A DNA stretch of 64,000 bases from IMG/VR virus record IMGVR_UViG_3300010352_001543; one strand, written 5' to 3'. Both the position numbers and the translations under genes were made by a program. The first letter of the stretch is position 1. The number at the start of each line of letters is the position of its first letter. Of the stretch, positions 1 to 64,000 are shown piece by piece. The notes beneath the pieces are model-generated. The model did no database searches. It had not been told where the DNA came from and was given only the letters and a program-made list of their open reading frames with translations. Origin of the DNA: a virus. Taxonomy: Duplodnaviria > Caudoviricetes.

Positions 1-592
1 CTATAATTTTTACAAATTCAAGTGATTCATCCAGTTTGACAATGCCTTTCACTTTCTTAATAAAATTATCGTCAAATTTTAACTTTGTAAAATACTCTGA
101 TGGATCTAATAAATTATCAATCTTCTCATCACCAACATAAGTTATCAAAGATGAGTTAGCAAGAGGAATCTTAATCAATTTAAAATTTTCAGATTTTATC
201 AAGATGCTATGTGCTTCATATGCATCAGTAAAATTCTTTACTCTTGGTTCGGAACATTCAAATTCAATTGATATATTTTTTTCCTTTCCTAATAGTTCAA
301 AAATTCCTAAAATCTTTTTCAAATTATAAAAACCTATTCCTATTCTTTTCTCTAATGGTTCTTCGAACTTGAAAATTTCATCTGAAATTTTATTGTATCT
401 CATAGTGGATGCATTGGTGTCCATATACTTCGCTTGTAGTCCACCATCCATTAAGCATTCCACAAATAATACATCGTCCAAAATACTAAATTCCTTTACG
501 AAATCCGCAAGCATATCTATATTTTCTAAACTTGCCTTAAATGTTACCACTTTACTTATAGTGGGTGTTTTATCGCTACTCTTCTTCGCCAT
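1..592 (-). CDS. Partial ORF running off the window edge; probable sliding clamp (T4 gp45-like)
   Basis: Not in the ORF track; manual translation from ATG 592 gives MAKKSSDKTPTISKVVTF...KRIGIGFYNLKKILGIFELL. This resembles the gp45 'IGIYDLxxFL' segment, in a replication neighbourhood. Confidence 0.45.
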   Translation of the reverse strand, partial: MAKKSSDKTPTISKVVTFKASLENIDMLADFVKEFSILDDVLFVECLMDGGLQAKYMDTNASTMRYNKISDEIFKFEEPLEKRIGIGFYNLKKILGIFELLGKEKNISIEFECSEPRVKNFTDAYEAHSILIKSENFKLIKIPLANSSLITYVGDEKIDNLLDPSEYFTKLKFDDNFIKKVKGIVKLDESLEFVKII

Positions 593-1253
593 ATAATATC
601 TCTCTAAAATGATTTGTAATTATTGTTATATTTTCTAAAATTTCCGAGTTGAAATTGTTGTCGGAAGTCCAATTATAAAATTCGTTTAAAAATATTAATC
701 TATCTTCTAAATTAGTAATAGTATATTCATTAAGTTTATCATCAATGTAAACTATGAAATCTCTGATCATATCATTTCCATTCACATCAGTTAGCCGAGC
801 CATTGAATATTCACAGAAATTAAATATTTTTTTGTAGTCATAAGAAAAATCTTCCCAAACAAATTCATAGGTAGTGAATTCTAAATCTGAATTGTATCGG
901 AGAATAATTTTATTGTAACTATCCACCGTATTTCTTAAAGTTTCGTTTGATTCTTGTATTGTATGAACATTACTTTCATTAACAAAAAATTCTGAACATA
1001 GGTCATATACATCACAAACTACACAATCTCCATAAACCGGGAAATCCAATAATTTGACTGCATTTTCATTTAGTGATGTTTCTAATTTTATTTTTTCGAA
1101 AAATAATTTAAAGTCCAAGAAAATCCAAAATTTTCCGTTATAAATAGGAACAAAAGTTGTTTTTAATATATCAAATATCATACCAGGAGTAACTTCTTTC
1201 TTAATTTTTACATCAAGAACTTCGCCGGAAACCTTTAATATTTTTAATGCCAT
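576..1253 (-). CDS. Hypothetical protein
   Basis: 225-aa ORF tightly packed in the operon. Confidence 0.7.
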   Translation of the reverse strand: MALKILKVSGEVLDVKIKKEVTPGMIFDILKTTFVPIYNGKFWIFLDFKLFFEKIKLETSLNENAVKLLDFPVYGDCVVCDVYDLCSEFFVNESNVHTIQESNETLRNTVDSYNKIILRYNSDLEFTTYEFVWEDFSYDYKKIFNFCEYSMARLTDVNGNDMIRDFIVYIDDKLNEYTITNLEDRLIFLNEFYNWTSDNNFNSEILENITIITNHFREILYGEEE

Positions 1254-2609
1254 TTAAATCTCTTCTTCAATATCTTCATCTTCAATAACATATTGTTCTA
1301 TTTCCTTAAATTCGGAAAGTATTTTACTGTCAATATCTTTTACAATATTATGCTTCGAAAATAAAGTAGATTCTATTTTTTTTGTTAATTTTTCTAACTT
1401 TTTTTCGTCATCCGTCTTGCAGTTGACTAAGTCCATTCTTGTCTTGTTGGATAGATTTTGTAAACTTTCAATTGAAAGCTCCCTTATCTTTATGTTGTTT
1501 AATCTTTGTTTAATTTCAGATCCAAACTTTTTCAAATACAATTCTATTTCTTTCTCTGACCTTTTTTTCTCTACCATAAATTCAATGAATTTAATTTTTT
1601 CATCCACGAATTGAATTTCTTTAATAACATTACTTATTAACTTTTCAGTAAATAATTTTTCATTTAAAAGGACCACGTTTCGAAAATCGATTAAATAATC
1701 TTTTATGTTAGCATACTCCAGAACCCGGTTGCTTTCAGTGAATGTTATATTTTCTGTTATAACAACACTGACAATCTTTTTCACCGCTTTTATAAATTCA
1801 GGTGTTTGGGATTCTCTATTTATCTTTAAAGTAAAATCAATATGGTCTTTTGAATTATTATCAATTCCTATCTCAAAATCTAAATCGGAAACAACATCAT
1901 TAAGTTTTTCTAAAAATGTTTTATACTTTATAAAAGGAGGGACATTATAAATTCGAACTGTGTTTTTTTCTTGAACAACATCACCTTGAAATAGCCAGCA
2001 TCTTCCATCTATATCAGCTTGTTTAATAGATCCATTATAATTTTGAAGGTAAGGAGTTAAATCTGCTTTATCATTACCCTTCATGAATTTTTCTAACTCT
2101 TCAAATTTTCTTGGGAGAATTCTAGTAGCGAACCCAACAGCTATACCTATAGTAAAATTTAATAATCCAATCGGAAAATTAACTTTTAGAGGGTCTTGTG
2201 AATAATCTACTAAAGTATAATCATTTATTATTTTATATTCATCTATAATATTTTTAATTTTAGGATTTATTTTAACAGAAGTGTAACGCGGTGAAGCAGG
2301 AGTTTGGTCAACCGGAGAACCGAAAAATCCATCACCTTCTAAAAGATTAACCGCATTTAAATATGGTCGAGCTAATCGGGATATACCATTTGATAATGAC
2401 GCATCACCGTGGTGATACCCTTTAATAATATCACCAACCAGATTCAAGGTTTTCCTAAAATCAGTAGGGGCGGTAGTCAGAATCAATCGATGTAGTGGTG
2501 TTAATGTATCGAAAAACGACGGAATACCTCTACTTGAAATTGTATATAAAGCATAATCTTTATAGTCATTATTAATATACTCTGAAATTTGTCTTGTCTT
2601 ATGAAACAC
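1254..2609 (-). CDS. Type IIA DNA topoisomerase, GyrA/ParC-like subunit (T4 gp52-like)
   Basis: YALYTISSRGIP, YHHGDAS and ASPRYT (catalytic Tyr) motifs. Confidence 0.93.
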   Translation of the reverse strand: MFHKTRQISEYINNDYKDYALYTISSRGIPSFFDTLTPLHRLILTTAPTDFRKTLNLVGDIIKGYHHGDASLSNGISRLARPYLNAVNLLEGDGFFGSPVDQTPASPRYTSVKINPKIKNIIDEYKIINDYTLVDYSQDPLKVNFPIGLLNFTIGIAVGFATRILPRKFEELEKFMKGNDKADLTPYLQNYNGSIKQADIDGRCWLFQGDVVQEKNTVRIYNVPPFIKYKTFLEKLNDVVSDLDFEIGIDNNSKDHIDFTLKINRESQTPEFIKAVKKIVSVVITENITFTESNRVLEYANIKDYLIDFRNVVLLNEKLFTEKLISNVIKEIQFVDEKIKFIEFMVEKKRSEKEIELYLKKFGSEIKQRLNNIKIRELSIESLQNLSNKTRMDLVNCKTDDEKKLEKLTKKIESTLFSKHNIVKDIDSKILSEFKEIEQYVIEDEDIEEEI

Positions 2610-2898
2610 TTGTTAAATCTCCCAAATCTTCTAAATCTTTTGTTATTCCATTGGCCATGCTATTAAACATATTATATGTTATTTTGTAGGTAACGCCGGA
2701 GTTAAATATCATCCAGTATCCTGAACTTTCTATAGTATCTTCACTATCAATATAGCCAAGAAATGCTATTTCATTAACATTAAAAAATGTTCTAAAATCG
2801 TTTATCTTTGATGTAGCTTGTTTATTTTGTTTATCCAACTCCATATCATCAAGCATTTTAAGTAATCGCTCTTGTTCCTCTAAAGTAATTTCTTCCAT
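2599..2898 (-). CDS. Hypothetical protein between the topoisomerase subunits
   Basis: 99-aa ORF overlapping the gp52-like start. Confidence 0.6.
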   Translation of the reverse strand: MEEITLEEQERLLKMLDDMELDKQNKQATSKINDFRTFFNVNEIAFLGYIDSEDTIESSGYWMIFNSGVTYKITYNMFNSMANGITKDLEDLGDLTSVS

Positions 2899-2901
2899 AT
2901 T

Positions 2902-3408
2902 TTAAATCTCTTTATCTTCTACTTTTAACCAATTTTTTCTGTATTTTACATCAGATCCGAAAACTACATCTAAATACTTATCTGATTTTTTATTTGTTTT
3001 AATTTTAACCAGGTTCATATCTTTAAAAATAAATTTCCAGTCCTCTTTGTCCATTGAACCAACACCTTTTAAATATCTTAGATTCTTTTTGGTTTTATAC
3101 TCATTATTATCTAAATTATATTCATAGTGTCTTTCTTTATTTTCATCATATGAAATCAACGGCATTATCAATTTATATAATTTGTTTTTCTTTAACACAT
3201 CAGGGAACCAACGGGCGAACAGATTCATTAATAAGGCGGTTATGTGGTTACCGTCACAGTTATGAGAAAGTAAATAACAATTATTAATCTTAATAAAAAA
3301 ATTATTAATTTCATCCACCTCTATATCATATAATTCAGTTTTTTGTTTAATTTTTTTTATTGATTGAGGCTTCATCAATATAAAATCTTCTATTCTTAAA
3401 ATTTCCAT
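2902..3408 (-). CDS. Topoisomerase GyrB-like C-terminal part, preceded by a split-intein C-half (IntC, 3259-3408, 50 aa)
   Basis: LYDIEVD...NFF...LLSHN|C (intein blocks F/G), then CDGNHITALL (TOPRIM) and RYLKGVGS. Confidence 0.92.
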   Translation of the reverse strand: MEILRIEDFILMKPQSIKKIKQKTELYDIEVDEINNFFIKINNCYLLSHNCDGNHITALLMNLFARWFPDVLKKNKLYKLIMPLISYDENKERHYEYNLDNNEYKTKKNLRYLKGVGSMDKEDWKFIFKDMNLVKIKTNKKSDKYLDVVFGSDVKYRKNWLKVEDKEI

Positions 3409-4497
3409 TTAATTTAATTCCATTATAGTGTTATTATCAGTTATCTGATACAAAGCATCTAATAAATTAGTCTCTGTTAGTTTATATGAATCCCAAATGA
3501 TTAAAATAGATACCGGGTTCATTTTTTCTTTAATTTTTTCTAATCGGTTTTTGTCTTTTTTCCATATCTGTTCATATGTCATTTTTGTTTGTTTCAATAT
3601 TTCTGTTCCTTGATATATTGCTGGATTTCCATGCCAATAATCTCCATAATATTCTATTATAACATTTAAATTTGGTAAATAATAATCTACGAAATAATTT
3701 CTTTTTTCCATTTCTACCATATATTCCATGACATATTCAAAATTGAGATTATCTAAGATGTCTTTGATTTTAAAACTTATTTTCGAAGGTCCACTTTGAT
3801 ACTTCCAACTTCGTTTAGAAGCTTGTATTTTTTTCCATCTCTTGGTTCCTTTTATTTCACCAAATCTCTCAATATTTCCGTTTAAACTACTCGAATATAT
3901 TAAAGCGTTAGTCTTATGCTCCCATTTTTTGGTTCCTTCTATAATACCAAACTTATCTATATAATATTGTTTAGTTGAACTATAAGCAATTTTATTATTT
4001 CTTTCCTTATATTTCTCTGTTCCTTTTGATTCACCATAACGTTCTATAAAACCTTTTAAATCACATCTTGAAGTATTTTCTCTAACTCCTCTGGAACGGA
4101 TAAATTTTTGTTCTTTTATCGAAATCTTTTTTAATTTTGCTCCATATTCCATTATACAAGAAATTCTATCGAATTTTATTCCTTTGTTATAAGGAACTCC
4201 CAAATATTCTAAACTTCTTTTATTCAAACATTCTATATCATTACAACTATATACTTCATATGACCTATAGAATGTTTTTTCTGAATAATCTACTGTTAGA
4301 TTAGGGATAGCATCTCTGTTACAAAAAGCACAATTTTCTATTTTAAATTCTGGTTTAATATTTATGAATTCTTTGTCGTAATCTGAAAAATATTCATATA
4401 ATGTTAAATTATGTACTCTTTTAATATGGGAACCTACATAGCTATTATTTGCTGATACTTCTTTGCCACATATTTTACATTTATATTTTTCCGTCAT
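3409..4497 (-). CDS. Free-standing homing endonuclease (N-terminal Zn finger, 'ERYGE.KG' repeats, C-terminal Vsr/DUF559-like nuclease)
   Basis: CKIC...H...H, FVDYYLP..NVIIEYYGDYWHGNP...D..R...IIW; inserted between the two split-intein halves. Confidence 0.85.
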   Translation of the reverse strand: MTEKYKCKICGKEVSANNSYVGSHIKRVHNLTLYEYFSDYDKEFINIKPEFKIENCAFCNRDAIPNLTVDYSEKTFYRSYEVYSCNDIECLNKRSLEYLGVPYNKGIKFDRISCIMEYGAKLKKISIKEQKFIRSRGVRENTSRCDLKGFIERYGESKGTEKYKERNNKIAYSSTKQYYIDKFGIIEGTKKWEHKTNALIYSSSLNGNIERFGEIKGTKRWKKIQASKRSWKYQSGPSKISFKIKDILDNLNFEYVMEYMVEMEKRNYFVDYYLPNLNVIIEYYGDYWHGNPAIYQGTEILKQTKMTYEQIWKKDKNRLEKIKEKMNPVSILIIWDSYKLTETNLLDALYQITDNNTIMELN

Positions 4498-4551
4498 ATA
4501 TGATTTCCGTAATTTTTATTAATATTATATATATTAACACGGATATCATAT
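4498..4551 (-). promoter_or_regulatory. Translation-initiation-sequestering hairpin with an AATATATA box in its loop
   Basis: Arms 4498-4510 and 4539-4551 are complementary at 12/13 positions; box at 4528-4535. Confidence 0.7.
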
Positions 4552-4553
4552 TT

Positions 4554-6383
4554 TTACTTTTTTATTAAAAAACAATCAGTTTTTTTTATATTTTTTGCTT
4601 TTTCTTGAATAACTTCATTGTCTCTATAGATATAAAAAATATGATTTTCTGAACATCTAATAACCTCACCATTTACAATAAATTCAAATATTCTGTCTTT
4701 GGTCGTTTTTATAATTTGATTAATTTTATGAAAATTATTATCCGAACCTAATACCATATCATCATAAGTAACATCTTTTAAATGTTTATCTCCAGAATCA
4801 GTTTTAATTAAAGTCATACCGTCTAAACAATCCATATCACTTGTTATAACTACTTTATCATAAGTACAAGTTTTACCACCATCCTCTACATTCAAGTTTA
4901 AAATATTCATTAAATCTATTATTTCTTGATTGTTAGATAAGTCAGACAAATGCCTGGCGTTTTTGATTTTCCCTTTCAATGCGTAAATTGAATGATTAAC
5001 TGGGTCTCGTTGGGAAGAAATCGCTGCCTTAGATGAGCCACCCTCAGTTATAAAGAGAATTGATTTGTTTTTCGAAGGAATAAATTTATCAGAAAAAATA
5101 AGTTGTTTATTTTTCTTTTTATTCCTTTTAATCTTCTTTAAGTCTTCCGAATAATTTTTATTTTCTATAGCTATTATTATATTTTCATATAAATCAGATT
5201 TTATGAAATCTTTACAGACATGTTCCTTCGGTTTAAACGGCATTAACTCTTCCATCATTGCTCTTGAAACAATAAACCTGTTTTTGTTTTGTTCTTGAAA
5301 CTGAACATGCTTTGGTGGAAGATTAATGATTATAGCAGTCTCATAAAATTCAGAAGCTGTTTTTGAACTAAATAGTCTTTCATTTATTTTTTCTTGATAG
5401 AAGGTTTGATGAAATCCACCACATAATGAACCATTAACAAACGATATAGAGGTTGTCTTATCTTTTATGGCTTCCCAAATATAAAGCTCTGTATATTTGT
5501 TAAGTTTAAAATGAAATGAATTTGAAGGTAGTAAAGGAATATTTAAATCCAAAACTTCTTTATCCCAAATCAATTCGAATTCAACCGTCCGGAGGTTATC
5601 ATCGTTCAGCTTAGAAAAATTTCTGAAAAGGCATTTAGTAAAAACAAATTCTTTATCAAATTTAATATTTTTAAAAGATTTCTTCCGGGCAATATATGTT
5701 ATAGTTGTGCCCTTAGTAGTTTTTGATTTTTCGTATGTTTTGCCTTCAGTAACGAAATCCAACCACTGCTGTTCATAAATGTATCCAGAATTGGTTGTCT
5801 CTACTTCAAATAAATCAGAAAGCATATTGACCGCTGAAAGTCCAACACCATTCGTTCCGATCACAGTGACATCAGATTTATCATTCTGAAAATTTGATCC
5901 TGCTCTAAGTAACGAAACTGCCGTTTCTACATTGGTCAACCCGGAGGTTATATTAATTTCATTTGGATTCATAAATCCACGACCATCGTCACTAACAATC
6001 ACCTTATTAGTGTTAGAATTTATATTAACCGAAATCTTTTTAAATTCATATCCTTCTTTCTTACAGCGAAGTGCTTCATCAAATGCATTGTCGATAACTT
6101 CATCCAATAATCGATAAAATCCATCTGAATAGTTAATTTCTTTCTTTACTAAAAGACCATCTTCGAAAATTGGTACTGTTTTAGTTATCATTTCAGTGGT
6201 ACCAACATACATTGCCGGTCTAAGTAAAATATGTTCTCTTTCCGATAAATGAATCACTTCACGATTCACCAAATCATTGTTTTTTTCTTTTTTCAAATCA
6301 TGTTTCCTGTAAATTATATCTTTTATACAACAATGGCCGATGAAATTAAAATTCGTTTCATCGACCATCTTAAAATAATTCAA
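4554..6383 (-). CDS. Topoisomerase GyrB-like N-terminal part (T4 gp39-like) ending in a split-intein N-half (IntN, 4557-4829, 91 aa)
   Basis: EHILLRPAMYVG, EVIDNAFDE, DDGRG, GTNGVG, TEGGS, LKGKIKN; then TSDMD|CLDGMTLI...CSENH. Confidence 0.93.
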   Translation of the reverse strand: MNYFKMVDETNFNFIGHCCIKDIIYRKHDLKKEKNNDLVNREVIHLSEREHILLRPAMYVGTTEMITKTVPIFEDGLLVKKEINYSDGFYRLLDEVIDNAFDEALRCKKEGYEFKKISVNINSNTNKVIVSDDGRGFMNPNEINITSGLTNVETAVSLLRAGSNFQNDKSDVTVIGTNGVGLSAVNMLSDLFEVETTNSGYIYEQQWLDFVTEGKTYEKSKTTKGTTITYIARKKSFKNIKFDKEFVFTKCLFRNFSKLNDDNLRTVEFELIWDKEVLDLNIPLLPSNSFHFKLNKYTELYIWEAIKDKTTSISFVNGSLCGGFHQTFYQEKINERLFSSKTASEFYETAIIINLPPKHVQFQEQNKNRFIVSRAMMEELMPFKPKEHVCKDFIKSDLYENIIIAIENKNYSEDLKKIKRNKKKNKQLIFSDKFIPSKNKSILFITEGGSSKAAISSQRDPVNHSIYALKGKIKNARHLSDLSNNQEIIDLMNILNLNVEDGGKTCTYDKVVITSDMDCLDGMTLIKTDSGDKHLKDVTYDDMVLGSDNNFHKINQIIKTTKDRIFEFIVNGEVIRCSENHIFYIYRDNEVIQEKAKNIKKTDCFLIKK

Positions 6384-6398
6384 AAATAAGCTGCTAAA

Positions 6399-6677
6399 TT
6401 ACCATTTTTCTAAAGGGCAACTTTCAAATTCAAATTTTGTTTTTTGTAGAAGGTTACACCCACAACCGCCTTTTTCCACATCACATACTGGTTTGTTCCA
6501 GAAGATTAAAAAACTGGATGTTGATTTAGTATCACATTTATTACATATTTCTAATCTTCTTTCAGCTTCTTGGTCAGTTGAATAAATTTCATCTTTGTAA
6601 TTAAAAATTTTAATAAATAATCTTCTTAAAAATTTAAAAAAATTAGCAATTCTTTTTATGTTTTGTTTTAAATTCAT
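6399..6677 (-). CDS. Small Cys-rich protein (DUF6171-like)
   Basis: RRLEICNKC...C...CGC.L..K...CPLEKW. Confidence 0.6.
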   Translation of the reverse strand: MNLKQNIKRIANFFKFLRRLFIKIFNYKDEIYSTDQEAERRLEICNKCDTKSTSSFLIFWNKPVCDVEKGGCGCNLLQKTKFEFESCPLEKW

Positions 6678-6686
6678 TGTTATATT

Positions 6687-7034
6687 TTATTTTCTGATTT
6701 CATGCACTCTATGAGTACGAGTACTGAATTGTTTTTTATAAATAAGTAAAGTTTCTTCTATCGTTCGTTTTTCTTTGAAACATTCAATAATCAAATCATA
6801 ATATTTTTGATTAAATTTATTGTCTATATATGTCTCATATTCAGTGAAAGATATCCCATATTCCTGTAAAAACTTAACTTTAAATTGTTCAAAATAGGGA
6901 GCAAAATCATCAGTGAATTGCTCCATAGTTTTTCTTTCATATAAATTCATATCACGAGCTGATCCTTCTTTACCATCAGCAATACTATTCTTTTTATCGA
7001 CTGTTAGCCCACCGAAATTAAACATTCTTTTCAT
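6687..7034 (-). CDS. Hypothetical protein
   Basis: 115-aa ORF in operon. Confidence 0.6.
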   Translation of the reverse strand: MKRMFNFGGLTVDKKNSIADGKEGSARDMNLYERKTMEQFTDDFAPYFEQFKVKFLQEYGISFTEYETYIDNKFNQKYYDLIIECFKEKRTIEETLLIYKKQFSTRTHRVHEIRK

Positions 7035-7042
7035 TTGATATG

Positions 7043-7501
7043 TTACTCCAATCCAGTTGATCCGAAACCACCTGAACCTCTTGCAGTTTCTATCAGTCGA
7101 TCTACTTCTATGAATTTTATTTTTTCGATTTTTTGTAGGACCATCTGAGCAATTTTAGATTGCGGCTTCACTATAAATGGCTTCTTAGAAACATTACAAA
7201 GAATAACTCCTACTTCTCCGCGATAGTCAAAATCGCATGTTCCAGGCGCATTCAAAACAATTACTCCGTTATGTAATGCTAATCCTGATTTAGATCTTAT
7301 TTGAATTTCATATTCAATATCGTCATTTGGTTTTATTTCAACTGAAAAATTCAAAGGAAATAATTTTATTTCTCCCGGTTCCAGAACATAGTCTTCAAAA
7401 TTAGTAGAATATAAATCCATGCCACTTGAACCCATTGTAGCATACTCAGGAATTTTTGTCTTTATATTAGTATCTATTATTTTTAAATGTACAGATTTCA
7501 T
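7043..7501 (-). CDS. dut: Trimeric dUTPase
   Basis: GSSGMDL, SGLA, GTCDFDYRGE, KIAQMV, RGSGGFGSTG. Confidence 0.95.
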   Translation of the reverse strand: MKSVHLKIIDTNIKTKIPEYATMGSSGMDLYSTNFEDYVLEPGEIKLFPLNFSVEIKPNDDIEYEIQIRSKSGLALHNGVIVLNAPGTCDFDYRGEVGVILCNVSKKPFIVKPQSKIAQMVLQKIEKIKFIEVDRLIETARGSGGFGSTGLE

Positions 7502-7611
7502 TGTAATCCAATTTTATTTTTAAAAAATCGATCATAAACGAGTTATAACTAATTTTCGTTTTTGGGTATATAAATTCATATATACCATCACGAAAACAGC
7601 ATATCGATGAT

Positions 7612-8142
7612 TTATGAACGTCTTTTGATTGGTTTAACATATTCTCTATAAGATAATATAGTATTTTCAGGAATCTGCTTCATAACTGGATCACCTTGAT
7701 TATAAGATATACAGGACCAAACTGGATCACCATCATTCAAGTAATGATCAATTTTTGATAATTTCATAGGCATACCATCCGGTAAAATAAAATGGTAATC
7801 TTTGGTTAGTTTACTTGGATTTTGTAGATATTCAGTGGAAGTTATAGTTTGATATTCTTCACTTAATACTGGATTATTCATAAGTTCCAGTTTTTCAATT
7901 TGAAGTGTGTTGATTTCTTTGTTCAATGAATCAATAACTTCTTGCATTTCTTTTTTATCTTTATTTATAGCATCTATACTATCTTGAAGACTGGTGATAT
8001 ATTCTTCGTACTTAGTATTTTTGTTTTCTGAAGAACTATCCGGTTCCACCTCTTTCAGTTGCTTCCGTAAATCTTCTATAATTTCAATTAAATCGCTTTT
8101 TGTCTTGACCGACAAAGAGGAGGATGTAGTTTTTTCTGGCAT
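7612..8142 (-). CDS. Hypothetical coiled-coil protein
   Basis: 176-aa ORF with heptad-rich N-terminal half. Confidence 0.65.
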   Translation of the reverse strand: MPEKTTSSSLSVKTKSDLIEIIEDLRKQLKEVEPDSSSENKNTKYEEYITSLQDSIDAINKDKKEMQEVIDSLNKEINTLQIEKLELMNNPVLSEEYQTITSTEYLQNPSKLTKDYHFILPDGMPMKLSKIDHYLNDGDPVWSCISYNQGDPVMKQIPENTILSYREYVKPIKRRS

Positions 8143-8206
8143 GATTATTAACCTTATTTTTAAATCTTAAATATTATTTTACAAACATCTTTCTTGTTTT
8201 TAAAAT

Positions 8207-8241
8207 AAAAAAGTTCGCTTGATTAATTTTAAGCGAACTTT
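8207..8241 (-). terminator. Rho-independent terminator
   Basis: aaagttcgctt/aagcgaacttt stem with a U-tract on the minus strand. Confidence 0.7.
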
Positions 8242-8271
8242 CAACATCTGATTTATATATTATTGGTTTTT

Positions 8272-8844
8272 CTATGCAAATTTCATTTTATTGTTGCGAT
8301 TATTTTTATTATAATCAGTCAACTTATGTTGTAAAGATTCATATCTTTTATTGATACTATCTATTATTTTTGTTTCTTTGTCAATTGATTGTAATTTCCT
8401 TGTGTTAAATTTTTCATTTTGTTGAGCCATCATAACGATAGTTTTTGGAAATCTTTCTTCAATTTTTTTCAGACGTTGTTGGGTTAGCTCGATCGACTTT
8501 GTTTCGTTTATCGATTGTAATATTTTCTTCTTTTGTTTATCCATCTGAGAAATAGCCAAAAGAAGGCTTCTTTTGAATTTGATATTATTCAGGTATATTT
8601 CTTTTTTGATACTCGATATCTTTTTAGGTATCCGATCAATCTTGTCACTTAACTTTTGAGCGCTCATTTTTAAATTCTCTAAGTTCAGTTGTTTTTTCAG
8701 TTCTTTCTTGTTTAGAACTGTAGTGGTTGGTTTATTATCAACCTTTTTTGTCTTCACCTTAATATTATTTTTAGGTGTTTGTTTAGAAGTTTCTAATAAA
8801 ATTGGTGAAACTTCCGATGCGTGTTTGTTGATTGCTGTATTCAT
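8272..8844 (-). CDS. Lys-rich basic coiled-coil protein
   Basis: 190-aa ORF; stands alone between two terminators. Confidence 0.6.
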   Translation of the reverse strand: MNTAINKHASEVSPILLETSKQTPKNNIKVKTKKVDNKPTTTVLNKKELKKQLNLENLKMSAQKLSDKIDRIPKKISSIKKEIYLNNIKFKRSLLLAISQMDKQKKKILQSINETKSIELTQQRLKKIEERFPKTIVMMAQQNEKFNTRKLQSIDKETKIIDSINKRYESLQHKLTDYNKNNRNNKMKFA

Positions 8845-9060
8845 TGCTGCATTCCTTATATTAATAATTAAAAACGATTTCAGTATACTAATTTAATAAA
8901 CTGAAATTATGTTGCCATGTAATTAATTAATATGTGTCAGTTTTTATATGTATTTTCAAATAACTTGTTTATGATGATTAATTTTTCATCTATGTATGTA
9001 TTGACTATTAAGTATAAAAATTAGTGTAAATTATTTTCAGAATTATTATTTTTAAACAAT

Positions 9061-9092
9061 AAAAAAACAAGGAATTTTAAAATTCCTTGTTT
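9061..9092 (-). terminator. Rho-independent terminator
   Basis: aaacaaggaattt/aaattccttgttt stem with U-tract. Confidence 0.75.
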
Positions 9093-9147
9093 AAAAATAA
9101 TTAGTTAATTATAAAAAATTATCTTATTTTTATATTAACTACATCAC

Positions 9148-9507
9148 CTACTTCTCCGGTTTCCATAAAAAACCTAGTACATTCGAATCTAAAGAGGCCG
9201 TGACTGCTTTACCGTTTGAATCGGATGCTACACCTGTTCCTATAGCGGCTGCTAAAATTTGTTCCCCTAATTCAACAGGACCAACTCCTAAAATTTGTAT
9301 TATTCCGGGTGTGTTGGCAGTTAGACCATCTTCTAAAGATATTCCCATAGCGGGTCCATCAAAAATTGCTTGTCCGTCCGCTGGATATGCAACGAATCTA
9401 TGAGGTGAAACAGAAGATGTTTTAGTTACCCTATAAAAGTTAGGATTAGTTTTATATTTGCCTGATTTACCAGTCTCTTCTTGTTCTAATGAGCATCTAT
9501 TTATCAT
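9148..9507 (-). CDS. Capsid decoration/cement-like (DUF2190-like) protein; C-terminus probably extends to 9119 via a -1 shift
   Basis: Paralogous to the C-terminal domain of 9524-10522 (VTKTS..P.RFVA...MGI...GKA); strong AGGAGG ribosome-binding site. Confidence 0.55.
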   Translation of the reverse strand: MINRCSLEQEETGKSGKYKTNPNFYRVTKTSSVSPHRFVAYPADGQAIFDGPAMGISLEDGLTANTPGIIQILGVGPVELGEQILAAAIGTGVASDSNGKAVTASLDSNVLGFLWKPEK

Positions 9508-9523
9508 ATCTATAACCTCCTAT

Positions 9524-10522
9524 TTACTTTAATTTCACTAATATATTATCGCCGATTTGTCCTGTTCCATATGAAATAGCATTAGGTGACATTTCTACAT
9601 CACAGATTATTGCTTTTCCTGTTATGTCAGTTGAAAGTTCTGTTCCTGTTGTGTTAACAGCTTCTGCTAAATTAACATAGCCTAAACCAAAAACTGTTAA
9701 AGAACCTTCGGTGTTTGCTAATAGTTCATTCTCTGATGTAATACCCATACAATATTCTCCTTCAGCTGGCACACCAGTCGCTGAAAATGCAACAAATCTA
9801 TATCGAGGAATAGCGGATGTTTTAGTAACATTTAAAGTATTTGTTGTTCCACCACCAGCAGGTCCAGTTGGTCCTGTTGGTCCACCTTCAGGACCTGTAG
9901 GTCCTTGTGGACCGGTTGGTCCGGTTACAGTACTTTCATCCCCTTGTGGTCCAGTTGGTCCTGTAGGACCAGTAACAGTACTTACTGCACCTGTAGGTCC
10001 AGTAACAGTACTCGACGCACCTGTAGGTCCAGTAACAGTACTCGCTGCACCTGCAGCGCCTGTAGGTCCGGTCGGACCAATTGGTCCAATATCACCTTCA
10101 GCTCCTTTAGGTCCTGTTTTTCCGGTTGGTCCGGTTGGTCCGGTTGGTCCGGTGACAGAAGGACCTGTTGGACCTGTTGGACCTTCTATATCTGAATCTG
10201 CTCCGGTTGGTCCGGTGGCGCCAACTGGTCCTGTATCACCTGTCTCTCCTTTTCTTCCGGTAGGCCCTTGTGGTCCGGTAGGCCCAGTAACAATACTTGC
10301 TGCACCTGTAGGTCCAGTAACAGTACTCGCTGCACCTGCAGCGCCTGTAGGTCCGGTCGGACCAATTGGTCCAATATCACCTTCAGCTCCTTTAGGTCCT
10401 GTAGATCCTTGTGGTCCAGTAGGTCCTGTATCACCTTCAGCCGGACCTGTTGGTCCGGTTGCGCCCATAGGTCCTTGTGTCCAAGCAGGTGCTCCTAAAA
10501 TTACATATTCTGGATTTGCCAT
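9524..10522 (-). CDS. Collagen-like (GPT) fibre protein with C-terminal DUF2190-like domain
   Basis: Gly-X-Y repeats; C-terminal RYRFVAF...MGIT...GKA...GD.I.V.L. Confidence 0.75.
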
Positions 10523-10612
10523 TATATCTCTCCAATTTTTTTAATCGTTTTCATTATTTATGTTTTATTTGAGTATTATAATGTATATATTTTTTAAAAA
10601 AATCACTAAAAC

Positions 10613-10647
10613 AAAAAAGAGAATATCTTCTTGAAATATTCTCTTTT
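10613..10647 (-). terminator. Rho-independent terminator
   Basis: aaaagagaatat/atattctctttt stem. Confidence 0.65.
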
Positions 10648-10666
10648 AATAGTAAAAAAATTCTTT

Positions 10667-10999
10667 TTATTTTCCACCATCTACAATAGTATATACATCA
10701 ACAGTTCCTGTTGGTGCATCTTCTCCTGTTCCAGGAACCCATCTAATTCTCAACCCTAAACAGAGACTGTTATTTGGAAATGAAGTGCTTCCCGAAGCTG
10801 AATTTAACTCAGCTGTATGAATTTGAATCCAAACTTCATCATCTTTTTCCATTAACATATCTATATAAATATTACCTACACCGGTCATGTTTTTCCATAT
10901 ATATGTAGTAGCAGAATGTAACTGATAATATCGCTCAGCTGATATTATAGTAGGAGAAGTAAAAGCTACTCCTAAATCTTGATCTTTTAAAATTATCAT
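10667..10999 (-). CDS. Hypothetical beta-rich (probable virion) protein
   Basis: 110-aa ORF preceded by an AATATATA box. Confidence 0.55.
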   Translation of the reverse strand: MIILKDQDLGVAFTSPTIISAERYYQLHSATTYIWKNMTGVGNIYIDMLMEKDDEVWIQIHTAELNSASGSTSFPNNSLCLGLRIRWVPGTGEDAPTGTVDVYTIVDGGK

Positions 11000-11025
11000 T
11001 GAATTTTTGTTTTTTTATTTATATA

Positions 11026-12579
11026 TTAAAAAGCCTCATATTCCTGTTCCTTCAAATCTTCTATAAACTGATAGATTGTTTTATCAGCTATGAAGTCAGT
11101 CATATTTTGTGCTTGTTGAGAAAGTGTCTCACTAAATATAGGTTCGATAGTTTCTCGTTCCATACTTTCGTGATAATGCTTAAATATTTCATTATAATAT
11201 TTAACACAATAAGAATAGTTTTGTTCTATAAATCTTTTATCTCGCTTATTGGTTTGATAATAATATATGTAAAGTTGCGCCATCACTTGTATCGCCCACA
11301 TATCAATATAATTATTAAACGGTTTAACTTTCTTAGCATGTTTAACCGCATATATCATATTATCCGTATATCCTACAAAACTTTGGTCATAAGAATATTG
11401 CGCATTGTTGATTCTTGTAATCGAATCGCGCTTCTCATGCCAGTAATAAACCACGTCAGGTAAGAACATTATTTTTTCTTGTTCTGAACTAACCAACCTA
11501 ATAATAGTATTAAATCCATTGTCTTCATTTGCACGTGTCTCATTAAATCTAATTTTATATTTGTCTATGAATGCACGAGTATAAAGTTTTCCGAACATCC
11601 AAACTAAATCACTTTGATGATTTATAAAAGTTAAATTTTCGTGTTGTTCAGCAAAGCATCCAACTATCGTATGATAACCTTCATTCGTTTCAACCGCCCT
11701 CAAAAGAATTTCAAGAGCAAACGCTCCAGCAAAAGTGTCATCGGCATCAATACACGTGAAATAAGGAGAACCGGAATTATCTATTCCGTACTGTCTCGCC
11801 ACACCAGGTCCACCATTTTCAGGAAGAGTTATTTCTTTAATTTCTACATACTCACTGAACTGATCCACAAATTTTTCATATCCAATGCCATCAGCATCGT
11901 TTACAATAGTTATACTTAGTTTATCAACAATTGATTGCATAACAATAGAAGCGAGTGTCCGTTCTATTGTATTTTGAGCATTGTAAGCGGGAATTATAAC
12001 GTCTATTTTTTTATTCATATTTATTGGTTTCCTTGTATCGTGCCACCACATAGTTCCTCTACCTGGATCTGTAGCACAATGTAAAAAGTTTACATTTGGA
12101 TAAATCTTATCAACCGCAGAACGAATTGAATCTTTTTCATAATCATGTCCGACCATAATTCCTTTACATTTAGGAATCCAATTAGTAAGGTCTTTGGTTA
12201 TTGCTTCAAAAGAATGGTCAGCATCAATAAAAATTAAATCGAATTTCTTTTTAATCTTTTTCGCTGCTTCATCCGTTGTCATTTGAAGAACTGTTGCTTC
12301 AATATCAAATCTTTTAAGGTTGTCTTTGAATATTTTTAAAAGATTTTGTTCTTTTGCTTCTTTATGCTCTTGTTCTTCACCTGGAGTTCCTAAAAATGTA
12401 TCAACAGCATAGACAGTTAGATTTTTCTTTTTGATTAAATCTGCTATCGAGCAAAGGCTCCTACCTTTCCATACACCGAGTTCTATAATTGTTCCGTTAT
12501 CTGGAACTTGTTCAACTAATTTTCGATATTGTTTTATATCACCGTCGTGAAACCATCCATCTGGAAGTTTTTTCATCAA
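11026..12579 (-). CDS. Class I SAM methyltransferase (Methyltransf_24-like) fused to a GT2 glycosyltransferase
   Basis: IELGVWKGRS, AVDTF, IFIDADHS, GHDY; then VIIPAYN, IVNDA, GPGVARQYG, IDADD, NEDNGF. Confidence 0.88.
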   Translation of the reverse strand: MMKKLPDGWFHDGDIKQYRKLVEQVPDNGTIIELGVWKGRSLCSIADLIKKKNLTVYAVDTFLGTPGEEQEHKEAKEQNLLKIFKDNLKRFDIEATVLQMTTDEAAKKIKKKFDLIFIDADHSFEAITKDLTNWIPKCKGIMVGHDYEKDSIRSAVDKIYPNVNFLHCATDPGRGTMWWHDTRKPINMNKKIDVIIPAYNAQNTIERTLASIVMQSIVDKLSITIVNDADGIGYEKFVDQFSEYVEIKEITLPENGGPGVARQYGIDNSGSPYFTCIDADDTFAGAFALEILLRAVETNEGYHTIVGCFAEQHENLTFINHQSDLVWMFGKLYTRAFIDKYKIRFNETRANEDNGFNTIIRLVSSEQEKIMFLPDVVYYWHEKRDSITRINNAQYSYDQSFVGYTDNMIYAVKHAKKVKPFNNYIDMWAIQVMAQLYIYYYQTNKRDKRFIEQNYSYCVKYYNEIFKHYHESMERETIEPIFSETLSQQAQNMTDFIADKTIYQFIEDLKEQEYEAF

Positions 12580-12899
12580 TCAACAATTCCTAACTTTAGT
12601 TTTTCTAAAAGTACTTGTTGTTTTATAGTTTCGAGTTTAAGCTCATCAATTTCTTTTGAGCGATTATGTTCTTCTTGAAGTTTTTCTGCTGGTCGTGCTA
12701 TAACTGCTCGTTGTGCCATTCTTAATGCTACATCATTTATTGCTGTTGGGTCGGCGACAACAAGAGCAATATCTTCGGCATTACACATTTCTGCTTTGTT
12801 CCAGAGTTCGCCATCGTTAATTATTTCGATTTGAAGAAGTAATCCATATTCACCTTTTTCATTTTGGTGAAGATTGTTTATAAGTATTCGGTGTTCCAT
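12576..12899 (-). CDS. Hypothetical protein
   Basis: 107-aa ORF with ATGA overlap to the downstream gene. Confidence 0.6.
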   Translation of the reverse strand: MEHRILINNLHQNEKGEYGLLLQIEIINDGELWNKAEMCNAEDIALVVADPTAINDVALRMAQRAVIARPAEKLQEEHNRSKEIDELKLETIKQQVLLEKLKLGIVD

Positions 12900-12982
12900 T
12901 TTTTGTTAAATCCTTTTGATAATTATTATATAATGTATATATCTATTTTTTACAATTGAAGTGTAAATTTTTAAAGAAGATT

Positions 12983-14812
12983 TTAATATCCTACTACCGT
13001 TACTCCATTTTTACCATTACACACATTTATAGCTAAATTATAACTTGCTGATTCGGATGGACATCTTAAAGTTTTGGCTTTAGAAGCATTACAAGAATAA
13101 AAACAGTTTGTAAAATTCACTACATTAGCATTAACAATAGTTATATCTCCGATTAAGTTTACACAATTTCTAAAAGTACTATGCATATTTACAACATTAG
13201 ATCCAATCGTTGGAGCAGTTACCAGATTAGAGCACAGATTAAACGTGTTAGTTAATTCAGTAACTTTATTGGGTATTGTAGGAGCATTAACAAGATTAGA
13301 ACAATTATAAAATGCTTGAGACATGCCAGTAACATTAGCAGGAATCGTGGTAGAATCAATAAGATTAACACAACTATAAAAAGTTGTAGACATGTTTGTA
13401 ACATTATCGCCAATTGTTGGTGCATTAACAAGGAATGTACAGTCTCGAAAAGTTCCATACAGTGAAGTAACACTATCTGGAATTGATGGAGCTGTAACTA
13501 TAGAACAATTACGAAAAGTAAAAACCATAGTTGTAACATTAGAACCAATTGTTGGAGCATTAACAAGATTTGTACATCCATTAAAAGCCCATGACATGTT
13601 TATAACTTTATTTGGAATCTGAGTAGCGTTAACAAGATATGAGCAGTATTCAAATGTACTGCTCATATCTGTAGTGTTTATAGAAATTGCAGGAGCATTA
13701 ACAAGGCTTGTACATAATGAAAAAGTGCCGGACATACTTACTACCTTATCTGGAATTGTAGGAGCATTAACAAGATTAGAACAGTTATAAAATGTTAGAT
13801 ACATATCAGTAACATTAACACCTATTATAGGAGAATTAACGAGACTAGTACAGTATCTAAACGTTCCTGACAATGATGAGACATTATCAGGAATTGTCGG
13901 CGTGTTTACAAGATTTGTACATCCATTAAAAGTAGAAACCATATTTGTAGTATTAGTACTAATTGCTGGCGAATTTATTAGATTAACACACAAAGAAAAA
14001 GATTGATACATCTGTGTTACAGTATCTGGAATAATTGGAGCGGATATAAGATTTCTACAGTTCATATATGTAGAACCAAGAATCTGGACATTATTTCCTA
14101 TTGTAGTATTTACTAATTTAAGATTGTTATAAAAACATGACCACATATTAATCACACCATTTCCAATTGATGGTGCATTTACAAGATTACTACAGTATGA
14201 AAATGTAGTATTCATATTTACTACATTATCAGGAATGTTCGTGACATTAACAAGATTAGTACAATACTCAAATGCTGAGTTCATTAGAACAACACCTGTT
14301 CCAATATTTGGCATATTAATAAGATTTGAACAAAGACGAAAAGTATAGATCAAATTAGTAACGTTATTAGAAATAGCAGGAGAATTAATAAGATTAGTAC
14401 AACTATAAAAAGTAGAATACATAGATGTAATACTATCTGGTATCACATCTACTCCTATTAGACCAGAACAAGCATTAAACGCGTTTGCCATTGTATTTCC
14501 GACAAATTGAACATTGGCGCCAATAGAAACGTTAGTAACTGTTGTCTTCGCTCTAAACGTAGAATTAGCGTTTACTATCGTTTGCCTAATGTCAGCTCCA
14601 ACTACGTTACCCATCCTATTTGGAATATTAGGTGATGTTGATATAGCGGCACCTACCCAATTGGTTATTAATGTTGCTGTAGTATTGGTTGTAGCAGTAT
14701 AAATAGTGTTCCAAGCAAATGTTTCTTTTGGTGCGCCATCAACACCATTAAATTTAGACCAAGTGGTTATTCCCATAACTTTGGTAAAAGTTTCTACGCC
14801 ATTAATTTTCAT
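12983..14812 (-). CDS. BspA-like leucine-rich-repeat surface/adhesin protein
   Basis: About 20 tandem 22-aa repeats LVNAPTIPxxVxxMxxTFxxCxx. Confidence 0.85.
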   Translation of the reverse strand: MKINGVETFTKVMGITTWSKFNGVDGAPKETFAWNTIYTATTNTTATLITNWVGAAISTSPNIPNRMGNVVGADIRQTIVNANSTFRAKTTVTNVSIGANVQFVGNTMANAFNACSGLIGVDVIPDSITSMYSTFYSCTNLINSPAISNNVTNLIYTFRLCSNLINMPNIGTGVVLMNSAFEYCTNLVNVTNIPDNVVNMNTTFSYCSNLVNAPSIGNGVINMWSCFYNNLKLVNTTIGNNVQILGSTYMNCRNLISAPIIPDTVTQMYQSFSLCVNLINSPAISTNTTNMVSTFNGCTNLVNTPTIPDNVSSLSGTFRYCTSLVNSPIIGVNVTDMYLTFYNCSNLVNAPTIPDKVVSMSGTFSLCTSLVNAPAISINTTDMSSTFEYCSYLVNATQIPNKVINMSWAFNGCTNLVNAPTIGSNVTTMVFTFRNCSIVTAPSIPDSVTSLYGTFRDCTFLVNAPTIGDNVTNMSTTFYSCVNLIDSTTIPANVTGMSQAFYNCSNLVNAPTIPNKVTELTNTFNLCSNLVTAPTIGSNVVNMHSTFRNCVNLIGDITIVNANVVNFTNCFYSCNASKAKTLRCPSESASYNLAINVCNGKNGVTVVGY

Positions 14813-14813
14813 C

Positions 14814-17804
14814 TTAAATCTCCACCCAAGTATTATCAGGACAAAAAAATATAATGTCTGCCGTTTCGCAATAACCCACTATTCTAACAATATTTGTAGT
14901 TGTCGCCGGAGCAGTTTCCGTAATTGCACCACCTGTTGCTGCACTTATATACTGTGCTTTTGTAGGTGTCATATTGAAAACTGAAGCATCTTGAAAATAA
15001 CCTTTAATTAGAAATATGCCAGGATTATTTGCTGTAATAGCGTCTGTTGCCATTACTATCATTACCCCACCAGATGTTAGCACAGAATCCGCTTTTGCTA
15101 ACCACATTTTTCCATCCGATTTTAAGTAGCATATTTGACCAGATGTTAAATTTTCCCCTGCGGTTTTTGTTACCGTAATTCCAGAATAAGTATGATCTGC
15201 AGGGGCAGCGGTAAAACTTATAGTCGTACTAGCAGGTCCTGTTGGTCCTGTGACAGTGCTGGCAGCTCCTTGCGCTCCGGTTGGTCCGGTTGGTCCAGTG
15301 ACAGTGCTGGCAGCTCCTTGCGCTCCGGTTGGTCCTGTTTTGCCAGTTGGACCGGTTACAGTGCTCGCAGCACCTGTTGGTCCTGTTGGTCCAGTGACAG
15401 TTGAGGCAGCTCCTTGCGCTCCGGTTGGTCCGGTTGGACCAGGAACTAAACTTGCCGTTCCTTGAGCACCTGTTGGTCCTGTTGGTCCAGTAATTGTTGA
15501 GGCAGCTCCTTGAGCACCGGTTGATCCTGTTGGACCGGTTACAGTGCTTGCAGCACCTGTTGGTCCTGTTGGTCCAGTAATTGTTGAGGCAGCTCCTGTT
15601 GGTCCTGTTTTGCCAGTTGGACCAGTGACAGTGCTTGCAGCGCCTTGCGCTCCAGTTGGTCCGGTTGGTCCGGTTACTGTTGAATCAGCTCCTTGCGCTC
15701 CGGTTGGTCCGGTTGGTCCTGTTGGACCAGTGACAGTTGAGGCAGCTCCTTGCGCTCCTTGTGCTCCGGTTGGTCCTGTTGGACCAGTGACAGTTGAGGC
15801 AGCTCCTTGCGCTCCGGTTGGTCCTGTTGGACCAGTGACAGTTGAGGCAGCTCCTTGCGCTCCGGTTGGTCCTGTTGGACCAGTGACAGTTGAGGCAGCT
15901 CCTTGCGCTCCGGTTGGTCCTGTGACAGTGCTTGCGGCTCCTTGCGCTCCGGTTGGTCCTGTTGGACCAGTGACAGTTGAGGCAGCTCCTTGCGCGCCTG
16001 TTGGTCCTGTTGGTCCAGTGACAGTTGAGGCAGCTCCTTGCGCTCCGGTTGGTCCGGTTGGTCCGGTTGGTCCGGTTACTGTTGAATCAGCTCCTTGTGC
16101 TCCGGTTGGTCCTGTTGGACCAGTGACAGTTGAGGCAGCTCCGGTTGGTCCTGTTTTACCTGTTGGTCCGGTGACAGTTGAGGCAGCTCCAGTTGGTCCT
16201 GTTTTACCTGTTGGACCAGTGACAGTTGAGGCAGCTCCTTGCGCTCCGGTTGGTCCTGTTGGACCAGTGACAGTTGAGGCAGCACCTGTTGGACCAGTGA
16301 CAGTTGAGGCAGCTCCTTGCGCTCCGGTTGGTCCGGTTGGACCAGTGACAGTTGAGGCAGCACCTGTTGGACCAGTGACAGTTGAAGCAGCTCCTTGCGC
16401 TCCGGTTGGTCCTGTTGGACCAGTGACAGTTGAGGCAGCTCCTTGCACTCCGGTTGGTCCTGTTGGACCAGTGACAGTTGAAGCAGCTCCTTGCGCTCCG
16501 GTTGGTCCTGTTGGACCAGTGACAGTTGAGGCAGCACCTTGTGCTCCGGTTGGTCCTGTTGGACCAGTGACAGTTGAGGCAGCACCTTGCGCTCCGGTTG
16601 GTCCTGTTGGACCAGTGACAGTTGAGGCAGCACCTTGTGCTCCGGTTGGTCCTGTTGGACCAGTGACAGTTGAGGCAGCACCTGTTGGACCAGTGACAGT
16701 TGAGGCAGCTCCTTGCGCTCCGGTTGGTCCTGTTGGTCCAGTGACATTGCTGGCAGCTCCTTGCGCTCCGGTTGGTCCTGTTGGTCCAGTGACAGTTGAG
16801 GCAGCTCCTTGCGCGCCTGTTGGTCCTGTGACAGTTGAGGCAGCTCCTTGCGCTCCGGTTGGTCCTGTTGGACCAGTGACAGTTGAGGCAGCTCCTTGCG
16901 CTCCGGTTGGTCCTGTTGGACCAGTGACAGTTGAGGCAGCTCCTTGCGCGCCTGTTGGTCCTGTTGGTCCAGTGACAGTTGAGGCAGCTCCTTGCGCTCC
17001 GGTTGGTCCTGTTGGTCCAGTGACAGTGCTTGCAGCGCCTTGCGCTCCGGTTGGTCCGGTTGGTCCGGTTACTGTTGAATCAGCTCCTTGTGCTCCGGTT
17101 GGTCCTGTTGGACCAGTGACAGTTGAGGCAGCACCTTGCGCTCCGGTTGGTCCTGTTGGACCAGTGACAGTTGAGGCAGCTCCAGTTGGTCCTGTTTTAC
17201 CTGTTGGACCAGTGACAGTTGAGGCAGCTCCTTGCGCTCCGGTTGGTCCTGTTGGACCAGTGACAGTTGAGGCAGCACCTTGCGCACCTGTTGGTCCTGT
17301 TGGACCAGTGACAGTTGAGGCAGCTCCTTGCGCTCCGGTTGGTCCTGTTGGACCAGTGACAGTTGAGGCAGCTCCTTGCGCTCCGGTTGGTCCTGTTGGT
17401 CCGATTGGACCAGTGATAGAAACACCAGCAATGCCTCGATTCCCGGTTGGTCCTGTTGGTCCTTTAATATTAGAAACAGGTCCTGTTGGTCCTGTTGGTC
17501 CAGTAATTATTGAGGCAGCTCCTTGCGCTCCGGTTGGTCCGGTTGGTCCAACCGCACCACGAACACCATCCAAACCATCTGATCCGGTTGGTCCCATTTG
17601 TCCGGTTGGTCCAGTAGGACCAATAACAGGCAAAGAAGAAACTCCATCTAAATCAGAATACCAAATTCCTTCAAAATAAGTATATGTTTTATGTGAATCA
17701 GTACAAAAATAAGTAGATAAATTTTCTAAAATACTATGATTTATGTTATTTATCTCTTCTTCTAAACCGAAGTGCTTATCGTAATAACCGGACTTTATCG
17801 CCAT
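14814..17804 (-). CDS. Long collagen-like fibre protein
   Basis: Tandem [16 protein letters not shown] repeats followed by a globular C-terminal domain ([25 protein letters not shown]). Confidence 0.85.
15233..17625. repeat. Coding tandem repeat array with a 48-bp main unit
   Basis: Unit approx. ccagtgacagttgaggcagctccttgcgctccggttggtcctgttgga, with shorter variants. Confidence 0.95.
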
Positions 17805-17814
17805 TTAAAAATAA

Positions 17815-18303
17815 TTAAGTTTTAATGTTTAATTTTTTGAAATCATCTTCAGAAAAAATATAAAAAATCCAACCTTGAGAATCACAAAACTGTTTAGCTG
17901 CTTTCCATTTGGAAATGTTTCTGATATATGTTAAACATTCTTTATTATATCGTTGTATTTTTTTAGTTGTTAGTTTTTCATTTAGTGCATTTAATTGTTT
18001 TGGTGGAAAACATTCAGCAATTGGTTTAACTTCAAGTAACCATTTTTTTCCTCCGGTTATCGCCCAAAAATCAATGTAGTATTTATGTTTTGTTTTATCA
18101 CCTAAATTTATATATTGTATAGGAAAAGGTTCGGATGCCCATTTTTCAATTAATGGATTTCTATCCAAAAAAATCATCAATTTCAGCTCCCAAGAACTTC
18201 TGAAAAATATTTGTTGAGCATTACCCACATATTTTTCTTTGTTTTCTGGAATATAGTAACCTTGTTTGTAATGGGTCTTGTTTTTTTTAAAAATCCAGCT
18301 CAT
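17815..18303 (-). CDS. Head completion nuclease (T4 gp4/TnsA-like)
   Basis: KYVGN, FRSSWE, KWASEP, YYIDF, LLEVKP, KWKAA. Confidence 0.88.
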   Translation of the reverse strand: MSWIFKKNKTHYKQGYYIPENKEKYVGNAQQIFFRSSWELKLMIFLDRNPLIEKWASEPFPIQYINLGDKTKHKYYIDFWAITGGKKWLLEVKPIAECFPPKQLNALNEKLTTKKIQRYNKECLTYIRNISKWKAAKQFCDSQGWIFYIFSEDDFKKLNIKT

Positions 18304-18316
18304 TTATTTTTTTAAG

Positions 18317-20230
18317 TTATTTTGAATCGTTTCGTAAACTAGAAACTAATATTTTATTATCAAAATAATCAAGATATTCTGAATTTTCTTTCTTGAAATA
18401 AAAATTAACACAACTTAGTAAATTGGTAGTGATTGAATCTCTAACTATTCTACCGTATCTATCATACCAATTTCCACGAATAAGAGGTATTTCATTTTTT
18501 TGTAAAATAATATCACCATTATAATCAATATAATTTTTTATATAATTTTGAACAGTTTCAAGAGAAAGAATATAACGGAGTTTAGTGTTTATATTCAAAT
18601 CTTCTATTTTGGCTGGTAAATTTAAATCATTTTGAAGGAAATCAGCATTATCGAACACATATGTGTTTTGTTCGTACCATGAATAATTATCCATGAAACG
18701 GGAAATCTTTTCTATATCGGAATATGTTAAGCCAATTGAACTTGTTTGAAAATTATCGTAATCACAGAGTAATCTTAATTCCTTTTCAACATCTTCCGAA
18801 ATAAATTCGATGGAAACCGAGTCTATACCAGGAACAGACTCAATTATTGCAATTAAATCAGATTTAGGTAAATAGTCAACTCTTTTATAAGCGGTCATAT
18901 AATTAGAAAGACGGATTCTAATTTCGTCCTGAATTTTTTGCTTGTCATAACCGCTAAAAGTGTTCATGTAAATATTAAGCATATAACGCTTAAATACTGG
19001 TTCCTCGAAATGTAGTATAGAACCCATTATCATATTACCTGAACGTTCTATTTGGTTTTGTATTGAATATTTTTCAAAATTAGAAAGCGCAAACTTAGTA
19101 ATATCCAAACTAAAATAATCTTCATTACTTTTATAAGATTTTGAAATGTCCGGAACAAGCATAGCAAAAATTACAAGATCAATGTATGGATCAAATTTAT
19201 CAGTCTCTGTCCATATATTAATTCGGGAGAATTGTTTCATCTGTTCAAAAAATTGTCTATAATTACTAGTTTGTGCAAGAACAAAACTTCTTGACTGCAG
19301 TGGAGCAAGAAGCTTAGTCATATTTATATCTTCTGAGGAGGAACCAAAAACAATAGGATTGGAAACTTTAATATAAAACAAATCATTAAGGTCAAAGGTA
19401 TTACCTTCAACATCATATCCATTATCTACAAATTTAAATTCAATGTTGTCTGTGTTTGAAACATTTCCAGCATAACCATCTGTTAATAAATACTGAACAG
19501 TTATTTTAGCGCCCAAGTCCGGTATTGCTCCATGAGTTTTATTTCCAAAAATAACATCAATTCCTGAAGTCATGCCTGTTTTAACAAGGTAACCTTTAGT
19601 ATCATACGGTATATCTATTAGACTGTCATATTTCTTCCATTTTTCTCCGTTCACATAAACATTTATATGAAAATGGTCAATCATGTTCTTATTCATTTGA
19701 TTAGCTTCAAATGATTGGAGTGGAGCACCCTTACCGGTGAAAGTTTGTTCTTCAAACTTTCCTTGAATTATTTTTAAATACTTTATTGACCGGTCATTAT
19801 AGATATCAATTTTTAAATCATTTTGACCATTAATAGCTAAGTAATGTAGCCCATTTGATTGACAAAGAAGAGAATTGAAGTTAGGAATAATACAATAATT
19901 TCCTGAAATGTTCTCAGGAATAACTCCGGTAGGAACAATTGAAATTTCTCCCATCGCGGCGGTTGCTCTCATTGGATCGTAACCGGCAAGGCGGGCGAGT
20001 CCATAAATTGAATTAGCACGCTGAGCAGAAGTTATAGAAAGTTCAGTTATAGAATCTTCAATATAAAAAAGATTTTCTTGCATCAGACGTTCTTGGACGT
20101 CCAGTAGCTGACCATAAGGACTTGCTGAGGTAAATACATCTTCCGACTGATTATAAATCTTCTTGATGTAATTTTTTACATCCCTAACTAGATTAGTATA
20201 TCTAATATTTTGTTTTTTGAAAAAATCCAT
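18317..20230 (-). CDS. Baseplate wedge protein (gp6-like)
   Basis: SAQRANSIYGLARLAGY, VIFGN...G.IP, YLLTDGYAGN. Confidence 0.75.
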   Translation of the reverse strand: MDFFKKQNIRYTNLVRDVKNYIKKIYNQSEDVFTSASPYGQLLDVQERLMQENLFYIEDSITELSITSAQRANSIYGLARLAGYDPMRATAAMGEISIVPTGVIPENISGNYCIIPNFNSLLCQSNGLHYLAINGQNDLKIDIYNDRSIKYLKIIQGKFEEQTFTGKGAPLQSFEANQMNKNMIDHFHINVYVNGEKWKKYDSLIDIPYDTKGYLVKTGMTSGIDVIFGNKTHGAIPDLGAKITVQYLLTDGYAGNVSNTDNIEFKFVDNGYDVEGNTFDLNDLFYIKVSNPIVFGSSSEDINMTKLLAPLQSRSFVLAQTSNYRQFFEQMKQFSRINIWTETDKFDPYIDLVIFAMLVPDISKSYKSNEDYFSLDITKFALSNFEKYSIQNQIERSGNMIMGSILHFEEPVFKRYMLNIYMNTFSGYDKQKIQDEIRIRLSNYMTAYKRVDYLPKSDLIAIIESVPGIDSVSIEFISEDVEKELRLLCDYDNFQTSSIGLTYSDIEKISRFMDNYSWYEQNTYVFDNADFLQNDLNLPAKIEDLNINTKLRYILSLETVQNYIKNYIDYNGDIILQKNEIPLIRGNWYDRYGRIVRDSITTNLLSCVNFYFKKENSEYLDYFDNKILVSSLRNDSK

Positions 20231-20242
20231 AAATAAATAATT

Positions 20243-20599
20243 TTAAAGAATATATCCAATTACTCGTTGTTTGTTTAGAGTGATGTACAGGTAAATTGTA
20301 TCCTTAACTCCATCTGTACTAAAGTCGAATTCCACATCTATATTATAACTTGTGTTTTTAATATAATGTTGAATTTGTGCCAAAAATTCTTTTCTTATGG
20401 TATCACCACGGAATCCAGTTTCAAAAAGATGACTTTCAAGATCTAATCCTAAATTATAATTGCCTAATACCTCACCTTTGTTGGTAAGCAAAATCATTCT
20501 AATTTGGTTCAGAACCATTTCTAATTCTGAACCAGTTTCAATTTTATCACTTCTATGTCTGGGATCCGATGGATCACGAAACCAAAATTCTGATATCAT
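20243..20599 (-). CDS. Baseplate wedge gp25-like protein
   Basis: QIRMILLTNKGEVLGNYNLGLDL...LFE. Confidence 0.75.
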   Translation of the reverse strand: MISEFWFRDPSDPRHRSDKIETGSELEMVLNQIRMILLTNKGEVLGNYNLGLDLESHLFETGFRGDTIRKEFLAQIQHYIKNTSYNIDVEFDFSTDGVKDTIYLYITLNKQRVIGYIL

Positions 20600-20615
20600 A
20601 TTTATATATATTTAG

Positions 20616-21074
20616 TTATCGCGAAGTATATTTATTCTGTCCTGAATTACCAAAAGATTTTCGAACTTCGTTCCGGTCAGTCTTTAGAAAACTACTACCT
20701 TTATGGCTTCCGTTTTGAACTGGACGACCATGAGTTTCATTTTCTTTTACTTTCTTTTTCGGTGCTATGTCGGGTTCTTTTTCTTGATCCTCTATATCAT
20801 CTTTTAAGTTATCTTTTGAATCAGGTTCCAAATTATCCATATCAGAATCAAAATCTGGATCGATGTTATCATCTGCATCATCGTCTTCTGTTTCAACAGA
20901 ATCAGTTTCTTCATCATCATTTATGTCTTTTGTGTCTTTATCTGCATCTTTATCTTTATCTACGACTTCTTCATCGTCATCATTTTTTCTTTTTCTTTGA
21001 GGTGGTTTTGGCGCTCCGCCGTGCTGTTCTACATACTCTTCAAAACCAAGAATGTATTTTTTAAATTCAGCCAT
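20616..21074 (-). CDS. Highly acidic protein, possible internal head/core protein
   Basis: Asp/Glu-rich middle; N-terminus KKYILGFEEYVE. Confidence 0.55.
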   Translation of the reverse strand: MAEFKKYILGFEEYVEQHGGAPKPPQRKRKNDDDEEVVDKDKDADKDTKDINDDEETDSVETEDDDADDNIDPDFDSDMDNLEPDSKDNLKDDIEDQEKEPDIAPKKKVKENETHGRPVQNGSHKGSSFLKTDRNEVRKSFGNSGQNKYTSR

Positions 21075-21099
21075 TTTAAACTCCGTTATTTTTAATTCT

Positions 21100-21828
21100 T
21101 TAAAAAGTTATGAACCAGTCCATTGGGTCGGATGATATCAAATATTCTTCTATTTTTTCTAATTCTGCTTCTGACTCACTTCGTAATGAGTCGACATCAA
21201 TTTCCACGTTACCTGGTAAAGGAAACTTATACATACCAATTATCCGAGCAAAACTTTCTTTCGCTTTAGCATGACAGTAACGAATGAAATAATGGTCTTC
21301 CATTAATTTATCATCTTCAATTCCCACCATACCTTCTACAAGAACTTTTAGCTTTGGATCTCTACCCAAAATCTGTAATTTTTTATTGTTTTTATTGAAT
21401 GAATATGTTATGTCATCAACAATAAAAATCTTTGTTAAATCTATCATCTGGGCACGCGCAACTCTTAGAACTAAATCATCACCCATTGAATTATCTATAT
21501 ATACACTTGACGCCATCATCCTTGCTTCACTGAAATCCTTATCTATGAAATTAAACCGTCCATTACTTTTAATTTCTTTAACTTTATGAACAGATAAAAA
21601 ATTATCCGGTAATGTTATAGAACGGGAACGTTTAAATTCTTGTGTTCCGAATATACTACTTGGTAAAATTAATCGCTGATCCTCTGTTGCATATCGATAA
21701 CGATCATAGAAATATTTTTTGGTCTGTTCAATAACACGTATTATTTCAGCATCCTTGAGAAGCTGTGGAAGAGTTCCTGAACCGGTAAGTTCCGCCACTA
21801 TATCTGCGAGTAAGGCTTCTTTAGTCAT
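21100..21828 (-). CDS. Neck protein (gp13-like)
   Basis: RY..AKAK...ARIIGMY..PLPGNVEID...L..E...E pattern. Confidence 0.7.
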   Translation of the reverse strand: MTKEALLADIVAELTGSGTLPQLLKDAEIIRVIEQTKKYFYDRYRYATEDQRLILPSSIFGTQEFKRSRSITLPDNFLSVHKVKEIKSNGRFNFIDKDFSEARMMASSVYIDNSMGDDLVLRVARAQMIDLTKIFIVDDITYSFNKNNKKLQILGRDPKLKVLVEGMVGIEDDKLMEDHYFIRYCHAKAKESFARIIGMYKFPLPGNVEIDVDSLRSESEAELEKIEEYLISSDPMDWFITF

Positions 21829-23015
21829 CGTTTCGGGTTTAATTTTATATTAGTGAATACTCCACTTTTTTCATCAGCTTCCATATACTCATCTTGATGT
21901 TTTAAGAAATCTTGTTCCAAATCTCTTGGAAAAAATCCAAAATGATTTAGTGGATATAAGGAATATTCAATTTCCTTTTTGAATTGTTTTCCGAAATCAT
22001 CCAAGAAAACATTTTTTAATTTTTGAAGCTTTTCTTGTTTATTCTGGTTTAAAACAATATCATAAGTTCCGAGAATTGTTTCATACATACAAACAAATTG
22101 ATAAAATGGAAGACCGGAACCAGCATTACATTCTATAATTTTAATTTTGTTGTCATTAGTTATAAAAAAATCTAAAGAAAAGGTATTTAATTTCATTAAA
22201 TTGTTTGCTTTATGTGCTACCTCTATCAACTCCTCTATGTAAGGGAATCTGTTTATATTTTGTTGAACATAACAAAAATCATTTTTTTCATCTATTTTTT
22301 TATTGAAAATAGTAGCGGCTCCATCCAAAGCAACTCGTTCTGCTAAAGAAAATATATTGTCTTGAAAAAATAGAACTCTATATTCCCTCTTGAAGTCAAT
22401 ACATTCGGAATATAAATCAAATTTATGCTTCTTATCTTTTTTTTCGAATTCGGATAATTCTTCAAACGAATCAAATTTCTTAATTCCTATACCACTATGT
22501 CCCGCTTCCGGTTTCGCTATAACTGGAAATTTTAACTTTATAGCATCTTCTTTGCTAAAAACTGTTTTTGGAAAGTATTCTCCTATAACAGGACTTAGTA
22601 ATTTGTAATTAGCTATCTTTAATGTTTTATCATCCGAATTATAAAGAAAAATAATATCCTTATTATTTTTAAATTTATTAGCAAGAAACAAAATCTTATC
22701 ATTTTCGTCATCCATTTCCATATTCGCTTTATACTTATCACCAACAACAACCATATTAGAATAAATGATAGAATTTTTAGGAAATTTAATTTTTTTAAAA
22801 TCTTCCAATATTCCATCTTCGAAATTATATACCTTCATGAAATTTTTCGCAAAGTAATTATATAATTTTTTTTCAAATGGGCTTCTTTTTTTAGAAAAAT
22901 TTTGTTTAGCCAAAAAATAAAATGAAAAATTATTAAAGAATGTATTATCATTCATAAATTGTTCAAATGTCAAGCATCTTAGTTTATTAGTAAATTCTTT
23001 TGTTATTTCTTTCAT
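21825..23015 (-). CDS. ATP-grasp ligase (RimK-like)
   Basis: FPVIAKPEAGHSGIGI, EYRV, SLDFF, IIECNAGSG. Confidence 0.82.
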   Translation of the reverse strand: MKEITKEFTNKLRCLTFEQFMNDNTFFNNFSFYFLAKQNFSKKRSPFEKKLYNYFAKNFMKVYNFEDGILEDFKKIKFPKNSIIYSNMVVVGDKYKANMEMDDENDKILFLANKFKNNKDIIFLYNSDDKTLKIANYKLLSPVIGEYFPKTVFSKEDAIKLKFPVIAKPEAGHSGIGIKKFDSFEELSEFEKKDKKHKFDLYSECIDFKREYRVLFFQDNIFSLAERVALDGAATIFNKKIDEKNDFCYVQQNINRFPYIEELIEVAHKANNLMKLNTFSLDFFITNDNKIKIIECNAGSGLPFYQFVCMYETILGTYDIVLNQNKQEKLQKLKNVFLDDFGKQFKKEIEYSLYPLNHFGFFPRDLEQDFLKHQDEYMEADEKSGVFTNIKLNPKR

Positions 23016-23019
23016 ATGA

Positions 23020-24375
23020 TTATCCTATTATATCCTCCGCTACAATACACTTATCATCAACTTCCGCACTATCCGATAAGGTACCTTTTCTAATAACGCA
23101 ATTTTTAAAGGTTCCTGTTATTTCATAGTCGTTCTTGTTAAGTATATAACAATCTTCAAATTCATTATCCTGTTCGTAAATACTATCCATTATTTTCATA
23201 GTTTTGCAAGTATTGTTTTGAACAAAATGAACATTCTCTAAAATTGATTCATTTATTTCACAATTCCAGAATCTGATGTTTTTGCCGGTACCCTGGAACT
23301 TACAATCTATCAATTCCAAGCTATTCAAATTTACAGCATTCTTGATATCAGCATCTTTGATTTGGAATTTAGAGGTATCGGTGTCGTAGTTTATATGTCC
23401 TTCGGTGACCTTACAATTAGCTATCAAATTCCATATAATAATACTAATCTGACTCAGATATGTTTTAAGTACCATTAAATCAGATTTCAAATCAACCGAA
23501 AGTATTAAATTAGGGTAGACATTTTTGAAATTTTCTATTCTATTGATACTCGATAATAAAAACTTATTATCATCTATCATTTTCTTTAGAATTTTTTCTT
23601 GTTTTTTAGTTATTAGAGGTTCCTTCAAAGTGTCATACATTGAAAAAGCGAAATCTTCAATTAGTTCACTTACTTCTTTATATTTTTGTTCATAATCCTC
23701 TCCACCCAAATATCTAAATTCCATATAATTATTTGGAATTTTAGTAAAATTAACACCAAAATACTTGTCATACGGAGGAGCAATAAGTTTAGCGGTTAAT
23801 GGGATGTCTGCTTTGAATGACAAATACGGAGTAGTGAAAAAGTATTGTTTTATGGAACTAGCGTACACGTTGTTTTTTCTATTAGGAAAGTATTTCCAAA
23901 TCTTCTCTTCATCGAAATCCATAGCAAATTTCAGAAGGTTAAGATGTTGAATATTTAATTCTTTATGTTTCTCTAAACTAACATTAATATGTAATCCACA
24001 TAACTCAGTAGTTGAGCCATAATATCCAATGAAATCAAATATTTTTTTTAGAATTATTAACGATTCATGGTAGTCCATCGGTCCGGTCACTAATTCATAC
24101 ATTTCGTCACCTCCACTAAAGTCCATCTCTAATTTAAAAACTTTATCGGAGAGTGATACTTTTGAATCATCAGAAGCATTTGATTTTAATTTTTTAGTTA
24201 TTTTATTTCCTTTCCGTGTTATATCCCATTCTAACTTTATTTCTTTTCCTTTCAAACTTTTTGTTAAAAGTTTTTGTAATTCGGTGGGTTTGAATTTGGA
24301 ATAAAATTCAAATTCAAACCCTACCATAAAAGGATCAAGAATGGTGTATTTCTCTGTATATTTTCGTTTAACCAT
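23020..24375 (-). CDS. Putative amidoligase (COOH-NH2 ligase) with C-terminal beta-helix-like repeats
   Basis: GFEFEF, ELVTGP, CGLHINVS, KYFGVN, MEFRYLGG. Confidence 0.78.
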   Translation of the reverse strand: MVKRKYTEKYTILDPFMVGFEFEFYSKFKPTELQKLLTKSLKGKEIKLEWDITRKGNKITKKLKSNASDDSKVSLSDKVFKLEMDFSGGDEMYELVTGPMDYHESLIILKKIFDFIGYYGSTTELCGLHINVSLEKHKELNIQHLNLLKFAMDFDEEKIWKYFPNRKNNVYASSIKQYFFTTPYLSFKADIPLTAKLIAPPYDKYFGVNFTKIPNNYMEFRYLGGEDYEQKYKEVSELIEDFAFSMYDTLKEPLITKKQEKILKKMIDDNKFLLSSINRIENFKNVYPNLILSVDLKSDLMVLKTYLSQISIIIWNLIANCKVTEGHINYDTDTSKFQIKDADIKNAVNLNSLELIDCKFQGTGKNIRFWNCEINESILENVHFVQNNTCKTMKIMDSIYEQDNEFEDCYILNKNDYEITGTFKNCVIRKGTLSDSAEVDDKCIVAEDIIG

Positions 24376-24392
24376 AATTGAGTTTATTTTTC

Positions 24393-25553
24393 TTAAACTG
24401 GAATCAACCTTGTATTTTCTTTTTCAGTGTCTACAAAATCAATTTTTACATTAATCAAGTCATTTAAATTAAGGGATAGTCTGTTAGAATATGACCGGAA
24501 AATTAATCCTGTCACGTCCGTTCTTTCATCCAAATTAAGTCTTACAAAAACTCCTAATTCTGGTCTAATCGAAACCACGGTACCTTCAACTATCTGTCCT
24601 TCGTATTTTTCTTTAATTTTAGGATAAGTGAAAGTTATTATATTTTCAGGTATAGTGGTTAAAATTATTGAATTTTTAGCCGTTACCTCTTTTATAAGTA
24701 CTTCCATTTCCATCCCTGGTTGATATAATCTTTCTTTGAAATCATATAGCACATCCGGATTCATTTCTGAAGTATGTAGCAGTCCGGTAAAGATGTCATC
24801 AAATTCAATAAATATACCAAACTTGGTTGTACCTGTTATGATCCCTATTTTTGAATCACCTAGTTCTAACTCACCCAAACGCTTAGGTAACTCATATTTT
24901 AAGAACTTTTTATTGGACACTACTATTTCATCAAGATTAGCAATATAATCTTCTATCATAACATTAATTCTTTTTCCAATTAAAGAATCAAAATTAATAA
25001 TTTTATTAGCTGATGCCAATGAACCAGGTAAGAATGCTTCTATACCATTAATTTCTACCAAGTAGCCACCTTTATTTCTCGCAATCACATCAGCCAAATA
25101 TGATTTAGAGTTTAGTGATTTCTGTTCAAATAATTCTTCTTTCAAACGCTCGTGATATCCATTATATAACGAGAATGTTACCTCGTCATTTGTTTTTTTA
25201 ATTTGTACTGTTGGTTTATCATCTATCCAATCATAATAACCTTGTGTTTCTACCCATTGTTCCAATTCATCTGAATTGACATTCAATACTCGTTGAAAGA
25301 ATTTTCTTTCTTTATCGATAGATTTAGTTAAAATTAAACCGGTGTCAGTCAGTACTGAAAACTTGTCGTCGTTTATTCTCAATTCAGAAATTTCCAGGAA
25401 ACTGCCATCAAAAATATCTTTTTGGATGACTCCGTATTTGTCCCAATCATTCATTTTTTGTGTTGATTCTAAATCAAACTTATATGAATTAGTTTGAAAT
25501 TTCTCTAATAATTTTTGCACGTCATCTTTTAACGTTTCGATTGATTTTTGCAT
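24393..25553 (-). CDS. Ribosomal protein S1-like multi-S1-domain protein
   Basis: NKGGYLVEINGIEAFLPGS, TKFGIFIEF...GLLHTSEM, LGVFVRL. Confidence 0.82.
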   Translation of the reverse strand: MQKSIETLKDDVQKLLEKFQTNSYKFDLESTQKMNDWDKYGVIQKDIFDGSFLEISELRINDDKFSVLTDTGLILTKSIDKERKFFQRVLNVNSDELEQWVETQGYYDWIDDKPTVQIKKTNDEVTFSLYNGYHERLKEELFEQKSLNSKSYLADVIARNKGGYLVEINGIEAFLPGSLASANKIINFDSLIGKRINVMIEDYIANLDEIVVSNKKFLKYELPKRLGELELGDSKIGIITGTTKFGIFIEFDDIFTGLLHTSEMNPDVLYDFKERLYQPGMEMEVLIKEVTAKNSIILTTIPENIITFTYPKIKEKYEGQIVEGTVVSIRPELGVFVRLNLDERTDVTGLIFRSYSNRLSLNLNDLINVKIDFVDTEKENTRLIPV

Positions 25554-25626
25554 TTATATTTTTACATAAAATAAAACAAATTGTTGATGATACTTTATCA
25601 TCGTTCTTCATATAGTATATATTACT

Positions 25627-25660
25627 AAAAAAGATCAGGAGGTGGAAATCCTGATCTTTT
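25627..25660 (-). terminator. Rho-independent terminator
   Basis: aaaagatcagga/tcctgatctttt stem. Confidence 0.75.
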
Positions 25661-25662
25661 AT

Positions 25663-25947
25663 TTATTTTTTAGGCGTCTTGTATTTCGCCTGGTCAGATT
25701 TCATTTTTCGTTCTTGTTGGTCACTTTGTCTTTTTTCTTCCGCCGCCCGTTTAGCTTCTGCTTCGTTCTGACGTTTTATCTCTTCATTATAATTCTCTAT
25801 TAAATATTCCACCCTAAAAAATTCCATATCGTCAATAATGTTCGGAGTTATATGCATTTTATAAGCAAAAACAAATTCATTTTCTAATAGTTGCTTATAA
25901 CTGACTTGGAACTGACTAAAAAGACTTTCATATATTTGATTTAGCAT
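25663..25947 (-). CDS. Small baseplate-hub/tail assembly protein (likely start ATG 25947)
   Basis: HITPNIIDDMEFFRVEYLI..Y.E pattern of the small gene that follows gp26-like genes. Confidence 0.5.
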   Translation of the reverse strand: MLNQIYESLFSQFQVSYKQLLENEFVFAYKMHITPNIIDDMEFFRVEYLIENYNEEIKRQNEAEAKRAAEEKRQSDQQERKMKSDQAKYKTPKK

Positions 25948-25987
25948 ATTGACTTTACCTTTATGATAGTCAATATAGTCGTACCAT

Positions 25988-26944
25988 CTATAAGAATTTA
26001 CTAAAGATATCTGTTGTATGGACAATGAATAGTCCTTTAATTCCATTCGGAAAGGAAACGTTTTGTTTGTTAACCTCACCACAAGAAGCGCATTTATAAA
26101 TAACGTTCGGGTCTACAGATTTTCTTAACACATCAATTACGGTTGTTACAATAGACATTTCATCCGAATTCCATTTAAGGGTGGACATTGCTTTTTGTTG
26201 AAATGCTAATTTGTCAGTTTCTAATAATTTATATGTTCTGAATAGATATGGAGCTATATTTAAAAAGTCAGTATCTATCCATTTATTTTGTTTACCGTGG
26301 TTGGTTATATAAGTAGCGACATATTCAGCAATACCTATTGTTGGAAGATATAAACTAAATTCGAATCCATTAGCCATCTTAAATTTGAAAGCGCCTTCTT
26401 CAGCGTTATAAAACCTTTCGAGTTCTTTGTCTATAGAGAATTGCATAAAATTATCACTATTGATATTTATGTCCGCTTCTTCACCACAGAAATTACATTG
26501 TAAACGAGTAATTAGATGTGGAGATTCCTTAAAAGTTATCCCACGGATTGCATACAAGACAGCAAATTTATCAATCTCTTCAATGTCCTTGTAGCTATGT
26601 GAAGGCATGGTACAACGAGTATTATTCTTAATAATGAAATGAATTTTTTCTTGTATGTCAAGTGGATCATTTTCATCAACACTAGAGAAGTGTCGAACTT
26701 CTTTTGAAGTTGCTGGTTTTATTTGTAGCTCAAAATTTTCAGGGTAGTATTTACCTCTGCTAGGTAATGTGTCAAGTGGTAAAACTTTCCATCCGACTTC
26801 TGGCATTTGTAATTTTGGTCTATCTTTATTTGGGTCAGCTGACCAATTTTTAGCGGCTGACAATTCCTGTTCTTTTTTCTGTAAAGCATCCTTTGCTTCT
26901 GATTCCGTTACTTCCGACGGAGGAGTAGAAAAAATATCTGGCAT
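25988..26944 (-). CDS. Baseplate hub assembly protein (gp26-like)
   Basis: LPSRGKYYP, IKPAT..E, CNFCG and CASCG Zn pairs. Confidence 0.7.
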   Translation of the reverse strand: MPDIFSTPPSEVTESEAKDALQKKEQELSAAKNWSADPNKDRPKLQMPEVGWKVLPLDTLPSRGKYYPENFELQIKPATSKEVRHFSSVDENDPLDIQEKIHFIIKNNTRCTMPSHSYKDIEEIDKFAVLYAIRGITFKESPHLITRLQCNFCGEEADININSDNFMQFSIDKELERFYNAEEGAFKFKMANGFEFSLYLPTIGIAEYVATYITNHGKQNKWIDTDFLNIAPYLFRTYKLLETDKLAFQQKAMSTLKWNSDEMSIVTTVIDVLRKSVDPNVIYKCASCGEVNKQNVSFPNGIKGLFIVHTTDIFSKFL

Positions 26945-27001
26945 TATTTTTATCCTTTATATTTTAAAAATTTTCGTTACTATATATATTTATGTTTATA
27001 T

Positions 27002-27760
27002 TTACTTATTTTTCACTGATTCTAAGTATTTGACTATTTTCAGTTTTGTCTCCGGTGGAAAATCTGTCGTTAGTACCCATTTGACATAACCTAAATCTTC
27101 ATCTATTGGCTTATCTTTGTTCTTTCCAAAATTCCAGCAGGGTACCTGATTATCATTAACATAAACTTTCCCAGCAAGGTCAAATATTTTTGTTTTATCA
27201 ATTTTCAAGAAAGTATAAACATTTTTAACTATGTCATCATCTTCTTTAGGAATCAATTCCATTTGTTTTTCAAGAATTTTAATATTCGCTTTAACATCAG
27301 AAAGTGCATCATGAGCATCTACTAATTCCAAACCGGTATATTTCTTGTAAACATTTTCAAGTGTTTTCGATGTGAGCGCTATCTCCATTTGGTAGGAGTC
27401 TATGACATTTATGTCATCTAAATCCCAAACATAACCGTAACGATAAAATTCATTAAAAAGAAGCGCTATATCGTAGCCCAAAACATTATATCCGCCAATG
27501 TCACATCCCTTCATAAATTCAAATATCTGCTCAACTACTTCTTCAAAAAGTGGTTTGTCTTTTAACATTTCTAATGTCATTCCTGTTTTTTCAAAGGCAT
27601 GATCAGAGATAGGATGGTCCGGATTTATTTGAAGATTTAATTTTCTTTTAGTACCATCCGTATTGAATTTTATGGCCGCAAACTGCATAATTCGATCATT
27701 AGATGTATCCAATCCGGTTGATTCCAAATCGAAGAAAATTATTGGTTTCATTATTTTCAT
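27002..27760 (-). CDS. DEDDh 3'-5' exonuclease (DnaQ-like)
   Basis: FFDLESTG, GYNVLGYDI, AHDALSDV. Confidence 0.9.
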   Translation of the reverse strand: MKIMKPIIFFDLESTGLDTSNDRIMQFAAIKFNTDGTKRKLNLQINPDHPISDHAFEKTGMTLEMLKDKPLFEEVVEQIFEFMKGCDIGGYNVLGYDIALLFNEFYRYGYVWDLDDINVIDSYQMEIALTSKTLENVYKKYTGLELVDAHDALSDVKANIKILEKQMELIPKEDDDIVKNVYTFLKIDKTKIFDLAGKVYVNDNQVPCWNFGKNKDKPIDEDLGYVKWVLTTDFPPETKLKIVKYLESVKNK

Positions 27761-27828
27761 TTTTATACTACATATTTATAAGTAAAACTATTTTATTATT
27801 TTTACTGATAAACTACTCTTTTTTAAAC

Positions 27829-27860
27829 AAAAGAAGGAGGGATTTTTGTATCCCTCCTTT
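27829..27860 (-). terminator. Terminator after tail sheath
   Basis: aaggagggat/atccctcctt stem. Confidence 0.7.
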
Positions 27861-27900
27861 GATAGTTAATAAAATAGTTAATTATTTTGTAAGTTGTTGG

Positions 27901-30900
27901 TTAGAAAGAAAATCCCTCAGCTTTTACTCCATCGGATCGAGTTACGGTTATTCTATTGACTATTTTTTCTAGTCCCATTGTTGGTGAAATTGACACATCA
28001 ATGATTCCAACACGATCTGCAATTGTTTCAGTAGTGTTATTTGACTCATCCATTGTTACTTCATAGTTGTAAATACCGCCTGCTGTTCTAACGCCTTCTA
28101 AATATTTTTCTACTCTTGTTTTGATTTCAAGTCTGATAGTGTCTTCATTAAAGTCAAATAAGTATGATTGTAAAATATCTTCAATTGCTTCTTCAACTGT
28201 TATTAACAAATCTCTAACATGTAAATTATTAAACGCTGATTTTGTTTTTTGATATGCTAAGTTGTTTCCGTATATCACACATCCTTTATTTTTCTTGTAA
28301 ATAATAGGATTCAAGCCAAAAGGTTGTAAATATTCTCTATCTTCTAACAAAAAGTCATATTCAAGTCCTACTAATTTAGGATCAGAAATAATACCTCTTT
28401 TTGTTCCAGCTACTAAATGGAATGGTGTTCCATTTATAAATTTCTGAACAAAGTTGTTTGAAACATGAGCGGCCGGTGGAACACTTATATTCTTACCTTT
28501 TTCTCTTAAAACTAAGTTAGGAGTGAAGTAACCGGCAAATTTGCTACCGTTAGCTTCATCAGGTAAAGTGAATGTAAAAGCAGGACCTAATGAAAGATTT
28601 CCACCGTCAGGAATGTAACGAGAATTGAATATTGGTTTAGGATCTTCAAGTGTAGGTTCCTCTGTGAATCTAGGATCAACCGAATTTATAAATTCTTGAA
28701 TCGCAGGAGCATTCATTATCGCTAAACATTTCTGGCGTTTCATAGCAAGCTGTGTCAAATATGTTTTAGGATATGTGTTTGGATTAATAGAACCATCAAA
28801 AGAGTCTATCAAATATCTAAATTGTATTTTATCTCTGTCTTTTAAAATTTTGGTTAAGTTTGAATTTGCTTCATCCAGTACACCGAGAATTTTAACAAGT
28901 TGAGCTAATTTATTTTTCTTAGAAGGCATATGCCATTCAGTCATTTTGAAACCTTCTAAATGGAATAATTTATAGTCGTCGATATAATCTTCAATGTCTT
29001 TGATTCTAGTAGCAATGCTATTAGCATCTAAATAAATTGGAAGTAATGTCTTATAAACAAAAACGTTGTCATTTAAACCGGAGTCATAACGTTTAATTTT
29101 TGAAATTACTTTTGTTAATCTGAAATCTTTGACTCCATTACGGTCAACTTTATAACCAACCATATAATCACCGACTTCGATTAAATCTTTGTTCATTCTT
29201 GTTATAGCAAATTCAGTTCTTAATGCATTCAAACTTGAGTTAATAATAGGAACTTGTTTTTTAGCATCCCCGAAATCAGTAAATATTTCAAATGATGTAT
29301 TACTGTCTATTTGGTTAACAATGTATGTGTCCCATTGAATATCTGAAAATGTATCAGCATCGTCATCAATAACAGCAAATTTTCCGGAAACTAAATTACC
29401 ATAAGCGTCATATGCTTGAGTATATGAATCCCAAAGTTTCACTTGTAAAAGAACTGCACCAGAATCAGGATCCATAACTTGATCAAACTCTAAGTATTTG
29501 GATTTGATATTACCTTCTCCTAATTTAACCTTCAATAAATCACCATCTTGAATAATACCCAAGTCCCAGAAATTATATAATCTCGAACCAGTATCGGAAC
29601 GGATAGCACTTATAGTTGGTAGTTGTTCTTCGTTTTGTCCTGGTGTATATAAATAAACTCTGTCCGGTTTTGCGAAGAATTCAATATCGTTACTCATATC
29701 TTCAACTGTTCCAGGTAGATTTAATCTATTTACTAACCAAGTTGAAGTTCCTTTATATGGATAAGCGTAAATTTTCAAAGCTTGGGCAAAATCATCACCT
29801 GTTTCGATTTTATCTTGCTCAACTGAATTAGAGTTCAACATTGTTGAAATTGAAGAAACTAATTTATTATAATTATTATCTTTTTTAACATACAAATTAA
29901 TTGAAGTACCATTAACTATGTCAGCAACTCCACCGAGTGTTTCACCATTATAGTCTACAAATGATAAGTAATAAAATTCACCATCCACCGGATTTTTGAT
30001 TAATACATTATCTGTTGGAACATAATTGTCATATTCTGCTCTATCTGATTCAGAAACACTTGTTGCATCAACTTTGATTCTTGCATAGTCGGTAGAACCA
30101 GTATCGTCTTGAATCGCTTGAATTGCAAATTTTATTTGGTTATTATTAACATCCTTTAAAATGTCATTTGATTTATGTTTATTGGAGAAAACAATTTTCA
30201 AAACCATTCCAAAGTTTTCTTCCACTTCATATACACGTTTCACTAAACCGTAATGGTATGCTGTAGGGAAACCATTTTCTGAATATTCTTCAACTGCGTA
30301 TTTGATAAGAGATTTTTCAGGAACTAATAAATTTTTCAATTTATAGTACTCAATTAAATCTAAACTATCTTGATACTCGGTTGCTGGTTTCTTGACTACT
30401 ATGGTGTTATAATAGTATCCGTATTCTCCACCTAAATGTTGAGATTCCCAATACCATTTATCTGATCCACCTAAATTATAGGAAACTGAATCAAAAGTAT
30501 CTTGTGTCATAGAAGCTGCAAAATCGAAAACATAAGAAGTATCTATACCGGTACGGTATGAAATAAAATCCATAATTTCCGGATTTGTTCTTCCGTTAAC
30601 ATCATCAAACTCAGCTCCTTTTGCAATGTTATGACCGATAAGGTCAATCGCTGAATAATTATCAGAATCAGACTCGTTATTAAACGCAGTGTACTCATCA
30701 AGTGCATTTCTATCAATTGCTATAAACAAACCGGTAGAAGCGAATTTTTGATTCATTAAAGTATCAATTGAATAATTGACCTCGCGTTTATCAACAAAAT
30801 CAGGAATGATTGTACCGATTGTTTCTGCTATAGTTGTTACTTCAGGAGCAGATAAGAATTCTCTCATCTTTCCTTTTTTCAAACCTTCTCTTGTAAAATA

Positions 30901-31602
30901 TTCAGAGAAGATAGGATCTTCCGAAAGGCGTTTATAATCTGTCCAATCGCCTTCTACTGCTAATACTTGTATAAAGTAATCTGATAAATAATCATCATCA
31001 TAAATATACGGTGGTACATTACCTATTCCATACCATTCAACTGCAGTGACGTTAAATTCTTTAGGTCTTGCTTTTCTTATCAAAACAGAAACTGGTTTCT
31101 GCCCAAGATTAACTACATTTAATAGTTTTCCGGAATTTACTGAGCCAGGAGAATTAACATTTGCTAAAAAATATTCTTGGTCAGGGAACCAAAATCTTTC
31201 TTTGTTAAAGAACGAAGAATATAGTTTATAAATTTTATTTCCATTTATTTCGGTAGTCGATAATGAAAATGATTGATAAGGAACCTTATCACCTAAATCA
31301 CTATGGTTATTTAATGGTAAGAGATTCAAAGCATATACTGGTCCTACTGTCAATGCGGTATAAATCATTCTATGGAAAAATGAGCCTTGCTTTTCTAAGT
31401 AAGTATCAATGTCTCCAAAAACTGTCTTAGCAGTTTTCGCATCAGGTAGATAAACAGGAGCATTGAAAATGCCTTTACGGCTGAATCCAATAATAAGCCT
31501 TATGGTCTGTGTGTTTATAATGATCTGTTCAGAAGCATCATACTCCAATGTATATACACCGGACGCTTTAAATTGATCAAGATTAAGTGCTATTTTTGCC
31601 AT
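27901..31602 (-). CDS. Contractile tail sheath protein with large internal insertion
   Basis: ASGVYTLEYD, GFSRKGIFNAPV, VPPAAHVSN, AGTKRG, LHVRDLL, FDFNE, DESNNT. Confidence 0.9.
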   Translation of the reverse strand: MAKIALNLDQFKASGVYTLEYDASEQIIINTQTIRLIIGFSRKGIFNAPVYLPDAKTAKTVFGDIDTYLEKQGSFFHRMIYTALTVGPVYALNLLPLNNHSDLGDKVPYQSFSLSTTEINGNKIYKLYSSFFNKERFWFPDQEYFLANVNSPGSVNSGKLLNVVNLGQKPVSVLIRKARPKEFNVTAVEWYGIGNVPPYIYDDDYLSDYFIQVLAVEGDWTDYKRLSEDPIFSEYFTREGLKKGKMREFLSAPEVTTIAETIGTIIPDFVDKREVNYSIDTLMNQKFASTGLFIAIDRNALDEYTAFNNESDSDNYSAIDLIGHNIAKGAEFDDVNGRTNPEIMDFISYRTGIDTSYVFDFAASMTQDTFDSVSYNLGGSDKWYWESQHLGGEYGYYYNTIVVKKPATEYQDSLDLIEYYKLKNLLVPEKSLIKYAVEEYSENGFPTAYHYGLVKRVYEVEENFGMVLKIVFSNKHKSNDILKDVNNNQIKFAIQAIQDDTGSTDYARIKVDATSVSESDRAEYDNYVPTDNVLIKNPVDGEFYYLSFVDYNGETLGGVADIVNGTSINLYVKKDNNYNKLVSSISTMLNSNSVEQDKIETGDDFAQALKIYAYPYKGTSTWLVNRLNLPGTVEDMSNDIEFFAKPDRVYLYTPGQNEEQLPTISAIRSDTGSRLYNFWDLGIIQDGDLLKVKLGEGNIKSKYLEFDQVMDPDSGAVLLQVKLWDSYTQAYDAYGNLVSGKFAVIDDDADTFSDIQWDTYIVNQIDSNTSFEIFTDFGDAKKQVPIINSSLNALRTEFAITRMNKDLIEVGDYMVGYKVDRNGVKDFRLTKVISKIKRYDSGLNDNVFVYKTLLPIYLDANSIATRIKDIEDYIDDYKLFHLEGFKMTEWHMPSKKNKLAQLVKILGVLDEANSNLTKILKDRDKIQFRYLIDSFDGSINPNTYPKTYLTQLAMKRQKCLAIMNAPAIQEFINSVDPRFTEEPTLEDPKPIFNSRYIPDGGNLSLGPAFTFTLPDEANGSKFAGYFTPNLVLREKGKNISVPPAAHVSNNFVQKFINGTPFHLVAGTKRGIISDPKLVGLEYDFLLEDREYLQPFGLNPIIYKKNKGCVIYGNNLAYQKTKSAFNNLHVRDLLITVEEAIEDILQSYLFDFNEDTIRLEIKTRVEKYLEGVRTAGGIYNYEVTMDESNNTTETIADRVGIIDVSISPTMGLEKIVNRITVTRSDGVKAEGFSF

Positions 31603-31675
31603 TTGTCTTAAATTTATTTTATTTCAAAATTTGTTTTATAATGTATATATTACTTTAGAATTCTACAGAAAATAA

Positions 31676-33526
31676 CTATTTCTGATTCAACTCTTTTAAT
31701 AAATCGCTATAGAAAAATCCTTGTGGGTCTTCTTCTCTAATTTTTTTCAGTAATTTATTTGGATCAACTCCATAGGATTGTCGATAACTTTCTTCGAATA
31801 TTTCAGTGACCATTTCATGAAAAATTTCATTTTCGAACATCGGTATAGTATTTAGAATAGACATACAAATATCATCATTACCTGTTCCTGAAACATATTC
31901 ACCTTTTTCATTGATACCAAAACTTATTAATTCATCTATAGTGTTTTCTTCATATATTTTAATCTTCTTATTACTTATATATCTCTTCAAAGTATTAAAA
32001 TATATCTTTTTATTTCCTCTATCAATTCTTACTCCTATTTTAGGAGGCTTTTTAGTGGCACTATGTTTAGTCCTCATATAAATACATTCTTTGTACTTGG
32101 AGTTTGATTTCAGAACATTATTGACCACTTGCCATCTGAAATCATTTACTTCGACAACTAAAATAACATTTTGTTGGTCCAAATATTTATATAAGAAATC
32201 AGTCAGCCCTTCACCAAATTTATCAAGGTCAATTATATTGGACCTCCAAATTCCGAGCTGTTGTAAACCGAAAAAACTATATTCATCATCTATTACCATC
32301 TTTGGATTTTTCAACTGGGCTGGACTCATAGGAGATATCCGGAAAATAGAAGCAACTGTATAATCCTTTCCAATACCATCGGCAAAGTCAATTGAAATAA
32401 CTAATTTATAATCATTGTCAAATTTATCGAATGGTATATTGGGATTGAATTTTAAATATTGAAGCCAATCATTATTCACGTTTCTGTACAGTGATGGGTC
32501 GGTTGATGAAATAAATTTTGTTTTGATTTTTGTCAAAAAACGTTGATCGTAAATTTCAACGGAACCGTCACTCTCATTATAAATCTTATTTCCATACTCT
32601 TGTTCGAATGCCGCTACGGAGCCCAGATTCCTAATCATGTTATTTTTCCATGCTTCGTCTCTTCCGGGTACTTCCCACCAATCCACTTGATGCGGAATGA
32701 AACTATTTTCCTTTTTCTTAGCGGCTATGAATATTTTAGCAAATTGATTATAACCATTAACAGTTGAAGCAATAATAAATTTAAAATTGTCCTGTCCCGA
32801 TAGTGTTGGGAGAAGAGAAGTATAAAATTCTTCCGCTATTGATTCTTTTACGAATGCAAATTCATCTGTAAAAAGTAGATTAACAGGAAATGAACGCCCA
32901 GAATCTGCAGTAGTGGTACTACCCTGTATATGTGAAGCATTGTCATAAGACATAGATTTTATTGCTTTCTGAATTATACCTGGTTTTAGAAAGAATGGTA
33001 ATTTTTCATAAAGTAGATGTATATTTCTTAAAGTCTGGTACATGCCCATTTCTTTATGCGCTGTAGTAAGGCAAAATCGATTATTATGAAAATTCATGTA
33101 CCATGACATAAATATGGCAATTATTGTTGTTTTACCCGACTGCCGGCTAGAAAGTATAATATTCATGTCCTCTTCTTGCAACGCCTTAAGTATTCGTTTT
33201 TGGTAATCTCTTAATGGAATTTTAAATACTTTACCAGAATTGGTGATAAAACAATAATGCTCTGCATAGTACAGAACATCATTTTTACACCTAATAAATT
33301 CTTCAATTTCAGTAGGAGTTAACTCAAATAAAATATTACCTTTTCGAAGGTCATTCTTCCCTTCGAAGAAGGGAGTGGGTCCTTTTATGGATTCCCTTCT
33401 TTTTATTTTTTCTAATAATTGATTAACTTGTTTGGTGTCCCAAATTATATCATTATTATATTCTATTTCTTGTTTTTCGTCTTTATACTCTATAAGTTCA
33501 AGACTACTTCCAAAATTATTCTTCAT
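31676..33526 (-). CDS. Terminase large subunit (gp17-like)
   Basis: LRDYQ, SSRQSGKTT (Walker A), LLFTDEFAF (Walker B), IDFADGIGKDY, NDDICM. Confidence 0.92.
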   Translation of the reverse strand: MKNNFGSSLELIEYKDEKQEIEYNNDIIWDTKQVNQLLEKIKRRESIKGPTPFFEGKNDLRKGNILFELTPTEIEEFIRCKNDVLYYAEHYCFITNSGKVFKIPLRDYQKRILKALQEEDMNIILSSRQSGKTTIIAIFMSWYMNFHNNRFCLTTAHKEMGMYQTLRNIHLLYEKLPFFLKPGIIQKAIKSMSYDNASHIQGSTTTADSGRSFPVNLLFTDEFAFVKESIAEEFYTSLLPTLSGQDNFKFIIASTVNGYNQFAKIFIAAKKKENSFIPHQVDWWEVPGRDEAWKNNMIRNLGSVAAFEQEYGNKIYNESDGSVEIYDQRFLTKIKTKFISSTDPSLYRNVNNDWLQYLKFNPNIPFDKFDNDYKLVISIDFADGIGKDYTVASIFRISPMSPAQLKNPKMVIDDEYSFFGLQQLGIWRSNIIDLDKFGEGLTDFLYKYLDQQNVILVVEVNDFRWQVVNNVLKSNSKYKECIYMRTKHSATKKPPKIGVRIDRGNKKIYFNTLKRYISNKKIKIYEENTIDELISFGINEKGEYVSGTGNDDICMSILNTIPMFENEIFHEMVTEIFEESYRQSYGVDPNKLLKKIREEDPQGFFYSDLLKELNQK

Positions 33527-34153
33527 TTACATGGAATTTTCTTTTACTTCGTACATCTCGATAAGTTCGGACGACGATAATATTAATCTGTCTTTTTTGA
33601 CATCTGAAATCTGATTAGTTTTACCTCCACCTGATTCAGAATCTAATGTTTTAAAATAATATTTATAGAAATCTTCCATGATTCGTTCTATTTGTATTAT
33701 ATGACGAATTATTTCTAAGACAGATTGTTGAAGGTTTCTTATTCCTTCATAATTTCTAAAATATAGTTGATCAGATAATATATTTTCAATTAACTTCTGA
33801 GTTGATATTTTTGCAATTTTAGACTGAAATTTAAGGTCCGATAAAATTTCTTGGTCCTCTTTCATTTTCGAAATAATATAAAAGTCGGTTGATAATTGGT
33901 CTAAATAATTTTTACCGTAAAATTGAACAATATCTTTTAAAAAAATTGCTGATTCTTTTTTACAATCTTCTTCAAGCTGATTAATATCAACTATAATATT
34001 CTTTTTATCTTCAATAATTTTAGTGTCACTGCATATGTCGATACTTTCCATCTCATCCTGAATATTAGCAATGATATCATCAATTTGTAATTTCTTATCT
34101 AACTCATGTTGTAACAGTGAATCAGAAACTGATCTATTTTTTTTGGTCTTCAT
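33527..34153 (-). CDS. Helical protein, possibly terminase small subunit
   Basis: Position immediately upstream of TerL; no clear motif. Confidence 0.35.
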   Translation of the reverse strand: MKTKKNRSVSDSLLQHELDKKLQIDDIIANIQDEMESIDICSDTKIIEDKKNIIVDINQLEEDCKKESAIFLKDIVQFYGKNYLDQLSTDFYIISKMKEDQEILSDLKFQSKIAKISTQKLIENILSDQLYFRNYEGIRNLQQSVLEIIRHIIQIERIMEDFYKYYFKTLDSESGGGKTNQISDVKKDRLILSSSELIEMYEVKENSM

Positions 34154-34154
34154 T

Positions 34155-36128
34155 TTATTTAGCAGATCCTATATATGGTAGTGAATTTTTCTGTTCACAG
34201 TTATCAATAATTAAACATTTAGATGAATCAGATACTAAAATTTGATTTAAAAAGATTGAATGCTTCTCCTCTATTATAGTAGAATTCAACCATCTAATAT
34301 TTGTCATAATCAATGGACTTGCAAGGATAAACATCTCATTGTTTCCATATATTATGGAACGGTCAACCTCATCGAAAATATCTAAACTACAATTAAATGT
34401 TTCCACCAATTTCAAATCATTTTTGTTTTCTTGAGGAGTGTAAATATAGTAACTAAATTGATTCAGCTCATGGGATATTGTTAAAATAATAGAATACCAT
34501 TTACCAAACTCCAGTGGGTTGGCCAAAGTGAAAGTTTGAATGTAATCATCAAATCTGATACGTAGGTTCTGATAATTTATTAAATCGATTGAAAATCCTC
34601 TATGATCTTGAATGTTACCGATAAAGTTATCAACTATTATTTTTTCAAAGAATAAATTAGTGAAAGATTGCCAATCCGGAACATCAGTTGTAATAGAGGT
34701 ATAATCAGTATCAAACTCCCAAACTGCTTTTATCTGTTCTCTATCAAAAAGTATTTCAGTTATAATAACATTGAAACTAAAAGTATTGTCCTTCTTGTAA
34801 ATTTTAACCAAATCTCCGACCCTGAAATTAGTAGGTAAATTGTATTCAAAATCAAGAATAATTTCATCCCTTGTAGCAACTACTGAAATAATTGGTTTTG
34901 AATATTTCTTCTCTTCTTTCAAGTAAAACCAATTGGTAAGGGTTCGGGTATTCAATTCAGTTATCTGTTCTTTAATATTATAGAAAACACAAGGTATTCT
35001 TCCATCTTCTATATAAATTCTATTAAAGTCATAGTAGTTATGTGATACTATAATATCATCATTCATTAATTCATAGTCCGTTACCAATTTAGTATTGAAA
35101 TTTTCTTTATATAACATAACAGGATCAAATCTATTGCTTTTAATAGTGAGTTGTTTTCTGTTGGTAGCATCCATCATCTCTTCTTTAATATCCATTCCTA
35201 AAAGTTCAGTAAAACTGGTAGCAGCGTTATCAAATTGCTCCATTGTTTCGGGAGAACCGGAAATATATGACTTCTTGGTGAACTTAACTAAGTTACATTT
35301 GTAATATACCGGTTTGTTCATAAACGACCTAACCAATTCACAGTCGAGAATCAAATAAAATCTATCCATTCTATCAATGAACAACGCGTCATCTGTTTGT
35401 GGCCGTTGATTGACACCAAACTCTTGCTCAAAATAATTTTTGTCTATATGAATCTCAAATGGTTGTTCAAAATTAACACCTTCGATAGGTGAAATTGTCC
35501 AAGAGGGATCCGGAAATGAATTATCAGGTAGCATAATCTTAATATGCTTACCATCTCTATAATTCATCAGTCCCCACTCCATTAAAAGTGAATCCTTTGA
35601 TTCATAAATTGGGTCAGCCTTGTAGTATGCTACATTATGTCCGAATAATTCATTAACATAGTATGACATCTGACGATTCAAATCAAATGTTTTTATTTGA
35701 TTATAAATATCAAATGTTGAATGAAATGTTTCGATAGGTTTATATCTAGATTCTTCTTGAAGAACCTCATAGACCTGATTTGGCATTTCCTCAAATTTAT
35801 CCGGTATCAAAGTAAGACCTAAGCTAACAGAAGAATATTCAAAGTAGCCGGAGGTTCCTCCTAACTGAAATTTAAAATCCAACCAAAATTCAAATTGGTC
35901 TTTGCCTTGAAGCAAAGCATTAATTTCATTAAGTTTAGTAGTTGTTAGTTCTAACCAATCACTAAAACTTGAAAAATTTATGGAATAACGAAAATATTTC
36001 AAGACTACTACACTCGGTGCTGATTTAGTGATAATATCATCAACAGAATCAAATGTTGCCACGTTCCGGTAACTTTGTTGGTTCCTGACTACTAAATAAT
36101 CTCCAATATTCTCTACTTTGATGGACAT
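34155..36128 (-). CDS. Neck/head-closure protein (gp14-like domain plus extensions)
   Basis: FGHNVAYY, FEIHIDK.YF...FG...RP..DD.LF pattern. Confidence 0.55.
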   Translation of the reverse strand: MSIKVENIGDYLVVRNQQSYRNVATFDSVDDIITKSAPSVVVLKYFRYSINFSSFSDWLELTTTKLNEINALLQGKDQFEFWLDFKFQLGGTSGYFEYSSVSLGLTLIPDKFEEMPNQVYEVLQEESRYKPIETFHSTFDIYNQIKTFDLNRQMSYYVNELFGHNVAYYKADPIYESKDSLLMEWGLMNYRDGKHIKIMLPDNSFPDPSWTISPIEGVNFEQPFEIHIDKNYFEQEFGVNQRPQTDDALFIDRMDRFYLILDCELVRSFMNKPVYYKCNLVKFTKKSYISGSPETMEQFDNAATSFTELLGMDIKEEMMDATNRKQLTIKSNRFDPVMLYKENFNTKLVTDYELMNDDIIVSHNYYDFNRIYIEDGRIPCVFYNIKEQITELNTRTLTNWFYLKEEKKYSKPIISVVATRDEIILDFEYNLPTNFRVGDLVKIYKKDNTFSFNVIITEILFDREQIKAVWEFDTDYTSITTDVPDWQSFTNLFFEKIIVDNFIGNIQDHRGFSIDLINYQNLRIRFDDYIQTFTLANPLEFGKWYSIILTISHELNQFSYYIYTPQENKNDLKLVETFNCSLDIFDEVDRSIIYGNNEMFILASPLIMTNIRWLNSTIIEEKHSIFLNQILVSDSSKCLIIDNCEQKNSLPYIGSAK

Positions 36129-36677
36129 TTATTCTTTCTTATTTTTTTGGTTAACTTTTGTTTTCTCCCAATCTAACAAACCTTGAAGCTCATCCAATTT
36201 ATTTTTGGTATTTTCCGAATCCAATAATAAACCGTCTGTCAAATCTTTAGAGGAACATTCATATACCTTTATATATAATGCTATCAATTCTTTGTCTAAT
36301 TTATCGGTATTTGAACCAATGTCTATACTGAAATTTTTATTGACTTTAGTATAGAACCAACCAGGTGTAGCATTGTACAATTTTCTTAAAGTATATACCC
36401 AATAATCAACCACTGCTGAAGTGTTCATATTCATTCTATTTACTACTGCAGCATGAATCGGATATTGAATGGCCATAAACCGGTTTAATATAAAATATGC
36501 TTTGTCCTTATCTTTGTTGGTCAGGAGACTATATTCTTTTGGCTTCCAAGCAACATCTAAAATTTTCTGAACCGGGAAGACCTTTTTCTTTTTTTCAACA
36601 GCTGCTACTGGTTTCTTTGCCGCTGATTTACTTTTAATAAATTTATTATCAGAAGTTACTACTTTTTTACTAAACAT
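36129..36677 (-). CDS. Clamp-loader small subunit-like (gp62-like)
   Basis: YFILNRFMA...A..VN.MN; LYIKVYECS. Confidence 0.5.
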   Translation of the reverse strand: MFSKKVVTSDNKFIKSKSAAKKPVAAVEKKKKVFPVQKILDVAWKPKEYSLLTNKDKDKAYFILNRFMAIQYPIHAAVVNRMNMNTSAVVDYWVYTLRKLYNATPGWFYTKVNKNFSIDIGSNTDKLDKELIALYIKVYECSSKDLTDGLLLDSENTKNKLDELQGLLDWEKTKVNQKNKKE

Positions 36678-36684
36678 TTTTTCT

Positions 36685-37836
36685 CTACGCGTAAATTGTT
36701 ATTGATTTTTCTTGGACGTCCAAACCAAGATCTTTATAGAATTGTTCTTTTTTATACCTACCTAATTTCAAATATTGTTCTGAACATAATTGATTTTTTA
36801 TATGTTCCAATACTTTCGGAAGAAGGTCTTTTGGATAACTATCTCTCGAAAGATAAATCAACCTTGTATTCATCGCTAAATTTTCCTTTAATAGATTCAT
36901 ATCAATATTACTCTTTGACCTGCTCTCAAAAAGAATTTTAATAGTTTCTAAAAGTTGAGCATCTTGACTTACTAAACGGCTAAGAGAAAAATTGGGTTGT
37001 TCTATTACATCTTCATGAAATTTCTTTGTTACCCTTTTATCCCTGGAACCGTTTTTACCTTTCCAAACATAACAGCTAAAAATATTGTCGGATGAATCTC
37101 CTAAAAATATTTTCTCCGTTACTATTGTTTCTGGATAAATTTCATAAAGAGTGATAGTCTTATTAAGAATCTTTTTAATTAAATTGGAATTGTCTTCCAC
37201 CTGATGTTTGAAAAAGTCTTCAGAGAAAATATCAAAACATTTATTTTCTTTTTGACTTGTTTCATGTTTCTCCAAAGCTGACAAGGTTCCTGGAACCACA
37301 CAAAGACGTTTATTATTAAATATAAATTGAAGGTATATTACAAAATTTAATTTTTCATTATCAAATTTAATCAACTGAATCAAGTCATTGTCATTTCCAA
37401 TAATTAAAGTATTATCACCATTTCTGAAAAAATAGTCCGACCAAAAATAAATTAAGTCATCCGCTTCCATTGATTCACATCTACTAACCAGAATACCATT
37501 ACTTGTTGACACTTCAGATATTCTTCTGACTGTCTCGTCCCAAGTTTTATAAATGGCTTCCCACTTTTCTTTGTCTTCCGGTTTCTTAATCCGATTGCCT
37601 TTATAAGAAGTTGAAATATTTTTTCTCCATGACCTATCATCCAAACAAAGAATTATTCTATCCACGTCATCAAACAATAAAATAATCCGGTTAAGATCCT
37701 TTATAAATTTATCAAAGAAAAGATCAAAGAACTCTTCCGTGGTAGGAACTTTCTTTTTAGTATCGAAAATAAGATTTGTGACATGGTATGTTTGGTGGAG
37801 AAGGAAACTTCCATCAATAATAATATTCTGTTTCAT
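36685..37836 (-). CDS. RNase H / 5'-3' exonuclease (T4 rnh-like)
   Basis: IIDGS, SWRK...YKGNR, EADD, DNDLIQL, GDSSDNI. Confidence 0.88.
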   Translation of the reverse strand: MKQNIIIDGSFLLHQTYHVTNLIFDTKKKVPTTEEFFDLFFDKFIKDLNRIILLFDDVDRIILCLDDRSWRKNISTSYKGNRIKKPEDKEKWEAIYKTWDETVRRISEVSTSNGILVSRCESMEADDLIYFWSDYFFRNGDNTLIIGNDNDLIQLIKFDNEKLNFVIYLQFIFNNKRLCVVPGTLSALEKHETSQKENKCFDIFSEDFFKHQVEDNSNLIKKILNKTITLYEIYPETIVTEKIFLGDSSDNIFSCYVWKGKNGSRDKRVTKKFHEDVIEQPNFSLSRLVSQDAQLLETIKILFESRSKSNIDMNLLKENLAMNTRLIYLSRDSYPKDLLPKVLEHIKNQLCSEQYLKLGRYKKEQFYKDLGLDVQEKSITIYA

Positions 37837-38145
37837 TTACTCACCATCTGAAATTGGAAGTGAAGAACATTTTACACCTTTTGTAGCGAATGTTTGAAGA
37901 CTTTCTTTTTCATCGAAAATATCTTCAACAACAGTTATTGTTATTTTTCCGTTTTGTACTTCAAAATAGCAGTAGTCAGGAACCCTGAAGGATTCTCTCT
38001 CAGGTGTTGTTGGAACAAGCTCTTTTAGATAGAGGCCTTGTTCGTTTTTAATGATCTTGAACTTGTCAAGGTTGAAGGAAATTGAAATCATATGATTTTG
38101 TCTCAAAAATGTTGTTAAATATATTTTAGTTTTTATACTCATCAA
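37837..38145 (-). CDS. Hypothetical protein
   Basis: First ORF of the leftward arm; start uncertain. Confidence 0.5.
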   Translation of the reverse strand: MMSIKTKIYLTTFLRQNHMISISFNLDKFKIIKNEQGLYLKELVPTTPERESFRVPDYCYFEVQNGKITITVVEDIFDEKESLQTFATKGVKCSSLPISDGE

Positions 38146-38585
38146 AAGAAGAAAAATAAAAAGAATTAAAGAATAAATTCAAAGAGCAATTGTCGATGTG
38201 AAAAGAATCCATTCAAAGACTAACATCCATCGAAAGAACAATTGTTGTTGTCGCAACTATAATTTATTATAATATTATAATATATTTTGAATGATTAGCA
38301 TTACTAATTATTTATACATAGTTTTTAATCACTTTGTAACAAGAATTTTAAAAATAATTGAAAATAATTGAAAATAATTTGTAACTACTTTGATTCAAAC
38401 AAAACTAAAAATAAAAATATTTTTACTTTAATTTATACAACCAATATTGTAAAAACTAAATAATAATCTTAAATATATATTATTAGTTTTCATAACACAT
38501 TTTTTAAATCATTTTATGAAAATTTTTGTTTTAATATATATTATATAAGAAAAATATTAAATAGTTTATATAAAAGTAACAATTC
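38146..38585. promoter_or_regulatory. AT-rich divergent control region at the strand switch
   Basis: 3x aaaataatt(g/t) at 38351-38380; palindromic AATATATATT at 38472-38481 and 38533-38542. Confidence 0.6.
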
Positions 38586-39833
38586 ATGGTCCAAGTAGAA
38601 CAACATATAGTTAAAAAATCCAACAAGAACACCGAATGGCAAGTGATTGACCATTTAGCATTCCTATCGAAAAACTTGTACAATACCTGCCTTTGGACCA
38701 CCAAGAATCATTTTGAAGCAACCGGCAAGTGGATGAGGTACAGTGAAATGTATAAAAAGTTCTACAATGAGCAGAATCCTTCTTTCATTGCTCTTCCAGC
38801 TGCAACTGCTCAGCAGATCATGATGGTGATGGACAAGAACATGAAGAGCTATTTTGCTTTACTAAAAATGTATAAAAAGAACAAGAAATCATTAAACGGA
38901 TGCCCAAAGTTTCCTAAATACAAAGACAGTTTGGACGGCAGAAATATACTTATTTTTACTTCTCAACAAATGAGGCTACAAAAAGATGAGACAATTAATT
39001 TTCCAAAGAAAACTGACCTAAGACCACTAAAGACTAAAATTCCAGCTGGAAGCCTGAAACAAGTAAGAATAGTACCACAGTCCAGTTGCTATATCATTGA
39101 GGTTGTCTATGAAAAAGAAGTAGTACAAGCATTTCCACCTAATGATTCCTGGTTGTCTATCGACCTTGGAGTCAATAACTTAATGACCTGTTTCGATACT
39201 GTTTCCATCAAACCAACAATCATTAATGGTAAACCACTCAAATCCATCAACCAATTCTACAACAAGAAACATGCTAAACTACAATCACAACTACAAAAAC
39301 AGTATCCAAAACGACATAAGTCAAAAAAACTAAATAAATTAACAACAAAAAGAAATCGTAAAATTAAAGACTACCTCCATAAGAGTTCCAGGTTTGTAGT
39401 CAATTATTGCTTGGAATCAGGCATCTCTAACATTGCTATAGGTTATAACGCTGAATGGAAACAAAACGTTCAGCTCGGCAGTAAGAATAACCAAAACTTT
39501 GTTCAGATACCTTTTCTAACACTAATAAATCAAATAGAATACAAAGCAGCGTTGCTTGGCATAACTGTTATAAGGAACGAAGAATCCTACACCAGTAAGT
39601 GCTCAGCGATGGACCTTGAACCAGTTAAAAAACATGACACATATTGCGGTAAGCGCATAAAGCGCGGCATGTTTATAACTGGTACTGGTCAACGAATTAA
39701 TGCTGACTTGAATGGAGCCATAAATATTCTTCGAAATGTAGCTGGAGATAAGGAACAAATTATTAAATTTGTTCAAACTCAATCCAGTAGAGGTCAAATC
39801 GTTTGGCCGTTTCATGCATGCATGAATAAATAG
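38586..39833 (+). mobile_element. tnpB: Solo TnpB RNA-guided endonuclease (IS200/IS605-IS607 superfamily), no TnpA nearby
   Basis: SKNLYN, SIDLGVNNL (RuvC-I), DYLHKSSR, NEESYTSKCS, INADLNGAINI (RuvC-III). Confidence 0.92.
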
Positions 39834-39918
39834 TTTTTAATTACAAAGAACTTTGTTTTTAAAAATTGATACGATATTACAGACGGAAAATCATCACATT
39901 TATTATATAAGGACAAAA

Positions 39919-40170
39919 ATGGCAAACAACGAAATTTTACTTCTAAAATCAAAAATAAAGAACATGGTAGCACAAGTTGCAAAAATCTGCGGTTGCCAGA
40001 TAAAGTTTAATTACAATATTGAAAAATATTTTAAAACAACCGAAGACTGGTCTTTATTTTTTCAAAAACTCAACTCATCTTTTTCAACCTCGTTTGATAT
40101 GACTCAACGACATGCTTGGAAAACATTAGAAGATGTAGTGACCGACATAACCAAATCTAAGCAGGCATAA
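39919..40170 (+). CDS. Acyl-carrier-protein-fold protein lacking the DSL serine
   Basis: Ungapped by-eye match to ACP helices II-IV; AAGGA upstream of ATG 39919. Confidence 0.5.
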   Translation: MANNEILLLKSKIKNMVAQVAKICGCQIKFNYNIEKYFKTTEDWSLFFQKLNSSFSTSFDMTQRHAWKTLEDVVTDITKSKQA

Positions 40171-40171
40171 A

Positions 40172-42013
40172 ATGAAAAATATTGAATTCTTGTTACAACA
40201 TGAAAAAGAATCATTCATTAATAAATTATTCAATGAAGAAATTATAATTTATGAAAATTTGGATGCTGTTAATTTTTCTTTTATAAAAGATATTAATGGT
40301 GAGTATCGTTTCTATAAAAAAGGAATGAACTTTCCTCTTAATTTTTATGAAAGAACATTTACCGGCCTCTATGAGAAAGCCATAAATTACATTCTTACAT
40401 TGGATGATAATATTAAAAAGAATATTAAAGAATTGTATCGTTTTCAATTTGAGTATTTCCCGAACCAACAACCCAATAATATTTTTTATAAGAATCTGCC
40501 TAAAAATAATTTAGTTTTAACCGGTGTATTTGAATACGACCAATACGGAAGAATTAAGAACATATTTAATAATGTAGATGACCTGAACTATTATGCTGAT
40601 TTGCTGGATGTGGGTCCACCTCCTATCATATTTAAAGGTGTTTTAGAAACTACTCAAAAACAACAGTTGATTAATTTTATTAATTCGAAAAAGGATGATG
40701 ACTTATTATTTTTCCAAGAATTTTTAGAAATCATTGGTGTTGATATAACAGAAACCTACTTAGGAAATCCAATTAATTCGATGATAGAAGGATTGAGGAT
40801 AACGTTTAAAGATGATAAAAACCTTTACCATTATAAAGTTATTAATCCGGCGTTCAAAGCATATATTGAAAATTCAAAGAAGGTGGATAAAATATCTATA
40901 CTACCAATTATATATGCTGAGATAATTACCTTCTTTAGTAAAAATGTGATCATAATCAAAAATTTTGAGTCGAAAAAAGCGGACAAGAATTTAAGATACT
41001 TAGATTTGATCTACCGGATGTTCAAAATATTTTATGAAGAGAAGAAAAACGAATTTGATGACATTTCCATCGACTTGATACCTGAATTCTTTATATCGGC
41101 TCATTATGCAGTCAATTTGGATAATATAACAGACAGCGAAGTGCTGGATATTATAAAGAAGGATAAAATATTCTTGGCCATTCTTAAAATCTTTTTGAAT
41201 CTGTTCAAAAAGAAAAGAAACAGTAAAGACAATTTCATCAACCAAAATCTTCTGGCTTATCAAAATGACATTTATTATGAAATTCAACGAGCTATCGGAA
41301 ATGATGATATTAATTTAAATGAATCACTGACATTTTTAGAATTTCTTGAACTTTCAAATGAGGTTCCGGAGCAAGACAAAAAAGCGGTAGAAATAGACCT
41401 CAAGGACTTGGCTATTACAGAAGATGAGATTATAGAAAATGAATTCTATGATAAAGAAAAAGATTTTTGGATTCATCTTAGGACACCAATAAATGATTTT
41501 CAAAATTCTAAAAATAGAATAAATGTAGTGATTGGTTCCTTTCCTATTTTCACTAAAGATTTTAAAACATATTTAAATGATGAAATCAAGGCTTCTAAAA
41601 TTATGTTGTACAATTTAGAAAATGTTGATGTTTATAGAACGGATATTTTCAAAATTATTCATAACTCATTTTGTGGAAGTCTTCTCGGAAGAATAACAAC
41701 CGCTATACTTTGGCCTGAACTGGACGTGATTAAAATTTTAGAACAGCTGGATCGGAAAGAAATAATTTCTAAAATTTATATTCCTTTCGGAACCGGTGAA
41801 TACTATGCTAAAATATTTGAATATTACCGATTGACTGACAAGTTTAATTTTTCATCTAATTTGATTTTGGTGGAAATGCCATCATATTTTACAATTGATT
41901 GTAAACAGGAGCTTAAGGATATATACAATAAACTAAGTAGTATGGAATTTATCAATTTGTTGGATGATAGCATAAAATATCTACAAATAAAAATTGGTCA
42001 AGACTTAAAATAG
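40172..42013 (+). CDS. Degenerate Rnl2-type nucleotidyltransferase fused to a degenerate HIGH-type domain
   Basis: YENLDAVNFSF (cf. EKxDGxNF), FEYF, PPPIIFKG, IEGL, YKVINP; C-terminal VVIGSFPIFT. Confidence 0.5.
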   Translation: MKNIEFLLQHEKESFINKLFNEEIIIYENLDAVNFSFIKDINGEYRFYKKGMNFPLNFYERTFTGLYEKAINYILTLDDNIKKNIKELYRFQFEYFPNQQPNNIFYKNLPKNNLVLTGVFEYDQYGRIKNIFNNVDDLNYYADLLDVGPPPIIFKGVLETTQKQQLINFINSKKDDDLLFFQEFLEIIGVDITETYLGNPINSMIEGLRITFKDDKNLYHYKVINPAFKAYIENSKKVDKISILPIIYAEIITFFSKNVIIIKNFESKKADKNLRYLDLIYRMFKIFYEEKKNEFDDISIDLIPEFFISAHYAVNLDNITDSEVLDIIKKDKIFLAILKIFLNLFKKKRNSKDNFINQNLLAYQNDIYYEIQRAIGNDDINLNESLTFLEFLELSNEVPEQDKKAVEIDLKDLAITEDEIIENEFYDKEKDFWIHLRTPINDFQNSKNRINVVIGSFPIFTKDFKTYLNDEIKASKIMLYNLENVDVYRTDIFKIIHNSFCGSLLGRITTAILWPELDVIKILEQLDRKEIISKIYIPFGTGEYYAKIFEYYRLTDKFNFSSNLILVEMPSYFTIDCKQELKDIYNKLSSMEFINLLDDSIKYLQIKIGQDLK

Positions 42014-42045
42014 AATATATAAAATAAACAAAAATAGATAATAAA

Positions 42046-42585
42046 ATGAAAAAACATTTGATAACATCGTTGGATGAATTTGTTTTAAATGAACAACAAA
42101 TGAATAGTTCAGGCGAACAAGAACATTTAGATGAAAAAAGAATAACAACCAAGAGAAGATATACCGATAGCCATCCGGAAAAAAGAGGATATAGTAATGC
42201 CTCTGTTAGAAATTCTATTTTAGAATTTTTGGAAAAGCATGAAGAAGTATCAGAAGTGAAAATGCAACAGTTTATTGCTCAGCTGGAAGAGTCTCGTGGT
42301 AAAACTGTTAATCGAAATTGGTTTAATGACAATACCAAATATGTTAAACGTACAATGAATGAAGCAGGTGAACGAGTTTATAAATTAACCGAGTATGGAA
42401 GAAAAGTATTTTCTAAGACAAGGTTAGTTGAAGACGGTGAAAGTATGGCAACACTCGATAATACTGAAGGAATGGGAGAAGTAGAGCCACCAACAAAAGA
42501 TAAAGTTGGTTCAGGTGATAGATTTGGTTCCAGTTTGAAAAAACGTAAACAATCGCTTGAAAGAGCCAAACGAGTTACTCATTAA
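42046..42585 (+). CDS. Probable internal head protein with a winged-helix-like region
   Basis: N-terminal KHLITSLDEFVLNE; YKLTEYGRKV; AATATATA box upstream. Confidence 0.55.
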   Translation: MKKHLITSLDEFVLNEQQMNSSGEQEHLDEKRITTKRRYTDSHPEKRGYSNASVRNSILEFLEKHEEVSEVKMQQFIAQLEESRGKTVNRNWFNDNTKYVKRTMNEAGERVYKLTEYGRKVFSKTRLVEDGESMATLDNTEGMGEVEPPTKDKVGSGDRFGSSLKKRKQSLERAKRVTH

Positions 42586-42607
42586 TTAATTTCAAAAAAA
42601 AACGAAA

Positions 42608-43274
42608 ATGGAAAAAAATTTAAAACATTTGATGACATTTACAACTTTTGTGAATGAATCAAAATTAGAAAAAGCTATTCTGAAACATCAAGGCGAAAGT
42701 TTATATCTGGAGAAAAAAATATAGAATCATTAGTTGATTTAAATATTTCAGATATTATAGTAAAAGGTGATTTTGAAATAATTAGTAATAAAATAAAAAC
42801 ATTAGAGGGATGTCCTAAAGAAATAATAAAAAGGTTTAGTATTCGTAATGAACAATCTTTGATTTCTTTAAAAGGTTGTCCTGAAAAAGTAGGCGCTTTT
42901 TATGTAGCACAATGTTCAAAACTAAAATCTTTAGAATATGGTCCAACTGATGTCGGAGGATATTATAACGTTTGGGATTGTGATCTTCGTTCTTTAAAAG
43001 GCGCTCCAAAAGAAGTAGGATTAAATCCTGTAATGCGGTTACCAGATAACCAGGAGGTTATTTTTCATGTGATGATAACAAACATTTAACTTCTTTAAAA
43101 TATGGTCCTGAAAAAGTAGGCGGTGAGTTCTCTTGTAAAAATTGTGGTTTAACTTCACTTGATGGAGCGCCTAAAGAGGTCGGAGGAGATTTCGTTTGTA
43201 GCGGGAATCCTACTCAATTTACAGAAGAAGACGTGAGAGCTGTATGTAATGTAAAAGGTAAAATTATAGTTTAA
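42608..43274 (+). pseudogene. 'SLxGxPxxVGGxFxC' repeat (LRR-like) protein broken by two frameshifts (or assembly indels)
   Basis: Three frames join into one repeat protein if a base is added at A7 42713-42719 and at CC 43050-43051. Confidence 0.75.
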
Positions 43275-43296
43275 TAAATTTCAAAAAAAAACGAAA

Positions 43297-43986
43297 ATGG
43301 AAAATAATTTAAAACATGTAAAAACATTTACAGATTTTGTAAATGAATCATTAGAACATAAACCTTATAGAATTCATTTACCTGAAAATTTATCAGAGCT
43401 ACCAATGGAAAAATTTAAGTCTGTTATTTCTAAGGCTATAAACAAAATCAGTAAAAATACCGGTTTGGGTATTAAATTTGAAAGATCAGATGCTTTTACA
43501 GTGACCCATCTTAATAACGCTAAGCCAATGCAAGCAGAAATTCATGCTTTAGAATTTTATTTCAGTAAAAATTTAAAAGGACAACTATTATTATCTGAAA
43601 TTCATGTTGGTGCTCCAAAGAATGACTCTAATGATGTTGATAAAATTATCAGAATTCAAAGAGATTTAATAAAATATGAAAATTACTGTAATTCATTAAA
43701 TAAAAAACGTCAAGAAAACGGGAAAGAAAAGTGGCTTGTATGGTGGATAGATTCCGCCGGTGGTGACTTACAGAATAGTAGATGGAATAGTGAAGCATTT
43801 GGTATTGAACAGTATATAAGTAATTTTTATGTAAAACTTACAGATTCATTTCATAACTATTACAGCGGCAGTGATTTTAAACAGTATGAATTTAGTCCAT
43901 TACCATCTGAAATAATTGAAGATTTATTTGAATTACTACCAAGAGAATCAGATATAACAAGTGGTAATTTTCAACCACAAGTTTAA
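43297..43986 (+). CDS. Probable internal head protein
   Basis: N-terminal NLKHVKTFTDFVNES. Confidence 0.6.
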   Translation: MENNLKHVKTFTDFVNESLEHKPYRIHLPENLSELPMEKFKSVISKAINKISKNTGLGIKFERSDAFTVTHLNNAKPMQAEIHALEFYFSKNLKGQLLLSEIHVGAPKNDSNDVDKIIRIQRDLIKYENYCNSLNKKRQENGKEKWLVWWIDSAGGDLQNSRWNSEAFGIEQYISNFYVKLTDSFHNYYSGSDFKQYEFSPLPSEIIEDLFELLPRESDITSGNFQPQV

Positions 43987-44003
43987 TTAACAAAAGAATT
44001 TAT

Positions 44004-44051
44004 AAGAATAGACTTAAAACACAGAAATTTAAGTCTATTCTTTTCTTTTTT
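44004..44051 (+). terminator. Rho-independent terminator
   Basis: aagaatagacttaaa/tttaagtctattctt stem plus U-tract. Confidence 0.8.
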
Positions 44052-44121
44052 CCATTTTATTTTTGACAGGTACTTTAGTAAAAATAACTAAAGAGTTTTA
44101 ATTTTTATAGGCAACAAAAAA

Positions 44122-45531
44122 TTGATAAGTATTGAAAATAATGGTCCATTGTTAGATATTTCATATATTAACAAGCAAGGACAAGTTCAATTAATGAAAA
44201 CAGTAATTCCAGATTCAGAAATGTTTAACTGGGAAATATGTCCAAAGGCAAAACAATACAAAGATTATAGGACGTGGGATGGGCAACCTGTTTGTAAAAA
44301 ACAAACTCCTTATCTTAATAATTTCAGAATATCAGAATACCTAAATTTTACTTTAGAAGAAGAAAAGCGAAATTTAATTTTCGATTATGATACTCCTCCG
44401 AACATTTATTTTATAGACATCGAAACAGAAATCAAGTATGGATTTCCAAATAAAAACAATCCAGTAAACGGAATTGTTTCGATTTCTATTGTTGATGAAA
44501 ACAACAAGGTCCTTGTATTAGGACTAAAAGATCTAACTCCAGAAGAGCACCGAAAAATTCAAAAAGATATAGATGACTATTTTAAAAAGTTTGATCTGAA
44601 GATGGTCTTCAAATATAAGAAATATGAGTCAGAGAAAAAATTACTTATAGATTTTCTTTCTAATTATGTTAGGCACATGGCGGCAATTACCGGTTGGAAT
44701 TTTAAGGAATTTGACTGGAATTATATTATAGCAAGAAGTAAATTTTTAGGTTTGGATCCGTCAATTTGCTCCATCAGCGGAAAATTGGACAGATACGGTA
44801 TTCCAGTTCATAAAATAGTATTTGACTACTTACAATTACTAAAATCACCTACCTCCAGCCTTCAAGACAGATCATCAATGAAATTGGATGCAGTGGCCGA
44901 ACATGGTCTTGGAATTAAAAAAATATTTTATCCGGGAACATTAGAAGAGTTGTATGATAATGATTTCGTGAAATTTATTCTATACAACGCTGTTGATAGT
45001 ATATTAGTCCTCCTCCTACATAGAAAGTACAAAGCATTTATGCCTCAATATAAACTTGCTGAAATTTCTCATGTTGAAATGGGACGTCTAAGTCCAATTC
45101 CGATGTTAGAATCTTCTATTCTCGGATATCTATATCCACAAAACATCGTAGCTGTTCCGATAAAAAAGAAAAGCAAACTAAAACAAAAAATTAAAGGTGG
45201 CTATGTTATGGACCCAATTCCGGGTTACCATTCATCAGTTGCCTGTTATGACTATGCCTCTCTATATCCTACCACTATCAGACAATTCAATATTTCACCG
45301 GATGTTTATTTGGGTCAAAAGAAAGATTTGGAAAATTTAAATCCGGAAGAACATATTGTTTGTGCTTCAGGAGCAGTTTTTTCTAACAAGCAGGATGGTT
45401 TTTATAGAACTATTTTGAGCAATATTTATGAACAACGAAAATTTCATAAGGATAATAAAAAAGAGATTAACAAGGAAATTAAGCGGCTTTCTAGAATCTT
45501 AACGACAAAAAACAAGAAGGATAATTTTTAA
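44122..45531 (+). CDS. Family B DNA polymerase, N-terminal subunit only (exonuclease + motif A)
   Basis: DIETE, GWN...FDWNYI, YNAVDS, KGGYV, DYASLYP; lacks KxxxNSxYG and YGDTDS. Confidence 0.9.
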   Translation: MISIENNGPLLDISYINKQGQVQLMKTVIPDSEMFNWEICPKAKQYKDYRTWDGQPVCKKQTPYLNNFRISEYLNFTLEEEKRNLIFDYDTPPNIYFIDIETEIKYGFPNKNNPVNGIVSISIVDENNKVLVLGLKDLTPEEHRKIQKDIDDYFKKFDLKMVFKYKKYESEKKLLIDFLSNYVRHMAAITGWNFKEFDWNYIIARSKFLGLDPSICSISGKLDRYGIPVHKIVFDYLQLLKSPTSSLQDRSSMKLDAVAEHGLGIKKIFYPGTLEELYDNDFVKFILYNAVDSILVLLLHRKYKAFMPQYKLAEISHVEMGRLSPIPMLESSILGYLYPQNIVAVPIKKKSKLKQKIKGGYVMDPIPGYHSSVACYDYASLYPTTIRQFNISPDVYLGQKKDLENLNPEEHIVCASGAVFSNKQDGFYRTILSNIYEQRKFHKDNKKEINKEIKRLSRILTTKNKKDNF

Positions 45532-45532
45532 A

Positions 45533-47665
45533 ATGAATAAAACAAAATACACCAAAGATGAAGTTTACCAAGCATCTTTAAAATATTTTAATAACGATGA
45601 ATTAGCAACCAATGTTTTTATGACAAAATATTGTCTTAAAGACAACGATAATAATTTTTTAGAATTAATACCGGATGATATGCATCATCGCCTTGCAAGT
45701 GAATTTGCAAGAGTAGAAAAAAATAAATTTGAAAATACTGAAATTGATCCATTAACCGAGAATGAAATTTTTAATCTTTTTAAAGATTTCAAATATATTA
45801 TTCCACAAGGTTCACCAATGTTTGCGATCGGTAATAATTATCAACTTGCTTCTTCTTCAAATTGCTATGTTCTGACTCCACCAGAAGATTCGTATGGATC
45901 AATAATGTATGTGGATGAAGAGTTGGTACAAATTTCTAAAAGAAGAGGTGGTGTTGGAATCGATTTAAGTAAACTCCGTCCAAAAGGAGCTAAGACCAAT
46001 AACGCGGCTAAAACATCAACCGGTATCATTGCTTTTATGGAAAGGTATTCAAATTCAATAAGAGAAGTTGGACAAGAAGGTCGAAGGGGTGCACTCCTTC
46101 TGAGTTTAGACTGCCGACATCCGGAAATAAAAGAATTTATAACGGTTAAGAAGGATTTGACTAAAATAACAGGTGCTAATATTTCAGTCAAAATTTCAGA
46201 TGATTTTATGCAGGCAGTACATTCTAACTCAGAATTTGAATTATGTTTTCCAGTTGATTATAAAGAAAGAGGAATTGTACCACTACATACTGAAAAAATT
46301 AAAGCTAAAGAACTTTGGAATTTGTTGATACATACATCTCATGAAACTGCCGAACCAGGTATTCTGTTTTGGGATCATCAGCTGAATTATTCACCTGCTA
46401 ATTGTTATGATCAATACCGACCAGTCAGTACAAATCCATGTGCCGAGCTCGCACTTTCTCCGCTGGAGAGTTGCCGTCTAATTTCTATGAATCTTACAAG
46501 TTATGTTAGAAATCCATTTTCAGAATGCGCTCGTTTCGACATAGAATTATATCATTATCATTGCATGTTGGCTCAACGACTTTCCGATGACCTTATAGAC
46601 ATTGAAGATGAGATAATAGATAAGATTATAGCAAAAATTAAAAATGATCCAGAAGACTTAAAATTCAAGAGCAGAGAAATTGAAATTTGGGAAGCTATCA
46701 AGTTAGCTGGTACTACTGGAAGAAGAATTGGACTTGGAGCAACCGGTTTGGCGGACGCTATTGCAATGTTAAACTTGTCTTATTCAAGCGATGAAAGTAT
46801 AAAACAAATAGATGAAATATTTAAAACGCTTAGAAATGCTACATATGAGTCTTCTGTTGAATTATCAAGAATATTAGGTCCCTTTGCCGGATATGACCCG
46901 AAAGTAGAAAAAGACAATCTTTTTATTAAACAAATTAAAGAAGAAGCTCCTGAAATTTATAACGACATGTTAAAGTATGGTAGAAGGAACGTTGCATGTA
47001 ATACAATGGCTCCGAACGGTTCATTGAGCTTGCTTGCGGGCGGAATATCATCCGGCATTGAACCTGTTTTTCTCCTTGCTTATACTCGAAGAAGAAAATT
47101 AGATTCCACTTCAACCGAAACTCCAGATTTCATAGATCCACAAGGCGATCGCTGGACTAATTTCCAAATAGAGCATAACACTGTTAAAAAATGGAAAACT
47201 GTCACTGGTGAGACTGACATTAAAAATAGCCCTTGGTTCGGTTCAACAGCAAATGATCTTGATTGGAACAAAAGAATTGAAATACAATCAACAATTCAAA
47301 AATACATTGATCATAGCATTAGTTCATGTGTAGTAAAGGACACCCTTCTCGAAACAAACAAAGGCCTTCTATACTTTGATGAACTAACAAATTTAGATGA
47401 ACTGGAAGAAGGACAATTTGTAAAAAACACAGAATCTGATATTTTAATCAGAAACAAAGATGACCAATTCGTTCCAATTGATTATTTTTATAAGAATGGT
47501 ATAAAACCGGTTACTAAAATTCGACTTAAAAACAATAACCAATTGATATGCACTGATAATGAAAGTGTTTTGGTTTATAATGAATATATTAATGATTTAG
47601 ATTGGAAAATGGTCAAAGATTTAGATATTTTCGACATGGTAAAAATATCAATAGGAGTTAACTAA
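45533..47665 (+). CDS. nrdJ: Class II (B12-dependent) ribonucleotide reductase N-part ending in an intein N-half (47327-47662, 112 aa)
   Basis: SNCY, RRGGVG, GRRGAL, TNPCAEL, MAPNGS, SSGIEP, DHSISS|CVVKDT. Confidence 0.92.
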   Translation: MNKTKYTKDEVYQASLKYFNNDELATNVFMTKYCLKDNDNNFLELIPDDMHHRLASEFARVEKNKFENTEIDPLTENEIFNLFKDFKYIIPQGSPMFAIGNNYQLASSSNCYVLTPPEDSYGSIMYVDEELVQISKRRGGVGIDLSKLRPKGAKTNNAAKTSTGIIAFMERYSNSIREVGQEGRRGALLLSLDCRHPEIKEFITVKKDLTKITGANISVKISDDFMQAVHSNSEFELCFPVDYKERGIVPLHTEKIKAKELWNLLIHTSHETAEPGILFWDHQLNYSPANCYDQYRPVSTNPCAELALSPLESCRLISMNLTSYVRNPFSECARFDIELYHYHCMLAQRLSDDLIDIEDEIIDKIIAKIKNDPEDLKFKSREIEIWEAIKLAGTTGRRIGLGATGLADAIAMLNLSYSSDESIKQIDEIFKTLRNATYESSVELSRILGPFAGYDPKVEKDNLFIKQIKEEAPEIYNDMLKYGRRNVACNTMAPNGSLSLLAGGISSGIEPVFLLAYTRRRKLDSTSTETPDFIDPQGDRWTNFQIEHNTVKKWKTVTGETDIKNSPWFGSTANDLDWNKRIEIQSTIQKYIDHSISSCVVKDTLLETNKGLLYFDELTNLDELEEGQFVKNTESDILIRNKDDQFVPIDYFYKNGIKPVTKIRLKNNNQLICTDNESVLVYNEYINDLDWKMVKDLDIFDMVKISIGVN

Positions 47666-48642
47666 TGGAAACAGTTTATAGTTATGAAGAACTGCAAGAA
47701 ATAACTTTAGGACTTAAAAGAATTCCTATTACTGCAAGGCGGGACAAAAAATCTGCATTGGAATTTATTATTCAAACATTACCATTCAATCGATGTCATG
47801 AGAATCCGGACATAGTTGTTCTGAAAAATTGGGTTGATAATCACAGTGAAAAATATTCTTTAGTTAAATCAATAGAAAAATTAGACGAGCAAGAAACATA
47901 TGATCTTTCAATAGTGGATGGAGCCAGCTATGTGGCTAATGGAATATATTGTCATAACACAATTAATTTACCGAGTAATGTTTCGGTCGAAGAAGTAAAA
48001 CACATTTATGAAAAAGCTTGGGAAACTAAATGCAAAGGAATTACAGTGTACCGAGATGGCTCACGAAATGGAATTTTATTTGAAGACAAAAAACATGAAG
48101 AAGAATTTTCAATTCATCATGCATTGAAACGTCCGAAGGAATTAAGATGTGAAGTCAATCACATAACATTCAAAGGCGAAAGATACTATGTAATTATTGG
48201 ACTTTGGGGAAAGAAATATCCATATGAAATATTTGTCGGTAAAAATATAAACTTGGAAAATGATTCGGTTTACATTCCGAAAGAAATAAAAGAAGGACGT
48301 ATAAAAAAGATTAAACGTGGAAATTATGTCTTGATAGATAATAAGAACATTGAATATCCGATAGCCGGTGAATTATATGACGATGTTGTTGAATCTCTTA
48401 CCCGGTTTGTTTCTTTATCTCTGCGTCACGGTGTCGATATTCTGTTCATAGTGGACACATTAGAAAAATCAACCGGTGATCTTTTTAGTTTTTCAAAAGT
48501 GATGGCACGTACTCTTAAAAAATATGTCAAGAACGGAGCTGAAGTTTCTGGAATGAATTGTCCAAACTGCGGAGGCGAACAGCTGATCAGAGAGAATGGA
48601 TGCATTCGCTGTTTAGACTGTGGCTACTCCAAGTGTGAGTAG
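47665..48642 (+). CDS. nrdJ: Intein C-half (47665-47958, 98 aa) plus NrdJ C-part with TSCPD-like/Zn-ribbon tail
   Basis: TYDLSI..GASYVANGIYCHN|TINLP, KGITVYRDGSR, CPNCG...GC..C.DCGYSKC. Confidence 0.92.
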   Translation: METVYSYEELQEITLGLKRIPITARRDKKSALEFIIQTLPFNRCHENPDIVVLKNWVDNHSEKYSLVKSIEKLDEQETYDLSIVDGASYVANGIYCHNTINLPSNVSVEEVKHIYEKAWETKCKGITVYRDGSRNGILFEDKKHEEEFSIHHALKRPKELRCEVNHITFKGERYYVIIGLWGKKYPYEIFVGKNINLENDSVYIPKEIKEGRIKKIKRGNYVLIDNKNIEYPIAGELYDDVVESLTRFVSLSLRHGVDILFIVDTLEKSTGDLFSFSKVMARTLKKYVKNGAEVSGMNCPNCGGEQLIRENGCIRCLDCGYSKCE

Positions 48643-48748
48643 TCATATGACCATCATAAACGTTGTATATGAGATTTTTCGATTGTATTCGATACTATCT
48701 TTCAACATAAATTAAAAATTGATTATACAACGTTTACTAAAGAATAGA

Positions 48749-48783
48749 AAAAGAAGGAACCGAAAAATTCCTTCTTTTCTTTT
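48749..48783 (+). terminator. Rho-independent terminator
   Basis: aaaagaaggaa/ttccttctttt stem plus U-tract. Confidence 0.75.
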
Positions 48784-48821
48784 AGGAATATATAGATAAT
48801 ACCAAAAAACATTTAAATAAA

Positions 48822-49391
48822 ATGGGAAGTTTCAGAAATAAAAATAGAAATAGTAATGAATTGAGACTGGAAAGTGCTTTATTCAATTTACATTTAAATC
48901 AAGACAGTGATTTAATGTGTAATATATTTAAGATTAAGAAAGAAGAAAATTCAGATAGTTACCAACAAATAATCGAATGGAACATGACACCCGGTTCTAA
49001 ATATATTTTTGATGATAGGGATTTTAATAACCTATCCAATTTTATTTTAGAATTTATAGAGTATTGTGATTCTATAACAGATTCATTGCCTGATGATCAA
49101 GAAGGTGAAGAAGAGGATAATACTCAAGACGGTCAAGAACATGAAATGCAAGACCAAGAAGCACCTGACCAAGAAATCGAATCCAGTAGTAATTATGATG
49201 AGAGATTAGAATTCTTGAATCTACTGGACGATGAAAATTGGATTTGTAAGATTTCTTTTAATGCAAAAGAAAGTGAATTTCCATCTTTGTTTTTCTCAAA
49301 AGACGGTGGAGATGAGTGGTTTGATATGTTTTATATCAATGACATTTATGTATTAGAAGACTTGTCTGTTTGGTTAAGAGAGAATATCTAA
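48822..49391 (+). CDS. Acidic hypothetical protein
   Basis: 189-aa ORF; AATATATA box upstream. Confidence 0.65.
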   Translation: MGSFRNKNRNSNELRLESALFNLHLNQDSDLMCNIFKIKKEENSDSYQQIIEWNMTPGSKYIFDDRDFNNLSNFILEFIEYCDSITDSLPDDQEGEEEDNTQDGQEHEMQDQEAPDQEIESSSNYDERLEFLNLLDDENWICKISFNAKESEFPSLFFSKDGGDEWFDMFYINDIYVLEDLSVWLRENI

Positions 49392-49409
49392 AAAAATTAA
49401 TAATTTTTA

Positions 49410-52400
49410 ATGGCATATAATGAGAATTTATCCGCTAACAACAAAAAACCCGAACCATTAGATTTCCAAAAATTTAATGATTTGCTGAAGAAGATTGATG
49501 CTGACCTAAGCTTAAACCAGGCAACTTCAAAAGAATCTACTAAATCATTTATTGGTTTTTCAACAGACATTGTTCAGTATATGAAAACATTCGTTGAAAA
49601 TAAAAATAAAGAAGATGGAAAGGATGCTGTTCCAAGCGAGAACTACGTCTCTGCTTACATGAGTTTAGTTGATCCTGCTTCCAAGTTTGGTATTACGTTA
49701 CCGAGTATAGATTCCATTATTAAATCTACTGATGCGTCAAAAAAATTAACCTCATTAGCGAAGAAGATTCAATCAATAGCCAAAACAGAATTTAAAAAAC
49801 CAACCGGCGAAACACCCAACTCTCCAACAAGTAGCGGTCCAGTAACACCAGGAAACGGATTGAATTTGACGTTGAACTTTAATGATACCATACAGAATTT
49901 TAAGAATAACCTACAACAAGCCAGTGTTTTACTAAAACCTTTTTCTGATTTTTTAATAGCTACCAACAATCTTTCTGATTTAATCAAAGACAAAGAAAAG
50001 TTCCAAGGTAATATAGAAATCTTACAAGGCGTTAGTAAAATGATAGGAATTATATCGGGTGTTTTTAATGGACGTCCTATCGAACAAAAAGGAATTGACG
50101 CTATTCAAACATTAATGAATCTACCATTAAAATCTATTATAGAAAAGTTTACTAATTTATTCGATTCTATAAAATTTAATAACAAAACTGATTTTGTTGC
50201 AATAGATAAAATATTTCGGTTGGTTCAAACATTCACTTCTATGTTATCCGGATTTTCTAAAAAATTGGTGTCCGAATACCCATTCTTTGTTATAGCTACT
50301 TCTCTGCCGTATGGTAAAAGACTTTCAAGATTTATAGAAAGTATAAACAAAAATCTTTCTACTGAATTTGAAAATGATGTAATAAATGAAAATATTGAAT
50401 CATTGTCCGACTTCGTTTCTTTGTTAATGAATTTTGATTATGATTTAGTGAAGAACTTTCCTGCTTTTGTTATTGCCATTAAGCTACCTTATGGATTGCT
50501 GATGGGTAAATTCATAAATAATTTTAATTATTATGTAGGAAAGGGAATTTCAAACGATGTTATACTATCATTGGACTCTATGGTAAATCTGCTTGGTACT
50601 TTTAATAAAGATATGCTAAGGACATACAGAAATTTATTAATCATAACAGTTTTAAATCCAGCATTCTTGATTAAACAAATATTTGATCAGTTCGCTAAAA
50701 ATTTCAAAACAATTCAAAGTTCATATTATTCCTACTTTTCAGCGATTGTTGAAATGACAAAAAGGATGGATGAAATTATAGCCAATTTATTTACAGCATT
50801 TTCTATTAAGCGAATGATGTTATTATATTTTGGTTTGAAATTTCTGCCAGGTATTAACAAAATTTTAGAAAAGGAATTACCTAAACTATTTTTAAGCATA
50901 GCTGATGTAGCCAAAACATTTCCGGAAAGTCAATGGAAGATTGATCCAAAGACAGGAGTATTTATTCAAATGTCCGGTTTCCTTCGTTCACTTGAAGGAT
51001 TGTCAACTCAGATAGCAAAAATTAAAAGTGAATCCAAAGGAATATCAACTATCATAGCAACACTTAATTTCTTTGTATCCGGTATGAATATGATATTTAG
51101 AAAAATGTCTAATAAGTCATTCAGAGCGGTAGTTGGTGTACAGACCATGATAACCTCTTTGAAAGGTATTGGTGAATCTATTATGATAGCAGCCGGTGCT
51201 TTATTATTCATACCCGCAGCATTGTTGACACTTTTATTTGTTCCTTTGATTGTAAAAGTTATGAATAAGCTTGGTGATACTAAAACACTAAAAGATGTTA
51301 AGATGGGCAAAGTATCCATCGGTTGGATAGCAAAAGGATTAGCTCAACTGGCCTTAGCATTTATAGCAATGTCAGTTGCTGCGATGTTGGTCAATCCAGT
51401 ATCTGTTCTGATGATGTTGACTTTGACCGGCGCTACGTTAGGTTTATTTATGCTCGTTGGAAAAGGCGAAAAACAAATTAAAGAAGGAGCAAAAGGACTA
51501 TCCCTTGTTTCTTTGGCTTTAGGTATTTTTGCGGTCACTATCGGAGTGTACAGTCTCATCATAGAAAAGTTTACAAGCTCCGGTGCTTTATGGACCGGTT
51601 TAGCGTACTTAGTTGCTTTTTCAGGAGCAGTTCTGTTAATAGGATATTTGAACTCTCAAGGTAAAGGCGGCGGCAGTTACCTGAATAAAGGAGCAACCGG
51701 TTTAATGTTGATAGGAGCTGCACTGATAGTATTCTCAATTGGTTTATCTGTTTTAGCATTGGCTGTTTCTCTTTGGAAACCTGACATGCTTTTAATGGCG
51801 ACAGTTTTACTAATAGGTATAAGCGGAATTGTTTTTGTTTTAGGAATTTTAGAAAAATCCGGACATACTGTTCTTTGGGGTGCGTTAGCCCTTGCTGCTA
51901 TCGGTGGAGCATTAATTGTTTTCTCTATGGGTTTATTAATTTTCAGTGCAGCTATTGACAAATGGGATTGGAAAACTGTCGGTATAGCAATGACTGTTAT
52001 AGCAGGAATTAGTGCTATTGCCGTTCTTCTTGGATTAGTAGCAACCGCGACAGTCGGAGCGGTTTTCTTAGGACCATTATTTTTAGCTACTACTGGTTTA
52101 GCTCTTGCTGCTTTTGGATGGGGATTGTCTGTTTTTGGGAAGTCCTTGCTTCTATGGGACACCAAAATGATTGATTCATCTATAGAAATTATTAAAAGAA
52201 TTGGAGTAGCTATTTCTGTTTTGGGATTAGCTATAGTTCCTATAACTTTAGGGGTTGCTGCTTTAATTTTAATTTCCGGAGGACTATTAGTTTTCTCTCT
52301 TGCATTGAATGCTCTTGGAATAGGTTTCATGAAATTATCATCGATACCGTTTACTGATGATTCGAAGAAACAAAGTCTTGTTAATATAATGAACGGAGTA

Positions 52401-54143
52401 GTCGCGGTTGCTAAAATAATAGTTGCTAATACTTGGCTGTTCGCTAAGGCATTACCAGGAATATATTCATTGAAGCAATTAGGTGAAGCATTACAGACAG
52501 TAGGTAAAGGAATGAGATTCGCATCTGAAATTTCATTAATGAAATTTAATACTAAACAATTTGAATCTGTGATTACTACCATTGGAAAGTCATTTGGACT
52601 TATTGGTGGAATGGTAAGTGATGGTTCTGGAATTTTCAAAAATTTAGGACCGCTTGCTTATATTGGACCTAATAATATCAAGTCAGGTATTAAAAGTATG
52701 ATGATGTCCGGAGATGCTTTGATTTCTGTAGCAAAAGGATTGAAAGTGTTTAATGGTGTAGCCAATACTTTAAATCTAGAAGCTAAGAAAACTGCTGCTG
52801 GATGGACACCGGCAACCGGTTCACTTGGTGAAAAAATAGCGGTTGTTCTTTCTGTCATCACTAAATTATTTGCCGAGATTGGTAGTTCTAAAAATTCTGG
52901 AATGTCTTTGACCAAAGCAATATTTGGAAACGATTTTAAAAAGTCAGATGTTCAAGCAGGTATAAAAAGTGTATTGGATGTAGGAAAAGCATTGGACTCA
53001 GTATCCACCGGACTTCTTAAATTTCATCTAAAAACAATGTTATTAGATTTATCCGAAAGGGGTCCGATTATTAGAAACATCGGAAGAGTCATTGGAGCAA
53101 TTCATAATGTGTTTTCAAAAATAGGAGCAAACAAAGATGCTTCATATTTTAAAGCGATTTTCGGAGCGGACTTTGGGAAGACCAATACTGAAAAAGGAAT
53201 CAATGCTGTTAAGAACGTTGGTAAAATTTTATCTGACATCGCGGCCAGTCTAAAGACATATCAAAATTTAAAAGATGTTTGGAAATCAACGGATAAAATA
53301 GAATACACTATATTAAAACTAATGGGTGTTCTTAACCGGGTATTCAATAGCAAGACTCATGACCTTGATGATATAGCTGATGGTATGGAAACACTAACAG
53401 ACATAACATTAAATTTAAATAAAGTAACTGAGCAATTCAAACAATTCACCAATATTACTAAACAACTAAATGGATGGGAAAAAGGTTTTTCTAATTTTAA
53501 ATTCCTTCTTTACGATTCAATGGTCAGAGTGGCCGCAATTGGTGGAAACAGTTACGCATGGAAAAAAGTTTATTCTACATTTGGAGATTCTCCTTTCAAT
53601 GGTTATTTCTACGAAACTGGTGCAAAGAATATGGAGCTGATCGGAGTAGGAATGATGAAGTTTAGTGGTCAAATGAAAAAATTCAGTATTGAAAAACTTG
53701 ATCTAAACAATTTGAATAATATTGTTAAGTTTGTAAAAGAAATGTCTAAGCTTTTAGATCCTTTGGAAAAAATGGCATCCAGTTTCAAAATAATGGCTGA
53801 CTCCTTATATAAAATATCCAAAGATGAAAAAGTGCTAAGTAAAATAGTAGGTGTTCAAGGAAATTCCAAAAAATCAGAAATAAAAAGTAAAAATTTAGAT
53901 TCTAATAAAAAAAATAAATCATTGACATTTAGTGCTGAAGCAAAATCAGAAATGGGAAAAGGCATTACCATTATTAATCATGTTTATCAGTCAAAAGATG
54001 AAAAAGATGAAAAAAATACAAAATCTGTTAGTAAATCATCCGGTGAGATATCACAATTAGAATTAAACAAGTTACAATATGCTATGTTGATGAAGATGTC
54101 GGATTATTTAGAAGGAATCGAAAGAAATACAAAAAAATTCTAA
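49410..54143 (+). CDS. Tape-measure-like protein
   Basis: 1577 aa, helical, long Ala/Gly/Leu-rich hydrophobic central repeats. Confidence 0.65.
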   Translation: MAYNENLSANNKKPEPLDFQKFNDLLKKIDADLSLNQATSKESTKSFIGFSTDIVQYMKTFVENKNKEDGKDAVPSENYVSAYMSLVDPASKFGITLPSIDSIIKSTDASKKLTSLAKKIQSIAKTEFKKPTGETPNSPTSSGPVTPGNGLNLTLNFNDTIQNFKNNLQQASVLLKPFSDFLIATNNLSDLIKDKEKFQGNIEILQGVSKMIGIISGVFNGRPIEQKGIDAIQTLMNLPLKSIIEKFTNLFDSIKFNNKTDFVAIDKIFRLVQTFTSMLSGFSKKLVSEYPFFVIATSLPYGKRLSRFIESINKNLSTEFENDVINENIESLSDFVSLLMNFDYDLVKNFPAFVIAIKLPYGLLMGKFINNFNYYVGKGISNDVILSLDSMVNLLGTFNKDMLRTYRNLLIITVLNPAFLIKQIFDQFAKNFKTIQSSYYSYFSAIVEMTKRMDEIIANLFTAFSIKRMMLLYFGLKFLPGINKILEKELPKLFLSIADVAKTFPESQWKIDPKTGVFIQMSGFLRSLEGLSTQIAKIKSESKGISTIIATLNFFVSGMNMIFRKMSNKSFRAVVGVQTMITSLKGIGESIMIAAGALLFIPAALLTLLFVPLIVKVMNKLGDTKTLKDVKMGKVSIGWIAKGLAQLALAFIAMSVAAMLVNPVSVLMMLTLTGATLGLFMLVGKGEKQIKEGAKGLSLVSLALGIFAVTIGVYSLIIEKFTSSGALWTGLAYLVAFSGAVLLIGYLNSQGKGGGSYLNKGATGLMLIGAALIVFSIGLSVLALAVSLWKPDMLLMATVLLIGISGIVFVLGILEKSGHTVLWGALALAAIGGALIVFSMGLLIFSAAIDKWDWKTVGIAMTVIAGISAIAVLLGLVATATVGAVFLGPLFLATTGLALAAFGWGLSVFGKSLLLWDTKMIDSSIEIIKRIGVAISVLGLAIVPITLGVAALILISGGLLVFSLALNALGIGFMKLSSIPFTDDSKKQSLVNIMNGVVAVAKIIVANTWLFAKALPGIYSLKQLGEALQTVGKGMRFASEISLMKFNTKQFESVITTIGKSFGLIGGMVSDGSGIFKNLGPLAYIGPNNIKSGIKSMMMSGDALISVAKGLKVFNGVANTLNLEAKKTAAGWTPATGSLGEKIAVVLSVITKLFAEIGSSKNSGMSLTKAIFGNDFKKSDVQAGIKSVLDVGKALDSVSTGLLKFHLKTMLLDLSERGPIIRNIGRVIGAIHNVFSKIGANKDASYFKAIFGADFGKTNTEKGINAVKNVGKILSDIAASLKTYQNLKDVWKSTDKIEYTILKLMGVLNRVFNSKTHDLDDIADGMETLTDITLNLNKVTEQFKQFTNITKQLNGWEKGFSNFKFLLYDSMVRVAAIGGNSYAWKKVYSTFGDSPFNGYFYETGAKNMELIGVGMMKFSGQMKKFSIEKLDLNNLNNIVKFVKEMSKLLDPLEKMASSFKIMADSLYKISKDEKVLSKIVGVQGNSKKSEIKSKNLDSNKKNKSLTFSAEAKSEMGKGITIINHVYQSKDEKDEKNTKSVSKSSGEISQLELNKLQYAMLMKMSDYLEGIERNTKKF

Positions 54144-54306
54144 TATTTTTTACAATAAATTAAAATCTCATACGTCTCTATTAAGATACGGAGTTTTATG
54201 GCCGGTTTAATATTTTAAAAATATTTACGAACCAATTTACAATTTAATAATCTGAATTGTATTAAAAAACAGACCATAAATTTAATCACTAATTCATAGG
54301 AAACAT

Positions 54307-55074
54307 ATGATTCCCCAATCAAAAAAGACTGGTAGTAAAGCTATCTCTAAAATTAAAAATAAAGATATTCAACAAGCTGCCATGATATACTTTTCGAAAG
54401 ACAGTAATATCACTCCAGCTGAAAAAGAAAAAGCTTTCACTCTTATGTTCAATGTGACCAGGCCTCGTCTGATTTCTTTTTTAAATAAAAAAGTGAACCA
54501 GTTATTAGAATCAAAAGCACAAAATTTATTATTTGTTAATACTGAGGATAAATTAGACTGCCTTGATGACATAGTTTTGGACTCCTTCACTAAAGTAGTT
54601 GCTGAACAAAATGAATCATTATATGCCCAAGAGAAGGCATCATTTGTCACTTGGTTTTATACATGTACATACAATAATATGATTACTACTTTAAAAAGAA
54701 AAAGTAGGCTTATCAAGGTTTCTTGTTTAAATATAAAAAATACTGAATCCGACCAGGGTATAGACCACTCAGATATAATTGATAGAATATCAGCTTCCGA
54801 ATCATCCCCTAATATTTTCGATTCAGTTGAGGATATGGAGGGTCGTCTCGAATATGTAGATTTTGTTGAAACCATATTTCAATACATGAATAAAAATTTT
54901 AGTAAAAGAGATAATGACATCTTTTTAAGAAAAGTTGTTTATAATGAAACATTGGAAGAAGTAGGAAAACAATTCAATCTCACAGCTCAAGGAATACGAG
55001 CAATTGTCACCGACAAGATTATTAAAAATCTCAGAAAAGAATTTGCTGAAGAAATTTCACTTCTGAAGCTTTAA
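54307..55074 (+). CDS. Sigma70-family RNA polymerase sigma factor
   Basis: Region 2 DDIVLDSFTK...SFVTWFY..TYN; region 4 ETLEEVGKQFNLTAQGIR. Confidence 0.82.
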   Translation: MIPQSKKTGSKAISKIKNKDIQQAAMIYFSKDSNITPAEKEKAFTLMFNVTRPRLISFLNKKVNQLLESKAQNLLFVNTEDKLDCLDDIVLDSFTKVVAEQNESLYAQEKASFVTWFYTCTYNNMITTLKRKSRLIKVSCLNIKNTESDQGIDHSDIIDRISASESSPNIFDSVEDMEGRLEYVDFVETIFQYMNKNFSKRDNDIFLRKVVYNETLEEVGKQFNLTAQGIRAIVTDKIIKNLRKEFAEEISLLKL

Positions 55075-55117
55075 TTCGTAAAATAATATATAAATTATAC
55101 AAAAATAACCAAAGTAC

Positions 55118-55789
55118 ATGATTAAAAAATTAATGATGTTAGTGATAACATTTTTAATCATTAATTCGAATTCATTTACTTCTGTTAACACAAACAACCC
55201 AATTCAAAATTCTGGAAATGAATTATTGAATAAAAATTACGAAGTTGGAGGTCAAGTAGATAGCTTTAGTCTGAGCTATAAAAATAATCAGACGGATCAT
55301 TCAAATATTGATTATGCATATTTTTATAAATACGATTATATTTGGTTGATTTTCGATGAGGTATTAATAACAAAAAAATATTATAATTTTTTTAGTTATG
55401 AAATAGACATAATAGTTGAAAAATACCAATTCGAAACGTTAACAGAAGAGAACCTATTGAAAGCGATTAATGATTTGCAGATACAACATCCGGAATGGGT
55501 GTTAAGGCAATCAAAGCTAGAGACTGGAAATTTTAATTCCAGATTATGCACAAAGTGCAATAATTTATTTGGAATGAAAGTTCCGCGACAAAGATATACA
55601 TACTCGATTAGCAAAACATATAATAATTTTGCCGTCTTTGATCATTGGATCTATTCGGTCATAGATTATAAGGTATGGCAAGGCAATAAACAGATAAATG
55701 GTAACTATGGAGATTATCTCCATAAAAGGAACTATGCTTCTGATAAAAAATATCATAATAAATTGAAGTCCGTAGAAATTTCACTTTAA
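55118..55789 (+). CDS. Glucosaminidase-like cell-wall hydrolase with signal peptide
   Basis: QSKLETG, NNLFGMK, YASDKKY. Confidence 0.78.
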   Translation: MIKKLMMLVITFLIINSNSFTSVNTNNPIQNSGNELLNKNYEVGGQVDSFSLSYKNNQTDHSNIDYAYFYKYDYIWLIFDEVLITKKYYNFFSYEIDIIVEKYQFETLTEENLLKAINDLQIQHPEWVLRQSKLETGNFNSRLCTKCNNLFGMKVPRQRYTYSISKTYNNFAVFDHWIYSVIDYKVWQGNKQINGNYGDYLHKRNYASDKKYHNKLKSVEISL

Positions 55790-55818
55790 AAATGGTATTA
55801 TTAATAGTAAAATAATAC

Positions 55819-57000
55819 ATGAATGAACTAATAAGAATAAAAAACGAATGTAAAACTTTAGAAGAGTTTTTCTCTAAGACTGAAGACAATTACATGACCT
55901 ATAAAAGAGAATTATTAGAATTAACCAAATTATTGGATGAACATTTTGACAAGAAAAGATTAGAAAGATTAACCAGATATCATAGGTTGGTATTTATATG
56001 GTTTGGCTATAAAGAAATTAGTAAATGCGAATTTTGTGGAAAATATGCTAATTTTTATTTTAATACCAAAGATGTCATTGAAAATAATTCTCTATTTACT
56101 AAAACTTGTGGTGATAGTGCATGTAAAAACAAAATGAGAGAAGCTACTTGGAAAGATAAATATGGATATGATAATCCATCTAAAATTCCAGCGATAAAAG
56201 AAAATAACCGTGAAAAATTCATAAAGAATATAGATTCGTTTAATGCTAAACGAGTAAAGACATGGAAAGATAAATATGGATATGATAATCCATCCAAAGT
56301 AGAAGAAATTAGAACCAGATGCAATTTTTCTTCATCTAAAACTTCTTTTGATAAGAGAATGAATAACAATTACGAATTATTAGAAAGAAATAATGATATT
56401 TATAGGCTAAAATGTAAAAAATGTGACAAGGAATTTGAAATTTTTAGATATTATCTATATAAACGTTTTAATAAAAATGAAATAATTTGTACATATTGTA
56501 ATCCTTTATTAACTCATAAATCATTAACAGGTAAATCTGTATCAGGAGCGGAAATGGAATTTTTAGGATACATAGAATCAATATATGATGGATTAATAAT
56601 TCATAGTGATAGAAAAATTTTAGATAAATCAGAAATTGATGTTTATTTGCCTGATTTGAAATTAGGATTTGAGTTTAACGGTTGCTATTGGCATTCAGAT
56701 AAATGGAAAGATAAATATTATCATAGAGACAAAAAATTAAAGGCTTGGGAAAAAGAAGTGGATTTAATCCATATATGGGAAGACGAATGGGAAACAAATT
56801 TAAACGAAACCAAACAAGTTATATCAGATTTAATCAATAGAAAACAAAATCCAATTATTAATAATAAACTCGATGAAAATATGGATTATTGTTTAATTTC
56901 GTCTCATATCGGACAGACAATAAACGAAATAACAGAACCAATTTTATGTAACTACTGTAATAACAATATGTTTAGAAAAGAACATATAATATTTAAATAG
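55819..57000 (+). CDS. Free-standing homing endonuclease (PD-(D/E)xK/DUF559-like)
   Basis: 2x TWKDKYGYDNPSK, CKKC/CTYC, EIDVYLP...GFEFNGCYWH, IHIWEDEW. Confidence 0.82.
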   Translation: MNELIRIKNECKTLEEFFSKTEDNYMTYKRELLELTKLLDEHFDKKRLERLTRYHRLVFIWFGYKEISKCEFCGKYANFYFNTKDVIENNSLFTKTCGDSACKNKMREATWKDKYGYDNPSKIPAIKENNREKFIKNIDSFNAKRVKTWKDKYGYDNPSKVEEIRTRCNFSSSKTSFDKRMNNNYELLERNNDIYRLKCKKCDKEFEIFRYYLYKRFNKNEIICTYCNPLLTHKSLTGKSVSGAEMEFLGYIESIYDGLIIHSDRKILDKSEIDVYLPDLKLGFEFNGCYWHSDKWKDKYYHRDKKLKAWEKEVDLIHIWEDEWETNLNETKQVISDLINRKQNPIINNKLDENMDYCLISSHIGQTINEITEPILCNYCNNNMFRKEHIIFK

Positions 57001-57033
57001 ATAAATTGTAAAAGTAATCAAAGGAAATATAAA

Positions 57034-57486
57034 ATGGAATACACCATTAAGAAAAAATATACCGATTATCCATTTGCTCATAGACAGCATAAGCATGATG
57101 GAAAATGTCAGTGGTGCCATGGTCATAACTGGACATTTGTAATAGAGATAGGATGTAATGAATTAGACGAACAAGGTTTTGTTTTAGATTTCGGTAAAAT
57201 GAAATTTATCAAAAATATATTAGACACAAATTTTGACCATACATTGGTGCTATCAACATACGATGACTATGTTGAAAATTTCAAGGATTTAGAAAGCAAG
57301 AATTTAGCGAAACTAACATTAATTGATAATGACGCTTCAGCTGAAGGTATAGCATTATGGATCGGAAATATAATAGACAATGTAGTCAAAAAAGACACAA
57401 ATAATAGAGCATATGTTAAAAGCATAGAGTTATTTGAAGATTCAAAGGATTCTGCTACAGTAACATTTAATTCAAACAATTTTTAG
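57034..57486 (+). CDS. queD: 6-carboxytetrahydropterin synthase
   Basis: AHRQ..H..KC...HGHNW, LDFG, FDH, SAE.IA, E. Confidence 0.9.
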   Translation: MEYTIKKKYTDYPFAHRQHKHDGKCQWCHGHNWTFVIEIGCNELDEQGFVLDFGKMKFIKNILDTNFDHTLVLSTYDDYVENFKDLESKNLAKLTLIDNDASAEGIALWIGNIIDNVVKKDTNNRAYVKSIELFEDSKDSATVTFNSNNF

Positions 57487-57495
57487 GAAATAAAA

Positions 57496-58323
57496 ATGAA
57501 CTTAAATATAAGTGAAGATTTTTATAGTGTTCAAGGCGAAGGTTTCTCCAATGGAGTACCTTCGTACTTTATTCGTTTAGGAAACTGTGATTTATGTTGT
57601 GGTGGAAAAAATGGTAAATGGTTAAAAAAAGGAACCGCCACTTGGAAATGTGACAGTGAGCAATTCATTAATAATTTTAAAAGTTTCGAACCAGAATATT
57701 TAATTGACAAGTGGAAAGAACTGGATATATTGGAAGATATTATAAATGGACATATACATGTCATTTTTTCAGGAGGAGAACCAATGTTACCTGAAAATCA
57801 AGAAGCTATTTTATCTTTTATAGAAAAAATGGATAATGAATATTACCTCAATAAAATATTTTATGAAATTGAAACAAATGGAACTGTTGAGATAGATGAA
57901 ATTTTATTTAATAGACTAAATCAAATTAATTGCTCTCCTAAACTATCCAATTCAGGTAACCCAAAAGAAAAGAGAATTAATATTAAATCTCTTAGACAAA
58001 TTTTAGGTCATCAAAATAGTTGGTTTAAATTAGTAGTTTCCGGAGAAAGTGATGTCACAGAATTTCAAGAAGATTTTGTTTCTCCTTTGATAGATGATAT
58101 GTTAGAAAACACAACAAATTTATTTTATCAAGTAAGTCCATTACGTCTTCCATCTGATTTCTATTCATATATAATGTCAAAAGTAATTGTTATGCCCGCG
58201 ATGGATAATAGAGATAAATATTTCGAATTTCTTGGAATGGTATATGAAATGGCGAAAAAATATCGAATAAGAGCGACCGGGAGAAATCATATAGCTGTAT
58301 GGGATAGATCAACTGGTGTTTAA
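57496..58323 (+). CDS. queE: 7-carboxy-7-deazaguanine synthase (radical SAM)
   Basis: FYSVQGEG, RLGNCDLCC...CDS, SGGEPM, EIETNG, SPKL. Confidence 0.9.
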   Translation: MNLNISEDFYSVQGEGFSNGVPSYFIRLGNCDLCCGGKNGKWLKKGTATWKCDSEQFINNFKSFEPEYLIDKWKELDILEDIINGHIHVIFSGGEPMLPENQEAILSFIEKMDNEYYLNKIFYEIETNGTVEIDEILFNRLNQINCSPKLSNSGNPKEKRINIKSLRQILGHQNSWFKLVVSGESDVTEFQEDFVSPLIDDMLENTTNLFYQVSPLRLPSDFYSYIMSKVIVMPAMDNRDKYFEFLGMVYEMAKKYRIRATGRNHIAVWDRSTGV

Positions 58324-58341
58324 TTTACAAGGAAAATAAAA

Positions 58342-59019
58342 ATGGTAGATAAAGGAAAAATAGATGCACTTAAGGGCTTAAAAGTCCATGAATATTTATT
58401 AGAAAAAGGTGTAGAGACTCCTTATTCAAAAGAAATGAGTTTGGATAGTAATGACAAGAAGCAAAAAATTCAACAACATTTCAACGAAATTATGGTTTTA
58501 CTGGGTTTAGATTTATCGGATGATAGTCTGAAAGAAACACCGAAGAGGGTAGCAAGAATGTTTGTTGATGAAATTTATTGGGGGTTGGATTACACCAATT
58601 TTCCAAAAATAACTACAATTGAAAACAAGATGAGTTATGATGAAATGATCATCGAAAAAAATATAAAATGTTTATCAAATTGTGAACATCATTTTGTACC
58701 AATCTTAGGAACAGCGGCAATTGCATATATTCCAAATAAAAAAGTAATTGGCCTAAGTAAGCTCAATAGAATAGTTGAATATTTTTGTAGACGACCACAA
58801 GTACAAGAACGTCTAACCGAACAAATATTTTACGCTCTTGAATATATTCTCGAGACAAGTAATATAGCTGTCATTATAGAAGCTCAACATACTTGTGTTA
58901 TAACAAGAGGAGTGGAGGATTTGAATAGTAGAACAGTTACTTCTAAAATAGGTGGATTGTTTAAAACAAATAACGACGTTAGAGCCGAATTTTATAATTT
59001 ATTAAAATTGCAGGTATAA
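58342..59019 (+). CDS. folE: GTP cyclohydrolase I
   Basis: ETPKRVARM, CEHHFVP, GLSKLNR, QVQERLT, HTCVITRG. Confidence 0.95.
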   Translation: MVDKGKIDALKGLKVHEYLLEKGVETPYSKEMSLDSNDKKQKIQQHFNEIMVLLGLDLSDDSLKETPKRVARMFVDEIYWGLDYTNFPKITTIENKMSYDEMIIEKNIKCLSNCEHHFVPILGTAAIAYIPNKKVIGLSKLNRIVEYFCRRPQVQERLTEQIFYALEYILETSNIAVIIEAQHTCVITRGVEDLNSRTVTSKIGGLFKTNNDVRAEFYNLLKLQV

Positions 59020-59021
59020 TA

Positions 59022-59921
59022 ATGCTTTTATATTTAAGTACTCCGACTTTCTATGACTCTTTGTTGGCAGCAACAAAAGATGTTTATGAAAGACATAACA
59101 TAGTATTAAAATACTTAACTTCTTTTTGGAATTACACCACCTGGAACAAAAGAGAAGAAAAATTTAAGATTAAAGAAGAATATAAAACTTTAGAAAGTTT
59201 AAGAAAGTTTACCAAAGAAACAGGTATTCCAATGAAACTTATGCTTGATTCTGGAGTTTTCTCTGCAAGGTTAAAAGGTATGAAAATACCAAATGAATTA
59301 CTTGCCGAGTTTTATCACAAAAATTCTGATTTATTTAATATTGTCATGACCAATGATGAGGGCACTCCTGAAACACAAATAGAGAATACCAGAATTTTAA
59401 AAAGCTTAGGTGTCCCGGTTGTAGGAATTTATCATCCCGGATCCATTGAAAGACCATTCATGACCGAAAATCATTTACAACAACTTTTAGAATTGACTGA
59501 TTTTAATTCGATAGCCATGTTCACCATTCCAAAATCTAAAAGAATGTTTGAAGTGGACAGGATGTTTAATTTTATTTATAAGCACGGATATGAGAAAAAT
59601 AAAATTCATATGTTGGGTATAGAATCTGCGAATTATTTACTAAGGTTTCCTTTTTATTCAGCTGATGCTACTTCTTTTCTAAGGGATGGTTTTACTGGAT
59701 GTTGGTCAATGTGGGATGACAAAAGATTAAAAATTGATAGAATTAATGTTAAAGATAATATCAATTATTGTATAAGAAAGAATATGATGTTGGTTAATGG
59801 TGTGGAATGCGAAAAAAATATTCACACCGGAGTAAGAATGTATGAAAATATTTATATCAGATCAATATATCAAAAATTTTTAACGGACGTTTGGCAAAAA
59901 AGAGGTATAGAATGGAGCTAA
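59022..59921 (+). CDS. DpdA/TGT-like DNA transglycosylase (putative)
   Basis: LDSGVFS, PVVGIYH, KIHMLG, PFYSADATS; directly after folE. Confidence 0.65.
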   Translation: MLLYLSTPTFYDSLLAATKDVYERHNIVLKYLTSFWNYTTWNKREEKFKIKEEYKTLESLRKFTKETGIPMKLMLDSGVFSARLKGMKIPNELLAEFYHKNSDLFNIVMTNDEGTPETQIENTRILKSLGVPVVGIYHPGSIERPFMTENHLQQLLELTDFNSIAMFTIPKSKRMFEVDRMFNFIYKHGYEKNKIHMLGIESANYLLRFPFYSADATSFLRDGFTGCWSMWDDKRLKIDRINVKDNINYCIRKNMMLVNGVECEKNIHTGVRMYENIYIRSIYQKFLTDVWQKRGIEWS

Positions 59922-60406
59922 AGAAAATAAATTTAGATCAAATAAAAGAAGTCACATTAGACTTCGATTTCAAAGACACTTTATATTTTTCGGAGTTATA
60001 TGATTCAATTAAGCATGATGGAATATTAGTACCTATATTGGTTATCGAAACAGGAGTAGAAATATATGAAGTTTTAGATGGCAGACAACGAATCGCTGCC
60101 TTACGACAGTTAGGACAAACAGAAGTTTATTGTATCATAAATGATAAAATAAAGAAAAATAATAAAAATTATCATCGATGTTTATTAGCAACCCAATATT
60201 TATTAAAAACTCCGGATCATTTTAAATTAGCTGTATATATAAAAGATAATAATTTAAGTTTTTCGGATATACATCCAAGTTGCATATTAAATAAAACAAA
60301 TTTTGCTAATTATCAAACATTATTCGAATGGAAATGGTCTAAATATCATACACCTCAAGAATTAGAAAATAGTTTCAAAGCAACAATAAGAAAGAAATTA
60401 TTTTAG
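59912..60406 (+). CDS. ParB/Srx-like N-terminal domain protein
   Basis: SIKHDGILVPILV...YEVLDGRQRIAA; likely ATG at 59912. Confidence 0.75.
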   Translation: MELKKINLDQIKEVTLDFDFKDTLYFSELYDSIKHDGILVPILVIETGVEIYEVLDGRQRIAALRQLGQTEVYCIINDKIKKNNKNYHRCLLATQYLLKTPDHFKLAVYIKDNNLSFSDIHPSCILNKTNFANYQTLFEWKWSKYHTPQELENSFKATIRKKLF

Positions 60407-60422
60407 TAAAGGAATTTTTATT

Positions 60423-60851
60423 ATGAAAAAGTTATTAAAATTTTTCAATTTTCTGAACCCTTATTTAATATATAAGGATCTTCGTCTTTATTTTATTATA
60501 AAAAATATGTACAAACAATTTGAATCTGATTCTGAATGGAAAAATTTTAGATTGTTGAAAGGATGGTTCAATTCGTATGGATGTGCGGTTATTATAGATG
60601 AATTAAATGATTCAAAGGATCCGGAGGTAAATCGATTTTTGGTCAAGAAAAGATTACAGCCGATAGTAGATTACATGTCTGATTACTCAATTGATATATT
60701 AAATTATATAAACGTAAAAATTAAGAATACATGGGACATAAAACTATACAAAGTATTATTTTTACCGAATTATCAAATTTTTAGAAAAAATTTCTTTATA
60801 AAATGGTTATTGGTAATAGCGGGTATATTAAGTTATATCTTTTTAGCATAG
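60423..60851 (+). CDS. Hypothetical protein with C-terminal membrane anchor
   Basis: Hydrophobic C-terminus. Confidence 0.6.
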   Translation: MKKLLKFFNFLNPYLIYKDLRLYFIIKNMYKQFESDSEWKNFRLLKGWFNSYGCAVIIDELNDSKDPEVNRFLVKKRLQPIVDYMSDYSIDILNYINVKIKNTWDIKLYKVLFLPNYQIFRKNFFIKWLLVIAGILSYIFLA

Positions 60852-60883
60852 AAAAACAAATTTAAAAATATTTAGAGAGAAAA

Positions 60884-61603
60884 ATGGAAAAAGTCGAAAT
60901 GGCAAACGAAACTTCAGAAGATGTTGTAGCAACAAAAGAAGTAAAGGAAACAAAAAATAAGTCAACCAAAGGTAACACTAAAGTTAATAATATTGAGCTT
61001 GTTGAAACAACATTCAATATTACTGATACTAAAGATTTACCAGAAGTTAAAAAATTTCAAAAAGAAATTGATTTTTATACCGACTTATTAGAAAAAAGAA
61101 TGGCGGACAAAGAGCAACTAGAATTAGAATATACTATAACCGAACAAGAAACGGATTTTGAATACACTTCTTTGTTAGCGGTTATTAATGATTTGAAACG
61201 AAATTTCAAATGGACTACTTACGAGGCAATTTGGTTGACTAGAACAGCTAATAACATTACAAGTAAGTTAGAAAACTGGAAAGCTCAAAAGAAAGCAGAA
61301 ACTGATCCGGAAGTAGTAAATAAATTAATTCTTAGTAATTTAGATATTGAAGGTCTTGACCTTTTGATCCGGAAACATAGCGCAGTTGGGTTCTCTCTTG
61401 CTGAAAAATATTCAAGAGTAATTATAGAAATGAACTCACTTTATTCAAAGCTACAGAAAAACAAAGCACCTATTAACGTTATGGAAAAATTAATTGAGAT
61501 TATCAATTTTAAATTAACTAACTACAAAAATGATTTAGAAACCGCACCTGAGCGGGATGACATTGAGTTAGCTATAAGAGAAGGACTTCCAAAAGAAGGC
61601 TAA
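60884..61603 (+). CDS. Hypothetical coiled-coil protein
   Basis: 239-aa ORF. Confidence 0.65.
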   Translation: MEKVEMANETSEDVVATKEVKETKNKSTKGNTKVNNIELVETTFNITDTKDLPEVKKFQKEIDFYTDLLEKRMADKEQLELEYTITEQETDFEYTSLLAVINDLKRNFKWTTYEAIWLTRTANNITSKLENWKAQKKAETDPEVVNKLILSNLDIEGLDLLIRKHSAVGFSLAEKYSRVIIEMNSLYSKLQKNKAPINVMEKLIEIINFKLTNYKNDLETAPERDDIELAIREGLPKEG

Positions 61604-61634
61604 TTCTTTACTGTATTAATATAGTTAAAATTTC

Positions 61635-61670
61635 AATGGGTTTGATTTATTTCAAACCCATTTTTCTTTT
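61635..61670 (+). terminator. Rho-independent terminator
   Basis: aatgggtttga/tcaaacccatt stem plus U-tract. Confidence 0.8.
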
Positions 61671-61709
61671 CTAAATATATAACTATATAAATAAAAATAT
61701 CAAACGAAC

Positions 61710-62354
61710 ATGTCAGTAATTTTAGAAAACGAAGGTTTTTACAACAACGGAAACGAATATGATAACATAGGTATTGTTAGTCCAATGGATAGAATTCCAT
61801 CCACTTCGAACATAAGAAAAGATATAGATTCATTTTATATTAGACGACCACTAGATCAAAATCAAAAATTTATGATCTTCAAGAACAATGCAATTCAAAT
61901 AGTAAAAGGTAATACTGTTTTATTTGAATTTAAATTAGACACCGTGTTTGAACATATAGATTCATACCAAGACATAAATATTAGTTTACAGAAAGCGATT
62001 TTAATAGATGTAGAAGATGGTGAGCCATATTTGGTGGCTTCTGATTCTATTCCATTTACTAATTTCAAAAGTGCATTAGAAATAATGAATGTTGAAGATC
62101 AAACCAAAGAAAATAATTACTTAAATTTCTCAGATATTTCTTTTGAAGATTATAGCACAATGTTAATTCTTCCGGATTATTCTTCACAAGTAGAAAATGT
62201 AAGTGATTTTGCATTTTTTATAAAAATAGGAAATGAATGGATTCTTGGTAAGAAATTCATGATGCTCTCGACTCATGATGCTCTGACACAATCGATAATT
62301 ATAGCTAATCCTTTAACAGAAGAATTACCAATAAAAATTATTTTAATTAAATGA
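61710..62354 (+). CDS. Hypothetical (probable virion) protein
   Basis: Follows an AATATATA box. Confidence 0.6.
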   Translation: MSVILENEGFYNNGNEYDNIGIVSPMDRIPSTSNIRKDIDSFYIRRPLDQNQKFMIFKNNAIQIVKGNTVLFEFKLDTVFEHIDSYQDINISLQKAILIDVEDGEPYLVASDSIPFTNFKSALEIMNVEDQTKENNYLNFSDISFEDYSTMLILPDYSSQVENVSDFAFFIKIGNEWILGKKFMMLSTHDALTQSIIIANPLTEELPIKIILIK

Positions 62355-63229
62355 GCGAAATAAATGAACTCAAAGGAACATTCACAGGTTTGAAAATTAT
62401 TCCACCTGAAAATGGATCTACTAATGTTAATGCTTTTAGAGTATCATCAGGTAAAATATTTTTTCAAGAAAGTTCCAATTCTCAAAAAATAATAAAACTA
62501 TGGAATTTTGCTAATGAATACGAATTAAAAAACGACATAGCAATTAAATTAAATGGTTCTACTGATAATGAACCACAATTATATTCTGTTTATGCTAAAC
62601 CGGATAATATAAAACTTAGTGATAACATAACAAATCTAACCTTTTTTACTAAGAATGGTATTGCTAATGATAATCCCGGTTTACCGGAAGAAGACACTTC
62701 TTGTATTTTTCTCGGTTCTGTTTTTGTTCCTTCAAGATTTCCATCACTGAACACTACTTTATATTACCGTTCTGTTTCTGATGATTTGGATTCTTATAAT
62801 TTATTAGTATCCCAAACAGAGTGGATAAATCAATTAAAAAAAGGTATAGAGGTATGGAGTCCAGAAACAATTTATTTTGAAGACCAACTAGTTCGGTATC
62901 AAGATTGTTTTTATATATGTTTGAAAAATCATGCTTCTGGTCCATTATTTAGTCAAGATTTAAATGACGATAACTGGATAATTTCTTGTTCAACCGGCGG
63001 TGTTATAGATGAAAATATAGCATATGAAGTAGTTTTAGTTCAGAATGGAGATAATGGTGCGGTTCCGGGAGATAAATACTATTGTATTTACGAAAAAATA
63101 CAATTTTTGGATTCAGCTTATGCTCAAGGAGATATTGATATAAGAAGACTTGTAACTACTTTAGCTAAAGCAAATTCCGCAGTCCCTCCGATAACTGGAA
63201 GTTTTGAACATTATACCTCATATTCATAA
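62351..63229 (+). CDS. Probable virion protein with CBM5/12-like module
   Basis: WSPETIYFEDQLVRY...YICLKNHAS...W. Confidence 0.55.
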   Translation: MSEINELKGTFTGLKIIPPENGSTNVNAFRVSSGKIFFQESSNSQKIIKLWNFANEYELKNDIAIKLNGSTDNEPQLYSVYAKPDNIKLSDNITNLTFFTKNGIANDNPGLPEEDTSCIFLGSVFVPSRFPSLNTTLYYRSVSDDLDSYNLLVSQTEWINQLKKGIEVWSPETIYFEDQLVRYQDCFYICLKNHASGPLFSQDLNDDNWIISCSTGGVIDENIAYEVVLVQNGDNGAVPGDKYYCIYEKIQFLDSAYAQGDIDIRRLVTTLAKANSAVPPITGSFEHYTSYS

Positions 63230-63244
63230 AAAAATAATTTTTAG

Positions 63245-64000
<756 letters not shown>

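Follow-up and report, generated by a model that had tools for sequence, protein, structure and literature searches.

A topoisomerase II large-subunit gene of a large tailed phage fractured by a split intein in the TOPRIM motif

In a large tailed phage of activated-sludge origin, the gene for the large subunit of topoisomerase II is fractured by a split intein, and the break can be placed to the exact residue, confirming what an earlier note had observed from the letters of the DNA. We consider it very probable that a class-1 mini-intein located at the TOPRIM site of this subunit was broken by a Vsr-like endonuclease gene, and that the complete subunit is a product of trans-splicing. By this account, the mini-intein would have invaded the large subunit gene (the equivalent of T4 gp39 plus gp60) at the codons for the TOPRIM motif D-x-D/x-D-G, where the slash marks the insertion point. 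A free-standing homing endonuclease gene of the Vsr-like (EDxHD) type would in turn have interrupted the intein at the point where endonucleases usually insert. Because of this break the locus would yield the N-extein joined to IntN (604 aa) and, as a separate polypeptide, IntC joined to the C-extein (168 aa). IntN and IntC would associate into a Hint fold, in which protein trans-splicing would be performed by Cys1, the His of block B, the His-Asn terminus and Cys+1. The product, a large subunit of 631 aa in which the metal-binding motif is once more complete as D-M-D-C-D-G, would then partner the intact gp52-like subunit.

Anatomy of the locus and the host enzyme

The features of the locus are given below in coordinates of the window, which is the whole stretch of 64,000 nucleotides that was analyzed.

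1254..2609, minus strand: gp52-like topoisomerase II DNA-cleavage subunit, 451 aa (Pfam DNA_topoisoIV, E 2e-39; phrog_551)
2902..3408, minus strand: C-gene, 168 aa, encoding IntC followed by the C-terminal portion of the large subunit of topoisomerase II
2905..3258, minus strand: C-extein, 118 aa, starting Cys+1-D-G-N-H-I, with the second half of D-x-D-x-D-G and the TOPRIM_C region
3259..3408, minus strand: IntC, exactly 50 aa, with block F YDIEVD and block G LLSHN
3409..4497, minus strand: free-standing homing endonuclease gene, 362 aa (phrog_22677)
3412..3819, minus strand: predicted Vsr-like catalytic domain of the endonuclease, residues 227-362 (Foldseek and VIA-align)
4498..4551, minus strand: endonuclease 5' UTR, with a predicted three-tier hairpin in which the ribosome-binding region and the following bases as far as the AUG are paired (RNA fold)
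4528..4535, minus strand: promoter-like motif AATATATA, 30 nt ahead of the ATG of the endonuclease gene and within the inner stem's 5' arm
4554..6368, minus strand: N-gene, encoding the N-terminal portion of the large subunit of topoisomerase II (GHKL ATPase, transducer and TOPRIM up to D-M-D) followed by IntN
4557..4829, minus strand: IntN, exactly 91 aa, starting CLDGMT, with block B RCSENH (S60-E-N-H63) and the C-terminal strand ...TDCFLIKK
4830..6368, minus strand: N-extein, ending ...VVITSDMD, with the first half of the metal-binding motif D-x-D-x-D-G of TOPRIM

In the ORF list, the N-gene, the endonuclease gene and the C-gene are all intact and all on the minus strand. Translation of the N-gene could begin at an ATG (4554-6368, 604 aa) or at a TTG (4554-6383, 609 aa); the ATG, which is chosen by gene callers and gives the form on record, is the more likely start. 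The N-extein ends at residue 518 in the numbering of the 609-aa form, the stop codon of the endonuclease gene directly abuts the ATG of the C-gene (TAAATG), the Cys+1 codon occupies 3256-3258, and homologues with the build of the C-gene measure 164-166 aa. The boundaries drawn in the earlier note, with a 91-aa IntN following ...TSDMD and a 50-aa IntC joined to the C-extein as SHN/CDGNHI, were reproduced exactly from the ORFs, and the 362-aa endonuclease that it had placed between the halves is the ORF at 3409-4497, with a Vsr-like fold and motifs. The gp52-like gene, found in the same gene string beyond a 99-aa ORF (2599-2898), is uninterrupted and intact.

The N-gene matches the Pfam families HATPase_c, Toprim and Intein_splicing, the C-gene matches TOPRIM_C and Intein_splicing, and the two have in common phrog_543, "DNA topoisomerase II large subunit" (E 6.5e-65 for the N-gene). 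The best solved sequence matches of the N-gene are phage topoisomerase II entries, T4 gp39-gp60 among them. Once the exteins are joined, the features of a type IIA GyrB-like large subunit (GHKL ATPase, TOPRIM E...D-x-D-x-D-G and the C-terminal TOPRIM-associated region) are complete. Alignment of the joined exteins with intein-less enzymes, namely P0011-P0015, orthologues 605-606 aa long, and further enzymes from phages, up to 633 aa in length, revealed no missing and no extra residues at the junction (...IATDWD/PDG, ...YSDAD/TDG, ...VDAD/VDG). This comparison, proposed along with the earlier note, bears out its claim that the intein sits inside the TOPRIM D-x-D-x-D-G motif, and since the alignment is free of gaps, splicing would rebuild that motif. 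It is a reasonable inference that enzyme activity depends on splicing.

The intein halves and their allelic family

In the search against intein profiles suggested in the earlier note, Pfam Intein_splicing matches both halves, IntN covering model positions 26-92 and IntC positions 118-155; taken singly the halves score 24.8 and 14.7 bits, each below the cut-off of 35.8. With a profile made solely from seven contiguous inteins of other proteins, IntN scored 90.4 bits and IntC 47.0 bits, in complementary parts of the profile. Among solved structures, IntN best matches the gp41-1 intein (6qaz; E 3.5e-4 with the single sequence, 4e-5 with a profile), and further matches in the IntN searches are the Prp8, TFIIB, NrdHF and PolB inteins; an IntC profile finds the Npu DnaE IntC, DnaX and other inteins as its best matches, weakly.

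Cys1 is invariant in the three close IntN sequences and in seven aligned contiguous alleles, and position 1 of the intein is Cys or Ser in all 40 of the sequences compared at the D-x-D junction. Block B of IntN satisfies the T/S-x-x-H requirement as S60-E-N-H63, its histidine being kept in most alleles, and the Ser in place of the usual Thr is shared with gp41-1, which aligns with the same C-S-E-x-H (C-S-E-E-H). In an alignment of five split alleles, H49 and N50 of IntC and Cys+1 (C51) are invariant. The N-terminal ~14 residues of IntC form a conserved part of the intein family, and the extension is found in contiguous alleles as well.

An AlphaFold2 (AF2) model was made of a contiguous allele (P0046:113-267; pLDDT 92.2), which is 42-45% identical to the halves in the window; both halves map collinearly onto contiguous alleles. 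All 50 of the PDB matches listed by Foldseek for this model have the Hint fold, nearly all of them inteins, with BIL and hedgehog domains making up the rest. By TM-score and rmsd the closest among the matches listed is gp41-1 (TM 0.86-0.87, rmsd 1.9-2.0 A, 25-26% identity). Together, the matches to solved inteins, the collinear mapping, the Hint fold of the modeled allele and the class-1 residues (Cys1 after TSDMD, H49-N50 and C51, corresponding to the Cys1, His-Asn and Cys+1 of the earlier note) uphold the split-intein reading, and the view that IntN and IntC constitute a split class-1 intein with a complete set of catalytic residues is supported by sequence and model, splicing itself being predicted.

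The intein halves might, alternatively, serve only to dock the topoisomerase fragments, with no splicing, so that the large subunit would work as two chains in the manner of T4 gp39 plus gp60. Covalent joining is not the sole route to an active enzyme, since the T4 large subunit, split in TOPRIM, can work as two chains that associate non-covalently. Precedents come from T4 and relatives, whose MobA-split TOPRIM large subunit is described in the accessible text of a 2022 preprint as joined by added terminal extensions (10.1101/2022.08.31.505936), and from a fragmented phage NrdA that, in the accessible part of its report, is assembled via interaction domains derived from a mobile element (PMC3045599). 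Every one of the class-1 splicing residues (Cys1, block B His, His-Asn and Cys+1) is, however, conserved in the split alleles, and docking would require none of them. Catalysis is also hard to square with a folded Hint domain of 141 aa inserted into the metal-binding motif, after its second and before its third acidic position. We therefore regard docking as improbable, and trans-splicing remains the reading that we prefer.

A search of 1.84 billion representative sequences with an IntN profile returned 382 matches at E<=1e-3, and the best 150 of these include at least 31 split-type and at least nine contiguous or internal alleles, counted as sequence clusters at 50% identity and all located at the D-x-D/C junction. 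Ten family members were checked with Pfam and all ten are GyrB/TOPRIM proteins; one contiguous allele clears the Intein_splicing cut-off (49.7 versus 35.8 bits). By sequence, then, the present pair belongs to a large natural family. Seven contiguous alleles measure 138-157 aa, and the split point between the end of IntN and the start of IntC falls in their linker. The earlier note had suggested a new compact split-intein pair; we found no previous description of this pair in the literature and it can be called new, but at 91 + 50 = 141 aa it lies within the size range of the contiguous alleles and is not compact. The pair is also larger than gp41-1.

We tentatively extend these observations to a broader proposal, which is less likely than not to be true: that the D-x-D/C site of phage topoisomerase II hosts a large natural allelic intein family, hitherto undescribed as a family, comprising the at least 31 split and at least nine contiguous or internal clusters and having gp41-1 as its closest solved relative. 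If many of the split pairs were fast and non-cross-reacting, they could furnish an orthogonal panel with native Asp(-1)/Cys(+1) junctions; the split and unsplit alleles could offer a direct test of the breaking of an intein by an endonuclease gene; and splicing might also be a timing step in the assembly of the topoisomerase, tied to control of the endonuclease by a late promoter.

Selection, independent occurrence and known fractured genes

The layout of the locus recurs on three independent contigs (L005, L006 and L007), and the same build persists in L005 and L007 despite amino-acid identities of only 60-78%. Between L005 and L007, dN/dS is 0.07 for IntN, 0.02 for IntC, 0.08 for the endonuclease and 0.05-0.09 for the exteins; over the comparisons made it ranges from 0.07 to 0.27 for IntN and from 0.02 to 0.13 for IntC, and every part of the locus falls within 0.02-0.27. 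IntN, IntC and the endonuclease are thus under purifying selection, and the intein halves have dN/dS values as low as those of the exteins, a further point against mere docking.

These values also bear on the suggestion that the topoisomerase gene is decaying and non-functional, its intein dead and the phage reliant on host enzymes. Two contiguous alleles, P0087 and P0106, have lost the penultimate His (GN and KN), and decay therefore does occur in the intein family. At the present locus, in contrast, the three ORFs are intact with low dN/dS throughout, the build is retained at the divergence noted above, and the partner gp52-like gene is intact, so that we hold decay to be very unlikely.

That the arrangement arose in assembly, for instance by the joining of two phage variants into one chimeric contig, is extremely improbable. 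The window does come from a metagenome, and both runs containing it in full may be its own source. Yet an identical C-gene is present on eight contigs of the collection, and the gene order is shared by diverged relatives found in other samples. Moreover, exact contigs of 151-194 nt from a groundwater run of another study span the extein/IntN junction (4740-4890) and the end of IntN with the UTR (4468-4661), in each case with no differences. Taken with the scores of the contiguous-only profile, the eight contigs and these junction-spanning sequences indicate that the locus is more than a chance arrangement.

Fractured genes were described from uncultured marine phages by Dassa, London, Stoddard, Schueler-Furman and Pietrokovski in 2009 (PMC2677866), where, in the accessible text, the examples include gp41-1, gp41-8, NrdJ-1, IMPDH-1 and NrdA-2 and the hosts are gp41 helicase, IMPDH, DnaE, NrdA, NrdJ, DNA ligase and terminase. 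The locus described here resembles theirs in the phage origin and the DNA-metabolism host enzyme, in the splitting of the host gene at the intein insertion point into two same-strand ORFs with IntN and IntC, in the break at the usual endonuclease-insertion point, in the free-standing homing endonuclease gene between the halves (GIY-YIG or Vsr-like, the latter in half of their loci) and in the hairpin, a control element, in the endonuclease 5' UTR. Two same-strand half-intein ORFs, a Vsr-like gene between them and a 5' UTR hairpin are all found here, and the kinship with fractured genes claimed in the earlier note holds as far as that text describes the layout. The differences are the host, topoisomerase II, and a longer IntC (50 aa) with its family-specific N-terminal extension; "topoisomerase", "gyrase" and "TOPRIM" are absent from the paper by Dassa et al. 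The gp41-1 intein (PDB 6qaz, 6riz), the best solved sequence match of IntN and similar to it in the block B context, resides in a DnaB-like helicase and is only about a quarter identical, and its known fast splicing could be ascribed to the present pair only upon measurement.

A topoisomerase II case of this kind is mentioned in passing in the accessible text of the 2022 preprint, as a metagenomic sequence (MGS5) with an intein, together with MobA (HNH), GIY-YIG and VSR endonucleases that insert at Topo2L residues 466-473 and split the metal-binding site (10.1101/2022.08.31.505936). These concern the same phage Topo2L gene and the same TOPRIM region as the present case, and unlike it the MobA cassette relies on terminal extensions and translational bypass, has no intein and leaves a two-chain enzyme; that text gives neither the exact intein site of MGS5 nor a family-level description of D-x-D/C split inteins. 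Our locus is accordingly a real new example of a known fractured-gene layout in a host enzyme barely reported before, extending that layout and revealing no new mechanism. If splicing holds, a type II topoisomerase joins the enzymes assembled by natural protein trans-splicing. Since the break in the metal-binding motif adjoins the region where the MobA/bypass cassette of T4 splits the same gene, unrelated selfish elements appear to converge on this stretch with differing solutions. The occurrence of split and contiguous alleles at one site is useful for the study of intein splitting, and for engineering the family provides candidate split-intein pairs related to gp41-1.

The endonuclease gene and its 5' control region

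At its N-terminus the endonuclease has a C2H2-like zinc finger and at its C-terminus a nuclease domain of the Vsr-like (EDxHD) type; three YGxxxGxxKY/W repeats are also present, and its phage relatives carry the annotation "VSR endonuclease". We found 26 homologues; in an alignment of 20 family members, D271, E282 and H289 never vary and D315 almost never does. With an AF2 model of the protein (pLDDT 85.8), the top specific Foldseek matches of the nuclease domain are Vsr (1vsr, 1cw0) and I-Bth0305I (3r3p), each at probability 1.00. VIA-align gave Z 11.0 against 1cw0 (128 aligned residues, rmsd 3.8), Z 9.9 against 1vsr and Z 9.4 against 3r3p (94/97 aligned, 24% identity, rmsd 3.1). Two unrelated mitoribosomal chains reach similar Z values (10.9 and 10.4), and the Vsr-like call therefore rests on fold and motif jointly; on both, the protein belongs to the EDxHD (Vsr-like) family, with nuclease activity as a prediction. 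The EDxHD motif was defined with the homing endonuclease I-Bth0305I (PMC3239194; PDB 3r3p), which has in common with our protein the fold of the catalytic domain, the conserved D, E, H, D set and a modular region N-terminal to that domain. I-Bth0305I differs in sitting in a recA group I intron, whereas the present endonuclease is free-standing between intein halves, and in having two NUMOD2 motifs in place of the zinc finger and the three repeats.

The endonuclease would cut intein-less alleles near the site in co-infecting phages, and the cassette would be copied in as a result of this cutting. Its translation is probably limited, as read-through transcripts would fold a conserved hairpin over the ribosome site and the start codon, and the promoter-like motif inside the hairpin may give rise to a shorter transcript unable to form it. 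Homing endonuclease genes of phage T4 are under similar control. In the RNA fold, the 5' UTR hairpin has an energy of -15.2 kcal/mol (z -3.98), and none of 200 shuffled sequences did as well. The 5' UTRs of L005 and L007 fold into the same architecture (-19.9 kcal/mol, z -7.6 and -8.1), and in the outer stem as in the inner one bases have changed on both arms.

By the statistics of its positions in this one window, AATATATA is promoter-like and may be regarded as a candidate promoter. It occurs 18 times in the window, where 11.8 +/- 3.2 copies are expected, and for 13 of these copies a same-strand start codon follows at a distance of 20-62 nt, that of the tail-sheath gene being one. In L005 and L007 the motif is kept at the same position in the hairpin.

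The topoisomerase II genes and their intein halves

The ORF list places a tight string of genes on the minus strand at 1250-6400 of the window, within which the boundaries of the two intein halves, IntN and IntC, were set by script:

4554-6368/6383, minus strand: 604/609-aa ORF (N-gene), GHKL ATPase and TOPRIM domains (Pfam); phrog_543
4557-4829, minus strand: IntN, 91 aa, CLDGMT...FLIKK, directly after ...VVITSDMD
3409-4497, minus strand: 362-aa ORF, the endonuclease
2902-3408, minus strand: 168-aa ORF (C-gene), TOPRIM-associated C-terminal region (Pfam); phrog_543
3259-3408, minus strand: IntC, 50 aa, ending LLSHN and followed by CDGNHI
2599-2898, minus strand: 99-aa ORF without a family match in Pfam or PHROGs
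1254-2609, minus strand: 451-aa ORF, gp52-like cleavage subunit (Pfam, PHROGs)

The numbers that the earlier note had given for the ORFs and the intein halves were all right. The N-gene and C-gene products share a match to phrog_543 ("DNA topoisomerase II large subunit"), and the top matches of the N-gene product among solved sequences are phage topoisomerase II entries, T4 gp39-gp60 among them. Over almost its full length the C-gene is also matched by phrog_7229 (PHROGs), which we take to be a gp60-like small-subunit family. A shorter IntC of 39 aa, starting at Met12, was ruled out: Val replaces Met12 in two relatives, and the residues before it are conserved, including in the contiguous alleles, unsplit mini-inteins at the same D-x-D|C insertion site.

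A match of both halves to an intein profile, foreseen in the earlier note, was obtained in part: they cover complementary stretches of the Pfam Intein_splicing model (IntN positions 26-92, IntC positions 118-155), and neither half alone reaches the Pfam cut-off. Among all solved structures, IntN finds the gp41-1 split intein first (E 3.5e-4, and 4e-5 with a three-sequence profile), and its other matches include Prp8, TFIIB, NrdHF and PolB inteins; the single IntC sequence matches none of these structures, and a five-sequence IntC profile has the Npu DnaE IntC and the DnaX and PolB inteins among its top matches, weakly. The class-1 residues are complete in the window (Cys1, S60-x-x-H63, YDIEVD, H49-N50 and Cys+1). 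Against a control profile made from seven contiguous alleles alone, and so not circular, IntN scores 90.4 bits (positions 2-96) and IntC 47.0 bits (positions 105-156). In the joint alignment the end of IntN and the start of IntC both fall in a short linker of the contiguous alleles, and the first ~14 residues of IntC, an odd-looking extension, are a conserved segment of the D-x-D|C intein family.

The contiguous allele closest to the window's halves, residues 113-267 of a protein of the large collection (P0046:113-267), was modeled with an alignment including the contiguous alleles (A5) as input, giving a pLDDT of 92.2. All 50 PDB matches listed for this model are Hint-fold proteins, inteins almost throughout, and among the matches listed gp41-1 is nearest by TM-score (0.87) and by rmsd (1.9 A), at 25-26% identity. 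The split-intein reading of this locus is backed by the profile matches, the collinear contiguous alleles, the Hint fold of one such allele and the class-1 residues, and trans-splicing of the halves, which would yield a single large subunit, is likely.

Alignment with intein-less orthologues, which the earlier note had proposed, left no gap across the extein junction. These orthologues (P0011-P0015 of the large protein collection) are 605-606 aa long and 53% identical to the extein section of the query region; in the joint alignment the N-extein stops at the D-x-D of their ...IATDWD, and the C-extein begins at the next residue, PDGIGHI. Two other phages, with D-A-D-T-D-G and D-A-D-V-D-G, give the same junction with no residue missing or added. 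Because the junction is gap-free, splicing would give D-M-D-C-D-G, Cys+1 occupying the variable fourth position of the D-x-D-x-D-G motif, and the predicted product would have 513 + 118 = 631 aa; enzyme activity may depend on this step, as the earlier note had suggested. In the cultured-phage collection, every topoisomerase gene that tblastn recovered with the three proteins of the locus lacks an intein. Matches apparently reaching into the intein in two huge uncultured phages (H7, H31), Vibrio phage D479 (H43) and Pectobacterium phage POP12 (H46) were rejected as intein carriers, being ordinary uninterrupted large subunits of 604-633 aa or a topoisomerase II fusion of 1082 aa; at the junction, the inspected ORFs of H7 and H31 read D-E-D-A-D-G or D-A-D-T-D-G.

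The D-x-D|C family and known fractured genes

Run against 1.84 billion cluster representatives, the IntN profile returned 382 matches at E<=1e-3, 36 of them at E<=1e-10, and alleles were typed by local re-analysis of the best 150 of the 382. Among these best 150 are 31 split alleles, in which the intein begins right after D-x-D and stops at the protein C-terminus, nine alleles with the same junction and sequence running on past IntN, and four N-terminally truncated fragments. Seven of the nine run-on alleles are contiguous mini-inteins of 138-157 aa, all followed by CDG and five ending in S/T-H-N; compared with these lengths, the 91 + 50 aa of the window's halves do not make the "compact" pair that the earlier note had suggested. 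All ten family members tested against Pfam are GyrB/TOPRIM proteins, and one contiguous allele scores above the Pfam intein cut-off (49.7 vs 35.8 bits).

One D-x-D|C allele, P0044, continues after IntN for ~118 more residues in the same ORF, with no stop and no IntC; read-through, or fusion of IntN with a different domain, may account for it. Further matches of the IntN profile are related inteins whose recurring junctions differ from D-x-D|C: GG(F/S)P|C (P0116, P0128, P0168) and RF.....R|C (P0081, P0109, P0130, with several C-terminal, split forms). One of these two junctions resembles the catalytic P-C motif of cytosine-5 DNA methyltransferases.

The window locus has the layout of the "fractured genes" that Dassa et al. 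2009 (PMC2677866) described at 26 loci, spread over eight enzyme types, with endonucleases of the GIY-YIG or Vsr-like kind and hairpins upstream of the endonuclease ORFs; the host here is a topoisomerase II, however, and the words topoisomerase, gyrase and TOPRIM are absent from that paper. A 2022 preprint on the T4 MobA/bypass cassette (10.1101/2022.08.31.505936) describes HNH, GIY-YIG and VSR endonucleases inserted into this protein at residues 466-473, where they likewise break up its metal site, and devotes one sentence to a metagenomic locus whose VSR endonuclease lies between Hint and HintC. In the papers that we found and read, there is no account of a split intein at D-x-D|C or of the family around it. 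It is a solid conclusion that the locus represents the known fractured-gene layout in topoisomerase II, a host enzyme essentially undescribed for split inteins.

Relatives of the locus and its endonuclease

The same three-gene build is found in the DNA of three relatives from other samples (L005, L006 and L007; protein identity 60-78%) and in more distant relatives (P0004, P0005). Between L005 and L007, dN/dS is 0.07 for IntN, 0.02 for IntC, 0.08 for the endonuclease and 0.05-0.09 for the exteins; between the relatives and the window dS is close to saturation, and the computable dN/dS values are all <=0.27. In three of three pairs the dS of IntN and the endonuclease lies below that of the flanking exteins, over few codons, a hint that the cassette may have moved between phages after their divergence.

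An identical C-gene is present on eight contigs of the collection, and exact contigs from a groundwater run of another study span the extein/IntN junction and the end of IntN, making an assembly artefact very unlikely. The whole stretch is present in two activated-sludge runs, both possibly its source, and wastewater and groundwater runs hold small shares only, leaving activated sludge as the sole habitat assigned. The sequencing runs showed no joint from which the endonuclease or the intein was missing. The single RNA run yielded only two near-exact 151-nt contigs, both in the N-extein, and nothing firm on transcription.

Several relatives differ in their surroundings. Directly after the gene for IntC and C-extein, L007 carries a 104-aa ORF (2579-2893, P0006), a duplicate, at 82% identity, of the final 100 C-extein residues, which looks like the remnant of a resident gene end, the cassette having brought a downstream extein with it. 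Where the window has the single 99-aa ORF (2599-2898) between C-gene and gp52-like gene, L005 has 19 successive small ORFs (5523-11470), 14 of them of 85-100 aa, which may be a tandem family. In distant relatives (L008 640-1179, and the contigs carrying P0005) the gp52-like cleavage subunit is fractured too, as a 169-179-aa ORF ending ...GRYHHGD and then IntN (CLEKNT...); on the P0005 contigs a 316-aa DUF7487 ORF and a 436-aa DNA_topoisoIV ORF come next. The window's gp52-like subunit is uninterrupted at that point (YHHGDASL).

The 362-aa endonuclease has 26 homologues in the collection, mostly of 330-385 aa, whose alignment reveals a C2H2-like finger at the N-terminus, three YGxxxGxxKY/W repeats and a C-terminal block, ...VDYYLP...IIEYYGDYWHGNP...W.KDK.R...IIW.; D271, E282 and H289 are invariant and D315 nearly so. 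This D/E/H/D set is the E-D-x-H-D pattern of Vsr-like homing endonucleases (PMC3239194). Pfam gave nothing significant for the endonuclease, and a sequence search against solved structures gave a zinc-finger hint besides designed propeller proteins, dismissed as spurious matches via the YGxxxGxxKW repeats. In the AF2 model (pLDDT 85.8), the stretch from residue 227 to 362 resembles Vsr (Z 11.0 with 1cw0 and 9.9 with 1vsr) and the catalytic domain of I-Bth0305I (3r3p, Z 9.4, 94/97 residues, 24% identity), and phage relatives of the protein are annotated "VSR endonuclease".

The 56-nt spacer 5' of the endonuclease ATG folds as a three-tier RNA hairpin (-15.2 kcal/mol, z -3.98) that pairs bases as far as the AUG. 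L005 and L007 share this architecture (-19.9 kcal/mol, z -7.6 and -8.1); the hairpins have the central UCCGU/ACGGA stem in common and differ on both arms of the outer and inner stems. Within the hairpin, 30 nt 5' of the ATG, sits AATATATA, a candidate phage promoter element with 18 copies in the window vs 11.8 expected, 13 of them at a distance of 20-62 nt upstream from a start codon on the same strand, that of the tail-sheath gene included. Sigma-70-type promoter and terminator scans gave chance level. In phage T4, homing endonuclease genes carry a late promoter within a hairpin that hides the ribosome site, restricting translation to late transcripts. By analogy we infer that endonuclease control here may follow the same logic, the hairpin hiding the ribosome site and an internal late promoter limiting translation. 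On both arms of the window, AATATATA points in the same direction as the genes (e.g., 31644-31651, 26983-26990, 55085-55092 and 61674-61681).

Phage context and other loci in the window

The window contains tail sheath, baseplate wedge and large terminase genes and is part of a large tailed phage from activated sludge; the longest contig carrying these genes measures 280,711 bp. The cultured-phage collection holds no close relative, all matches being below 60% identity and the best ~30%.

A second fractured gene, NrdJ, with a split intein lies at 45533-48642 (plus strand), where Intein_splicing matches residues 627-703 of a 710-aa ribonucleotide reductase ORF, below threshold, and residues 28-98 of the 325-aa ORF directly after it, which also has a TSCPD domain; the two ORFs are not separated by an endonuclease gene. 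A family B DNA polymerase ORF at 44122-45531 (plus strand) is only 469 aa long; it comprises the exonuclease domain and, of the 453 positions in the polymerase model, no more than 18-147, and this gene may also be split. Two palindromic AATATATATT sites (38472-38542) lie where the genes change orientation, followed by a transposase-like gene of 415 aa (38586-39833; phrog_506, E 5.8e-51). Two collagen-like proteins with G-P-T-G-P repeats (9524-10522 and 14814-17804, minus strand) are encoded in G+C-raised stretches, the G+C content reaching 44-52% at 14-18 kb vs ~30% elsewhere in the window.

Follow-up and report, generated by a model that had tools for sequence, protein, structure and literature searches.

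Fractured genes interrupted within split inteins were described in the GOS metagenome, and they include NrdJ-1 and NrdJ-2 as well as a gp41-7 locus without an endonuclease gene (Dassa et al. 2009, PMC2677866). In phage Aeh1, the endonuclease gene mobE divides the gene for NrdA in two (Crona et al. 2011, PMC3045599). Natural inteins that lack the block-B histidine are also on record, namely the orthologues of the Tko CDC21-1 intein (summarised in PMC6333167).

The locus analysed here lies on the plus strand, at positions 45533–48642, of a 64,000-nt stretch of viral DNA, the whole of which is called the window. As in the GOS fractured genes (Dassa et al. 2009, PMC2677866), the host gene is present in two parts with one half-intein each, the interrupted protein being a phage enzyme of nucleotide metabolism. 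Relatives of the window locus resemble those loci in that their halves flank a putative endonuclease gene, free-standing and Vsr-like or PD-(D/E)xK-like, whose 3′ end overlaps the start of IntC; the window itself has no such gene, which is similar to the gp41-7 locus. The insertion sites differ, since NrdJ-1 and NrdJ-2 adjoin the thiyl-radical cysteine, whereas the window family is found at ISS/TINLP (the slash marks the cut), ~270 residues downstream. Block B reads TxxE in the window family and TxxH in the GOS split inteins, and the half-genes overlap by one base in the window but are spaced in the GOS loci. The IntC of the window family has 98 aa, including a predicted helical leader, unlike the GOS IntC halves, which reportedly comprise roughly 40 aa.

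With NrdA of phage Aeh1 the locus shares a phage RNR large-subunit gene broken in two by a mobile endonuclease; unlike the window, Aeh1 NrdA has no intein, and its halves are held by short tails without splicing (PMC3045599). The group-wide loss of the block-B histidine is shared with the Tko CDC21-1 orthologues (summarised in PMC6333167), and its absence from a whole orthologous group implies a compensating mechanism. The Tko CDC21-1 inteins are archaeal contiguous CDC21/MCM inteins, and the residue reported to compensate in them is something other than a Glu in place of the His (PMC6333167); the window family, in contrast, consists of split phage inteins in which this Glu is invariant.

Contiguous inteins were also found at the same NrdJ site, namely P0012, P0052 and P0127 (LAGLIDADG) and P0095 (mini-intein), with the common insertion point IS[KS]/C...HN/T.N.P. 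Their IntN regions are homologous to that of the window family (hhalign, family IntN against P0012: probability 96.8%, E 2e-10; against P0095: probability 93.5%), and the point at which their endonuclease domain is inserted is the split point of the window family. They are single polypeptides with S/T-x-x-H in block B and no leader domain, and the window family differs from them in all three respects. The literature searched, which was not exhaustive, contained no T-x-x-E split intein and no split intein at the ISS/TINLP site of NrdJ. The split-intein family of the window is widespread and apparently undescribed.

The two half-genes of the nrdJ locus

ORF1 (45533–47665) encodes 710 aa, the NrdJ N-extein followed by IntN, and ORF2 (47665–48642) encodes 325 aa, the 98-aa IntC (47665–47958, ending in GIYCHN) followed by the C-extein. 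The N-extein (45533–47326) consists of 598 aa with HSISS at its C-terminus. Its residues 109–598 match Pfam Ribonuc_red_lgC (RNR barrel, E 2.1e-75), and the gene shows ~70% nucleotide identity with vitamin B12-dependent RNR genes of the crAss001 type. The C-extein (47959–48642) has 227 aa; it starts with Thr+1 (TINLP) and, judging from the translation and Pfam, comprises a TSCPD domain and, at its C-terminus, a zinc ribbon. A previous sequence-only reading had placed the cut at HSISS/TINLP with Thr at +1. The translations of both ORFs agree with it, the Thr codon being located at 47959, and so do the intein-free NrdJ homologues (L009, L002 and L010), where the site is an uninterrupted HSISS-TINLP or HSISS-TVNLP, so that excision of the intein gives the native sequence. 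When close relatives were sought in the GenBank phage collection, the match was limited to the N-terminal part of NrdJ, and a tblastn search of the same phages with the intein halves gave only weak matches, to inteins in the helicases of Enterococcus and Staphylococcus phages.

IntN (47327–47662) has 112 aa, and its TAA stop (47663–47665) shares one nucleotide with the ATG of IntC (47665–47667), forming TAATG. The Shine-Dalgarno sequence AGGAG lies 7 nt before this ATG, at 47653–47657, which places the whole junction at 47653–47667. With half-genes overlapping by 1 nt, there is no endonuclease gene between them. All these features had been noted by the sequence-only reading and were found in the sequence. 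A full AGGAG or GGAGG precedes only 2 of the 57 gene starts in the window, one of them that of IntC, and its occurrence here is therefore more than chance.

The same reading had warned that one missing base could hide a contiguous mini-intein, and it had reported other single-base deletions in the window. As arithmetic, the warning holds: ORF2 is in the -1 frame relative to ORF1, and a single added base merges both frames. Because the ORF2 frame contains a TAA at 47659–47661, 4 nt before the ATG, such a base fuses the halves only if it falls within 47662–47664. As an explanation of the split, it was rejected on comparative data. The exact ORF1 and ORF2 were found on five contigs from three sources (JGI, Logan and ENA), which may in part share one sample. 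Both gene ends agree with those of the window in a 96–99% identical strain (P0002/P0004), and P0003, at 49% identity, also ends at this place. The comparison with homologous genomes that had been proposed earlier revealed two separate genes in the relatives too; the diverged ones are all two-gene loci, with gaps of between 16 nt and 1.3 kb. At the junction in the window, a proper ATG follows a Shine-Dalgarno sequence that is among the strongest in the window, and no significant RNA structure that could stimulate frameshifting was detected there (z -0.41). A sequencing or assembly error, or a programmed frameshift, is thus exceedingly improbable, and the split in the NrdJ gene is real. For annotation, this means that the two ORFs of such a NrdJ gene in a large phage should not be merged as a "repaired" frameshift.

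Clustered at 50% identity, the C-halves of the family form at least 20 groups of proteins ~300–345 aa long, with the leader, IntC and C-extein following one another from the N-terminus; in nine distinct loci, both halves were found as separate genes. A scan of viral contigs with ORF2 alone gave no match. With alignment A1, three family loci were detected, two of which were recovered, together with seven chance matches, by a scan for the block-B DNA pattern.

The block-B glutamate and the IntC leader

No residue of inteins is more conserved than the block-B histidine, which is regarded as near-essential for the first splicing step. IntN of the window begins CVVKDTLLETNKG, with Cys1 encoded at 47327, and contains no histidine at all. 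Its block B, T76-x-x-E79, is CTDNE, as the sequence-only reading had pointed out, within LICTDNESVL. In a profile alignment made with hhalign, E79 pairs with the His of S/TxxH in the same-site contiguous inteins. The T-x-x-E motif is present in all ten family IntN sequences (the nine loci and P0002), Cys1 is constant in nine, and alignment A4 shows C1, G13, Y16, E19, G58, L67, T76, E79, W93 and D103 as invariant. Among ~195 other intein N-domains, ~93% have the block-B His, and Glu at this position is confined to the NrdJ split family. A small subset of accepted inteins lacks the His, which makes it a typical and not an absolute feature of inteins (PMC6333167). Of the class 1 motif T-x-x-H, the window keeps Thr and has Glu instead of His. 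A search of PDB sequences with IntN gave no significant match.

The core of IntC (47851–47958) contains blocks F and G with D80, H97 and N98, and it was delimited by alignment with the C-terminus of the Spl DnaX mini-intein, the only match among PDB sequences (E 0.05). Block G reads CHN/T, with the penultimate His, terminal Asn and +1 nucleophile of class 1 inteins. In 17 C-halves D80, N92, G93, H97 and N98 are unchanged and +1 is Thr or Cys, and 16 of the 17 match Pfam Intein_splicing. The position of the block-F His is variable in the family and is occupied by Ala in the window. By sequence comparison, then, the T-x-x-E family members keep all the other catalytic residues listed and are under purifying selection. 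The earlier suggestion of atypical catalysis gains support at this level, with T-x-x-E invariant in the family and His usual elsewhere.

Since the match to the canonical blocks F and G is confined to the C-terminal ~36 aa of IntC, the preceding ~62 aa (47665–47850) were treated as a leader, in accordance with the unusually long leader of ~60 aa proposed earlier. It carries the motif RIPxxxRxxKxxA...N. AF2 predicted five helices in it, with pLDDT of ~80–90, and the same helices were present in a fused model. The matches of a leader HMM were confined to the N-termini of split C-halves, no Pfam family was matched by the leader, and a search of the ESM Atlas gave nothing beyond chance level. Leader dN/dS was 0.07–0.38, and for L033 against L032 it was 0.08 in IntN, 0.15 in the leader and 0.11 in the IntC core; all these values are approximate because dS is near saturation. 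The leader is a family-specific domain, predicted to be helical and, judging from these ratios, under purifying selection.

Another explanation of the leader is that it descends from a LAGLIDADG or DNA-binding domain of an ancestral intein and persists by inertia as a relic without present function. The same-site contiguous inteins P0012 and P0127 have LAGLIDADG domains at that position, and HEN-bearing inteins align over ~210 residues of the fused model, as against ~150 for mini-inteins. Leader and core together also gave a weak phmmer match to the region before block F of LAGLIDADG inteins (L053, domain E 0.004), and the Atlas gave a lead to LAGLIDADG_3 with a score of 0.76; every similarity score to LAGLIDADG regions, however, was below significance, and the leader HMM did not match the contiguous inteins. 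The low dN/dS of the leader is also at odds with inertia. Moreover, N47 is invariant and R19 and R25 are near-invariant in loci with and without the endonuclease gene alike. We therefore consider a relic unlikely.

Proposed trans-splicing of the two halves

The fold was predicted with AF2 for a fused read-through of the relative L001 (37–44% identity), modelled through a junk linker. The model shows a HINT fold with pTM 0.66. All of its top 25 Foldseek hits were inteins, with E values down to 3e-8, and VIA gave Z scores of 12.4–9 with an rmsd of ~3 Å over 130–150 residues. Against the NrdJ-1 split intein (8ubs), Z was 10.3 at 16% identity, a similarity at the level of fold only.

From the observed anatomy, conservation and evolutionary series, and from the predicted fold, we consider it highly probable that the class II RNR gene of a large phage here harbours a genuine natural split intein, with coupled half-genes and trans-splicing, and that the locus stands at the endpoint of a fractured-gene lineage. 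Translation of the two half-genes is most likely coupled, given the nucleotide shared by stop and start and the strong Shine-Dalgarno sequence within the IntN coding sequence. IntN (112 aa) and IntC (98 aa) would join into one HINT domain. Formation of the Cys1 thioester, attack by Thr+1 and cyclisation of Asn98 would then give an 825-aa NrdJ with the native HSISS-TINLP. The role of His in activating the N-terminal scissile bond may have passed to Glu or to a different residue specific to the family, for example Y16 or E19, and the leader may assist the assembly or solubility of the halves. The opposite net charge of the halves known from other split inteins was not evident here.

Alternatively, the intein halves could be splicing-dead and act only as non-covalent docking domains of a two-chain NrdJ, similarly to the tails of Aeh1 NrdA, a precedent for an RNR whose gene was broken up by an endonuclease gene and whose parts come together with no splicing (PMC3045599). 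The whole family lacks the block-B His, the most conserved catalytic residue, and since this residue is essential in many inteins (PMC6333167), its loss could mean a slow or absent N-S acyl shift. However, Cys1, the block-B Thr, the block-F Asp, the penultimate His, the terminal Asn and Thr or Cys at +1 are invariant at 35–45% identity, and docking domains alone would not need them. The insertion interrupts the conserved motif ISSTINLP, and a 210-aa domain that stayed there would probably disturb the enzyme. Natural inteins that splice without the His are also known, the Tko CDC21-1 orthologues (cited in PMC6333167). Docking without splicing is consequently very unlikely.

For the trans-splicing intein, we propose tentatively, as a possibility that is open to considerable doubt, that the block-B Glu and the helical IntC domain define a distinct mechanistic subclass. 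In such a subclass, activation of the N-terminal scissile bond would fall to a carboxylate and not to an imidazole, and the additional domain would govern assembly or place splicing under a condition such as pH, metal ions or infection timing. If so, the pair would serve as a trans-splicing tool that is orthogonal and independent of histidine; the combination of a long, structured IntC with a different active-site chemistry could in itself make it orthogonal to the current trans-splicing tools. A diverse natural family with an invariant Glu at block B is also a natural experiment on the catalysis of the first splicing step.

The putative endonuclease gene in relatives

A homologous free-standing gene of 385–414 aa, encoding a putative nuclease, was found between IntN and IntC in five of the nine two-half loci (L003, L005, L032, L033 and L034), and the same gene lies directly upstream of IntC beside five further C-halves (L035, L036, L039, L042 and L043). 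In the loci without it, the halves are separated by 215 nt (L031), 171 nt (L001/L037), 16 nt (L038) and -1 nt (the window). A search of the spacers of L001, L031 and L038 against Rfam found nothing. The loss of the gene in four lineages including the window, with spacers of these lengths, while other relatives keep it, supports the earlier view of the locus as a late-stage fractured gene deprived of its endonuclease. In the window, the endonuclease gene and the entire spacer would have been deleted. The extant loci form a series from a contiguous same-site LAGLIDADG intein, by way of split halves that flank a putative free-standing endonuclease gene, and then of spacer relics, to overlapping half-genes, and this series documents the domestication of a selfish insertion into a compact two-gene operon.

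The endonuclease at 3409–4497, inside the other fractured gene of this genome, showed no homology to that of the NrdJ family beyond CxxC; the genome's other split intein is in topoisomerase II (2902–6383). Two of the five nucleases located between the halves scored near the cut-off of Pfam Tn7_TnsA-like_N (26.5 bits), L005 with 26.7 bits and L032 with 26.3 bits, and L003, L033 and L034 were unmatched. All five contain the motifs YRSSWE..YYPDF..IEIKP, and on sequence grounds the gene is a putative homing endonuclease of the PD-(D/E)xK type.

Organization and authenticity of the split nrdJ gene

The nrdJ gene of the window is carried by two half-genes on the plus strand. ORF1 (45533-47665, 710 aa) encodes the NrdJ N-extein, 598 aa ending in HSISS and matching the Pfam RNR barrel (E 2e-75), followed by the N-terminal intein half, IntN (47327-47662, 112 aa), with the N-terminal sequence CVVKDTLLETNKG. 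The TAA stop codon of ORF1 (47663-47665) shares one A with the ATG of ORF2 (47665-48642, 325 aa), and AGGAG is located 7 nt upstream of this ATG. ORF2 begins with the C-terminal intein half, IntC (98 aa, ending in GIYCHN), which is followed by Thr at +1 (TINLP...) and the C-terminal part of NrdJ. Only the final ~36 residues of IntC match the canonical blocks F and G, and the preceding ~62 constitute a leader. Block B of IntN reads CTDNE, and the whole IntN sequence is devoid of histidine. The cut at HSISS|TINLP, the 112-aa IntN, the overlapping stop and start codons with AGGAG upstream, Thr at +1, CTDNE in block B and a leader of about 60 aa had been described in the sequence-only reading and agree with our analysis. 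A full AGGAG or GGAGG was found at just 2 of the 57 gene starts of the window, that of ORF2 included, so the Shine-Dalgarno site is not background. No RNA structure was detected at the nrdJ junction (z -0.41).

The same reading had cautioned that one missing base might hide a contiguous mini-intein. The frame of ORF2 is -1 relative to ORF1 and contains a stop codon at 47659-47661; therefore, to join the halves, a single extra base would have to fall within 47662-47664. Proteins identical to ORF1 and to ORF2 were each recorded on five contigs (JGI, Logan and ENA), which reach up to 280,711 bp. In a 96-99% identical strain (P0002/P0004, on a single contig of 39,969 bp), the ORF1 counterpart likewise ends in ...ISIGVN and is paired with the same 325-aa protein. 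Many proteins of ~300-345 aa that open with the leader were retrieved in an exhaustive HMMER search that used IntC and 27 extein residues. An HMM of the leader alone matched more than 35 sequences, all of them N-terminal in split C-halves, and none within a contiguous intein. The comparison with homologous genomes yielded DNA of nine distinct loci in which both halves are separate genes. A frameshift artefact was rejected, since the same gene ends recur in the five contigs and in the near-identical strain, and diverged loci also have the halves as separate genes. Judged from these comparisons, the split is real and old.

Block B, fold and conservation of the intein family

The related split inteins share the NrdJ insertion site, the leader and a block-B T-x-x-E motif, present in every IntN of the family (nine loci and P0002) as CTDNE, CTSNE, CTANE, CTHNE, STLNE, VTTKE or TTSNE. 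The Glu aligns with the His of contiguous inteins inserted at the same site. Among ~195 distinct intein N-domains collected here, this position is His in ~93%, and Glu is limited to the family. Gln was observed in four contiguous inteins, P0142 (same NrdJ site), L051, L052 and L063, with the motifs GSCNQ, GTPNQ and GTYNQ. Natural inteins without the block-B His are known yet rare, Tko CDC21-1 orthologues being an example (PMC6333167). Our non-exhaustive literature search returned no report of Glu at this position and none of a His-less split intein. The role of the His may be taken by the Glu itself or by the family-specific invariants Y16 and E19. At the sequence level, the consistent replacement lends support to the earlier suggestion of possibly atypical catalysis.

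The assignment as an intein is based on several lines of evidence. Pfam Intein_splicing was matched by 16 of 17 C-halves. An hhalign comparison showed homology between IntN and the N-terminal splicing part of same-site contiguous inteins (P0012, with a LAGLIDADG domain: probability 96.8%, E 2e-10; P0095, a mini-intein: 93.5%), and the split point corresponds to the place of the endonuclease domain in P0012. The L001 locus, whose halves share one frame, was read through with stops as Gly (P0154) and modelled with the family alignment A3. This model represents the relative L001, with a junk linker between its halves. It reached a pTM of 0.66, with pLDDT of ~75-94 for the greater part of IntN, leader and IntC strands, falling to <50 in the linker and both termini. 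Inteins were the top Foldseek matches, namely Mxe GyrA (3e-8), then Ssp DnaB and Npu DnaB. VIA-align gave Z scores from 12.4 to 9 (rmsd ~3 Å over 130-150 residues), and 10.3 for NrdJ-1, a published split intein from another NrdJ site.

Intein-free homologues (L009, L002, L010) carry HSISS-TINLP or HSISS-TVNLP, so excision would restore the native NrdJ sequence, and the Ser at -1 is an original NrdJ residue, not an adaptation. In L003 and P0016/P0029, the insertion point is moved by one residue (ISKT|C...HN|CNLP), with Cys in place of Ile at +1.

The halves might serve purely for docking, like the tails of Aeh1 NrdA (PMC3045599). Docking alone would need none of the invariant intein residues. 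Ten IntN positions, including C1, T76 and E79, are invariant among sequences just 32-47% identical to that of the window, as are D80, N92, G93, H97 and N98 across 17 C-halves, and the +1 residue is Thr or Cys without exception. We consider a purely docking role improbable. In line with a functional intein, the dN/dS values of the L033 and L032 pair were 0.08 (IntN), 0.15 (leader) and 0.11 (IntC core); they are approximate because dS is ~1.

The intervening putative endonuclease gene and the IntC leader

In five of the nine loci (L003, L005, L032, L033, L034), an ORF of 385-414 aa separates IntN and IntC; the same ORF lies immediately upstream of IntC in L035, L036, L039, L042 and L043. The remaining spacings are 215 nt in L031, 171 nt in L001/L037, 16 nt in L038 and a 1-nt overlap in the window. 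The gene is present in L043 and absent from its close relative L038, which indicates that it was lost more than once. The five full copies show 35-38% pairwise identity. All have a cluster of Cys residues near the N-terminus and, towards the C-terminus, a core containing YRSSWE, YYPDF and IEIKP. Against Pfam TnsA-like (PD-(D/E)xK) endonucleases, this core scored 26.7 bits in L005 and 26.3 bits in L032, on either side of the cut-off of 26.5, and L003, L033 and L034 gave no hit. The endonuclease of the topoisomerase II fractured gene in the same genome (2902-6383) is unrelated to this NrdJ-family gene. The arrangement IntN, endonuclease gene, IntC is that of "fractured genes", among which gp41-7 is one published locus without an endonuclease (PMC2677866). 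The proposal that the window holds a fractured gene that has lost its endonuclease is thus supported by its relatives. The type of system is already known; the insertion site, the invariant TxxE and the structured IntC leader are apparently undescribed.

L033 and L032 are 86% identical in IntN, 84% in the IntC core, 74% in the endonuclease and 61% in the C-extein. As homing predicts, the intein halves and endonuclease are more alike than the flanking NrdJ, which suggests recent lateral movement of this cassette. The 171-nt spacer of L001 (L001:3342-3512, identical to L037) is GC-rich, in contrast to its AT-rich genome, and its predicted folding is more stable than that of shuffled sequences (z -2.63). 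An Rfam search of this spacer and that of L031 (L031:3253-3467, 215 nt) gave no family match. The L001 spacer may be a relic of the lost element or a regulatory RNA.

The leader was modelled as a small helical domain (pLDDT 80-90) in ORF2 alone (AF2) and in the fused L001 model. Its motif, RIPxEYRxxKxxA...N..(D)I..LASW, is conserved, and the leader is kept whether or not a locus has the endonuclease. Pfam and Atlas searches gave no relatives, and the similarities that hint at LAGLIDADG inteins were all below significance. Our guess is that it helps assembly or solubility of the intein halves.

Genomic surroundings

The window comes from a large tailed phage (tail sheath, terminase, TnpB). The P0002 strain has an additional contiguous mini-intein of ~206 aa, absent from the window, at the thiyl-radical Cys site (STNPC|AELA, corresponding to ~46520); its last residue appears to be Asp (…LLSVD|CAELA), not Asn. 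Two nt upstream of the nrdJ ATG ends a family-B DNA polymerase N-terminal fragment (44122-45531, 469 aa), which comprises the exonuclease domain and the beginning of the polymerase domain and lacks an intein tail. Directly upstream of the replication gene block lies a TnpB-like gene (38586-39833) with Pfam OrfB_IS605 (E 5e-23) and a Cas12f1-like TNB domain.
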